From NCBI RefSeq assembly GCF_003918875.1, contig NW_025767105.1:620001-684000 (forward strand): a DNA stretch of 64,000 bases, read 5' to 3'. Position numbers and translations under genes: made by a program. This document shows, in pieces, positions 1 to 64,000 of the stretch (position 1 is the first letter of the stretch; every line of letters begins with the position of its first letter). The notes beneath the pieces were generated by a model, which saw only the letters and a list, made by a program, of their open reading frames with translations, ran no database searches and was not told the origin of the DNA. The stretch comes from Haliotis rubra (Eukaryota).

Positions 1-278
1 TAAATAAAAACACATTGATGCCTGTATGGAACAGGTCTCCTTTCGGTCTTTAAATGGACAATTTGGTGCTCAAGCAATGCGACTTTATGTATTGTTGCTG
101 TTGCCCATGTTATCAACCATTGTTTTTCTGTCCCAAACATTGATTATTTATCCACTTTTAGACACCTTGAATATAGTGACTGCTACTAAAAACGAACATT
201 TTGTCACTTGTTAATGTTTATAAGAATGATTATTGCATGGACAAATATGAGAAGACCTTCCACCTTTCTCCGTATCAG

Positions 279-3200
279 CACCCCAGCAGCCACTGGGACA
301 TCTGCGTCCAGCGACGCCCCAGCACAGCTAGCCGCAAGTGCATTACCCCAGTCAGCCATACAGTCAGCAGAGAGCTCCCTTGTCACAGGCCAGGAATATG
401 AGAACATGGTGATGGAGATGATGAACATGGGCTTTGACCGGGAGATGGTGGTGCAGGCACTCAGGGCTAGCTTCAACAACCCGGATAGAGCTGTAGAGTA
501 TCTGCTAGGGGTGAGTTGGGATTGGGGACACTGTTGTCTGTTGGGGATGGATTGATGGGCATGAGCATTTCATTCTGCAGAGTTACGTCCCCTTAGACAT
601 ACCAGAAACTAATCTGAGAGTCATGCTGATAACTCTTTTTGGTTATTTGTGCTCTAGGATTTCATTACTTCAGATATTTTCTTCCACATTAAGACAACAC
701 TGTGACAAGATGAATATTGTTTTTGGCATAATAAAAACTGAAGTTACTTACTTTCAATCTCAGTAGGGTTACTGTTGAGGACATATTCCCTAAGGTCACT
801 GTTGTTATCTTAGTGCAATATATGTCCTCATGGATCATTAGTTTGACTGATATGTAGTCAACACATCTACTGAGGCTGTATAACAAAACTCCTCACTGTG
901 ATAAATCATGAACTTGTGCTCAACTCAGGGAGATTAATCAGGTAGATCTGGGGCGGTGGGGTAGTCTAGTGGTTAAAGCGTTGGCTCGTCACGCCGAAGA
1001 CCCGGGTTCGAATCCCCACATGGGTACAATGAGTGAAGCCCATTTCTGGTGTCCCCCGCCAGTGATATTGCTGGAATATTGCTAAAAGCGGCGTAAAACC
1101 AAACTCAGTCAGTCAGTCAGGTAGATCTTATGCAGTGGGATGGAATGTACTCCATAATGTCATATGTTCTCAGTACATCATGACTGTAATCAGTTGTGTG
1201 ATGCAGATATGCACATGATTACAAATTTGATTTTCATTACACTGTGTCATGCTGATGGCTGCAGATGCAATCAATGCAAATATTCTTGTATGTGTTTACT
1301 TGTTGAGACATTCATGCCTTGCTGCTTGTTGTTTTAGGGTATTCCTGCAACACCAGTTGCTGTGGTTGATGACCCCCTCCAGCTCAGCCTGCCCCTGCCC
1401 CACCTGCAGCCACCACCGGTGCTCCACCCCCCACACAAGCTGCACCCCCTGCAGGTACCCCCCCTGTACAAGGCCCGGCTCAGGGGACAGGCTCCACCCC
1501 AGCCAGTGCTGCTCCTGTAGGAGGCAATGGTAATTTTTTTATTCTTAGCTCTGATGCCTTTTGTTAAATTTATGGGCCGCAAGTTGTGCTCATTGAAGTT
1601 GTTATGGCTCACCAAAGTCAGTGCTTTGTGAAGCTATCTAATATGATGTGAATGTTATATCCCATATTATTCCCATGTTCATGTATTGATATATTGAGGA
1701 AAAGTATTTACATATATAAAACTTGAGGAGATAACAGGAAGTTTTAAACTGTTGATATGCCTACATGAAATGTTTGACGGTCTCTGACTGTAGTCTTTGA
1801 CTCTGACGTACCCTACACCTTGCCACTAAAATGGTGTCATGGAAGCAAACTGGAATCAATTCTGTCATTCTGATTATATTTTTCAAATTTATATATTTTT
1901 ACTCAGCTTCCTGAGTAAAAATGCTGCATGTATATGTATAGGTCATCTTGTATGGAATGGAATCTAGGAACACTGTTATGTATATGTATTTATTCATGGG
2001 TTTAGGTTACTGAATATGAATTGTTCTCCTGTCTCATTCTACAACAATGGAATGTCATGACAGGTGTTGTGTTTATAACATATTGTGTGACAACCTTTCT
2101 GTCCACCTTGCATATTTCTCTACAGTAAGGTATAATGTTACAGCCCTTACAGAATGAGAGTCATTCACTCTTACATGAATATGAAACAAACAAAAACGTC
2201 TTTACTTTCTTTAAAAATACTGCATATAGTCTTCTCTCCTCATCTGTGTGAGGGGCGGAGGGGTAGCCTAGTGGTTAAAGCGTTCGCTCGTCACGGTGAA
2301 GGCCCAGGTTCGATTCCCCACATGGGTACAATGTGTGAAGCCCATTTCTGGTGTTCCCCCACCGTGATATTGCTGACATATTGCTAAAAGCGGTGTAAAA
2401 CTAAACACACTCATCTGTGTGAACTATAGTCATTCTACTAGGGCTGCTTCACTATACCTTACTTTTGAACAAAAGAAATACTTAGCCTTCCTGTCTCTCT
2501 GCCTGCTTGTATGTAGTCCTAGTAATTAGTAATCCATTATGTTATGCTTTCAGCTGGAGACCCATTATCATTTTTACGCTTACAACCCCAGTTTCGGCGG
2601 ATGCGAGAAGCTATTCAAGAAAATCCTCAGTTACTCCCAGTTTTGTTACAGCAAATTGGTCAGACAAATCCTACTCTTTTAGCAGTAAGTATATCTCACT
2701 CAAATACAGATAGTGTGTAGGCCCCTGACTCGGGAGCTGATTGGGCCTCAGCAGCTCAGTGTTTCCTGTACTTGTAAACTTAATGGCTTGGATGGTTATG
2801 GTAGGGCATCATTGTAAACGTAATGGATTGGATGGTCATGTTATTGTACCTCAACGATGTAGATCGCAGCTCACAGTGTCAATCCCCGTACCAACATTGC
2901 TAGCAGAAGGGTGTGAAATGGTTTGTTAGTAGTATACCCAGAATCCGTGGAACTTTGTTATCTTCCCCTATTTCTTTACCGGATGATATTTCCCATTCTG
3001 TTTGTCTGCATCACTAAAATGGAGTGAATCAGATTGCAAACCCCAATAGTGACATCAATCCAACAGTTGATTTTTTGTGGTCAAATGAATAACTGGCTCA
3101 TACATCCACCTGGTAATCCTGCAGAAGTGGATTAATGGTATTTTGAGAGATCCCTAGAGTTTACAGAGTTGATGGTGACAGTTTACTTGACACAGAGGTT

Positions 3201-4033
3201 GTGACATGTGACTTTTTATTTCAGCTAATTAATCAGAATCAGGAGCGCTTTGTAGACATGTTAAATGAGCCACTCGACGATGAAGCAGCGGAGCCCCAGG
3301 GGGCTGGGGCAGGGAGCGGCCAGGGTTATATACACGTCACACCGCAGGAAAAAGAGGCAATTGAGAGGGTAGGTTGTTGTACAGTGTTGTCAACTTATGA
3401 GTGAATGAGCTGACAAATGAGGATCAGATGGTCTCAATGTGTGTTCAGGCTGGTTGATTGTGTATTATGTATTGCATGATCATTCACACTGGATAACTGT
3501 TAGGTGACAAGCCTGGCTATTGTTAGTTGATATAATTGTCATTGTCACTCTGTAATAGTTCATTAAGGTATGTGTTTGATGTCTTGCAAAAAATACCCTG
3601 GACTCATTTGAGAGCATAGCTTAATTGGACTAGTTGTGTCAATATCGCAGCCCCTCCTATCTCCTATCTCTAACCACAGAGGTTTTTGTTATCCTTGTAG
3701 CTAACGCAAGTCTTAAGAGGATTGTTTGGTCAGTGACTGATTGAGTATTGTATGGGCCATGTGGATTGTTGCTCGTACTCTCTGTCACTGGCTTGACTTT
3801 GCAGGTCCCTGTGATATAGATGGAATATTGTTTACTGAATGTTAGCAACATCTTCTCAATTACTTCACTCTTATTATTAGTTAATCCTCTGTTTTCTTCA
3901 TTCACAGTTGAAAGCATTGGGATTCCCTGAAACATTGGTTGTTCAAGCATACTTTGCCTGTGACAAGAATGAGGAGCTTGCTGCTAACTTTTTGTTAACC
4001 CAAACATTGGATGATGAAGAGCAGCAAAGTTGA
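279..4033 (+). CDS. RAD23: UV excision repair protein RAD23 homolog (HR23A/B-like), 3' part; UBL-encoding 5' exons lie upstream of the window
   Basis: Exons with AG/GT borders: 279-510 (UBA1, [43 protein letters not shown]), 1338-1529 (Pro/Ala linker; needs one more C in the run at 1373-1377), 2554-2684 (XPC-binding/STI1, [38 protein letters not shown]), 3225-3368 ([16 protein letters not shown]...[14 protein letters not shown]), 3908-4033 (UBA2, [30 protein letters not shown]..., TGA). Confidence 0.96.
950..1116 (+). mobile_element. tRNA-derived SINE, family A
   Basis: A box (tagtctagtgg), B box (gttcgaatcc), (cagt)n tail, 12-bp TSD tcaggtagatct at 938-949 and 1117-1128. Confidence 0.9.
2252..2409 (+). 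mobile_element. tRNA-derived SINE, family A
   Basis: Same consensus as 950-1116; TSD ctcatctgtgtga at 2239-2251 and 2410-2422. Confidence 0.9.
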
Positions 4034-4417
4034 TCATTTTAAACAAAGACAATTGGGATAATTTCCCCAACAGTTATACACATGTAAAGAAAATCTTGGG
4101 ACTTTAAAGGAAATCATAAGCCCTGTGGAAGATGGTGAAAGTGGTGTCCGTTTTCTTGCATGGATGTACTATCCATAGTTTTGAGAAGGCGATGATTGTA
4201 TGAAATGCTGAAAGATTTTATGCCTGCCCTGAAAATAAATGTGCATACCATAGTTGGTCTCGATATAAACTCTTGCTCTATCCACCCATCGCAAATATGT
4301 ACAAACTGATGGTGACATTTACTGATGGAGACGTGAGTTGGAAATTGTACTAACCAAAGTCATAGTTATCTAGGTTGCTTAGTGACCAACTCTGCAATTG
4401 GTTAGTCACTGTTCCAA
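3616..4417 (+). repeat. 802-bp direct duplication, copy 1
   Basis: atagcttaattggactag...gtcactgttccaa matches 5708-6509; the only differences seen are two T-run length changes. Confidence 0.93.
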
Positions 4418-5707
4418 ACACCATACATGGCCGACCTGGAAGAGAAGGCCCTAGAAACTGCACCCTTCAAACCGGGTCCCTGCTGGTACCGCCCAAAGTG
4501 GATGACACCTTTCGTCGTCCTCCAACCTCAGCAAGATCCAAAGCAGCTCCTCGCCATCTCAACAGCCAACATCCCTCGCATCAAATTCACCATTGAAACA
4601 GAGCAGAACAACCAACTACCTTTCCTTGATGTCCTGTGTCCCGCACCTCCTCCAACCAACTCCAGACCTCCGTGTACAGAAAACCAACTCATAATGGATC
4701 AATACATCCACTACAACTCCAACCACCCACCTAAAGTCAAGACCGGGCGTCATCTCTACATTGACCAGAAGAGCCAAAAACATCTGCTCAACAAACCTAC
4801 AGGAAGAAATTGAACACCTGAGGAAAGTCTTTGTGGAACGCAGCCACTACCCACCTGGAAATAGTCAACAGAACCATCGAAGCAACGCTTTCACCTCCTG
4901 CCAAAAGGTCTAAACCAGAATCAGCCCCCATCAAGATATCCATTCCCTACATTGGTAAACCATCACACCAAATCAGCCGACTCCTGAAACAACAGGCAGG
5001 AATAGACACTACCTTCTCGGCGTCCTCCAGCCTCAACAACCTCCTCCATGCCAACGGAAGAAAACAACCCACCGTCCAACAACAACAACCCGAAATGTTT
5101 ATTTACAAATAGACTGTGATTGTGGACAATGCTACATAGGTGAAACATCCCACCCATCAACACCCGAGTCAAAGAACATCAGCACCTCTGTTGCTAATTC
5201 CACACCAAATCAGCTATCTCTGACCACATCAAAGCTAACCCCAATCATCAAATAGAGTGGTCCGACATCACCATTCTCGCCAACAACCAAACGGACTTCA
5301 CTAAACATAAGCTCACAGAAGCCATTCACATCAAACGCCACAAGCCTACCATCAACCGTGACCAAGGATACTTCATTCCATCTGCTTATGATCCACTCCT
5401 CCACCAAGCCCAGTCTATTGTATAAACATCGCATCCATTGTATAAACATCTCATTGTAACTACATCTCTGGCTTCCACTCACTATCCTTTATGTACTTAC
5501 TGGCTTCATCAGCTTACTGCTTAGCCAATCATGGCAATTATGTTGTTTCCTTTGTCTATTATGTTGTTTCATTGTTATATACAGTATATATATGCAGCTC
5601 CTACACTTCATGTACCACTCTTGCTTGACAACGGTACAAGAATCTGTATCGAACGTCGATGACTCAATGAAAAATAAAGAAGTTGTTATCCATAAAACTT
5701 GTTATAT
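4418..5707 (+). mobile_element. 5'-truncated Penelope-like retroelement (RT C-terminus, GIY-YIG endonuclease, pLTR), frameshifted
   Basis: Motifs across frames: MADLEEKAL, VDDTF, IKFTIETEQNNQLPFLDV, SVYRKPTH, YIHYNSNHP, ISIPYIG, IYKIDCDCGQCYIGETS...RVKEH (GIY-YIG), EAIHI...INRDQG. The 3' end has a hammerhead-like motif and AATAAA. Confidence 0.92.
5621..5660 (+). ncRNA. Degenerate minimal hammerhead ribozyme in the Penelope pLTR
   Basis: UUGACAA core (U3-A8 in place of C3-G8), stem II ggtaca/tgtatc, then GAAC-GUC (one A short of GAAAC); stem I is weak. Confidence 0.5.
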
Positions 5708-6509
5708 ATAGCTTAATTGGACTAGTTGTGTCAATATCGCAGCCCCTCCTATCTCCTATCTCTAACCACAGAGGTTTTGTTATCCTTTGTAGCTAACGCA
5801 AGTCTTAAGAGGATTGTTTGGTCAGTGACTGATTGAGTATTGTATGGGCCATGTGGATTGTTGCTCGTACTCTCTGTCACTGGCTTGACTTTGCAGGTCC
5901 CTGTGATATAGATGGAATATTGTTTACTGAATGTTAGCAACATCTTCTCAATTACTTCACTCTTATTATTAGTTAATCCTCTGTTTTCTTCATTCACAGT
6001 TGAAAGCATTGGGATTCCCTGAAACATTGGTTGTTCAAGCATACTTTGCCTGTGACAAGAATGAGGAGCTTGCTGCTAACTTTTTGTTAACCCAAACATT
6101 GGATGATGAAGAGCAGCAAAGTTGATCATTTTAAACAAAGACAATTGGGATAATTTCCCCAACAGTTATACACATGTAAAGAAAATCTTGGGACTTTAAA
6201 GGAAATCATAAGCCCTGTGGAAGATGGTGAAAGTGGTGTCCGTTTTCTTGCATGGATGTACTATCCATAGTTTTGAGAAGGCGATGATTGTATGAAATGC
6301 TGAAAGATTTTATGCCTGCCCTGAAAATAAATGTGCATACCATAGTTGGTCTCGATATAAACTCTTGCTCTATCCACCCATCGCAAATATGTACAAACTG
6401 ATGGTGACATTTACTGATGGAGACGTGAGTTGGAAATTGTACTAACCAAAGTCATAGTTATCTAGGTTGCTTAGTGACCAACTCTGCAATTGGTTAGTCA
6501 CTGTTCCAA
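5708..6509 (+). repeat. 802-bp direct duplication, copy 2
   Basis: Matches 3616-4417 and continues into unique RAD23 3' UTR. Confidence 0.93.
6000..6125 (+). CDS. RAD23: Second identical copy of the RAD23 terminal (UBA2) coding exon
   Basis: Same sequence as 3908-4033 at offset 2092, with intact ttcacag acceptor and TGA; lies inside the 5708-6509 duplicate. Confidence 0.85.
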
Positions 6510-8779
6510 CTGCACCATTCGTTCAGTTGATGTAATAATGTTGCAGATTTTCATTAAGATGTGGAGCAGTGTGCACAGTATTTGATTCTGTTTGATGTTC
6601 TTGCTAAGCATAACAAATTTTTACTCCAGGTATTTATGGCGCATAAATTCTTCACGTAACGAAATATTACGAAGCCACAATTTGCTGAAAGTATTTTGTG
6701 ATTGTCTGCAAACCTCAGGATTCGTGCTGCAGTTCACGCCAAGTCTTAGACAAACATTACACTGCTTTTTGATACTATGGATACTCAACAACTGATGGTA
6801 GATTTTGTCTACAGCAATCAACCATGCTTACTGCACTGTGACCTCAGACTCTTTGCACCACATTTACCCTGTATGGAGCAACATCACTGACTGCATCTGG
6901 ATGTTAGTGTTATCAATGATATATTATGGACCAAGAATTGCTGTATTTCAAAATTTTAAATTATATATGGCAGTACATTTTTTTCAGTTATTACACATTT
7001 TTTTCCAATTGACTCAAACATCCACTGTACAGATATTTAGAAAGGTTTCTCTGAAATATCATGGTATATATAAGTTGGTTACAATTTGTATGTTCTGACA
7101 ACCAATCTACTGATGTCAGTTAAAGCTTCTGTAAATCTCTTTCAGTTGTTAAGCCAGAGGCAGTAAACATACATGTCACTGTGCACTGTCCCTGCATGTA
7201 TTCTACATTCTATTGTGTGCCTTGGACAGTCAGTGTTGTCTGTATGCACCACATGTTCACAAACACTGTTTCAATCAGGGAACCAAGCTTCCTAGTGTGC
7301 TATATCTCACATATCAGTTAATTTATTTTAAAATGGTAGCAGGAAGATGTAATTGAGAAATACTTGTTGAAGCTGGTAATGATGAGAATGCTGATTGGCG
7401 TAGCCACAAATTGTCTGATGTCATGTTAAATCAGTGAGAATTTGGACACAGTGTTACATGGTGTTCACAAGATGTAAAAGGAAAGGACATGAAGATGTGT
7501 CGGGTGTGCCTTTTCTGTTGGGTTCCATCACAACATTGTTTTGACAACATCACTTTATTGTCACAAGTTTAGGTGTTTCAGGGGAGAGCACTCTGAAAAC
7601 TGATTGAACAGTGGCTTTAGTTTAAGTAATTATTTAATTGGTTAGTATTTTCCATTGGCTCTTGCATTCCATTCATGGGATTGATTATTAACGGATAAAC
7701 ATGAAAATTTGATACTCCTTGTGTTTTATTTCTTTTTGTCATTAAATGATGAAAGGTGTGATTCTGATTCTAATAAACGATCTTGTTGTTGATGTCCATA
7801 GTACTCTCAAAGCCTTGAAAATTAGCAGATGCTACAAAAATCCCTGCTAAAATTTTATGAATAAACTGTTTATTCAACTATGTAGTTGTTGATTTCATTT
7901 ACATGGATTAGCAACCATTGTCCAAGATGGGAGTGACAAGAGGCATCTTGAATAAACCGATTCTTGAAGCTTTTTGCAAGTTGAACTCAGTTCTCAGCCT
8001 AAATAAAAATATATTGAATAACCATTCTATATAGATAATGTTATGTAGTAAGTAAATGTTAGTTTAGATAGGTTTCTTTCAGTTTGCAGTTCAATAACTT
8101 AATTTAAAAGAAAGGTTTGTAGGCACCATAGTATGTCCATGGGTTTCACCATAGAGGTGAAAATCAGACCTGCAGCTCTTCAGGCTTCCTTTCCACATCA
8201 TGATTGGTGTTTAAGTGAAACAGTTACCAGAGCAGAGTGAGGTCTAACTTTGTCAAAAGAACCATTTTAGTTTACTCAAGAATACAGTTACCAAAGTATA
8301 TGGTTAGGATAGCTTGGTGCTTGCTTCACTGATTTATTGATAGGTCATATCTATGGTCAGAATAATACCTTGTTAGAAAGGATATCTGGAGAACGTTCGT
8401 GGGAAAAGAGTATTTGGGACAGAACCATGGATGGTCAGTACTTTCCAAGCGCCTTTCACGTGCCTTTTCAGAAGTGTCTAATGTGTAAGGTTTCATAGAA
8501 TAATCCTGCTCTTGTAGGGATAGCCCAGTTTAAGGTTAGATGAATGCTGTGTCAGAGATGAAGTTTCTAGCTGGGATGTGAAGGTGGGTTTGAGTCCATT
8601 TTTGCACAGATCATAAAGGTTCAGAGGTTTACATGGAATGAACTGCACACTAGTGTTTATTGTAGACATTGCATTATGTCAGTGTATTTTTATTGTATGA
8701 TGTATATTGCATATCTCCATAAGATGAGTAAACTGAACACAGTAATTTGTTGGGACAAGCCAGTAAAAGAAGCAGGAGT

Positions 8780-9230
8780 TTGTGTCCTCTGGCCAAACGT
8801 AAAGAGCGTGCAGTGATCATGTCCATTCAGCACGAGGGCTTGACACCAAAAGTCATCCATGAAGACAGGAGTGCAACACCAGGGAAGGATTCCCCATTCT
8901 GTGCAAACGCTAAGTGTGGGCAACAGATTTATATAGTGGCCGGGCGACACTTGAAAACGACCTTAGGAAGGCTGTCATCAACGCCAGTACTGAACCAGGA
9001 AGTTGACGATATGGTGAGCATCTTACTGCCAGTCCAGTAGGTATTTCCCGAGGAAGTACATTCCGCAATCACTGAAACTTTGGTAATGGAGAAGTTCGCT
9101 GGGTTTCAAATTTTCTGACAACGGATCAAAAACACGTCTGGTTTGTGCGGCGATTTGTGACAATGGATGAAACTTTTGTATACCACTCCCAGACGGATTC
9201 CGAATATCAGTCTGTTCAAAAGTCCTCTAT
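8780..9230 (+). mobile_element. Decayed mariner transposase relic
   Basis: ERAVIMSIQHEGLTPKVIHED (N-terminal HTH-like) and RRFVTMDETFVYH...YQS (first catalytic Asp, mariner TxDETW motif); broken frames. Confidence 0.7.
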
Positions 9231-10148
9231 CGCAGCTCATTTCTTGATGCTACTATGTATTTTACTTCCTTTTGACGGCAACACAGTTGGCTCCAAAGAC
9301 TTTGAAACTTCGACAACAAAGGATTTCACTTTGATGCAAGAACTCACCTGTCAACCCCTGTAGTTTTGGTAGCACCATACCTTTGCTCACTGGTTTCATC
9401 TTAGCAGTTAACAGACAAACCATGCATCACTTGGACTTTCTTCCAACAGCACAAACTGACACGCTGTTCAAAGCGGCCTTAAAATACACTCGCCTATATC
9501 AGGTACTGCCTTGGTTCATCAGTGGAAGAGACCAGCAGCATAGCCATTAAGGCGTGACGACCACAAAATGTATGAGGACATCGTAGATGATTTAATAAAC
9601 AAAAATACTGTCTGTTTCAAGTTCAACACTATGGGTTTTAGGACGTCATTTACAAGGTGCTATGTATATGACCTAGACATTAGTGCGCCATAAACCCGCT
9701 TTTCGCCACTCATACTTCCAACTAAATGTATGCCTTGGGAGACAGTGATTTACAGACAGTTGCATAGCAGGAATAGCTGACTTCCCGAAAAACAAACGCT
9801 ATATTCTGTACATGGTTACTTTGATGTATCAGTTCTTTCTGGGAAGAGTAGACTAGAACGTGTATAAAACAGTTTCCATGATTTAACTGTATATGGTGAT
9901 GTTACGTATGTTTTATAGCACCTGACGGTTGACACAGTATCCTCCATATAGCCACCATAACGCTTGTAATGTTGATAACGTAAATCAAACAGAATGAATA
10001 ATCTCGCTTACAAATGCGATATAACAAGAGTTATTGTCACGTGTTACAAATCATGATAACAAATATTCCAAAATGTCATGGTTACGAACATAACAAAATG
10101 GCAGTCTTTGGGATCTAATGTCTCTATTTAACTCTAAGGCTGTCCTGG

Positions 10149-10793
10149 TTATTCGGCGTAGACAGCATACACTATCCCCGTGGCGTGGATGTTGCCTTGG
10201 GTGACGTGCGTCGTGGTATAATTGTCATATCTCTGGTCCCACAGACACCGAGACGAGAACTGCATGCTCTGTGATCCTTTCTCGCCGATCATCACAAAAC
10301 AGACGAACTTGAATCTCTTCATCTCCAGCTTCTTCACCTGTTCCAGGATCTTGTTGCTCAGCATCATACTCTTGGTCTTCATGGCACCACACTCGTACAC
10401 GTTCTCCGTGATGTGGTCCTTCAGAACGGCCCTGATAATCTGCTTCACTTCTCCCTCCTTGAACCTGGCGTCTGGCTCCATCTTGTACGTGTTCTCGTAC
10501 ATGATCATGGGGTGGTGGTGATCGTCCGTGACCACGCTGTGGCGGTCGTGGTCCCTCACATGCTTGTCTCGGTTGCTGGCGATGGAGTGGGCAGTGTCCT
10601 TGCGGCCGAACGTCCCCGCCCTTGGTCTGCCCCCTGTCATACCTGTCTGAACCGGGTTGATGGTAGCGCCCCGAAGGGTCGGATGTTTGTCCTTGGAATG
10701 GTGGTCCGTGGAGTGGTGGTCTTTGCCGTGGTGGTGGTCCTTCTCTGACCTGCCATGATGGCTGCTGCGGTGTTCGGCCTTGACCTCGCTCAT
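10149..10793 (-). CDS. Tctex1 domain-containing protein (dynein light chain Tctex-type, TCTEX1D1/DYNLT5-like), 214 aa
   Basis: Tctex-1 domain YENTYKMEP...EVKQIIRAVL...RFKFVCFVMIGEKGSQSMQFSSRCLWDQRYDNY...ATGIVYAVYAE*. A splice acceptor (tttgtttcag) at 10806 lies 12 nt before the ATG. His-rich N-terminus. Confidence 0.9.
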   Translation of the reverse strand: MSEVKAEHRSSHHGRSEKDHHHGKDHHSTDHHSKDKHPTLRGATINPVQTGMTGGRPRAGTFGRKDTAHSIASNRDKHVRDHDRHSVVTDDHHHPMIMYENTYKMEPDARFKEGEVKQIIRAVLKDHITENVYECGAMKTKSMMLSNKILEQVKKLEMKRFKFVCFVMIGEKGSQSMQFSSRCLWDQRYDNYTTTHVTQGNIHATGIVYAVYAE

Positions 10794-10897
10794 CGTGGAT
10801 CGCTCCTGAAACAAAATCAAAGATGCTAACAAGATGATGAATGGTTTCTGATTTTCAGATTGTCTATAAGCATATAACAATTTGATACTTTGATAAT

Positions 10898-12040
10898 ACA
10901 CTCAGGGGCAAAAGAAATTGTGCGAAACAAGAAGTGACGATATTTTAAAAGACGAGACAAGACGGTTGAGAAATTAAAGTTTTTTTTTTATAATTGATAT
11001 TTTATTTTGCTTCCCCTGTTACAGATAGGGCCGAAGAGCTAGGGGACTCTAAGGTCCTTTGCAAGAAGGTTCATTGATCACAGGAAAAACAGGATTTTTT
11101 TCTAACAAAGCACAAAACAACAACACCAGACACCACAACACATTCACTCACCAATCACACTTACAAGCTTCAAATATTTACAGTAAGTTTAAGTTCAAGT
11201 CCATTCAGCCTATATTTTTCATTAGGGAACAAGAAGAAAGAATTCAGAAAATCATTTAAAATTTGCAAAATCATGATATAACATCCACTTTTTATAAAAC
11301 TTATCTTGTTCACTTTTACTGAAGGATATATTTTTTTCAATAAAATACCTATCTTGTAAATAATGTCTAAAATGTTTAAAACTAAGAGTAGTTTTTAATA
11401 CCTTACATTTATATATGAAGAATTTAGCTAACAACAATATTAAATCAAACACATCATCAGTATATACATTTGTTCTCATTCCAAACACAATAAGTTGCAG
11501 GTCCAATTTCATGTTGTGAACATGTTGACATTTTTCATTCAATAATTCTAGAAAACATTTCCAAAAAGTTTGCACATGTTCACAATACCAAAACAAGTGG
11601 GAGATTGTTTCAACCTCACATTGACAAAAGGTACATAAGTTGCTTTCAGCTAAGTTGATCTTAAATAGAAATGAATTAGTTGCGAGAATGCCATGTATAA
11701 TCCTGAACTGAAACCATTGAAGTTTAGTATCCCTTGTAGTCTTTACAGGTTTTAAAAATATTTTTTCCAATTCAAGTTCAGCAAGCATACAATCCTCCCA
11801 CGAGAAATTAAAGTTGGCATTGCCAGCTTCCACAAGCTCAAAACAAAAACCTGTGCACAACATCATTTGACGAACATGTGATTAACATATAGTAAAATAA
11901 AAAATAATAATAAATTTTGCGTTTGTATTGAATATTTCATGAATAAACAAAATCGACATTCTTATTATCTCCTATATGTTTTTGGACACAGAAATATTTT
12001 TAAAATTAAGAACATCTGTTTCCTTTTTTTCGAAGAGTGT
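10898..12040. mobile_element. Tc1/mariner-type non-autonomous element that hosts the LINE fragment
   Basis: Left end ta-cactc...aaaagaaa and right end gtttcctttttttcgaagagtgt are loose TIRs, resembling the left end of the Tc1 at 57059. Confidence 0.45.
10982..11801 (-). mobile_element. 5'-truncated L1/Tx1-like LINE (ORF2 C-terminal zinc knuckle, 3' UTR, poly(A))
   Basis: LQWFQFRIIHGILATN...CTFCQCEVETISHLFWYC (zf-RVT); AATAAA and A-tail on the minus strand; 14-bp TSD gagaaattaaagtt at 10968-10981 and 11802-11815. Confidence 0.9.
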
Positions 12041-13333
12041 GAACATATTTTTCACCCATGTCAAATGAAACCAAGTTGACACAATTCCTAATTCGCGAGC
12101 GACCCTTCCAAGAGCGTACTGCAATGATCACCTAGAGAGTGACGATGGCGCTGACAGCTGTCAACAAAGAATGACTGCAGGGCAGAAACTGACCCGGTTC
12201 AGGCTATCGATGTCTGAGTATTGACACAAGGTAACCGACATGTCGACAAATAGTTCTACATGCCTAGCTGATCAAGACTCGGGTCTTTTGATCAGACAGA
12301 ATCAATGCAGGACCTGATCGAGTCGCGTTCATGTTGTGGGGACCCCGGGTCAGGTCCCCAGGGACTCTTATTACGGTTCTTGTGATTTAGTTCGGGTTTA
12401 CTGTTTCATATCGTACTCCGAAGGAATCAACAATTCGACATGTCACTTATCTTAACGTCACATTATGTTTTATATGTCTAAAAAAACACAAAAAAATAGT
12501 TTAATCCTAGAATTTATGATACTGTTGTATTTACGCATCATGTGTTACGCCATATTAACACTATATCGAGAACAACGTAAGGACCCTGAGCTGCATTGGT
12601 CCTCCAGCGCCTGTCAAGCAGCGGATCCGGCCACCCATGAAAACAGGTGATATTTAGGGGCCGACGCACTGAGTGGGCTGGTAATAGACATTTATATACG
12701 GGGTGGGTTTGGCTGTGCGAGTTGGAGGGAGCTGGACGTTTACACGCACCCAGTTTAATCACACAACCAGTGTTTGCCCGGGTGCTCCAAGGACTATCCA
12801 AACTCAGCAGCCATTGTATCCATGCAATCCGCAAACTGACCTTTCACGAATATGTTTCATACTTGTGGTATACCTCCTCGTCCCCGCTCTTCTATGCTTG
12901 GTTAGAAGAGAGATACGTGAAAATTGCAGATTGATATGGCACGCTGATATAAAACACATGCCAGATTAACCCCACAATATCTGACATAGGTGATCAGTAA
13001 GTGCTGTATCTGTCGAGTGACACGGGTATGATAATCCGATAATCTGTGTGAAAACTGCGGCAACATCGCACATAAGCCGTTGTGGATCACGTACTCAAAT
13101 CAAATTTCAGAAGTGTTTTATCGATTTGTATGTCCTTGCGACGGGTTGTATGTATTTATGGACCAACCGGTCCTTTGATAATCCGGACGCTGACAAGTCG
13201 GACCCTTGACAATCTCAGTAATCATAGCACCGAGCTCAGGCACGTCAACAGGGGCAGCTGGTGCTCCGAGACGTGTCATGGACGTCTCAACAAAGTTTCT
13301 CCTTTTCAGGTTGGGCCAGCTTTAACCACAATA

Positions 13334-13489
13334 NNNNNNNNNNNNNNNNNNNNNNNNNNNNNNNNNNNNNNNNNNNNNNNNNNNNNNNNNNNNNNNNNNN
13401 NNNNNNNNNNNNNNNNNNNNNNNNNNNNNNNNNNNNNNNNNNNNNNNNNNNNNNNNNNNNNNNNNNNNNNNNNNNNNNNNNNNNNNNNN
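13334..13489. other. Assembly gap
   Basis: Run of N. Confidence 1.
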
Positions 13490-13692
13490 CCAGCTATTTG
13501 GCGGCGGTCTGTAAATAATCGAATCTGGAAGAGACAATCCAGTGATCAACAGCATGAGCATCGATCTACACAATTGGGATACGACGACATATGTCAACTA
13601 AATCAGCAAGCCTGACCACCCGATCCCGTTAGTCGCCTCTTACGACCAGCAGTGGTTACTGGAGATCAATTCTAACCCGGATCTTCACGGGT
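13490..13692 (-). mobile_element. SINE family B, partial
   Basis: Reverse complement of the gacccgtgaagatcc...gtcgtaagaggcgactaacgggatcggg...ccgcc consensus. Confidence 0.8.
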
Positions 13693-14439
13693 ATGATGAG
13701 GGTTTTATGGACGGGTGCTGGGATCAGCTAGCAATTCTACCAAAACAAAATAACAGTGATATGTACTTTAAATACAAATAACGGAACCTATTTTACTGTT
13801 GAGCAGGTGTAGGTGGAGTGTGAAATCTATCACTACGTTGTCCATCTAACCGTGAAACCAACATATCTTGAGGTCGACTCATTGTTACAGTATTTGTATA
13901 AAAGATTGTTATCAATCACGGCTTCATACCGGTACACAATAGCAATACAGGACAGGGCAACTCTGTTTTCATGAATCGGTCAAAACGCTGGATTAAACAG
14001 CGACTGGTGTCTTCATGGAAATATACACGTTTATGATGAAATTGATCACTGTGATCCGTGTATGTCTGCCACCAGGGCCTCTTTGTTGACAGTGGGTGGA
14101 ATGCTATTGACAACATAATGTACAGTTAAATAGACCACTTTGGAATTCTTACACCGTAAAATACGATTTGATGTGATATTAAGTGACCGGATGATATATT
14201 TACGGGGTACGGGACAACTAAACAACCAATCTTCACACTACATTAATAGGAATAACTGCCAGCCAGAACAGGCGTATGTTGCTCTGAGTGTGGATTTCCT
14301 AGCTGAACTGGTGTAATTACAGCATGGAATGGGATTTGTATGACAACACCGTATCTACACAAACTATAGATGTTTTGGTGAAGTCTTTATAAAACATGCG
14401 TGTTTGATTTGATACAGCGCGTATGTCGTCCAAAGAGTC

Positions 14440-14675
14440 GACCCGTGAAGATCCTGGTTAGAATTGGTCTTCAGTAACCCATGCTTGTCGTAAGACTAAC
14501 GGGATCGGGTGGTCAGACTTGCTGACTTGGTTGACATATGTCGTCGTATCCCAATTGTGTAGACCGTGGCTCGTGCTGTTGATCACTGGATTGTCTGGTC
14601 CAGACTCAATTATTTACAGACCGCCGCCATATAGCTGGAATATTTCTGAGTGCGGCGTTAAACAAACCAACCAAA
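14440..14675 (+). mobile_element. SINE family B
   Basis: gacccgtgaagatcc...ttgtctggtccagactc...gctggaatatt..gagtgcggcgttaaac plus (aacc)n tail; about ten related copies in the window. Confidence 0.85.
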
Positions 14676-15499
14676 CAAAAAGTCACGGAATATTTAAGTC
14701 TAGAAATGCCTGCAGTGACTCGTTTGTAGCATGATAGGAATCTTTAGCCTTTGATCACGACACCCCTTCTTTTTTTGTTTGGTTTTGCAATTGCAAACAC
14801 AACATGACACGTTTTTTTCACAGGAAAAGCATCAAAACACGCAAAATAATATGACATAAAGTCACATGTATTGACTAAATGTCACGAAAGATTGTAATAA
14901 AATATTAAAATTAGTGGGAAAGTAATTGAAGGTTTGGCGGTGGAATGTAATAAAGTTTTCTGTTTATTTGTATTTATCCTAAGGAAACTAGACGCTAGCA
15001 ACACTCATGTATAGCTGCTCAAGATAACAGTGTACTCGTTCATGCATACAAAAACTCAATGCATTATTTCTGTGCTTATAGCGAATCCAGCAAGCGGCTA
15101 TAGTTGTCCCCTATAAATGTCCCCTCCTGCATGTTTCTGCGGAGGGCGATGTCAAACAACTAAACAAGACAATAAGTCTCAAAGATGCACTAAGTTTTAC
15201 ATTATTAAAGGAGGGCTACGCTCGTGAATTTGGCAGTCCCAGCCAACTCTATTCAAGTTATTCAGAAACCAATTACTACTCTAATCCAAGTCTTACTATG
15301 TTATCAACCTAGTAGCTAAGGACAACATTGATAACATATCTAAACTGTTTTAGTTTCACTTCACATTCAGTTTACAACTTTACAACGTCCAGTGTGCCGT
15401 CGTACAATGCGATCTTAGCGCTAAGGTGACCGTAATTCCCTTACCTTAACATAGACTAAGGTAGTTTTCTACAACAGCGCCCAATCTGCACACCAGGCT

Positions 15500-15618
15500 A
15501 GCTATTCTCGAAACATTCGTAGCCCTACGTAAACTTCTTACGCCCATTCTTAACACAATGGCTACGATCAAAGTTAAGAATTCTTAGGGCTACGAACGTT
15601 TCGAGAATAAGGGCCCAG
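15500..15618. mobile_element. Palindromic MITE
   Basis: tattctcgaaacattcgtagcccta ... tagggctacgaacgtttcgagaata inverted termini; related short MITEs at 15394-15485, 20432-20535 and 20538-20648. Confidence 0.6.
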
Positions 15619-15663
15619 GCCCGAGAGCATTAACCTCAGAATATATCGTCGTGATTGCTTTAA

Positions 15664-16105
15664 TGTTATAATATGATCATATCGACAAGTTTCTTTCTGT
15701 CGCTGTTTTAATTAAAGAATACGAGGTCGTCGTTTTGGCTAAACTTGTCAAAGATCGTAAAGGGCTACATGGGAGTTGCTGTTCCTGATACAGGAACCGT
15801 GCTGGTGCTAGATATCCCCTGTCCTCGACGAGTGCCAGGTTGCTGTTCCTCATACAGGAACCGTGCTGGTGCAAGATATCTCCTGTCCCTCTACGAGTCG
15901 TACGGAGGCGTGGGTTGGACGCTGTTGACTGACAGAGACTGTTTTCCAGAATGTATCGTTATGTGGAGTCATATAATATTTCTGGTCTCATACTAGAGTA
16001 AAATATAGATATGTTATAGTCTCCTTCATTCTCTGTTCATTGTCAACGGGTTTTCTATATTTACACCAATGTATAACTTGTTCTTGTCACGGTTAAGATG
16101 GTAAA
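15664..16105 (+). mobile_element. Probable degenerate solo LTR
   Basis: Starts TGTTA, has an internal ~55-bp direct repeat (gttgctgttcct.atacaggaaccgtgctggtgc), and shares the subterminal ttgtcacgg with the LTR at 46361. No clean CA end or TSD. Confidence 0.4.
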
Positions 16106-17721
16106 CTTCCTGTTTGATTTTAAACTTCAGCTCTTTACTATGGTACTTGGTACTTCTGCTTCAGTAGAATGAAATGCCACCTGCATTCATATCCCCGGCA
16201 GATCTGTGTATGATCATGTTATTAATAGCTTCAGAATGCTGTCCAGGAATAACACTTTAGATGGCAATGAACCGCTAATCTCCCCCACTGTCCGCCTCAA
16301 GTGATTTGATTTGGCTAATATTGACTCTCACTCGTGCACTTCTGTATTTCGGCAGCAATGAGACGTCGTTCAAATATCTGTAGACGCTGTCTGAGACGTC
16401 TAGATCAACACATTGACATGTATGGCAGTTGTCAGGGTCAACAAGTGAGATACAACATAAGGACATATATCGTCATGGACTGGGTCTGGTGTCACAACTG
16501 GTGGTTGGTTGAACAAAGTACTGGAACTCACGACGTTTATTCAAGATGACCCGCTTTGTTTTGTATTGGAATATATAACCACCAAGTTAGCTTTTAATAT
16601 AGTGTGATCGCTTTGATGTGAGGGAGCACAATGCGCTCAACGTGATATACTTAAACTTTAATGGACACAGTTGTCTCCAGACACTGCCATGTACAGTGTA
16701 ATAGCATTCGGGATGAGTGTAGTATGTATAACCGTCACAAAAACAGAAATAAATGCTTTCGACATGACTGCTTAAGGAGCGTTCAGCTTACTGGACCATG
16801 AATCTGAAACTTGAATTACATTGCTGTGTCTGTGATCAATTTTCCTTTCACACGTAAGAACATTCTATTTCACCATTGCAGCCAATGTCAAACATTTTGA
16901 AAATAATTCAATGTCGTGAATCGAGTAAAACAACGTCAGTCTTTAGTAGATAAGTAGTCATGACGTCAGATTTACATTCAGCTCATTACATTCAGATCAG
17001 CACCATATTGATTCGTGCATATTACAACAAGGAAAAATATTTGCGCTATCTTTCGGTCATATTTTGTATGGTGAAATGTCCTTCCCAATCATTTCCTAGC
17101 AAGCAATAATGGATCGCTTTATATGACATCCAGAAGTCCTAACTTATCTAACGCAAGAAAGCCTATAGTTACACCGCCCATAATTCATGTTTAGCCCAGG
17201 AATACATATATCAACACCGTTACGGCTATTAACATGACATGACAAGTATAGGGCACTTATGGCATGTATCGGATAGATAAGGTCGGTGGATACCCGTAAC
17301 AGAAACAATACAACATGCTATGTCCACATCGGCTATCGGTTGTCCAGGCGGGTGTGTTAGGTGGGGCAGAAGTGGGTCGCTGGGTCACTGATACACGACA
17401 GCCTATGATTAGCCATGAAGAACCCTATTCCATGCAATACACCCCATAAACCGTCACATCGAGTGCTCAAACCGTTCAAACTTATGAACCTGCATATATT
17501 CAGAAGAACATGATATACAATATATTTTATTTTTCAAAACGTCATTCTATCATTCTATAGTCCCGATGCTAGACAAAGGTGGTTTATGTTATAACAATAT
17601 ATTTGTCTCAGTTCAATCAATACAAATAGCGATATAGATAAACATACAATAAATATTATTGAGCTACGGTTGTCTGTTGATTGGGTGTAAGTAGTTGAAC
17701 CTGGATCAGGCAAACGAGTGA

Positions 17722-17885
17722 GTGAGTGAGTTTGGTTTACGCCGCTTTAGCAATATTCCAACAAGATCACGGCGGGGGACACCAGAAATGGGCTTCACAC
17801 ATTGTACCCATGTGGAGAATCGAACCCGGGTCTTCGGCCTGACGAGCGAACGCCTTAACCACTAGGCTACCCCACTGCTCCCTGA
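17722..17885 (-). mobile_element. tRNA-derived SINE, family A
   Basis: Reverse-complement match to family A; caaacgagtgagtgag repeated on both flanks. Confidence 0.88.
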
Positions 17886-20800
17886 CAAACGAGTGAGTGA
17901 GGACATGAAGTATGTTCCACTAATCAGGGATCAATGGAAGATCGAAACCTCATTCATCCGGTACCGAATCCTGGTGGTTACAGAGACCTGGGTTCGATTC
18001 CCCATTGTTTAAGTTTATTATCTTTTCCCTGTCGTGATATGGCTTGATGTTTACAAACAGCGGCGTAAAAGCATACTCACTCACTCACAAAATCAATGAG
18101 AATGTGTTGGTGTGGTGCTTGACGCCACAGTAAGCAATATTCAAGTGATGTGAGATGACCTATAGATAAATGTGGATCACGCAAACCAGTGACTGATACA
18201 ATGAACAACGATCCAAGTTGTCGTGGCACGTTGATATGATGTCAACCAAATCACCGAGCCTGACCGAACTTTTGTCGTCACTTATGATACAGATGGGAAA
18301 GAATGTTGCGCCATGAACATACAGTGGATAGAAGTGTATGGATGGGTCCTGTAGACGTATTTCAATCCAGAATACAAGTGAGGGGTGGGGGGACAGGTAT
18401 GAAGTATGGATCAAGACAAGGATCCTTACGATAGTTGTAACTAATGGTGTTTCCTAGTCACACCTGTTTCTAACTGTCTAAACGCACAATATTTCAGATA
18501 ACAACAATTTATTGTTTTTTTCCCTTAACACAGAAGTGGGAAATTGCCTGACTGGGTCATTTGAGGTCATTATCCCGTCTGATGTAAACAATTTATCTTG
18601 AAGATCTTAGTAACCCGATGCGTACAAGCAAACACACCGGAACTGGCTCTAGAGCTTGACGCGAAGTCGACATACCTGATTGCATCGACGTATACAAATA
18701 CATTGCGTGTCGGCATGGCAGTAATCTGTGCATCTATACAAAATACACGATAAAGATCGACTCAGTCGGCAAAAAGTAGTTACAATGGGGAAACAGCGAT
18801 AACGAGGGGCAAGACTTTACAGTGATGAATAACGCCGACATAGGAGAACTGCCTATGTGAGGTTGTAATGCCTTTACACATATAATTCCGCTGGGATAAT
18901 TATACCACTTAATTAACAATACAATTCAAAAGATTTTGTGTACTTAATAATAATACTAAACACATTGGAATTCATTTCACTTGGCGCAGAACTGAAGCGA
19001 TTATGTTCATAGTTACTGATTTGTCAACCCAAGTGAGTGAGTGAGCGCGCGAGTGAGTGAGTAAGTGGAAATTATAAAACATATATATTTCAGATACTAG
19101 TATATCCCGATGTGTCAGCTGAATTTCTGAAGAAGTCATGCAAATCCTAGAATATATATTGATATCGGTAAGGCAACTGAATGAAAGTAGAAATATACAT
19201 GTTAATAGCATTGAGACTGGAAAACAACCCTATTATTGAACTGTAAAATATCACCGCATACGAATAAAACTACAACATTCAAACATGGTATGTGATATTT
19301 GACTAATGACAAATATATAAGCATGTCGCATCATGATTAACCGCCAATATTCGAATTTTCATTCACAGTGTTATTGATAACTAAAAACAGCTTTATCTGA
19401 AAATGAATGATATAATTAATAAATATATGAAACAAAATAACACAGAACATTATAAAGAATAATTATTGTAAGCATCACATTATTAATGGAGAGGAAAATG
19501 TCTTTGTTATAAGGAACAGTTGAACAGTTTGAACTCACCTCTCCAAGCGAGCCTATATCTACCAGCTCTTAACACGGCAGTAAACAGCGGCTGTGTTGGA
19601 TTTCACCAGTTTGTTTTTTGATTGTTTTGAGAAGTAAAGCCTCCCTGGTAACACAATCTCAGGTGGAACTCGACTGAGGGGTGGCTGCTCGGCGCTTGTG
19701 AAGACATTTATAATATTTCTCGACTGTTGGGCTGCGACAAGGCGCTGTGATAGGCCGCTCACTGTTATCAGCACTCGCTCAAAGCGCTATTGTACCTGTT
19801 CGATAATTAAAGGCGTACTCCCTCTGGTATATTTGCAGGACTTGGTGGCTGCTTAGAAGTCTTTGTGGAATCCATAAAGGCCTTATTAGCTCATGATTTT
19901 TATTTTATCGCATTCTAAGCGTTATTTATTAGCAGTTAAACCACGACAGCAACTATATGTTTACTCGTGTTTATATGCACTTCTTGTATTTTGTTATAGG
20001 TGTGGTAATGTTGTTGTTCCAACATGGAGCTGGAATGTTGATGTTACAGATGACAACGCTACAGCTGTGGATCCGTGACCTGTAGCGGGACCAGACCAAC
20101 CAATGATTGATAGCAAGACCAACAACCACGTCAACGGACTATACTGAAATATAAGAAGCCAGGTCCTTCATTGTTTCCCTATTTCAATCAGCTGAAGTAC
20201 ACAGGGTACTTGTGACCTTATCAACACAACAATTGCCTGGAAATCATAACAAACATACTTTTTTCACTTCTGTAACACAATTTATGTCCTCGTGTGGACT
20301 CCAAGCCAGAGTAAACCCCCGTGTACCATACTTGTCATGAGAGTCGACTTGGAATCGGGTGGCCAGTGGGAGTGTTCTGACTGATCGTGCCATCGCCCCC
20401 ACGGAAAGTCTCGTCAGTTGCTCATGTTATCAGCCCGTTCAAAGCGACCTTAGTGATAAGATTATCGTAACTCGTAATACTTAACAAGGGCTTACGGCAA
20501 TCGTAGCGCTAAGATCGCTCTGTGGAACGGGCACACGGCCTAGATTTTCGAAACAATCTTAAAGCTAAGATCGGAAAGTTTCCATATTGTATCTTTGGGC
20601 GTAAGTGGTAAAGATTAATCTTGAAATCACATCGAAAATCTATGCCTGGTAATCTGTTGGCCCAGGCTCAATATAGAACTTGCAGAAAATCATGAGTTGA
20701 CACATTGCTCACTGCAACATAAAACAACATTCACTCGTTCCATGTGCTTCATACTGTGTATCTTGGCAACTAATCTGCTGATTTATTACTAGCAGCGACG

Positions 20801-22745
20801 CAATAAAATAGATCAGTGAATGAAGTATACTTGCCCACAGCGCCAGTGGACAGTAGGGAGGGCCTGTAGCGCGGGGGTGGGAACTGGGGTGGTGACGTCG
20901 GGGCCACCAATGGATTCCTTTCTGATCTCCTGAATATGTGATGCATCGATTTTACGCTATATAACTCTAGATCGCGCTCAGTAAGAGATACGCAGGTGTT
21001 CGGGGTGTTAGCTAACGGCTGTAGCCAGTACTCGGTCACCCCGATAAGACGAACAGTTCTCCGCTGTGTTTGTTTAGGAATTGTTTATAATTACTGCCAA
21101 AGACGCTGACACCTCAGATAAAAATGATGAATGTGAAGTCATTTAGTCATGCTGGCTGGGATAAAGCTTAACTTCACCTTTACGCCTGTAGCTTATGTCC
21201 GACGTGTATTTCGATACTATTTACCTGGATACGAGTGTGTATAGTTGGGATTAGTGTGAAAGGAGGGGCAGCTCCACATAGGGAGTTTAATTATAACCCT
21301 TCTCTATCGGAATATGAAAGAATATCCTGCATGTGGCGGTGGGGAACTACCCGGGTTGGAGCCTGACACAGACAAACCATAGTTAGAAACAGTACAAGAT
21401 GAACGGCTTAACTGTGGATTCGAACTGACAACTGACTCCACATTTGAGATTGGTAACTCTTCTAAACATGCAGTAAAGTGCATGCATACGTGTTTGGTTT
21501 GTTGAACTACATCGGAATGAGACTGCAGATTATTTGGCCAAAGACAATGTATTACATTTTGCATATTGAATAAACAGATTCTTGAAGATTTTGAAACCGT
21601 TTTATCGAAGACAATTTTATAAATTAGCAAGCATTGTTGAATGGTTTTATTTCCGGTCGACATATGTACAAATCTTTGTTAAACAAAACAGAGTATCAGT
21701 AATCAGTAACAGTAATACTAGTAAGGCAAAATATGGATGTCAACTTCTTCTTTACTGTATACACAACGTTTCTGGGCTATTCCTTGCCTTAAGTTGTGTA
21801 TACAATAAAGAAGAAGTTGACATCCATAATATTCTGTCTTATACTAAATACCAACTTCTATATGTCTCTCAAGAACCTCAACGGTAATACTTGTTAATAA
21901 CATTTATCGTTGTCAAAGGCGTGATGAGGTCATTCTTATACTACTCCAACTTGGACACTGTGGGCTATATGCCTACAGGAGTGTCATGGTTGTTAAGACG
22001 TACTTTTCTGAACGTGGCCTTTGTATTTTGGAGACGACTGAATGTGTAGAACACTACCCAAATCAGATGATCTGGGCAGTAATAGACTGTGTCTCTTTAT
22101 CTGTAGAATAGGACATAATTTAGGTACCCTCTCAAATGGCAAAACAGGTTTTGTACTGTCATTTTAAATGATTTTTACATTCTCTCATGGTCTGTTTTGT
22201 TATTGAACGAGTATTTCATGTCTCAGAAATGAAAGTGACTGCTTAAGATTATAATTCATGCTATGAGGCAGAGATTTTGTCTCTAATTTATTTTCGTTAT
22301 TCCATCATTATTATTTATGCACAATGTACACATGTGTCCAAATTACTGTTACGTATGATGTTAGAGTATGGTTATGTAATCTAAACTATTTCGTGTCGAT
22401 GTTTTTGGATATGAAATACGTTCTGATTTTTTATTAAGCTAAGTCAATGTGTTGGGCGCAAATAGGTCTTCTGTTAGCCGACGTCGCCTACCACCACGAC
22501 AACGTATCCATGATCCATGATTTAATCGTGGCAACTAGTTAAAGAAAACATTTTATACTGATCAAATGCTTAGTTTGTCATGCGCACGTTCTGTATGTTT
22601 TGGATGTACGTCATTTACTAACATATACATATATGTATATAGATATTTTAATGAGCAATAATGTTTTATTAGGGGCATAAAAATGGTTAGGATAATAATG
22701 ATACGAAAACGTTTAATGATAACAACAATGACAATTGTGAAATTG

Positions 22746-22923
22746 NNNNNNNNNNNNNNNNNNNNNNNNNNNNNNNNNNNNNNNNNNNNNNNNNNNNNNN
22801 NNNNNNNNNNNNNNNNNNNNNNNNNNNNNNNNNNNNNNNNNNNNNNNNNNNNNNNNNNNNNNNNNNNNNNNNNNNNNNNNNNNNNNNNNNNNNNNNNNNN
22901 NNNNNNNNNNNNNNNNNNNNNNN
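22746..22923. other. Assembly gap
   Basis: Run of N. Confidence 1.
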
Positions 22924-23907
22924 TGCTGGATGTATAACTTCTTTGCATTTGTCCACGACTGTGTAGCTGGTATCAGTGCCGATGGGGTGGAATGCCGTTT
23001 GGTACAACACACACGGGGGTAAGTAGGTGACTGAATGGAGGGTCAGAAATATCTACACAAATACTTACCGTGGAAGCTACATGTCACTTGATAACATCAG
23101 TATCGGGGCTAATTAGACCCTCCAGCGGTGACGGGTGCAAACAAGCCCCTGACATCGACACACTACCTACTTGGCTCAAGTGTTTATCTGGAACAGATTA
23201 GTCTCCGGCAGACCAGGGGTGGAATACGTACAGGAAAGTACATTTAACTTCATTACTACACGTGATGTACTCTAACCAATGTGTGATCAATGTATGTGTT
23301 GTGTCTGTCAACTCTGTTACATAGCAATGTACACCGCCTGGCGAAAGATGTATATGTCCTATCATGTTTCATGGAAAATAAAACGAACATAAAATGGTTA
23401 CTGTATATTAACTCCATCATATCAGTAACTCACAAAAGGTAGCGTGTAGGTATGACGTCTCAAGAGACGTCATATCTCAAAGTACGCCGTATTGAGTGAG
23501 AGTCGTGATCAGTTGGCGTTGGATCACAGACACGGGACATTCTTAGTAACGATTATGATTACCACGAGGACCAATGCACGCTCAGATTGGCGGTCATCAA
23601 AGACGGTCGTCCAAATGACCCTACATGGGTTCAGTGTTGTTGATGTTACGTTGAGCGAACTGGACATGGATGAACGGCGACTTTGTCTGGAGTCATGACA
23701 TAATATCCCTTGTTGCTGTTCGTGAAGGAGCGAGTGAGTTGGGTTTAGCAATATTTCAGCAATATCAGGGCGGGGGACACCAGAAATGTGCTTAACATGT
23801 TGTACCCATTTGGGGAATCGAACCCGGGCCTTCGGACGATTTTGTACTGCCCTTGCCCAGTGCAGTGTTCGAACGATGATGTTCATGACGCAGGGCCATA
23901 CCACGGG

Positions 23908-24083
23908 AGTGAGTGAGTGAGTGAATGAGTATGGTTTTACGCCGCTTATAGCATCATTCCAGCAATATCACGGCCGGGGACAACAAAAATGGGCTTCACA
24001 CATTGTACCCATAAAGGGAATCGAAGCCCGGTCTTCGGCGTGACGAGCGAACGCTTTAACCACGAGGCTACCCCACCGCCCCA
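23908..24083 (-). mobile_element. tRNA-derived SINE, family A (a second partial copy lies at 23730-23835)
   Basis: Reverse-complement match to the consensus, with (gagt)n tail. Confidence 0.85.
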
Positions 24084-24644
24084 AGGCTCTGATACCGGTC
24101 ATACTCAGAGAAGTCGAAGCACAGTGTGTGGTCAACTGATGCGGCGTCCTAACGCTGTTGCTGTCGTTTCCGTTGTGTCGTTCCTGATCTTGCCCTGGCC
24201 TGTGTACTGCCATTTTGTATGCAACGTTCAAACCAACGATGGCTGTACTATACAGATGAAGGTCCCTCCAATCTGACTTTGGTTGGCACCTATGTACATA
24301 ATTATTCCTCTCCTCTCTCTTTTATGCATTCAGCTGGTAGATCTTTACTGCATTTTCAGTGATGTCTGGACAACGATCGATTGTATTTTAAACGTTAGTT
24401 GTTTATTTGAACCCTGACTTTAGTATGTTCTGTGTTTATGGAGGGTTTTACGTTAAAGAAACGATGCCCACTCAGAAACCAGTCAGAAGACAGTCGTCTG
24501 CTAGCGAACGTGGCCTATTTTCCTAGATTCATAGAAAGGTAAACACAAAACATTAATAAAAAGGTCATAAAATGCCATTGTATCACACTTGCAATTTCTC
24601 TACTTGTCCACCTACCTTCCTTAGCAGATGCGTTTAATTATCAA

Positions 24645-24688
24645 TGACGTCATACACTTATGACGCGTCTGTTCTCTCTGTGACGTCA
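24645..24688. promoter_or_regulatory. CRE cluster upstream of the candidate micro-gene
   Basis: Perfect TGACGTCA at 24645 and 24681 and a TGACG half-site at 24661. Confidence 0.5.
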
Positions 24689-24747
24689 TGTCATTGTCTC
24701 GCTACTTGCCCGGGAAGGAGGTGTAGGAGTTCCTCCTTCAGCTCAAG

Positions 24748-27700
24748 ATGCTTGTACAGAGGCCGACATCAACAGACAAGCCATCCACGTTTCAGTACAT
24801 CAAATGGGTAAGACACTCTGCTGCAACACGCAGAGAAGTGAGTGCTAGCCTGTGTTATGAGGGGCGTAGGGGTAGCCTAGTGGTTAAAGCGTTGGCTCGT
24901 CACGCAGAAGACCTCGGTTCGATTCCCCTCAAATGTGAAGCCCATTTCTGGTCCCCCGCCGTGATATTGCTGGAATATTGCTAACAGCGGCATAAAACTA
25001 AACTCACTTAGTCACGCTGTGTAATGAATCATACCGAAATATTTGAAACACGTCTGTAACTTAATAAAAACGTCATGGAAACGAGCTAAAGTTGCATTTA
25101 AATGCCAATGGCGAGTCAGTGCAGATAGAAGTATGTTGTGAAGAAATCTACCAATTAACAATCTGATCACGAAAGTATATTATTGGTGTTTGGTGTTTCT
25201 CAGCTGTTGACGTGCGGGATGACTTCATACCAACAGAACACGAACACCCTTGAAGAAAGTCAGGTACTACACCTTTCTTACTTGCAGCTGACTGTTATCT
25301 TAATGCTACTTGTAGATATGTAGATACTTATACTAGTAAGATAATACTTCCTTAACTTTTAGATGTATTTTTCAATATATACTAGGCGTCATTAATAAAG
25401 GGTCAAATGATATATAGCTAATGTAAAGAAAAGTTTCTCAGAAATAATAGAACTAAGAGCGTCATCATAATTTTAATGTGTTGACAAACGTAACACATCG
25501 TGACATACAGACAAAAAGTTCAAACAGCTCCAGCAAACATCAGTTATACAGAATAACACACCACAATGAAAATGACAAACATGAAGGAATCGGTCATTCT
25601 ATATCGTGTGTACCCTCCTCGCGCGTCCAAGACACAGGTACACCTTGTTCTTATGCTCCGTATCAAATTCATAAAGAAAGTTTGCGGAACCGCATTCCAT
25701 TCCTCTACTAGAGCTCTGCGGAGTCCTGGGAGATCCACTGGTGCTGGGTGACGTGTGTACACGTCGACCGAGTTCATCCCAGGCATGCTCAATTGGGTAG
25801 AGGTCTGGTGAGCATGCTGGCCACTCCATCCGCTCTACACCCTGCTGCCTAAGGAATTCCGTGACAATCCTGGCCTAGCGTTGTCGTCTTGCAGTAAAGA
25901 GGGTCGACCATGAAAGCCTTGCATAGCTTGCAGTAATGGTACTGCTATAGGAGCCAGAATCTCGCCCCTATAACGCTGTCCTGTAAGATTACCGTCGACC
26001 ACGTGCAGTGGAGGACATCCAGTAGGATTTATCCCTGCCCAAACCATGACCGACCCCCACCAAATCGGTTATGGGTGGCCACAGTTGCATCTGTGATTCG
26101 CTCTCCATTGCGACGATAAATCCTCTGCCAACCATCATGGAAGGACAAATTGAATCTGATTTCATCTGTGAAGAGCACACGAGACCATTGACATTGATTC
26201 CAGCGGCCATGATGTCTACTCCATCTCAAACGCGCCTGCCTGTGACGTGGTGGACAAACTGCAGGTCGAGTGCAGCGGATCGACGAACGCTGCTTCTGGG
26301 CATTGTTAACATTGAAGTGTTCTGTCTGAAGATCTGATGAGTTAAAGAATCTGTTACGTAACGCAGTTTTAATCATGTGCCTATAATCTCGGACTGTTGT
26401 GACTCTGGGGCATACATATTCCACGGACCCACTGGCTTGAAATCTCTGCAAGAGTCTACCAATAGCACTCTGACTCACATAAAAGCGGACAGCAACCTGC
26501 CGCTGAGTTTGACCAGATTCCAAAAGGCCTACAGAAAGTGTAAAGGAACCGCGTCTCATTTCAAACAGGTAACTGAACAGTGAATGGCAGTGAAAAAGCA
26601 TCCATGTATTGTCCCCACTTTCCATGGATAGAGCGACATGCACGTGCAAATCATTAACGTTAAGTGGCAAGTGGATTTACATATTGACAATTTGAATAAA
26701 GAATGTGCCATTTGTAACAATGTATCGGACGTTAAAGAACGTAATAATGACATTTCAACGGCTTGATGTGTTTTCCATACTGTTAAGAAGTTTGTAAAAC
26801 AGTCAGTTGTATATATTTCAAATAAAAACGAAGATTTTACATCTTTTAAGAAATAGTGTTACCAATAGCTTGACCCTTCATTAATGACGCCGAGTATAGA
26901 TACTTTGAGATATTTGCACTGAGGTTAAAGATTAAATTTGCACTAAAGACACTATAAGACAGACCATAAGGTTAGTATCAGCCCTATAAAACTGCAAATT
27001 ATATATTCACTTTTGAAGTAGCATTGTTGTGCCGCTCAGTGACGGATAGTGGATACACGAGTCAGTTTTATATTTCTTACAACACTGATCTGTAGTAGTG
27101 TGCTCATTTGTCGACGGCGAGGAGATTTTTTTTAAATAAGATAATACTTTATTCCTTAGATAACAGATAATATATCGTCTTCTGCGGTGTAGCAATATTT
27201 TGGTATTAGATAACAAATCATTAAAATCATAACACAGTCAATGAGGGAACGCCAAAGCAGAAGCGTTTGTTACGTCTTCCGAAACGAGTCAAAATTCTAC
27301 AACATGATATAATAATCGATGTTGTTATTTGATTTTTGTATTCCTAAAAAGATGTTCCGAGGACCGACTGATCAAAATGCTGTGATTTACACAAATGTTC
27401 TCTTTTCAAAACCGTTTCGTTTTAACTATTCCAGAAATACATTTAAAATTTGAAATGGGAATAGTCACACCTTTATCAGGACATCACCGACTGGTCAGTG
27501 TTTGTTGTATACTATAGACTGCTGTTGTATTGCTGGTCCGGTGGGGTCACTGATAACATGGAATAATAATCCAGGCATTCAAGGATGAAGATGAAATGGA
27601 CGAGCTGGCCGCTGTAGCACAAGACGCGGGGATGGTGGAAGTGTCATTGACCGATACACCTACCCACCCTGCCCCTGTCTCCAGAGGTATGAATACAAGA

Positions 27701-28754
27701 TGCAAAACACACATGAAGTACACACACTCTAGACCAGCACCACCGGTCATAAAACAAAAAGAAAAAGAAAAAGAAAACCCCAAAACAACATGTAATAAAA
27801 ACACCCCGGAAACAAACCAATGTAATACACAAATCAAAACCACACACCTACATACAGTTCTTGTCCGTTCGACATATTATATACTCACTCACATAGTGAA
27901 TTCCAGAAGAAACGCGAGTATTACAAACGTTTGAAACAGGAAATAAGACATAAACCAATCTTCCATGCTCAGATAACTATTGTAATGCCTACTAATGGAG
28001 GCCATACTCAGATTTTATATCAGCTTCTTTCAATTATTGAAACATTTCCCCACACACTCAGACGCCAACACATGGTGATTTTACGAACGCTTTAATGGCA
28101 ACTGAATGCGGGTACCGAAGTCAGTTCGAATCGGGCTGTTACCCACACACTAAGGCAGGTAAATGTGGAATTGTACTGAAATTTAGTACATCTGAAATTT
28201 CATTTAGACCCAGACCGCAATTAATAGCAAAGTCATACAATACAACAACAGAAAACAAACAAAAAACGGTTAACAGCCCCTCACAACTAATCCTCACTTG
28301 AGTCGTCTCTGAAGACCAGAACATAAACTAGTGGGTATCTAATACTATCTTCACCCATTCGGATTACCCACAGAATCATCAGGCTGCTAATTGCAAGATA
28401 ATCATTACAAAACACTATGCACTGTTATGTTCAAGCGTATTGCATTGGAATCCAGGTCAGAATAGGCCTCCATTCACTATGACAGATGACTGAATTGATT
28501 GGGTGGTTGATCAGGTGCATCGTATACCCCGAATCCTAGCTCTCAATGTCTGTCATTGGATTGTGTGGCCCAGACAAGATGGGCATTTCTTGTACAGAAT
28601 ATTAGACGTCAAGACCCACATGGGAACTGTGTGGTGACAGGGACTGCCAAGTACATTATGAAATACACATTGTTCCTTTGTTTCAGTCAGTGATGGTGAG
28701 AATGAAGTCTTCAGCCTCATCATGGCCACGAAGAGAAAGCGAGACGAAAACTGA
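24748..28754 (+). CDS. Candidate unannotated small protein (79 aa, 3 coding exons), function unknown
   Basis: Exons 24748-24807 (donor GTAAGA, phase 0), 27575-27686 (donor GTATGA, phase 1) and 28687-28754 (acceptor ctttgtttcag) splice in frame to MLVQRPTSTDKPSTFQYIKWAFKDEDEMDELAAVAQDAGMVEVSLTDTPTHPAPVSRVSDGENEVFSLIMATKRKRDEN*. The exon-2 acceptor has a weak pyrimidine tract. Confidence 0.55.
24860..25010 (+). mobile_element. tRNA-derived SINE, family A
   Basis: Consensus match with an internal deletion. Confidence 0.85.
25378..26898 (-). mobile_element. Full-length but decayed Tc1 transposon
   Basis: Termini tatactaggcgtcattaataaagggtcaa and ttgacccttcattaatgacgccgagtata (27/29 match, including TA). 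Transposase motifs WSRVLFTDE, GGG..MVWAGI, LQDDNARP, WPACSPDLYPIEHAWDEL and RCTCVLDARGGYTRY, in broken frames. Confidence 0.95.
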
Positions 28755-29142
28755 ACGTCTAAAATGGAAGAGATTTCAGCTGGAGCTCACCACATTTGTT
28801 TCTGTGCTGTACATAGATGGATTGTCTGTTGAAATACACCAGGAACAATAACATCTTGGTTGTGTGTCTTTACCTCTGCGTGATGCTTGCTCTGCTAGAA
28901 TTATAAATAGTATGATCCAGTGTACCTTTTAAAACAACACACTTTGTGATAGTCGCTGTTGTAGTGGGCATTGATCCCAACTTGAGCATTTTTCATACTG
29001 TGACAATATCAAAGTATTAAGCCTCATTCACATGGACACTTTTACTCACCTGTACATTAATACTTACATACCTATATTTACTTGTGCTGGCATGGGAACG
29101 CTTATGTTTACATGAGTAATATACTCCTGGAGTAAATGGACA

Positions 29143-29805
29143 TAAGTAAAAGTATATTTGCTACACCTCAGCAGGTCAAGTAAAAGTATACTTGCTACAC
29201 CTCAGGAGGTCAAGTAAAAGTATATTTGCTACACCTAAGGAGGTCAAGTAAAAGTATATTTGCTACACCTAAGGAGGTCAAGTAAAAGTATATTTGCTAC
29301 ACCTCAGGAGGTCAAGTAAAAGTATATTTGCTACACCTCAGGAGGTCAAGTAAAAGTATATTTGCTACACCTAGGAGGTTGCTACACCTAAGGAGGTCAA
29401 GTAAAAGTATATTTGCTACACCTAAGGAGGTCAAGTAAAAGAATATTTGCTACACCTCAGGAGGTCAAGTAAAAGAATATTTGCTACACCTCACGAGGTC
29501 AAGTAAAAGTATATTTGCTACACCTCAGGAGGTCAAGTAAAAGTATATTTGCTACACCTAAGGAGGTCAAGTAAAAATATATTTGCTACACCTCACGAGG
29601 TCAAGTAAAAGTATATTTGCTACACCTGAGAGTAAAGTATAAAGGTCAAGTTATGCACATACAAGTAAAAGTATATTTGCCTCAGGAGGTCAAGTAAAAG
29701 TATATTTACTACACCTCGTAAAAAAGTATATTTGACATACACCTCAGGAGATCAAGTAAAAGTATATTTGCTACACCTCAGGAGATAGTAAAAGTATATT
29801 TACTT
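29143..29805. repeat. 34-bp minisatellite, ~19 copies
   Basis: Unit aggtcaagtaaaagtatatttgctacacctcagg, degrading toward the right end. Confidence 0.95.
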
Positions 29806-30424
29806 GTAAATATGAATACTCTTGGAGTATTTTGGTCATATGAAAGGGTTTTGAGATATATGTAAGCATTTTATATCCGTGATACTAGAAATCACTAAAC
29901 AATTCTAAAGTATTTATGAGTCAGTAAGTATTCAATACCTGAAGATACAGGTTAAAATTGATCTTCATGCCCATGCTTGTTCTAAGAGGCGACTAATGAG
30001 ATCAGGAGGTCAGGGTTGCTGACTTGGTTATTGCATCGTATCCCTGTTGCGTTGATCAAAGCGCTTTGAGCATGCATGTACATGGGATGGACTATAGCGC
30101 TATATAAATACCCATGTAATAATAATCAGTTTTCGTAATGTCAATCACTGGATTGTCTGGTCCAGACTCGATCATTTGCAGACCGTCGATACATCGACTA
30201 GGAGGAGTGAATGGTCACCTGCTCTACGGTTTAGATTAGACAGAAAATCCCATTTATATTGGATGTATGCCTTGATAACATTAAACAATAATATAACGTT
30301 TCAGTGAATTGACTTGTCTTAACGCCACTCTGGACAATATTTCTGTTTAACACGGTGTGTCATTGTGGCATGACATCCCCAACAAAATCAGGCCTTCAAA
30401 GTTTAACGCATTGGTGAAACAATC

Positions 30425-30677
30425 GAGTGAGTGAGTGAGTTTAGTTTAACGCCGCATTCAGCAATATTCCAGCCATATGTCGGCGGTCTGTAAATAACTT
30501 GATCGAGTCTGGTCCAGACAATCCAGTAATCAACAGCATGAGCATCGATCTGCGCAATTGGGAACAGGTGACATGTGTCAGCCAAGTCAGCGAGCCTGAC
30601 CACCCGATCCCGTTAGTCGCCTCTTACGACAAGCATGGGTTACTGAACATCAATATTCTAACCCGTACCTTCACAGG
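30425..30677 (-). mobile_element. SINE family B
   Basis: Near-complete reverse-complement copy with (gagt)n tail. A degraded + copy at 29938-30185 is interrupted by a LINE-tail-like piece. Confidence 0.85.
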
Positions 30678-32116
30678 TGTGAAACAATCGAACCCATGAT
30701 AGAATATTTCTTACACGCCTGTAGGACAAAGCTCTGCATAAAGCCCATACAACTGGTTTAGCATATTTTCAAGAACACATTAGTGAGCTGGGTTTTAAAC
30801 CGTTTTTTTTTAGCATATCACGGCGTATTCAAACATTGCACCCATGTGGAAAACACGGGCAGTCGGCGTGACGAGCGAACGCTTTAACCACTAGGCTACC
30901 CCACCACCACCCAAGAACAAATTAAAGAAACTACCTTATTACGTACTAAACTAAAATGTTCATATACGAGAGTACTTCCAATGAAGTGGCAAACCTCGAC
31001 GTCAAATTCAAAAAAACATTTCCTGAGTATAGGAGTTGTATTTAACACCGTGGTGACAGGAACGTCCCAAGTGAGGCAGGTCTTGTTAGCTTGCCAGTAT
31101 GCGACATCAAGCTGTGTGGATATGATTGTGGACATATACAGTGGTGTTGTATGTGAGGTTATGGGGTCATGCATGTGTATCTATTTTCAAAATGTCTTGT
31201 TATGATTACTCTCAGGATATGGACAGTTGGATGAAAAAATATCTAATCATATGTTCATTACACTCAAACAAAATATTTCCACATGAGGCATCGTCTATCT
31301 TTGTTTATTTATAAACGAAGCAGAAGTTTTAGTCTTGATGTTATTTAGTGGTATGTGAATGTCTTAGAAATCAGAGTTATTTCCCTTAGATAAACAACGT
31401 GAGTATTGCTCCCGTCTCTCTGTGCACTGCAAGTTAATGAAGGGTGACACATACTACGGGATCGTCATAATGTAAGAATGCAGAAGTATTTAGTCACAAG
31501 TTACACATGCTACACGACAATCATTGTGGCATTATACCGTGTATCATCAAAATTCAGTATGCCTGTTCGGTATTCGATCAACATAAATCATCCCTTGTAA
31601 TCTTGACAAGTTGCAGTTGACAAGCTTCTGTGGATGTACCATTTAAAATCTCTGAGCAATTTCAGTATACTATATATCTGCTACAATGAAGATCTATATT
31701 GTCTATAGGATCTTTATCAGCAGATGAAAATGGGCACATAATAATACGTAAATTATAATTTTGAAACATTCGAAATTGTAAAAATAAACATGCTGAGTTT
31801 TGCTACATTTGTTATGTCTGTGAACACTCAAGGCTGGGGACACTAAACATTCACAATTTTTCCCAGTTAGCAAATATGTCATATTGCCGTTAATTGTTTC
31901 GGATTCTAAATATGCTTTACCAAAGTATATTAATATTATGATTAAAGACATCACATATATGTTTCACAGATTATAAAAGTTTATTGCAATCATGTTCCCA
32001 TGGAATCTCTATCTAATCTTTTTCCAGCTTGTCATAGAAAGTGTTGTAAAAGCTTGCAGATAGCAAGAGAGCGAGCTGTATGATTTATTCACCCAGTGAC
32101 ATAATAACATAACACT

Positions 32117-35100
32117 ATGTCTGATGATGAAGAAATTCCTGACCTTGTTCTATCAGAAGCAAAGAAAGTTCCCATCACAATCATAACAGGATTTCTAGGT
32201 AAGATCACTAAGAACTAAGGAGGTGCTAGATTTGATCTCCTATCATTGGTTAAGAAGTAAAATGTTTGTGAAAACCGATCAGTAATTTGAATTATTTCTT
32301 TTTTCAACAGTCATTTTGTGACATGCAGATAGATCTCTTAAAACAAGCACTAGCACTGACTTCATATCATTGTACCTCAACAGAGTAAATCAGTCTGGTT
32401 GGTTATTCACAAACTGCCTTGATATAGCTGAAGTATAGCTGACTGTGGCATTAAATGATTGATCAGCATAAAAATATCCATAACACTGTTGGTGCAATAT
32501 AAGGCCTCCCGCGAGACTGGATAGTCACGCATGGTGACTGGATAGTCCACGATAGCCGGTGTGTCAAGATTTGCTGTTTATTTAAAAATTAACAAATTAT
32601 TAGGGCATATTTGAACAGTGACACTAGCAATTTTAAAGTTATTTCCACCCTGACAACCACAATCATCAAATTCTCATCCAATTTATGTGGATAATTATCA
32701 CCCTGCTGCTTACCTGTATTGGGAGTTTTGTCGGATGTTAAACAATCCTCCCAAACTATCTTCATGCCTTAGATCAAATTGTTGGAACCCTGTTGGTATT
32801 CCAGTACCCCATGCTAAAGCACCAACTAAAACGAGGATAAGGGGGACACAATGTGTGACCTGGTTGTGTTTGTGTCATGTTAAGGTTTGCTCATGCTATC
32901 TACCATCAGCGTGTCAGACCCAGACTATTTGCAGGCTGATGGGATATAGCTGGAATATTGCTGTGTCTTAACGTAACACCTGTATAGTTGTAAAGAAACT
33001 TCTGTTTGTTGGTAAAGTAACTCCTGTTTGTTGGTAAAGTAACTTCTGTTTGTTGGTAAAGTAACTCCTGTTTGTTGGTAAAGTAACTTCTGTTTGTTTG
33101 GTAAAGTAACTCCTGTTTGTTGGTCAAGTAGTCCTGTTTGTTGGTCAACTCCTGTTTGTTGGTAAAGTAACTCCTGCTTTGTTGGTAAAGTAACTCCTGT
33201 TTGTTGGTAAAGTAACTCCTGTTTGTTGGTAAAGTAACTCCTGTTTGTTGGTAAAGTAACTCCTGTTTGTTGGTAAAGTAACTCCTGTTTGTTGGTAAAG
33301 TAACTCCTGTTTGTTGGTAAAGTTCCTGTTTGTTGGTAAAGTAACTCCTGTTTGTTGGTCAAGTAACTCCTGTTTGTTGGTAAAGTAACTCCTGTTTGTT
33401 GGTGTAACTGGTAAAAGTAACTAACTCCTGTTTGTTGGTCAAGTAACTTGTTGGTAAAGTAACTCCTGTTTGTTGGTAAAGTAACTCCTGTTTGTTGGTA
33501 AAGTAACTCCTGTTTGTTGGTAAAGTAACTCCTGTTTGTTGGTAAAGTAACTCCTGTTTGTTTCCAGGTGCAGGGAAGACAACTCTGCTCAACTATGTTC
33601 TCACAGAACAACATGGGAAGAAGATTGCTGTCATTCTGAATGAGTTCGGGGAAGGTTAGAGGGAATCAATGTCTGGAAATATTCATAACAATCAAGAGTT
33701 CCTTCAACAAAACACAATTGTTTGTTTTGAAGATATATGCATTTTCCATTTATTATGTATCTTTTGCATCTTAACCCCTGAATATCAACACGCATACATG
33801 CCACTGGACTGCCAGTCAGATTAGATATTGTGTGCAGAGACCCACCTTTGTATTTATAAAGGTTTTGGGCATACAGGAAAACGTGTCTGTTTAGAGTTAA
33901 GAAAACACAGGGTGCAATTGTTACTTCTAAGGCATACATTGCATAAAGTGGCTGTTGTACTGAATGAGTGCAAGTCCTTGGATGTTCCCCAGGGAGCTGA
34001 GATTGCAGTTTTAATGAACACTGATGCTGCCACTGGTATAATGCATATTAAAATGTCATGTGCTTTGAACATTAGTTGTTTTATGTGTAGTCTTGTGTTC
34101 ATATTATGATAACTTTTCACATATAATGATTGCAGGAGACTCCATTGAGAAGTCTATGTCTGTTGGCCAGCAGGGGGAGCTGTTTGAAGAATGGCTGGAG
34201 TTGAGGAATGGTTGCCTGTGCTGTTCTGTCAAGTAAGTTAATGTCTACTGTTCTATCAAGGAAGTTGGTCTGTGAAGTAGGATGGTCTGTGTTTCTTCTG
34301 TCAAGGAAGTTGGTCTGTGAAGTAAGATGGTCTGTGTTTCTTCTGTCAAGGAAGTTGGTCTGTGAAGTAAGATGGTCTGTGTTTCTTCTGTCAAGGAAGT
34401 TGGTCTGTGAAGTAAGATGGTCTGTGTTTCTTCTGTGAAGGAAGTTGGTCTGTGAAGTAAGATGGTCTGTGTTTCTTCTGTCAAGGAAGTTGGTCTGTGA
34501 AGTAAGATGGTCTGTGTTTCTTCTGTCAAGGAAGTTGGTCTGTGAAGTAAGATGATCTGTGTTTCTTCTGTCAAGGAAGTTGGTCTGTGAAGTAAGATGG
34601 TCTGTGTTTCTTCTGTCAAGGAAGTTGGTCTGTGAAGTAAGATGGTCTGTGTTTCTTCTGTCAAGGAAGTTGGTCTGTGAAGTAGGATGGTCTGTGTTTC
34701 TTCTGTCAAGGAAGTTGGTCTGTGAAGTAGGATGGTCTGTGTTTCTTCTGTCAAGGAAGTTGGTCTGTGAAGTAAGATGGTCTGTGTTTCTTCTGTCAAG
34801 GAAGTTGGTCTGTGAAGTAAGATGGTCTGTGTTTCTTCTGTCAAGGAAGTTGGTCTGTGGAGTAAGATGATCTGTGTTTCTTCTGTCAAGTAATGGAGAG
34901 ACTGTTTTATATTCTGGGTGGCAGTCCTAAACATGGGTTATTGGAAGACATAGAATATTCCACTCAAACTCAACATGTTTTCTCATAAACCATTTACCAG
35001 GACCTGCAGCATCTCCAGCAAAAAGTAGCCTCTCTTTTCGTACATCTTGGAGTTTTTTTAGTAGAATAATGAAGTGAATTTTGTGAAGTGAGTCATCTTG

Positions 35101-38100
35101 TTTGTGTTTGTTTCCTACAGGGACAGTGGGGTGAAGGCCATTGAGAACCTGATGACCAAGAGAGGGAAGTTTGACTACATTCTGCTGGAGACCACCGGCC
35201 TAGCTGACCCAGGTGACCATTAAGGATGACCGTGGGGATCACAGTCACATTCCCTAGTCCCTAGGAGTCATAAGACAGTCACATTCACTCGTCCCTAGGG
35301 GTCATAAGACAGTCACAATCACTCGTCCCTAGGGGTCATAAGACAGTCACATTCCCTCGTCATAAGACAGTCACATTCACCCGTCCCTAGGGGTCATAAG
35401 ACTGTCACATTCACTTGTCCCTAGGGGTCATAAGACAGTCACATTCACTCCTCCCTAGGAGTCATAAGTCGGGTCACATTCACTCCTCCCTAGGGGTCAT
35501 AAGACAGTCACATTCACTCCTCCCTGGGGGTCATAAGACAATCACATTCACTCCTCCCTAGGGGTCATAAGACAGTCACATTCCCTCGTCCCTAGGGGTC
35601 ATAAGACAGTCACATTCACTCCTCCCTAGGGGTCATAAGACAGTCACATTCACTCCTCCCTAGGAGTCATAAGACAGTCACATTCACTCGTCTCTAGGGG
35701 TCATAAGACAGTCACATTCACTCCTCCCTAGGGGTCATAAGACAGTCACATTCACTCGTCCCTAGGGGTCATAAGACAGTCACATTACCTCCTCCCTAGG
35801 GGTCATAAGACAGTCACATTCACTCCTCCCTAGGGGAGTCATAAGACAGTCACATTCCCTCTGTCCCTAGGGGTCATAAGACAGTCACATTCACTCGTCC
35901 CTAGGGGTCATAAGACAGTCACATTCACTCGTCCCTAGGGGTCATAAGACAGTCACATTCACTCCTCCCTAGGGGTCATAAGACAGTCACATTCACTCGT
36001 CTCTAGGGGTCATAAGACAGTCACATTCACTGCTCCCTAGGGGTCATAAGACAGTCACATTCACTCGTCCCTAGGGGTCATAAGACAGTCACATTCACTC
36101 CTCCCTAGGGGTCATAAGACAGTCACATTCCCTAGTCCCTAGGGGTCATAAGACAGTCACATTCACTCGTCCCTAGGGGTCATAAGACAGTCACATTCAC
36201 TCGTCCCTAGGGGTCATAAGACAGTCACATTCACTCTTTCCTAGGGGTCATAAGACAGTCACATTCCCTCGTCCCTAGGGGTCATAAGACAGTCACATTC
36301 ACTCCTCCCTGGGGTCATAAGACAGTCACATTCACTCGTCCCTAGGGGTCATAAGACAGTCACATTCACTCCTCCCTAGGGGTCATAAGACAGTCACATT
36401 CACTCCTCCATAGGGGTCATAAGACAGTCACATTCACTCGTCCCTAGGGGTCATAAGACAGTCACATTCACTCGTCCCTAGGGGTCATAAGACAATCACA
36501 TTCACTCGTCCCAGGGTTCGACCTGTGTTCGATTTCCCACATGGGTACAATGTGTGAAACCCATTTCTGGTGTCCCGTGGTGTGATATTGCTAAAACCAA
36601 ACTCACTGCCACGCACGCAGGCNNNNNNNNNNNNNNNNNNNNNNNNNNNNNNNNNNNNNNNNNNNNNNNNNNNNNNNNNNNNNNNNNNNNNNNNNNNNNN
36701 NNNNNNNNNNNNNNNNNNNNNNNNNNNNNNNNNNNNNNNNNNNNNNNNNNNNNNNNNNNNNNNNNCATAGACTTACAACAGTCACAGTGCTAAGGTGATC
36801 GTAGCTGCCATACTTTAACATACACTTACAACAGTCACAGTGCTAATGTCGTTTTGTGAGACAGGGTCCTGGTTCACTGAGCACCATACACTGCATGTGG
36901 GTTTAATGTAGAAAATGTTTCACAATCTGTTACGCCTTACTTCCACTGCAAGATGACAAGCCGTGATAATCTGAAGTACTGATCAATGTGATGCTTAACT
37001 GAAATGGCTCCTTGAGTATAAATTTATATTGTGTGAACAGATATAAAGCTGTTTGTATATTTGCCAGGTCCTATAGCCTCTATGTTCTGGCTGGATGAGG
37101 AGCTGTGTAGCGATGTGTTCCTGGATGGTCAGTGCTTCATCCATCATACTTTGTATTTTACCTGAGGTATCAAAGTCATGTCATTTATGATATCAGATTC
37201 AGTTAGCATATATATGAAATGTATTTTAAAAATATTTGGGTCAGTCTGTGTATTTGTGACATAATTAAGGCTTGAATGACAATTGAATGGGTACTTTTTC
37301 ATTCTTTTTAAAATTTGGGGCGGTGGGGTAGCCTAGAGGTCAAAGCATTGGCTTGTCACATCGAAGACCCGGGTTCGAATCCCCACATGGGTACAATGTG
37401 TGAAGCCCATTTCCAGTGTCCCCTGCCGTGATGTTGCTGGAATATTGCTAAAAGCGGCATAAAACCAAACTCAGTCAGTTAGTCTTTTTAAAATTTGCAC
37501 CAATATTTTATTTGAACATGTGACACTAATTTTAGGGTTCATGATGATGGCTGAAACTTAGTGTCAGTACTACAGAACCCCAAAAAGCAGATGGGACGCA
37601 TCCTTCACCAAGCAATACATAATTGAAGTTAATGGCTTGCAACTTTCCATTCTGTCCATGTTATGAATCGAGTCATGTATGTCATCTTCTTCCAGGCATT
37701 CTGACAGTGGTTGATGCCAAGTTCTGTCACCAGGTGGGTCAGTCTGTGTTTTATTTTGTTCATGTTTTGTATTCATATCTTGTTACCAAAATTGTCTGAC
37801 AAAGGTCAGACTTGTCAGAGGTAAGCCTGTAAACAGCAACTAAATTCATGTTAATGTACTGTTGTTTTGATTGACTGCTTGTGGTCCATGGTTTGATGTT
37901 TACATCACTGGTTTGTTTGGCTCAAAATGGATTATTTACATTCTGCTGTTATAGCTGGAATATTGCTGGCTGCAGCATTGACAACATTCAGTCACTGAAT
38001 TACCAATGCCAATTTACATCACTACTTGTGTACAAAAATAATATCTTACAATGACAAAGGTTATCAAATATTTAGCACATATTTTGAGTGCTATGTGCAG

Positions 38101-40631
38101 ATTTGTGTTATGTTGGTTACAGTACATCATACCTGAATCTTTTAAATAAACAAAACAAGTACTTGTATGTCTTTCGTCTTGAATTCAGTTTATCTTGTAA
38201 GATTTAACAATGTTATTTACCTAAAGAAAATAAGTTCAATTGAAATTAAACAAACACATGTACTATATCGATATGTTTCGTCTTGAATTCAGTTTATCTT
38301 GTAAGATTTAACAATGTTATTTGCCTAAAGAAAATAAGTTCAACTGAAATTAAACAAACACATGTACTATATCGATATGTTTCGTCTTGAATTCAGTTTA
38401 TCTTGTAAGATTTAACAATGTTATTTACCTAAAGAAAATAAGTTCAACTGAAATTAAACAAACACATGTACTATATCGATATGTTTCGTCTTGAATTCAG
38501 TTTATCTTGTAAGATTTAACAATGTTATTTACCTAAAGAAAATAAGTTCAACTGAAATTAAACAAACACATGTACTATATCGATATATGTTTTAGGCCTT
38601 TGAATTCAGTTTATCTTGTAAGATTTAACAATGTTATTTACCTAAAGAAAATTCAACTGAAATTAAACAAACACATGTACTATATCGATATGTTTCGTCT
38701 TGAATTCAGTTTATCTTGTAAGATTTAACAATGTTATTTACCTAAAGAAAATAAGTTCAACTGAAATTAAACAAACACATGTACTATATCAATATGTTTA
38801 GATCTTGAATTCAGTTTATCTTGTAAGATTTAACAATGTTATTTACCTAAAGAAAATAAGTTCAACTGAAATTAAACAAACACATGTAAATATCGATATG
38901 TTTAGGTCTTGAATTCAGTTTATCTTGTAAGATTTAACAATGTTATTTACCTAAAGAAAATAAGTTCAACTGAAATTAAACAAACACATGTACTATATCG
39001 ATATGTTTCGTCTTGAATTCAGTTTATCTTGTAAGATTTAACAATGTTATTTACCTAAAGAAAATAAGTTCAACTGAAATTAAACAAACACATGTACTAT
39101 ATCGATATGTTTCTTCTTGAATTCAGTTTATCTTGTAATTCAATGTTATTTACCTAAAGAAAATAAGTTCAACTGAAATTAAACAAACACATGTACTATA
39201 TCGATATGTTTCGTCTTGAATTCAGTTTATCTTGTAAGATTTAACAATGTTATTTACCTAAAGAAAATAAGTTCAACTGAAATTAAACAAACACATGTAC
39301 TATATCGATATGTTTTGTGAGGTTTATGTCACCAGCGCTTGCAGAAAACATTGCCGAGATACTTTGACCAATTACTGTTAACGAAGGTGAAACATTCTCT
39401 GCTTACCGATATATGTAAATGATTACTTGACATGGAAACTAAGTGCAATACCCTGTGTTTGGTTTACCCTTTAACAGTTTTAGACATGTGCACACAAGGG
39501 ATCCCCTCATACTCATGTCAGCTGACGTGTGTCGTGATATTGATAACAGTTGTAATTAGTGAAGGACTCTAACGGTGATTCAGGTTTTGTTTGATTTGTT
39601 TCCAGCAACTCAGGGAACAGAAGGAAGATGGGGCCATTAATGAAGCTCAAAGGTAGAAATTTAAAAGGGAAAATTATTCCAAGCTAATATGATAAAACAA
39701 TTTAGTACAGGGTTCGAAATACCCCATGTATTAGCGTGCCATGGCACAGTAAATTTTGAAATGGCACGGATAAAAAATGTTTTCGGTGCCCTTATGGCAC
39801 GCCTAATTTTTTAGAGACATAACTCACCTTCAGTCATTTAATCCCCAAAACAAAACACTTACGCAAATGACAAACAAGCAAAATCATTTATTGACTTTAT
39901 CGCCCAGGAAATCACTGGAATTATGATTGATGATGTAAAGAAATATGGGTGTTTTTCCATTTAGAGTGATGGGAGTACTGATAATTCGGTTATTGAAGAG
40001 GAAATTGTGCATGCTAGATATATTGAAAAAGTGAACCTGTCACAAAATTCTTTGCTATCAAAGGTCTTGGGAAAGCAGAACAAATGCATATGAAGCTCAA
40101 AAAAGCCATCTTAAACAGAAGACATGGGGTGCGGTGGGCGAGCTGGCTAAGGCGCCAGGCTAGTGATCCAGCGAGGTTGAGGTGTTGGGATTGAGCCCAC
40201 CTGTGGCCGGGTGTAAAAACCTTGGAGTCAACTTTGTGTTCAGACTCTTTCAGTGTTGTCACAACCCCTAGTGTACAGTACACAACCCTGTGCACTTAAA
40301 AGAACCCACGAATCTGTTGGTATTTGATCAGATGGTGGCCACATGAATACGTGCAAACACCTAGTTGCGGGTACAGCAATGTGCAGTGAACATGGACAAA
40401 GTACTGTGACTATGTGTCCCAGTCCACCCAGCTGTGAATGGGTACCTCGTTAGGATGAGAAAGCCACAATAACTCGGTGCGCCTAGTGGCTGCAAGAGTT
40501 GTATACTCCCCAGGGAGTTGAGATTGATAATGCGATGTGCTGTTGAGATTGACATCCAATGATCGAGGGAAAAAAACACCAGCGCCTTGCGCATGCACTA
40601 GTGCGTGGATATGTGCGCTATATAAATATCC

Positions 40632-40680
<49 letters not shown>

Positions 40681-43600
40681 TCAGTGAAAACAGAAAACAG
40701 GTTACATTTGTTGTTTACTAACAATAAATTTCCAATGATCATCATCACTGCTACAGTCATTTATTCTAAAAACATATTGGCTGAAAGGCACATCTAAAAC
40801 ATTTGTCTGGTGCCCTAAGGCACACTTAGAAAATAAGTATTTCTATCCCAGTAGTAGTGAAGGACAGTGCTGTGGGCGTGGTATTGCCCATTCCACCAAG
40901 TGTTGTAGTAGGGGAGAATTATCTTGGTGCCCAAGTGAAGTCAGTGAATCAGTATGCATGTTATATCAACCCGTAGTGACCACGACTGTAAGATGTCTCT
41001 GATTGGTTGTTTCCAGACAGGTCGCCCTGGCAGACGTGATCCTGGTAAACAAGACGGACCTTGTCTCTCCAGCTGAAATAGACACTCTGCGGGACGAAAT
41101 CAGGTGAAAATATATGTCTATAGTTATCTTCCGGTAATAAATACAGAAGGAGTGGTATCTATGATCTTAGCTTAGATTTGACAATTACTAAATGATCAGC
41201 TGGTTGTAATACAGTGAACATTTCACCACGTGTGTGCGAACCGTGTTTGCTTGTTATAGGAGGCCATGCTATCTCCACTGGTACAATCCTTGGTGTACAT
41301 GACTATTCAGCTCACAAGATGTGCTAGATCTCTCCACACCTCACTGTAGTTAACAATGCTATATTCATGAAAGGACATTCATGTTCATGGTTTGTTTTGT
41401 ACTTGTACTTGGTAGGGGCAGTTTGTTGTAAGATGTAATATAGCAAGTAAATTTGCCTTATTGTGAAATGTTCGGAATTATGACAAACATGAAATGAATT
41501 TCAGTACTATAGAACCAGATAATATGGATGGGTGTCCGAAGCAGATAGCACACGTCCTTCTGCAAGCAATACATAGATGCTGGGTGCCATTGTTGTAAAT
41601 ATTAGATACTGAAAGTTAACTATTGCCTGCAACAGTAAATTGAATAATTTTGTGTCGCCTGTCTAAACGGTGAATGATTTCTTTAAGACAGTTGTTTTTC
41701 TGTTCAGGAAAATCAACAGCTTTGCCAAACTGAAGGAAACAACTCGAGCCAAGTGAGTGTGTACATCAACGTGATGGTGACCCTGTCTGGTAATGGTGGC
41801 TGTGGTTGACTTTAGGAAACATTCAGATGGACTTCAAGCTTGTTCTGCAATAGTGAAATGGCACATCAAAGAACACAATTTTGAAATGATGTTATAATGT
41901 CAAAAAATGATATATGAAAGTGCAGACTGCCAAGGTGGTATAGACTTTTTATCAGATAATTGTTTATCTCCTTGTAGCATATCACACTACGTCCCTGTTT
42001 CCCATTCTTGTCTCCCTATGTGATCACACTACGTCTCTGTTTCCCATTCTTGTCTCCCTATGTGATCACACTACGTCCCTGTTTCCCATTCTTGTCTCCC
42101 TATGTGATCACACTACGTCCCTGTTTCCCATTCTTGTCTCCCTATGTGATCACACTACGCCCCTGTTTCCCATTCTTGTCTCCCTATGTGATCACACACT
42201 CGTCCCTGTTTCCCATTCTTGTCTCCCTATGTGATCACACTACGTCCCTGTTTCCCATTCTTGTCTCCCTATGTGATCACACTACGTCCCTGTTTCCCAT
42301 TCTTGTCTCCCTATGTGATCACACTACGTCCCTGTTTCCCATTCTTGTCTCCCTATGTGATCACTCTATGTCCCTGTTTCCCATTCTTGTCTCCCTATGT
42401 GATCACACTATGTCCCTGTTTCCCATTCTTGTCTCCCTATGTGATCACACTACGTCCCTGTTTCCCATTTTTGTCTCCCTATGTGATCACACTACGTCCT
42501 TGTTTCCCATTCTTGTCTCCCTATGTCTATAGGTGCATGGGGATGGAAGGGGGAACTTTCAGATCACACTACGTCCCTGTTTCCCATGCTGTCCCCCTGT
42601 GGGTGGGTGTGGGGACTTCCACACCAATCCCCTACACCAAGCGACTGATTAGGACCCGGGGGTACACTCTGTCACCCGAGTGTGTGTCATTTATTGAGCT
42701 GGATTATTTCTAAACTGCTGTAAAATAACATTCATGCGTTGCCTACGACATACATACATACATGTGCTGTGGTCGGAGTGCTGCAGTAGACACCCACCCA
42801 CACCTACTTCCTGGATTCTGGCTACAAAAAAACTTAATGTGGTTGAACAAACAAACAAACAAACAAACAAACAAAGACCCCACCTCAGCAGCTTGTTGTC
42901 ACTGTGGACGATGTTTCAGGTGCAGTCTGGATGATGTGCTGGACCTGAACGCATACGGAGGTCAAGGTCAGGCAAGGTACAGTACATATATGCATTAGGA
43001 ATCATATAAAACATGGGGCGGTGGGGTAGCCTAGTGGTTAAAGCGTTCGCTCATCACGCCGAAGGCCCGGGTTCAATTCCCCACATGGATACAATTTGTG
43101 AAGCCCATTTCTGGTGTCCCCCGCCGTGATATTGCTGGAATATTGCTGAAAACGGCGTAAAACCAAACTCAGTCAGTCAGTATAACACATGGCTGAATCC
43201 TAATGTTCTAAACGTCTGTCATCATTTCAGTTGTAATGAAATTTCAAATTGAAAATACCTTTGCACTTTAAATGATGAAACAATGTTCCTAGTCTCTCCC
43301 TGAGCAAATCTCATCATAGTACTGTTTTATACTGATGCCTTCATTTGTCATCAAGTGAAATATGTTGGTATATGCAAATAGACGATGAAGCTGTGCTCTT
43401 ACTTTATGGACTACAGCTGATGGTAGTGAAGACATGGGTTGTATGGCTCTTTGGTTGTAGGTCCAATCTCCAACTTAGTACACAAATGTCTTGTCTTAAA
43501 CTGTTTTGAACTAACACCTGCACTGTTGCAATCCATAAGAAAATGTGAGGATTTTTTTCACGTTTTTTATGATTTGAAATTGACATAGTTAGCCTGCTAC

Positions 43601-46600
43601 ATAGTTTTCCCAGATTAGTGACAATGTAAAATATTTTATATCTTATGTTTGTATTCAATAATATATCTGCGCACACATGCACATTTGATTTTATTTCTCT
43701 AGAGAGATTAATTGATTTTATTCAATAAGTTACATTAAGTATTGAAAGTAAAACATGGTGAGTCAGCTGTACTTACACTGAATGTTATATTGTCAGTATG
43801 GAGGAGCTGTTTGAGAGACGAGGCTTCAACAAGGAGGATCAGCACCACATTGACAAGGTGAGCTATACTACTCCACTATATCTAGGGATATATCTTTACA
43901 TGATACGACCCATGAAGATTCTGGTTAGAATTGGTCTTCAGTAACCCATGCTTGTCATAATAGGCCACTAATGGGATCAGGTTGTCAGGCTCGCTGACTT
44001 GGTTGACACATGTAATTGTATCCCAATTGCATAGATTGATGCTCATGCTGTTGACCACTGGATTGTCTTGCCCAGACTCGATTATTTACAGACCGCAGCC
44101 ATGTAGCTGGAATATTGCTGAGTTCGGGGTAAAACAACAATCAATCAATATTTCTCTAATACACAAAACAGATCCTCACTATGTCAAGTGTATATTTTAA
44201 CAGATCCTCACTATGTCAAGTGTATAATTTCAGATCCTCACTATGTCAAGTGTATAATTTAACAGATCCTCACTATGTCAAGTGTATAATTTAACAGATC
44301 CTCACTATGTCAAGTGTATATTTTAACAGATCCTCACTATGTCAAGTGTATAATTTAACAGATCCTCACTATGTCAAGTGTATAATTTAACAGATCCTCA
44401 CTATGTCAAGTGTATAATTTAACAGAATGACCTACCTGATAAGCTGTATGAAATCTTTCTACATATTTTAATGTGACATGTTTTTGAAGGTCACCATTGA
44501 TGTTTTATGGTTTTGAAATTAAAACCCACAATGAGACCGTGGTTATACAGTACTACTACGCAACAAGCCAAGTACTAGTGATGCTTGTATTTGCTTGGAT
44601 GAAACTTAACTGGACAGCCATTATTTGTGTCATGTCAATCGACGCAGGTTCAATACAAAGCTGTAATTGTTAATGAGTCCAGGGTATAAATTATAACAGA
44701 ATGAAGTATAGTGCACTAATACAGGTTAATTGAGGATGCAGTCCAGCTGGCTGACAGACATATGTGTCAATAAGTACCACGTCTTAGACCAGCTACTGTG
44801 CAGAAGATGTGTATTCAGTGATGAAATGATATATCAGTTTGAAAATATACAACTGGTTTTTCCAAGAGGTAAATTCTTCAAACATTCTGTTATTTTCGTG
44901 AGTTCAGTCACACATATTGCAGGGACTACTTGACTCAGTGACTATGGTTTTCAGACTAATATATGTTTTGAATACTCAGCTTGATTTAGAAAGTGGTCAG
45001 ATGTAAAACATGTAGCAAATTGTGAATGCCAATTTACAAATGTCAGGGGGCTACACAAAGTATATCATCTAGATTTCCAGTTGTCAGACTTCCATTTTTG
45101 TGGAGGGGCGGTTGGGTAGCCTAGTGGTTAAAGCGTTGACTTGTCACGCCGAAGACCCGGGTTCGGTTCTCCACATGGGCACAATGTGTAAAGACCATTT
45201 CTGGTCTCCCTCGCCGTGATATTGCTGGAATATTGCTAAAAGTGGCGTAAAACTAAACTTACTACTACTCATTTTTGTGGAAGCCGCAGTGGCTGTGTCA
45301 GCTGTTTTGGTCACTTTGGTGGTTGCGATTATTTACCTTGGAAAGTGTAATCCCACGTCTAGCATTTGTTAGATATGTTAGAAATAACATCATCTGTAGA
45401 ATATTTACCTTTTCTTGTTTTGCTGTATAACTGTTATTTACTCTGCATGATGCATGGAGCTGTGTATGAATAGCTGTGTGTTTTCATGCTTCTTTCTGCC
45501 TGTGTTGCCATGTTCATGGTACAGTCAGCAGTCACCATGCAGTACTGCATGATGGTAGTGTTGTTGTTACAGAGTGTGCGGACAGTTACTGTAGAGGTGG
45601 AGGGGGAGCTGTCACAGTCAGCGCTTGAAGACTTCATGCAGAACCTGTTGTGGGAGAAACTGGTGAAGACGTCACAGGGAGACGTCACAGAAATACTCCG
45701 TCTGAAGGTGAGGGGAAACTGACGTGTCTGAAACTTTTGTTACAATCTTGAATGACTTGACGAGTGTGTCATGAGATATTGTGAGGGGCAGCAACAAGTC
45801 CGACCCTTCCTGTGATGCAGAATCTTTTCATTGAAAAAAGCATTCTCTTGCATAAGCCTATCCATCTGAATACCTGTCTTCCCCATCACATGATGTAGCT
45901 CTACATGCCGTCGGACACTCCTTTTAGCATGCATATGAGTAGTGCTGGCAAATCAGGTTGCTAGTGTTCACATTTCCTTATAACTACAGAAACGTTCCTT
46001 CTGATGTATAAATGTTGTGTCAAGATAAAGCCTCAGTCTATTTCAGTGTAGGAATCATCAGATTATTTTAAATATGTCTAAATAGTTTTGGCAATAGTTG
46101 TTAAATAATTCCACGTTTGACATTTTGTACCGAACTCTTGAGACCTACAGCCCAGTTAAAGCTGGGTAATAAGGAGCTGGGTATTACCAAACTTGTCCTG
46201 AAACATATGTTGAATGATATAAGCTGAGACAAGAAACACTACATTTGTCAAACCAAAACTTCTTGATCATTTGGACCTTTCTTACCAATCTTAAAATCTG
46301 TGTTACACAGATTCATAGCATGTACTTAATTTTGTGAATTTTGACTATAACTGTGAATGTTGTTACGAGAGTGTTTTTTGTAGTTTGTGATAGCATTGGT
46401 TAGGTGATAGTGGTTGTGAGTCACAATGTTTGAAGTTTTGAGTGTTACTTGTGGGTCACATTTCGCATCATGTATGTTCGGTGGCGGTGCTGTTTTTAGT
46501 GGTACGCCCTTTATGATAACGCTCCAGAGTTACCACCCTTGACCGGATGTTTATGTGTTGACATCGTCATGTCGTATGTTCAACACGTTTCGAGAAAAAT

Positions 46601-48138
46601 CTAAGTGGTTAATGATACAGCCATGTTTTGCTGGAAAGTTCGAGAATCTGTGTCAGTATATAAAGGCTGGCTGTTGTGTGGTATGACACGCAAGGACTGA
46701 CACACGGACTAACACACAGAATTACACGGGACTTTCGATATCACTGGAGTTGCCCATCGTTGTTTGTCTTCGATCCTTCGTCACATCGCCATCGTCTGAC
46801 CCTGACACTTTGTGCCTGACTGCTCTCATTTGTAAACAAGCTCCATTTAGAATATCTGATCTCACTGTGGTTACCACGACTCAGGTGAGTTAATATTTCA
46901 TATATGTGACCCATAACTTTAGATTTGTGACTCAATTGCATTGTACTAGAAATCTGTATTGTGATTCATTGTAGCTTGCTCATTGTTTGCTCAATATATT
47001 ATTGAATATTTTAGACTTGTCTGTGTTATATTTTGCTGGTTCAAAGGGGATTCTTAAACCTTTTGTCACGGCAATTTATTAACCGTAACAATGTGTTTGG
47101 ACTTTTTATTTGGTTTTGAGCTGAGTGTTCCTCCCTTTATTTCAGGGCGTTGTATCGATACAAGGCTGTTCAAGGAGAGTTGTAGTGCAGGCTGTGCATC
47201 AGTTGTATGACTCGCAGATGACAACGCCATGGGAGGAGGGAGAATCTCACATTACCAGGGTGGTGTTTATAGGTACGTATCACAGACTGAACTTGACAAT
47301 CAATCAATCCAAAATCAATCTTTTCCTCCACACAATAGATCTCTATGTAATGATTTGACCACTCTTCAGTCAATGAGCAAACAATTTAGCAGTTAATGAA
47401 ATTTGAAACATGAATATCCTGAGCGAATGTTTTGTTGTTGTTTTGTCAATTCCTGGTTAGAATACATCCTTGCCCTAAAGGCAACCAAACGTATAGGATT
47501 TACTTTCTTGGTGACTTTGTCGCTCTTAATATCAATCATTAGTTTGTCTGGTCCAGATTCACATACATCTGTCATATAGCAGTTGCTGTGTGTGGTTAGA
47601 ATGAACAAACAAATAAACAAATGATATACATAATTTCAGTTAACACATACAGAAACATATAACATCTCTTTCCATAAAGATATACAAGATCCCAAATTGC
47701 TGTCTTTGTTCACTTAGAGTGCACCTTTTTTAGACAGGATTAACTGAGACTTACAGTAATATAAACATGTTGTAATGATTAATTTCAAAATGCAAAACTT
47801 GAAAAGATAAAATTAAGTTGTATCTCTTTGCTATCATTTGACTTTGAAACTCTAGTCGTATTTGTGTGTTGATAAAGTAGTCAGTTGTACGTGAATCAGT
47901 ATGTTTGCCCAAAAACATAATAACTCTTAGCTGAGGATCACAATTTCTTCCATACCATTGCTTATAATGTCTTGGAGAAATATGTAAAGTTAAGTTAAAG
48001 ATGTTTGACCAGTCATATATGTATTTGGAAGCCCGACTAAATTCTCAAGTTTAACACTGTTTTATATTTTCAGGGAGAAATTTGGACAAACAAGTTCTCC
48101 AAGATCATTTAACAAAATGTGTCCAGTCGAACAGATGA
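32117..48138 (+). CDS. ZNG1: COBW domain-containing protein / zinc-regulated GTPase metalloprotein activator (CBWD/ZNG1, COG0523 family), 359 aa, 14 coding exons
   Basis: Exons 32117-32198, 33568-33654, 34136-34232, 35121-35212, 37068-37127, 37696-37733, 39606-39652, 41017-41103, 41708-41752, 42920-42976, 43797-43857, 45573-45707, 47146-47272, 48074-48138. All GT-AG, phases consistent, total 1080 nt. Motifs: EIPDLV, Walker A ITGFLGAGKTT, ILNEFGE, NGCLCCS (CxCC), [13 protein letters not shown], CobW_C (LRLKG...VFIGRNLD). Confidence 0.96.
32995..33562. repeat. 22-bp minisatellite, ~26 copies, abutting the ZNG1 exon-2 acceptor
   Basis: Unit ggtaaagtaactcctgtttgtt. Confidence 0.95.
34250..34890. 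repeat. 45-bp minisatellite, 14 copies
   Basis: Unit gaagttggtctgtgaagtaagatggtctgtgtttcttctgtcaag. Confidence 0.95.
35241..36512. repeat. 34-bp minisatellite, ~37 copies
   Basis: Unit acagtcacattcactcgtccctaggggtcataag; runs directly into a family A SINE body at 36513-36608. Confidence 0.95.
36623..36765. other. Assembly gap
   Basis: Run of N. Confidence 1.
37317..37482 (+). mobile_element. tRNA-derived SINE, family A
   Basis: Consensus match; TSD tctttttaaaattt on both sides. Confidence 0.9.
38172..39313. repeat. 104-bp AT-rich tandem repeat, ~11 copies
   Basis: gaattc recurs at 38181, 38285, 38389, 38493 and onward. Confidence 0.95.
39708..40851 (+). mobile_element. Internally deleted hAT-superfamily element with 5-bp TSD (hAT5-like)
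   Basis: TIRs cagggttcgaaatac and gtatttctatcccag (12/15 match), TSD tagta, subterminal ggtgccct..ggcac at both ends, transposase relic [18 protein letters not shown] at ~39970-40020. Confidence 0.7.
40125..40680 (+). mobile_element. Composite tRNA-headed SINE with Nin/Deu-type core and (AAT)n tail
   Basis: tRNA-like head, core cagtccacccagctgtgaatgggtacc, L2-like tail gcgctatataaat followed by ~16 AAT units. Confidence 0.75.
41982..42525. repeat. 42-bp minisatellite, 13 copies, plus a detached partial unit at ~42562
   Basis: Unit cactacgtccctgtttcccattcttgtctccctatgtgatca. Confidence 0.95.
43015..43180 (+). mobile_element. tRNA-derived SINE, family A
   Basis: Consensus match, (cagt)n tail, imperfect TSD tataa.acat. 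Confidence 0.9.
43907..44145 (+). mobile_element. SINE family B
   Basis: Consensus match showing CpG decay. Confidence 0.85.
44167..44426. repeat. 32-bp minisatellite, 8 copies
   Basis: Unit aacagatcctcactatgtcaagtgtataattt. Confidence 0.95.
45105..45268 (+). mobile_element. tRNA-derived SINE, family A
   Basis: Consensus match; TSD catttttgtgga. Confidence 0.9.
46361..47090 (+). mobile_element. Solo LTR (730 bp, Gypsy-like) in ZNG1 intron 12
   Basis: TGTTACG...CGTAACA termini, 4-bp TSD atgt on both sides, internal TATA (gtatataaagg). Confidence 0.85.
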
Positions 48139-48336
48139 TCCATGGCGCATCTCATGGAGGTTCGAACAGATGATCCATGACGCATCTCATGGAGGTTCGA
48201 ACAGATGATCCATGGCGCATCTCATGGAGGTTCGAACAGATGATCCATGGCGCATCTCATGGAGGTTCGAACAGATGATCCATGGCGCATCTCATGGAGG
48301 TTCGAACAGATGATCCATGGCGCATCTCATGGAGGT
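48127..48336. repeat. 35-bp minisatellite, 6 copies, overlapping the ZNG1 stop codon
   Basis: Unit tcgaacagatgatccatggcgcatctcatggaggt. Confidence 0.95.
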
Positions 48337-50691
48337 CCTCAGTGTGACTTGTGTATACATTCACCAATCTGTGTATATCATAAACTGAATATGATGAATT
48401 ATAATAAATTATCAAGCAATCGCATTTCACCTTGGAGTTGATTTCATCATGCTCAAGATAATTTTTGACACGGACAGTTACAAACTGAATACACTTTTTT
48501 GAAACTTGATGCATAGGTATGTCTCAGTTATATTTTGATTTAAGAAAGTAACATCTTAAGTTCAACTTTGTTTTAAAAATGAATATAGATTTAGTTTAGT
48601 GCTATGATTTGACTGGAATGGATTCAGTGGTGAGGCATTGTGTGTAGTTCACTGATTGCATGCCATGTTGATCTGTGAGGAATCGATGATCATACTTTTA
48701 GCCACTGGTTCACCTGGTCCAGCAACGATTGTTATCATTCTGTTTTGTAGATAATTACTGCTACCCACGTGGGTTGAGGGGATAGCCTCAGTTGTTTACA
48801 GTTGTCACTCCTGTCTGTCGTGTTTGTTTCTCTGTGTAGGAACAGTATGTGAAACCATTTCTTGAAGTTGCACTCTTGTGGTTCAGTAGTGGAGTGACGT
48901 ATAAAACTAATATATTAAGTCATATCTTAGTGATGTTCAGGAAAATATACTCAAACAAAAGTATCGTAAGCAAAACCACAAGCAGTCTTGTAATTACATT
49001 GTACTTGAATTAGGGTCTGTACATTACAAAGATGGATGTTGAGGAGAGGTGTGCCATGGCTTCCATGCTCTTGAAGATGTGATTGTTTGTGGATCAACTG
49101 TGGTACTGGGATGCAAACATTTGTCTGGAACCACAGATTTTGTGTTGTGGAAAGAGCTGTTTAATGCTGCAAGATATCATTGTGACGTAGCTGATGGTTG
49201 TCTTTCATGCTGATCAAGATCTCTCCTCCCCCCCCCCCTCTCTCCTTCCCTCATGCACGGATGCACGCACTTGCTCACTCCTTCGTTCGACATAGCCTTG
49301 AACTAGACACAAGAAATGTATTCAGTACCAGACATGTGAAATGCCTGCCTCACAAAAAACAATAATACAGTCCCAAACTAGCAAACTGTTGTTGGCTTGA
49401 ATCCCATGTTTATTCTTATGATCATTGGTATGTCAACCCCATTCATCCCTGCTTTGTAAGACACCATCACTCCCAAGTATTTTGGACAAATTTAGCCGCA
49501 TGCGCTGATATTGTTGTTTAATGGTGATGACCACGCAAGCCAATTATTCTAATTCTTATTTCTAAAGTTATACTTTGGTAGGTGCTATCACTAATAAAGG
49601 ACAAACCCATGAAGATATGACTGATAACTGATCTTCAGCCACCAATATTTGTAAGAGGCAGTTAGTGGGATAGGGTTCTTGACTTTGTTGATGACTGTCA
49701 TCAGATCCAAAACAAATGATAATCACTGGAGTATCTGGTCCAGATATATTTTTTTTACACCCAGCCTTCATGTTGCTGGAATATTGATGAGTGCATGTGG
49801 AAAGTTGAAAAGCGTTTTGTTCCTTTGTAGATTTGCTGTTCCATATTGTTTAAGTATGTTGAGGTTAGGCTTTGCACCAGACTTTATTCTGGTTTTGTGT
49901 GACCATTGATCACCCCAAACACCCACCAAGGAAAGGTAATCTATGAAGCCTGGTGGAGAGCTCATTATTGGCTGTTTTTGCGTCTTTTCATGAGGAATGT
50001 TTGATTGTAACTTGCCCATGTGCGGATTAATTCTGTGGTTTCCACAGACACATACAGAATGAAGTTGAACACTAAGTCATAGCTATCCCCAGTGGTATGC
50101 CCTTCTAACTGACATTCCCTCCCCTCCTGGTCACTTATAGTAGTTTGAAAATCCTTTTTCTGTATTGAGTGTGGTGAGTTAAGATTTAAAGTCACACGGA
50201 CAGCATACACTAAAACTGAAGATTTGAAACATTATAATATAACACTAAGGACAGTCCACTAGCTTGAGTTAAAACTAGCTAACATATATCTTTAAAAGTA
50301 GAAAATTATTTCTGCCAATACAATTCCAATTGGGCTGATCAGAAGTTCACCATCTAGGGACCATGGGGACTTACAGACCTTTGCTAGATGGACCCTAGCT
50401 GGATTACACTGTTGGCGTTTATACCGTAGTACATTGAAAATCCTACGATTAAAACAAATTTAAATTTACTGTGTGGTTACGTACCCTCTCAGGAGGACTG
50501 TATGGTATACACTGTACACGTGTATAGAGTGGAGTGAGAAATTGACTTTATCAGCTTGTTTCTACACTGATCCATCCCTATATAGGTTAGTGTTGTCGAC
50601 ATTAGTCCTTTGGACATTGTATTTTATATTATTTTTACGTTTGTACTTGATATATATTTTCCCGCCCTTTTCCTTTGTCTAACTTTAAGCT

Positions 50692-52762
50692 ATGGCTAAG
50701 AATAAGTGCGTGCAATGTCAGAAGTTCATGTCGGATTTAGACCCCCATTCTCTGCATTTCTTGTTTTACTGGTAATCATTGTACCCTGCAAGATCGCTGC
50801 CTTCTGTGTTCAGAGTTATCAGAGGTTGAGTGGTTAAGTATGGATTCTGCAAGATCTCAGACTAAGAAACGTAAATGCTCCCCGTCGTCGGAGGCTAGCA
50901 AAAGTAAAAAATCGGCTTCGGGATCCCCGCCATCTTCACAGAGATCTGAATCAAAATCAAAATCTAGATCTAGATCTAAATCGGATGCATCCCATTTGGA
51001 CATTTCTGCTATCTCGTATTTATTTGCATCGTTTAAATCAGAGTTGCAAGCCTCAGTTAGTCAGTCCATGTATGATATGGAAATGAGAAATGAGACCAAG
51101 ATGAATTCATTACAGAATCTGTTTCATGATGGCATTATGTACGGCAAGACGACCGGTGGTTGCACTGACTGGGTTGACGATGGCAAGAGCCGGGGGGCAA
51201 GAGTCAGTTTCTGTGAAACTCGGGGGTGCTCTACCTGGGAAAGCCGGGTATCACCTTACGACCGGATCAGAAGGCCGTTCCCCACAGGGGGAGAAGCCAG
51301 GGGCTTCATGTGACAGGGACGGGGTCAACCTGGCTGACCCCAGGCAGACTTTAATTGCGCTCCAGGCAAAACAAGCCGTGTCCCTTGTCCCTGTGAGTAA
51401 GGCGGTCACGCTTGATCCCAGTCACTCAAAGCCTGCTACCTTATCCCAGGCGTGTGCTGCAGTAATATCCTAGTGGGACTGACTCCATGCCCTCGGCTTG
51501 CGTCTCCCACCTTGGGTTTAATCAACGAGCCACGGCTGCCACGGGGGTTAGCGGTATCCAGGACCAGCAGTCCAGTAGCCACGTGCCAAGCGGGATTTCC
51601 ACGGGAGCCATGGATAATTTTGACATTGATAAGCCACCGTTTTTACCGCTTGTACCGGACCTCTCGGATTCGGAAGCTACTTCTATTTATCCTCTCTCTC
51701 AACCAGAATTCGTTATGAAGGAGGGATTATTGACAGTCCAGCCTATGGATACTTCGGCCGAAGATTTTGTTCCTGGATGGTCTCTTAGGGAAAAGGTTGA
51801 ATTAATCCATGGACTTTATCCAAGCACAGTCCCGCCACAGCCTGAGGAGCCGGAACGGGAGTTACCAGTGGAGCTGGGATCGTCAGGATGTCTGCCGCCG
51901 GAAAGGGTTCCCAAGCTATCTCTTCCTCATTCATCGGCACTTAAGTCGGCGTTGGATTCTTACAATTTGAACCTCTCCAAGGCGACTTCACTTAATGCAT
52001 TACCCAAGATTATTCAAAAGCCAGTGTATGCTATTCACAATAGACTGATTCCACTTTATGCTCCGCATATGGACAAGGATTTCGCACAGCTACAGGATGC
52101 TAGAGCTGCCAGGGATTTTCCTTTTTCCTGTTCATCCAAGGATCTCAAGGACATGGATGTCCCGTTCATCCTTGGACATACTATCCTATACCAACTGGTT
52201 TGCTGCGGGAGTCCGGGCATTATTACCACCATTATTCCAAGATTATGAAGGAGTAAAGAAGGACACATTAGTATCCATGTCAGCCGAAGAAGTAGCCATG
52301 GCACACTCATTCTTAGATGTGGTATATCAATCTATAACCGACGCAACTCACAATCAGCTGTGTACACTTGGACGTTTAACAGCCATGGAGAGACTTCACA
52401 AGTTAGATTCAATTAGAAGTCTACCAGAGACAGCTAAAGATGTTTTATTTCAACAGCCCTTGGACTCAGAATCTCTTTTTCATGGACAATGTGGTCAGGC
52501 TATTCAAGTTAAGGATGCTTTTACATCACGTAATCTGAATCAGAGATTGGCTTCAGCTTTACTGTCACAAAGCAGGAATAAACCTCAGTCCAGACCGAGG
52601 AGGGATGTATCTGCTACTATTTCCCGCCAACCTTCTCACAGACGTCAGGAGCCACTGCAACGTTCAGCATTTGACAGGGCAGGAGACTCTAGGTCGCGTA
52701 ATTTCTCCTCGTCAGCACCATCTTCAACTCGGGGCTACTCATCCTCTAGGGGCAGGGGGTAG
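50692..52762 (+). pseudogene. DIRS gag-like ORF1, frameshifted
   Basis: N-terminal Cys/His cluster (KCVQCQKFMSDLDPHSL...CTLQDRCLLC), Ser/Arg-rich linker, C-terminal QPLDSESLFHG and RGRG. Confidence 0.75.
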
Positions 52763-52779
52763 AGGCACCAGGTTTTTTC

Positions 52780-54800
52780 GTGGCACCAGAGCGGGATCTA
52801 GGAAGTTTTGACTCCAATCAAATAGTCCAGTTTACTCAGCCTTACGATTTGGAAATGCCCCTCGATTTGGAAACAGACTTCGAATTTATTCTACCGGTAT
52901 CCCAATCTCCCGTAGGGGGTCGGCTAGCACAATATGTGGAGAATTGGACACAGATCACCTCGGACAGCTGGATTCTATCAGTCATAGAGAAAGGTTACAT
53001 GCTACCATGGGAGAGTCTACCTCCAGTAACCTACCAGCCGGTAGGGAAACGTTTTTTCCTGCAAGGGGATCGTCTAGCGGGAGCAGTAACGGCCATTCAA
53101 CAACTGTTAGACAAGCAGGCCATAGTGGAGATTCCACCATGAGACCAGTCATGCTGGTTCTACTCCCCGGTATTTCTAGTTCCCCAAGAAAGACACGGAG
53201 GAGATGAGGATGATCATAGACTTGAAAGTGTTAAACAAGGAATATTTAAGGAAACCTCCCAAATTCAAGATGGAATCCCTGACCAATTTGAGAACTCTTA
53301 TCCAACCAAATTCCAAATTCATCAGCATAGACCTGAAGGACGCTTATCTTCATGTACCAATACATCCTCGGTCTCAGAAGTACCTTCGTTTCGCGGTAAA
53401 CGGACGGAGATTTCAATTCCGTGTTCTACCTTTCGGAATTTCTCTAGCTCCTTGGCTGTTCACGGTGATCATCAATCCCATTTTAGCGTTCCTACATCAT
53501 CGTCAGATAGCTATCCACGGTTACTTGGACGATTTCCTGGCACGGAATATAATTACTCAGACTCTTTTAAAACAGACCAAGTTTATACTCCACGTGTTCA
53601 CACATCTAGGCCTTGTTGTACACCCGGTCAAGTCAGAACTAGTCCCCACATAAAAAATCAAGTATCTGGGAGCCATCCCAAATGCCAAGACGGCACGAAT
53701 TTTTACACCTCAGGATCGTTGGTACAAGATCCGGACCAAGGTTTTCAATCTGTTAGCAAGCAAGGCCGCATCAATTCGGACATGGATGTCCCTGCTGGGA
53801 TCTCTTTACGTCTATCCAAGATTTCCACGATGAGGGCAGGATTCATCTTCGCGAACCGCAAATATGGATCAATGGGTTCAGGGATCTGGACTTAGAAACT
53901 ATGGTATCCCCTCCCTTCATGATTCGTCAGGAATTTTTGTGGTGGATGGTGGACAGCAACGTGCTTCCAGGAGTACATTTTCGTCTTCCTCCTCCAGACA
54001 TCACTCTATATGCGGACGCCTCAAACTCGGGATGGGGCGCTCATGTCAACGAACATCAAGTTCAGGGGCTGTGGTCTCAACAGGAAAGCAATCTCCATAT
54101 CAACTGTCTGGAGATGTTAGCGCTGGTAAAAGCTCTGTCTCATTGGTCTTGGAACCTGCATCAGAAGAACATTATGTTAGTGACAGACAACAGCATAGTA
54201 GTAGCCTATATAAACAAACAGGGCGGAACCAAATCATATCGTCTACTACAGATTACGAAGGAACTTTTCAAAATAGCAGATTCCATGAAAAGTCATATAA
54301 AAGCTCGTCACATCCCGGGAAAGGTGAATATTTTGGCAGACTCTCTCTCCAGACAGGACAGAGTGATATCAACAGAATGGACTTTGAATATGGAGGCTTT
54401 CAAACTCATCACGGAGAAATGGGAAACACCATCCATAGATCTCTTCGCGACAGCAAGGAACAATCGTCTACCTTCATTTGTGAGTCCTGTTCCGGATCCG
54501 ACAGCCTGGGCAGTGGATGCCCTGTCAATCTCATGGGAAAATCTGATAGCATATGCTTTTCCTCCGTTCAAATTGATACCGGAAGTACTAGCCAAGATCG
54601 CCCAACACAACTGTGTAGTTTATCTGGTAGCTCCAGCATGGCCGACCAGAACATGGTTCACGGACCTTCTTCAATTATTGACGGACAAACCCTTACGACT
54701 GCCTTGTTGGGAAAATCTTCTCAGTCAGCCCAAGTCGGACAGATACCACAAAAATGTAAACCTACTAGCTCTTCACGTATGGAGACTATCTATAGTTCCC
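52780..54800 (+). pseudogene. DIRS pol: RT, RNase H and DNA N6-adenine methyltransferase-like domain, frameshifted
   Basis: PVGGRL, SIDLKDAYLHVPI, VLPFGISLAP, GYLDDFL, YADASNSGWGA, HINCLEM, HIPGKVNILADSLSR, IDLFAT...AYAFPPF. Confidence 0.92.
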
Positions 54801-55846
54801 TCAAGGAGCAGGGATTTAATGAACAAGCAATTTCGGCTATCTCCCGAGTCTATCAGACCTTCAACGGCAGCACTGTATGACACCAAGTGGAATGTCTTCA
54901 TCCAGTGGAGAAGAGAGCAACGACTACTCAATATTCCAGTCACCATACCTATCATAGCAGATTTTCTTATATATCTCAGGATGGTTAAAAAATTAAAACA
55001 CAATACTATTGAAGGCTATAGATCAGCGATTGCTTCAGTCATGGACTTACAGGGACTATCTGTAGGATCTGATCATTCTTTACACAGGATTATTAGATCT
55101 TTCCAGATCAAGGATGTGTCATCGCCGTCATTATTTCCTAAGTGGGATCTATGTTTGGTACTACAGGCTCTACAGAAGTCTCCGTTTGAACCTATGCAAG
55201 ACACTTCCTTAAAATACTTGAGTTTTAAAACTGCTTTTCTACTGGCTTTGCTACGGCTTCAAGAGTGTCAGAACTGCACGCTATTGACTTTAAATCTATT
55301 GCATTCTCGGAAGGGTATAAGATGATGACTTGTAGGACGGTGCCTGAATTTACAGCCAAGAATCAGTCGACGTCTCATGGTTTGTTAGGACACAGAGTCT
55401 ACAGAATACCAGCTCTGCCTGCCCCTGCCTCTAGATCTGACAGATCAAGACTACTTTGTCCGATCCGAGCTCTCAGATGGTATATACATCGCACATCTAG
55501 TTTTAGACGGAATCGTCGTCATCTCTTCCTCTCCTGTAAAACAAATGTTAATACGGACTTATCTAAGAATACAATTTCTTCATGGCTCAGGAAGACAATC
55601 GCCTATGCTTACGGAGACTTGGATCAAGAATCAGTTAATGTTAGATTCTCGCCACACGAGATTAGGGCATTAGCATCATCAATAGCGGCATGGGGTTCAG
55701 TTTCAGTTGAACGAGTGGTGGCTAGTTGTCAATGGAAGTCCTCAAACACATTTATAATTTTTTATTTAAGAGATGTAGCCTCTTCAATGGAAGGCCTTAA
55801 GTCCCTGGGTCCGTTAGTAGCGGCACAACACCTTTCCTCCTCCTAG
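54780..55846 (+). pseudogene. DIRS tyrosine recombinase, frameshifted
   Basis: RPSTAALYDTKW, TIEGYRSAI, KTAFLLAL, R(V)SELHA, LCPIRAL, HEIRALASS, W.SSNTF..FY. Confidence 0.9.
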
Positions 55847-56086
55847 TACCTATTAAAAGGGGGGGGGGTGGGGGGTGTAGCAGGGATTGGATCATGTGTC
55901 AAGCATGTTACACACCTGGATTATACGATGATGGAGAGAAGATATAGAGACAGAAGTATTATCAGGTAGGTCACAGTTACGATTATCCCTATTATAGATA
56001 CTAACCGAACTCAGGTGGTGGTTGAGTATTGAAAGGGAGTAGTCTCTAATTATTACGGAATTAATCTTAAGGATTGGGAGAATCAA

Positions 56087-56169
56087 CCGGAAGTGACGTC
56101 ATCAACCGGAAGTGACGTCATAGACCGGAAGTGACGTCACAGACCGAATATTGCCTGGAAGTGACGTCA
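56087..56169. promoter_or_regulatory. Tandem ETS-CRE composite motifs inside DIRS
   Basis: CCGGAAGTGACGTCA at 56087, 56106 and 56125 (19-bp period), and GGAAGTGACGTCA at 56157. Confidence 0.6.
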
Positions 56170-57288
56170 TAAATGGGAAGTTAGGTCATGAGATGACAGA
56201 ATTCGGGGAAGTTGTCAATTGGAAATTATCAATATTAATTCATCTGAAGAGTAGTATAATTCGATTGATAATTAGAGACTACTCAATATTTGGACGGAAG
56301 TCCAGTGGACAATGATCCAATATTATATTTCACCAGTGAATTATTTACTACTAAGTCATAGTTATCCTTAGAGGATTTTGATCATGGAGAATAACTCACT
56401 AGTGGTATGGTATGCTTCAGGACTATTCTTCTAGGGAGAGCCCTCCATCCGTATGTGGGATTCAGGCAACCATAATCCAGAGGGAATGTTTACGACTCAA
56501 TTAGGAACAATTACATTTATTGTTAGTAATTGTTAGTAAACTTACCTCTGGATTATGGGGTATAGGTCCCGCCCTTCCTCCCCACCTTTCCTCTAGTGTT
56601 TTGTAAACTGTATTCATAAAATTTGTGAGGATTTTCAAACTACTATACAGTGACATCTAGGTCAGGGGGAGGTAACTCTGTCAGTTGGAAGGGCATACCA
56701 CAAGGGATAGCTATAACTTAGTGTTAAAATTTTCACTTCATTCTGTATGTGTCTGTGGAAACCACAGAATAAGGCAACCATAATCCAGAGGTAAGTTTAC
56801 TAACAATTACTAACAATAAATGTAATTGTTCCTTTTTGTATGTCCAGTATTTACCCATCAGCAAATCCAGTATTGTTGTTTCATTTGACCAACTGGTGAC
56901 CTTCCACTTTATGCGTTACATTGATACTTTACTAAAAGTAGTACTGAAATGATTATATTATTGAGGTAAGTATCAGAATGGATATGCAGTATGTACGCAC
57001 TCCGCGAGGCAAAGTTCATTTGTAGTGTTTGTACCAAGGTCAGGAACCATGCGTTATACACTCTTAAAAAAAAAGACAAAAAGCAACGCACATGCGTTTT
57101 CAGCAGTTCCTTTCGATATATTTTGGCAGCAATCGACAAATCCTATGTTTGAATCCCGTTAATCATCACGTGGTTGTTGTTGATTGAGCGCAAACGCATC
57201 CCAAAATGTGTTTGTAAACGTTTGTCATAAATATGAAAACGTTACATGAAAAGATATTTTTTATGGATTAAACTTCTTTTTAATTTCT

Positions 57289-57332
57289 CTCACAACGTTT
57301 CGAGACCATTCCAGGTCCCTTCATCAGGTGAA
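57289..57332 (-). ncRNA. Minimal type I hammerhead ribozyme, minus-strand copy
   Basis: Reverse-complement twin of 57363-57407; loop II is 1 nt shorter and the core is intact. Confidence 0.78.
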
Positions 57333-57362
57333 CTGGCAAGACTATGACGTCCTAACTGCCAG

Positions 57363-57407
57363 TTCACCTGATGAAGGGACCTTGGAATGGTCTCGAAACG
57401 TTGTGAG
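57363..57407 (+). ncRNA. Minimal type I hammerhead ribozyme
   Basis: Stem I uucac/gugag; CUGAUGA plus an extra A; stem II gggacc/ggucuc; GAAAC; cleavage triplet GUU within the palindromic stem III (AACGUU). Confidence 0.8.
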
Positions 57408-58451
57408 AGAAATTAAAAAGAAGTTTAATCCATAAAAAATATCTTGGACATCAATGTACAACTTCTAAATGCCACTGAAAGACATCGTTATATGAAAAGT
57501 TAATGCAGAAAAAGTTTTCAACGTAATGCACGTACAATGTGTGAGAAACATGAGCAGAGACATAAACTATAAAAAGGCCAAACCAAATTCATAATTTCAA
57601 TACGGAATTTACGACTTAAACGAAGATAAAAGACTGAATGCTACTGACCGAAATATCACTATTGGACGTTCGATAGCAGGGGAGTCCCAGTCTGCGGTTG
57701 TACGACACTTCGACGTCCGAAACAGCACCATATCTCGATTATGGCATCGATATACCCGCTTCAGTTCGACCCAAGAAGAAGACCAAGAGTGACCACTCCT
57801 GCTCAGGACCGATTCATCCGGGTGTTTCACCTACGTCACCGATTTGCTATGTACAGCAACGGACACTGCAGGACAGGTGCCTGGTCTTCGAAGAATTTCC
57901 GACCAAATCGTGTGAGAGAAGCGGGAATTTGAACATATCGACTAAACGTTGGACCTGTCCTGACACGACTACACGGACAACGACGTGTCCAACATTCCGT
58001 GCAACAGTGTACAGGCATGGAACCCGGGGAACTGGCGACACGTTTGTTTCAGCTATGAATCGTATTTCCTCCTGCAACAAGGGGATGGGAGATAACGTGT
58101 CCATCGACGTCGATACGAACAGAGTTTGACAGGTGGCAACAGAAGCGTCATGGTGTGGGGAGCCATGTTCTACACGGGTAGAACAGAGCTAATGGTGGTT
58201 CAAGGGAATCTTACAGCAAATCGCTATATAGACCAAATTCTGCGACCTCACCTCCGTCCACTTTTCAACAGACAACGCTCGACCCCACACTTCTCGTGTA
58301 ACAGGTGTCTATCTCGCCATTGCAGATGTCAATGTCCTTCCCCTGGCCTTCCAAATCGCCTGATCTGAACCCAATCGAGTATCTATGGGACGAACATAAT
58401 CGACGCGTCCGTATTGGACACTTGCAAAACTTGCCAACGTGTTACAGGAGG

Positions 58452-58803
58452 TGAGGTGAGGTGAAATTGGGTTTAACGTCGTGCTTGAGAATATTTCGCT
58501 CATATGACGCGGTGCATGCGTGTGTATGTGTATGTGCGGCTGCTTGTACTAGCCCAGACTGAAGCTGGTTTTATAGTGCTAGCCCACTGAGATACCATGC
58601 CGCAGTGGAGCATGAATACCCCACTCAGACACATTATACTGACTCCGAGCCGACTAGTCCTTGTTGTACCCATTAATGCCGAGCGCCAGGCAGGGACCAA
58701 CAAGTACCATATTTTAACGTCTTTTGATATGACGCGGTCGGGGATCGAACCCGCGACCTTCCGCTCTCTGGGCGGACGCTCTAACCACTATACCACGGAG
58801 GCG
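58452..58803 (-). mobile_element. tRNA-headed SINE with Meta/MESC-like core, inserted in the Tc1
   Basis: A and B boxes (tggtatagtgg; gggttcgatccc), core ggctcggagtcagtataatgtgtctgagtgg...gctagcactataaa, 11-bp TSD gttacaggagg at 58441-58451 and 58804-58814. Confidence 0.85.
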
Positions 58804-58964
58804 GTTACAGGAGGAATGGCGAAGAATTACCAAAGCAAAAAATCCGACGATTTGTGCAATCCCTTCCAACGCGGTGTCGAGCAGTGACAGCTGCAAGGGG
58901 TTGTGTCACCAGGTAGTGACCTGAACGCTCCATTGTGCAGTGAGTTTGGTGTCTACTGATATCA

Positions 58965-59325
58965 ATTATATTAACACGAGTTGATAAAGTTACAAATATC
59001 CGAGGCTTGCCGAGGATATTTTTACTTTTATTAACGAGTGTTGAAATAATTAGTATGAGTAGAGACGAGGGTGAGATTCTATTTATCATCAAAAATCACT
59101 CTTCATTAGTTTTCAATGAAAATTGTACATATCTGAACACGGTTCTACCATTAGACTTGCAGTGCAGCGATGTCATAGCATTGTGACGTCATCAAGTTCA
59201 TGACATCATAGCATTGTCAGGGCATTGTAAAAAATCTACTGTCAAAACGCTATCTCCTAGGAGATATCATATGATCTCACACAAGCGATATCTCCTGTGG
59301 AACACAGTTTTGGATGATAAATCAC
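58965..59325. mobile_element. Short non-autonomous repeat with ccgaggcttgccgagg core (possibly Crypton-like)
   Basis: Loosely palindromic left arm around ccgagg..ccgagg and an internal tgacgtca; the family assignment is tentative. Confidence 0.35.
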
Positions 59326-60937
59326 CATCCTAAAGACCATGGAGATTTTTGCTATGGGACTGTAGTACTTTTGCTACCTGCATGGACCCTAGCTAGATTT
59401 ACATCATCACTTCTGTTGTTGGCGATTGTGCTATTCATGTATTTACAAAACAATTTTACAAGAAATTTCAAACAATTTTACTTCTTTTAAAAGAATCAAT
59501 AATTAAACGAAATAATAATTAAAAGGGGCATTAAAAATAATGGAGCCTGATCCAGAGGGTGTTAGCGTTAGTGTGTGCGCAAGCCTCCCCGAAAAATATC
59601 CATGAGGAGCCATCCCTCTCTCCCTCCCCTCTCTCCAAAATCCTGGCTCCCCACTAGTGTTTTAATTATCCAGCATCTTTTATCTAAATTTTAATTCAAC
59701 ACATTGTTGACAACAATCGGCGTGGTATCTTTTTTTGTTAACACACTAAGTACACCACAATCACGCTTGTCAGTCTGAGGTATGACTTCAGAGGTCACCA
59801 TGCCTGGTGTGTCTTCCCTCAGGGTATTGGTTATGCTAGTTTCATGCTTCACCGTGACGTTGGCGCTAAATGTGTATTTCACAGATGAACGGAAGAGTGT
59901 GCCCACATCGTACGTCTCCAAAGCCGTTCGTTGTTATTTGCACATTTCTCAGCCCCATTGGACGGGTCTCCCGGCGCCCAAGGGTCCCATCAGGTCTTAC
60001 CCCTGACCCAGAGGTATTTCTCGGTTAGGAAACGTCTCATCCCAATCCACATGTAATCTGGCGTACAACCGTCCTTGATAAATTGGGGGTAATAAAATGG
60101 TATATCTAATGGATATGAAATGGTTTACCTGACGTCAAAAACATTTTGATGCTTTTGAACGTGTGTACTGTATTAAATATTACTGTGATGAAGCCTGCAA
60201 AACTTGCTGACCTTATTCCAGGTGGCTCTTTTGTTGTCTAACTTCACACACGAATCTTTCTGCAGTTGCATGAAGGCTTCATGTTTCGGACAGCCTGGTT
60301 ACCAAAGGGAGATAATCATGCTAATCAAGACCACGTCGCCTAAGATTATAAAACCAACCAACCGAATACAAAACCAAAATACTTCCGAATGTGACTGCCA
60401 GGAGTTCTCGAATGAATGAGTCTCTTCGGTCGATATTACATATGTAATCTGCTTATGACATCTTGGCCAACACTATTGACTGATATCTGTTGTGAGTATT
60501 CCAGTTATCACTGGTATGAATATCGTACACTAAACGTAAAAAAACCAGTTACCCTCCTTCCTTAATGACGGAGGTACCTATATTCAGCTGGCGTTGTGAT
60601 GCGTAGACCACAGGCCCTCGTGTCTTTGCGAGGATTAGATTTAAAAAATATTATTTTTGAGGTGACCGCTGACTCCAAATACTTCATAGTACAATACATC
60701 ATGTATTCTTCCACTTCTTGGTCTATCTACGGTGACCCCAGTCTGTGGTGCTGAATAAGTCTTATAACCGTGATACGGAGGCATCCGAGGGCGTTGGCAA
60801 CAGCATTGTATGTGGACCCCATCTGCACCATTCCAATGTCTCTTTTTCTCTCTTCAACTGTTAATAGTGGCATATTTATCGTACTTGTGTATCATACAAT
60901 GCATTCTAGTCTCTCTTTATACCCTATAGAATCATTC

Positions 60938-61362
60938 TACAGGTGAAATGGATGCACATACTGCTTGAATATTGCTACGTTCTGGCGACTGATATTGCTA
61001 TGTGTAAACAGGAAATGGAAAAATGTTACTTTGGAAGCAAAAATGTTAACAAAGATAATTTTAAACGTTCCTAAACACTTTTTCACAATATCAAAGACAC
61101 GTTTTACTTGTTTTCACAAATGCAAATCAGCAGAAAATGTTTTATAAGACTGAAATCATAGGAATCATTCTTTTACATTTTTACACACTCAACAACAGTT
61201 GTTTTTTGTTTTAATAGTTTTAAAATGGTCACTTTAAATGGTTTATCTTTGTCTCAAAGCAGAATTTTATTTCAACTTTTTGAACATCTAAATCACTGTT
61301 ATTTGTTTATTTCGAAAAATAGGACAATATAACTGTTCTGAAAAAGATGCATTTCACCTAAA
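60938..61362. mobile_element. Probable AT-rich MITE
   Basis: aggtgaaatg ... catttcacct inverted termini near TA. Confidence 0.35.
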
Positions 61363-61829
61363 TATGAATGCATTTGAGAATATTTTTATTCGTGATTTGC
61401 ATAAAGCTCTGTTGTTAAGCTTTCTTGTTTAGTGTTTAGTGTATTTCTCGACTGCATACTGGACCTTGAATCAAATGCTGGGAATTCTCCTCATTATCTT
61501 TGCGGCTGAATGATGGGTGTAAATAGTGACTACAAGAAATATACTCAAGCCCTTATAATTGAGGAAATACCGTAATCTAACCTCCCAAACCAGTGGTTGA
61601 GAGCATGACCAACACCGATGATCCCTATGAGTCAGCTCTGACAAGCTTGTGATACTGGGTATATAGTTTACAACTGAATTACCTGATCATCACAGAGCAA
61701 GGAATTCAGGATCTACTGAGACCGAGCCTTCAGCTGCTCACACAATGCACATATGTATCCATATCGCATATCCAACTGCCAGAAATCTACGGAATGCATT
61801 AAGGGTGTGTAAGTTGCAAACACAAAGTG

Positions 61830-61970
61830 GAGTGAGTGAATGAGTGAGTTTAGTTTTACGCCGCACTCAGCAATATTCCAGCTATATGGCGGCGGTCTGT
61901 AAATAATCGAGTCTGGACCAGACAATCCAGTGATCAACAGCATGAACATCTATCTGCGCAATTGGGAACC
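61830..61970 (-). mobile_element. SINE family B, 3' part (another copy at 62178-62300)
   Basis: Reverse-complement match with (gagt)n tail. Confidence 0.85.
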
Positions 61971-63199
61971 GAAACATCAAGTGGAAGAAATTTTCATTCT
62001 GCCGTGAACGAGTGAATCTTGTTTAACGCCGCAGTTAGCAATATTCCTGCTCTATCATGGCCACCCGATACACGTTTACAAAATGTATATCGATTTCGTA
62101 GATACTAGATAAATGAATGGGATTGAGAGGATGTGGTAACCATAGTTATTGTAACTGGTTTTCTTTAACCCTACCTCGAGTGAGTGAGTGAGTTTATTTT
62201 TATGCTGCGCTCAGCAATATTCCAGCTATATAGCGGCGGTCTGTAAAACATCGAGTCTGGACCAGACAATCCAGTGATCAACAGCATGAGCATCGATCTA
62301 ACCCTACGTCGAGACCTGCATAGACGGTACTATTGGAATCCACCTCAGTGGGGTCCCTCGTCACAAATATGGCCACCAATGCTACAGACATAAGAATATG
62401 TAACTACGTAACACGCTTATATAAAATGAAAAATTCAAATTTTGTTGAGAACAATGTTGTATTACATTGCAGCCATGCTAATCCACGTGAAAATGTGGAC
62501 ATATAACATCTGGCAGTCCTGTATTGAAATAATGATTGAAACGAACGTTTTGAATCTTGTAACACTTTTTCCTTTATTAGAAGATTTCTTGTGTCACCTC
62601 TGGCTTCAAGACCTTCGTCAAAACACATGACATCTTTCTGTAAAAATTATGCAGACATGTATATTCAAATTCAAATTCAATTTCCTTCATATGCCATGCA
62701 TGTCTTTTTTATTGCGTGTGGAAAAGACTTCGTTTAACAGAAGTGCAGCTAAACTGCTATCTGAGCCGTTACCAACCCAAAACACACCAAAGTGTCTGCC
62801 ACGGTGACATAACCACAATCATAATGCTGCCCATTAAGACAGTTTTACAACGCACATGGGTTATAAAAGCAATGATAAAACTATTGTGCCGACATCATGA
62901 TAATTTTCGTGTTATCAGTTTCAAAGATGATTCAAATTTTATACCCAAAGCTTCACAGAATGTCATTCCGTTAAAATATCCAGAGCAGTTATGTGCTTAG
63001 CAAAACTGAAAACTTGACACTCGGGATTTTTTGGACTAGGTTTTTAATATTAATAGAATAATTTTGGTAGTTGTGCACAGAACATCTTGACATCAAAGGA
63101 AAACAAAAACCAAGTCTTACCGAAAATCTTTAACAACGACAACGTTCATGATGTCAAGGTACCCTCAAAGACGAAGTTCACAGCGTAGAGAACAATTCG

Positions 63200-64000
63200 A
63201 TTGAGGTCTTGGGTAAGGGTTGTGGCCTCCTTTAGCGTCTCTTACAGTCACACAACGTCTCCTCATAGATCTTAGAACGTTAGTAAACACTCCCCGAAGA
63301 AAACGTCGCCCTTGCTCAACAAATAATGTTATATATTTGAATAGCACTTATTTCCAATGAAACACTGGTCAGAAGCGCTTAACTATTAGCCCCATAACCC
63401 AAACTGCCCGAAGGCGCTAGAAGGTTAATAGTCACATGATTTATCCCTCCGGGTACCCATTTTCTGCTGGGTGAACAGAGGCAATTTTTATAAAAAACTC
63501 ACTTGCCTAAGGTGAGACCACATGTATCACATGTGCTTCGTTGTGAGGCAGGACTGAAGTCTTAGAAACTCTCAGTAGGAGTTAAGCTGACAAACACGAT
63601 CACCCATCCAACGACCTTCCGCTCTCAACTTTGCTTAACTTCAACTGATTCGTGGCCTAAGCTCTATGCAGATCTTGCTAAGTCTCTGGTAGATTGACTT
63701 ACTGACGAACACGTCGATCCAACTTGTCCCAGGTGTGTCCGATAGGACTGAGGTCGGGGCTACGCAACGGCCTAACTAGAACATGAATAGAACTACCGTA
63801 TGCGGTCTTGCTTGAAAGTCAGCCCAGGGCCATGTCTCTGCATGCAGGTCAGGTTGCAAAAGCTGATCCTGTCCTGGCCAGCATTAAGTTCCCTCGAACG
63901 ACAACAAAGGGAGAACGTCCGTGTGCGCACTACGAACCCCATACGCTTCCGCCACCAAATCTGCCCACTTCACGGACGCAGACTTGTGCGTGACGTTCAC
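63200..64000 (-). mobile_element. Decayed Tc1 transposase, running off the window end and interrupted by a SINE
   Basis: Minus-strand motifs RFGGGSVWG, VVRGNL, SPDLSPIGHTWDKLDRRVR, DLHRAL | VEQ...LRSMRRRCVTVRDAKGGH. Confidence 0.8.
63324..63658 (-). mobile_element. 5S rRNA-headed SINE (SINE3-type) with Nin/Deu core
   Basis: Head gaagttaagcaaag...ttggatgggtgatc resembles 5S boxes A and C; core ctgttcacccagcagaaaatgggtacc; L2-like tail aagcgctt...gtgctattcaaat. Confidence 0.7.

Follow-up and report, generated by a model that had tools for sequence, protein, structure and literature searches.

The window, by which is meant the whole stretch of 64,000 nucleotides of Haliotis rubra DNA that was analysed, holds near its beginning the end of a gene on the forward strand. 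Upstream exons match the Pfam UBA and XPC-binding domains, which identifies the host gene as RAD23. Its last coding exon, at 3908-4033, encodes 41 amino acids and a stop (Pfam UBA, E=1.7e-10). The splicing from 3368 to 3908 assumed in the original prediction is seen, with GT..AG ends, in two spliced contigs (X4 and X7), both of which follow the path of an allele without insertion.

Comparison of the window with itself finds a single long near-perfect direct repeat, 3616-4417 against 5708-6509. The repeated unit, called A, is 802 bp long and consists of 292 nt of intron end, the exon 3908-4033 and 384 nt of 3' untranslated region (UTR), with its own AATAAA at 4234. The copies A1 and A2 align over 803 columns at 99.75% identity, with two gaps and no substitutions; both gaps fall in T runs, less than 80 nt from the start of the repeat. 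The arrangement that had been described, with a Penelope-like element (PLE) between two copies of A that differ by two homopolymer lengths alone, is present in the assembly. Since contigs X1 and X2 match A1 without a gap, the two length differences are probably errors in A2. The two last-exon copies have the same acceptor and, as had been claimed, the same peptide, 3908-4033 and 6000-6125 being identical in translation. Across the assembly, unit A matches at these two places alone, and the upstream flank (2600-3630) has one match, with neither a second copy nor a leftover haplotig. Contig X7 extends 1372 nt beyond the end of A, to about 7881 if it is colinear, just past the AATAAA at 7860.

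Table 1. Features at the 3' end of RAD23 and in the adjoining insert (positions in the window).
Feature	Position	Strand	Basis
RAD23 penultimate exon: end of XPC-binding region, linker, start of UBA2	3226..3368	+	Pfam XPC-binding; contigs X4 and X7 over 3225-3367
Copy A1: intron end, last exon, 384 nt of 3' UTR	3616..4417	+	gap-free match to short-read contigs X1 and X2
RAD23 last coding exon, proximal copy, 41 aa and stop	3908..4033	+	splice joint 3368->3908
Junction letters ACACCAT, likely miscalled target CTGCACCAT (= 6510-6518), last T common to the element	4418..4424	+	presumed miscall
5'-truncated Penelope-like element: C-terminal part of RT, GIY-YIG endonuclease, 3' UTR/pLTR part	4424..5709	+	family comparison; intact-frame relative L034
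Minimal hammerhead-like motif: U3-A8 core variant and helix II, one A of GAAA missing	5624..5660	+	pattern; motif type from available text of PMC4209133
AATAAA inside the element, candidate poly(A) signal	5673..5678	+	sequence
Copy A2 (probably to 6518), running on into the native downstream UTR	5708..6509	+	contigs X1, X2, X4, X7: end of A -> CTGCACCATTCG
RAD23 last coding exon, distal copy, same peptide; own acceptor AG at 5998-5999	6000..6125	+	sequence
Native long 3' UTR, AATAAA at 7860	6510..7881	+	spliced contig X7 (other organism label)

The element between the copies is frameshifted as assembled, and its five broken frames give no Pfam match. It is a simple 5' truncation without an inverted 5' copy, and it ends at the no-tail 3' end of its family. 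Copy L034 of the same family has an open frame of 749 aa in which Pfam calls RVT_1 (E=4e-8) and does not call GIY-YIG itself; residues 560-749 score 0.96 to clusters with GIY-YIG (12-21% of members) and HTH_animal. By eye, a DKG motif is seen in the frame and a CxxC linker is not, motifs regarded as diagnostic for the placement of PLE reverse transcriptases (RTs) between Penelope/Poseidon and Neptune. On domains and hallmarks rather than on a tree, the insert is assigned to a young Penelope-like family with RT and GIY-YIG (EN+).

Inverted 5' copies and an optional tail are hallmarks of PLEs (PMC8557442; PMC11167929), and the optional tail is explained by two internal RT start sites (PMC11167929). 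Both hallmarks are found in the family. Both orientations occur at 97 of 126 loci, and of 197 ends, 86 carry a tail, 87 do not and 24 are of other kinds. The 3' junction in the window is of a class shared by 27 of the 197 ends, 87 of the 197 being in the no-tail group. Sampling by similarity, in which 40 of 1811 candidates were scored, gave 64 matches, and the family's 31-nt end motif occurs 255 times in the assembly. The median identity among 21 other copies is 99.1%, and that of the window copy to them is 96.4%.

The normal insertion behaviour of the family was taken from 126 other loci of about 10 kb each, of which 34 came from similarity, 58 from the first 100 of the 255 pattern matches and 34 from no-tail patterns. 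These are most, not all, of the family, and L051 and L052 appear to be a single locus represented on two contigs. For 16 loci a further 10 kb was taken on each side (6.7 kb on one side for L045), and every locus has at least 2.7 kb of flank on at least one side. Short flanking words of at least 9 nt are shared at 85 of the 126 loci (12 nt at 41, 12-14 nt at 66), under a lenient calling in which a few short calls may be chance; at the remaining 41 loci no word is shared. Five words, of 22, 36, 39 and 71 nt, sit in simple or tandem repeats. Target-site duplications (TSDs) of 9-18 bp are found at 79 of the 126 loci, a range outside which the duplication in the window, of about 811 bp, falls. The SINE TSDs of the window, at 938/1117 and ~2240/2410, are also about 12 bp, which bears out the statement that the 802-bp duplication far exceeds the retroelement TSDs elsewhere in this stretch.

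The original prediction also held that the element fills the space between the copies exactly, which is not the case on the 5' side. Family sequence begins at 4424, and the six nucleotides at 4418-4423 do not belong to it. Because the letters ACACCAT resemble the continuation of the target at 6510-6518, CTGCACCAT, these six are probably miscalled target, and the true duplication would be about 811 bp long. The 5' junction is otherwise an arbitrary truncation point, such as an assembly join would give likewise. At the 3' junction, the AT at 5708-5709 fits both element and target.

Two motifs had been proposed within the element. The AATAAA is there, at 5673-5678. For the hammerhead-like motif, a pattern of U3-A8-type core, helix II and GAAAC occurs in 151 of 161 family copies and resembles the minimal variant by eye. 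The window copy itself reads GAAC as assembled where family copies have GAAAC, and an Rfam search of the window and of copy L002 found no hammerhead. A single minimal hammerhead of this type showed no detectable cleavage in vitro (PMC4209133).

Evidence for the state of the site in other DNA is provided by assembled contigs. Among the short-read DNA samples, run X1 gives one contig of 6361 nt and run X2 one of 1644 nt, each of which covers both junction sites and runs on into CTGCACCATTCG. Run X3, which has another organism label, covers A once. The contigs of X4 and X7 pass from A straight into the native UTR, along the path of the empty allele; among the runs listed as containing the sequence none is recorded as RNA, but X4 and X7 behave as RNA, their contigs being spliced. 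In all five, the empty site holds A once, and the existence of a single-copy empty allele is established. The filled allele is seen in the assembly alone. No contig of X1 or X2 holds a junction, both being unbranched across both sites, and among the pieces listed there is neither a loose end at 3616 nor a piece that bridges 4417-4424. A contig break in X2 and X9 at 3592-3601 was considered as a junction and rejected, being a two-base indel bubble. The X2 sample is likely to be without the insertion, since X2 keeps small allele bubbles at depths of 3 and 5. In X1 the alleles are merged, so that it is no guide to absence of the insertion. Contig depth is one figure per contig, and run X9 covers little of A.

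The assembled insert is rich in errors. Relative to copy L002 it shows 31 difference events, 20 of them indels, and 17 of these 20 lie in homopolymers. Eighteen of the 31 events are within 2 nt of a CpG, against a background of 11% (p=3e-10 if the events are independent, which clustered events are not). They are spread evenly, with 7, 6, 2, 6, 3 and 7 events per 215 nt, and do not become denser near the 5' junction. Their pattern resembles that of a long-read consensus left unpolished; the profile is presumably that of native-DNA reads, whereas ageing, or one raw read by itself, would look different. Because the differences are systematic and even, the consensus would be one of many long reads and not a thinning contig end. 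Old age as their source is rejected in view of the CpG and homopolymer biases and the lack of substitutions in A. An origin as artefact is weakened, error-rich bodies being common among copies with clean TSDs: the window ranks seventh of 86 copies in gap rate, and among 54 copies with clean short TSDs, 14 have gap rates of 1% or more. At both junctions uncorrected errors lie as close as 10-80 nt, as would be seen if polishing had lacked short reads across the junctions.

A genome search for other PLE copies with long flanking duplications had been suggested, and it yields one clear locus, L210, among the 126. The test used, that both flanks match across the element, was run on the 41 loci without a short TSD and was positive at two of them. 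At L210 a left copy of 462 nt and a right copy of 1331 nt (0.46 and 1.33 kb) flank the element. Over 416 shared columns they show no substitutions and one 5-nt gap, and apart from these columns the first 45 nt differ at three places; the right copy carries 870 nt more than the left. Both ends of the element are usual 3' ends, one with a tail and one without. The long part has a single locus in the assembly, its first 50 nt being similar to a low-copy repeat, and one half of the element is also error-rich. Locus L041 lies in an array of three 4.3-kb units, of which the flanking ones differ by 22 substitutions over 3.4 kb, and is ambiguous between a 4.1-kb duplication and a deletion of about 190 bp. 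L057 is one-sided, at 95-96% identity. Long flanking duplications are therefore counted at 2 of 127 loci including the window, or at 3 or 4 if L041 and L057 are included, and are outliers in the family. That only one of the 126 other loci is clearly alike, in the same assembly and with copies differing by an 870-nt indel, weighs against a giant TSD.

Several other long flanking repeats are not TSDs. Those at L060, L129, L130, L133, L144, L145, L148 and L177 are satellites, dispersed repeats or arrays, and those at L193, L199, L217 and L220 are likewise rejected, on the evidence of tables alone; most of the rejected loci also carry a short TSD. The 39 nt at L137 fit a short TSD inside a 31-nt tandem, and the repeats at L135 and L042 are rejected as TSDs as well. 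Flanks are rearranged at L053 and L138. At L138, about 400 nt of nearby target DNA stand inverted at the 5' end of the element, without substitutions, which hints at invasion of nearby target by the cDNA.

The explanation favoured here, and held to be fairly probable, is that of a real, polymorphic, oversized target-site duplication made during PLE insertion, on an allele not seen in the sampled contigs. The element meets A2 with a usual 3' end and A1 with a truncated 5' end, and the reading is favoured because the 3' junction lies at one of the two usual ends of the family, as expected of target-primed insertion. The geometry, this 3' end, the single-copy empty site and L210 thus speak for the giant TSD of the original prediction; the lack of any X1 or X2 contig with a junction speaks against it.

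In the proposed mechanism, the GIY-YIG endonuclease would first cut the AT at 3616-3617 on the bottom strand. This nick would prime reverse transcription, which would begin at the family's no-tail internal start site and halt after about 1.29 kb. Opening of the top strand would follow some 811 nt beyond this point, where about 12 nt is the norm, either by a distant nick or because the cDNA end invaded target DNA close by. It would then join the cDNA with the help of a single nucleotide of microhomology (T; possibly ATT if a T run is miscalled), and gap filling would copy the intervening intron end, last exon and start of the UTR. L210 may represent an inverted version of the process, each of its two distant ends having been primed from a normal start site. 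It is tentatively suggested, as something possible rather than probable, that rarely, in about 1-3% of PLE insertions, the target-primed ends lie 0.5-4 kb apart instead of 12 bp, inverted insertions such as L210 included.

Another explanation is an artefact of assembly, in which the haplotype with an ordinary heterozygous insertion at 3616 and a short TSD was appended to the empty one, or in which insertions of two haplotypes were merged. In the first case A would be represented twice, once with its upstream flank from the empty haplotype and once, behind part of the element, from the haplotype with the insertion. This is considered unlikely, yet it has evidence on its side: the short-read contigs are without the junctions, errors adjoin both junctions, and the copies at L210 and L057 differ by indels, as alleles would. 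At L129, L133 and L177, moreover, the element sits in one unit alone of a kb-scale repeat, which can signal haplotype duplication. What argues against a join is that the 5' junction has no N and no error gradient, that no leftover haplotig with the upstream flank is found, and that L210 has a usual 3' end on both sides, something that an arbitrary join would not produce. A chance double insertion is also rare, two independent insertions within 1 kb being expected about 0.02 times genome-wide on a rough estimate, and the absence of the junction from contigs is weak evidence since contigs drop alleles.

The same final sequence could arise in two steps, through an ordinary insertion at 3616 followed by microhomology-mediated exchange or template switching between the end of A on the empty homolog and the interior of the element. 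Loci without a short TSD (41 of 126), some with rearranged flanks (L053 and L138), would be in keeping with such events, but a second rare event would have to occur less than 1 kb from an insertion that is itself very young, and A1 and A2 show no allelic substitution, although SNPs are sparse here; this route is judged improbable. Far less credible still is an older tandem duplication that was hit by the element and lost its spacer. That reading is open for L041, with its three 4.3-kb units, but at the window contigs of two organism labels show A once and the copies lack substitutions. Because the empty allele is single-copy in X1, X2 and X3, an earlier tandem repeat is no explanation.

An oversized TSD can be compared with what is known of other elements. 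EN+ PLEs (Penelope/Poseidon type; PAc of Anolis, PMC11167929; Adineta Pen, PMC3846280) have the same single ORF with RT and C-terminal GIY-YIG. They are also alike in 5' truncation, inverted 5' copies, an optional tail of 30-40 nt, AT-rich targets, short TSDs and, to judge by eye, the minimal hammerhead-like motif. The PAc protein, which starts at two internal RNA sites, nicks both target strands where these are AT-rich and extends them (PMC11167929). EN+ PLEs differ in that their reported TSDs are 8-10 bp or absent in the available text of PMC3846280, compared with about 811 bp in the window.

The closest parallels come from LINEs. Dualen-4b of Chlamydomonas likewise leaves duplicated target on both sides of a non-LTR insert, with a median of 900 bp (PMC9977147). 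Over half of its insertions carry a long duplication, against about 1-3% of loci here, and a dual RLE and APE nuclease is proposed for it (PMC9977147), whereas the present element has one GIY-YIG nuclease and is known from an assembly, not de novo. L1 in HeLa and in cells deficient in nucleotide excision repair (NER) resembles the window in its sporadic TSDs of more than 100 bp, which make up at most 10% of HeLa events; the median is 1495 bp in NER-deficient cells (PMC5223499). These are ascribed to a distant second nick and can duplicate exons (PMC5223499). L1 differs in its APE nuclease, its poly(A) tail and the setting of cell culture (PMC5223499), as opposed to an endogenous PLE in an assembly. 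That the target RAD23 is itself an NER gene is, as far as tested, a coincidence. The rotifer element R9, another non-LTR element with a long TSD (126 bp), is site-specific and of fixed TSD length (as cited in PMC9977147), while the duplication in the window is an outlier from a 12-bp norm. Long target duplications are thus known for LINEs (L1, Dualen); for PLEs no report of a long TSD was found in a search of openly available papers.

For RAD23 itself the effect is likely to be small. To judge from the sequence, splicing to either exon copy would yield the same protein, and the 3' UTR alone would differ, on one allele. No filled-allele transcript is seen in the spliced contigs X4 and X7, whose samples may not carry the allele. 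Use of alternative terminal exons is unsupported, since X4 and X7 follow the empty-allele path, the two exons encode an identical peptide and a minimal hammerhead shows no cleavage in vitro.

The wider interest lies in how PLEs insert. The second-strand steps are yet to be validated (PMC11167929), and a sharp norm of 12 bp with rare outliers of 0.5-1.3 kb, one of them with both ends at normal start sites, would constrain them and would place PLEs among the elements that make exon-size duplications. Should the structure prove artefactual, it calls for caution over heterozygous PLE sites when assemblies are built from long reads. If widely spaced ends do recur in PLE insertions as tentatively suggested, the distance between the two GIY-YIG cuts could be put to the test with PAc in vitro, and PLEs would be a direct, inherited source of tandem duplications on the scale of exons, here of the last exon of RAD23.

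The RAD23 gene, whose introns contain two copies of a tRNA-like SINE family, has a Tctex-1 family gene as its tail-to-tail neighbour. The protein encoded by this neighbour has a His-rich N-terminus. The target-site duplications (TSDs) of the two intronic SINEs are ~12 bp long, equal in length to the norm of the Penelope-like element (PLE) family. Short inverted repeats lie at 56464-56833 in the DIRS-like remnant. Positions 26029-26676 (-), where Pfam matching is limited to a weak MarR_2 helix-turn-helix, presumably represent a Tc1/mariner-like transposase fragment, judged by eye.

Gene and repeats accompanying RAD23 and its PLE copy in the window
Feature	Position	Strand	Evidence
Tctex-1 family gene, single-frame	10149-10901	-	Pfam E=7.5e-23
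LINE 3' fragment	11252-11881	-	zf-RVT, E=2.4e-8
tRNA-like SINEs, RAD23 introns	950-1126, 2252-2413		
tRNA-like SINEs, further copies (examples)	17716-17889, 23914-24083, 37313-37484, 43014-43181, 45105-45263		
DIRS-like retrotransposon remnant	~50700-56850		RNase H, E=6e-7; weak tyrosine-recombinase match, E=0.008
Minisatellite arrays, clustered	29144-29804, 32969-33563, 34222-34893, 35241-36519, 38144-39318, 41981-42601		

Differences between the window PLE copy (4424-5707) and its sister copies cluster at CpG. This error pattern points to methylation of the element in the DNA that was sequenced.

Since its copies are ~99% alike, the PLE family has recently been active, and one copy (locus L034, 3964-6213) has an open RT and GIY-YIG frame of 749 aa. 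A short TSD is absent from all of the roughly five longest copies (L034, L035, L041, L044, and L050), unlike L160, where one is present. Two loci on different contigs, L051 (C2185) and L052 (C2163), have the same element structure and (TA)n flanks, and are probably a single locus that was assembled twice.

At two loci, ~400 nt of nearby DNA forms an inverted repeat directly at the element end, with 0 substitutions in L138 (531-919 and 3009-3412) and 14 in L053 (1077-1515 and 5855-6291). A local template switch is a possible origin of both. On contig C335 (L077, L041, and L078), a near-full-length, inverted element lies inside a 4.3-kb array of three units, an arrangement that may reflect a duplication of 4.1 kb or, alternatively, the loss of ~190 bp of target DNA.

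A second family copy flanked by a long direct duplication is found at L210 (3654-7076, contig C2604). The duplication measures 462 nt on the left and 1331 nt on the right, sharing 416 columns with 0 substitutions. The element is inverted and has the usual 3' sites at both its ends. This locus is the best one for an independent test.
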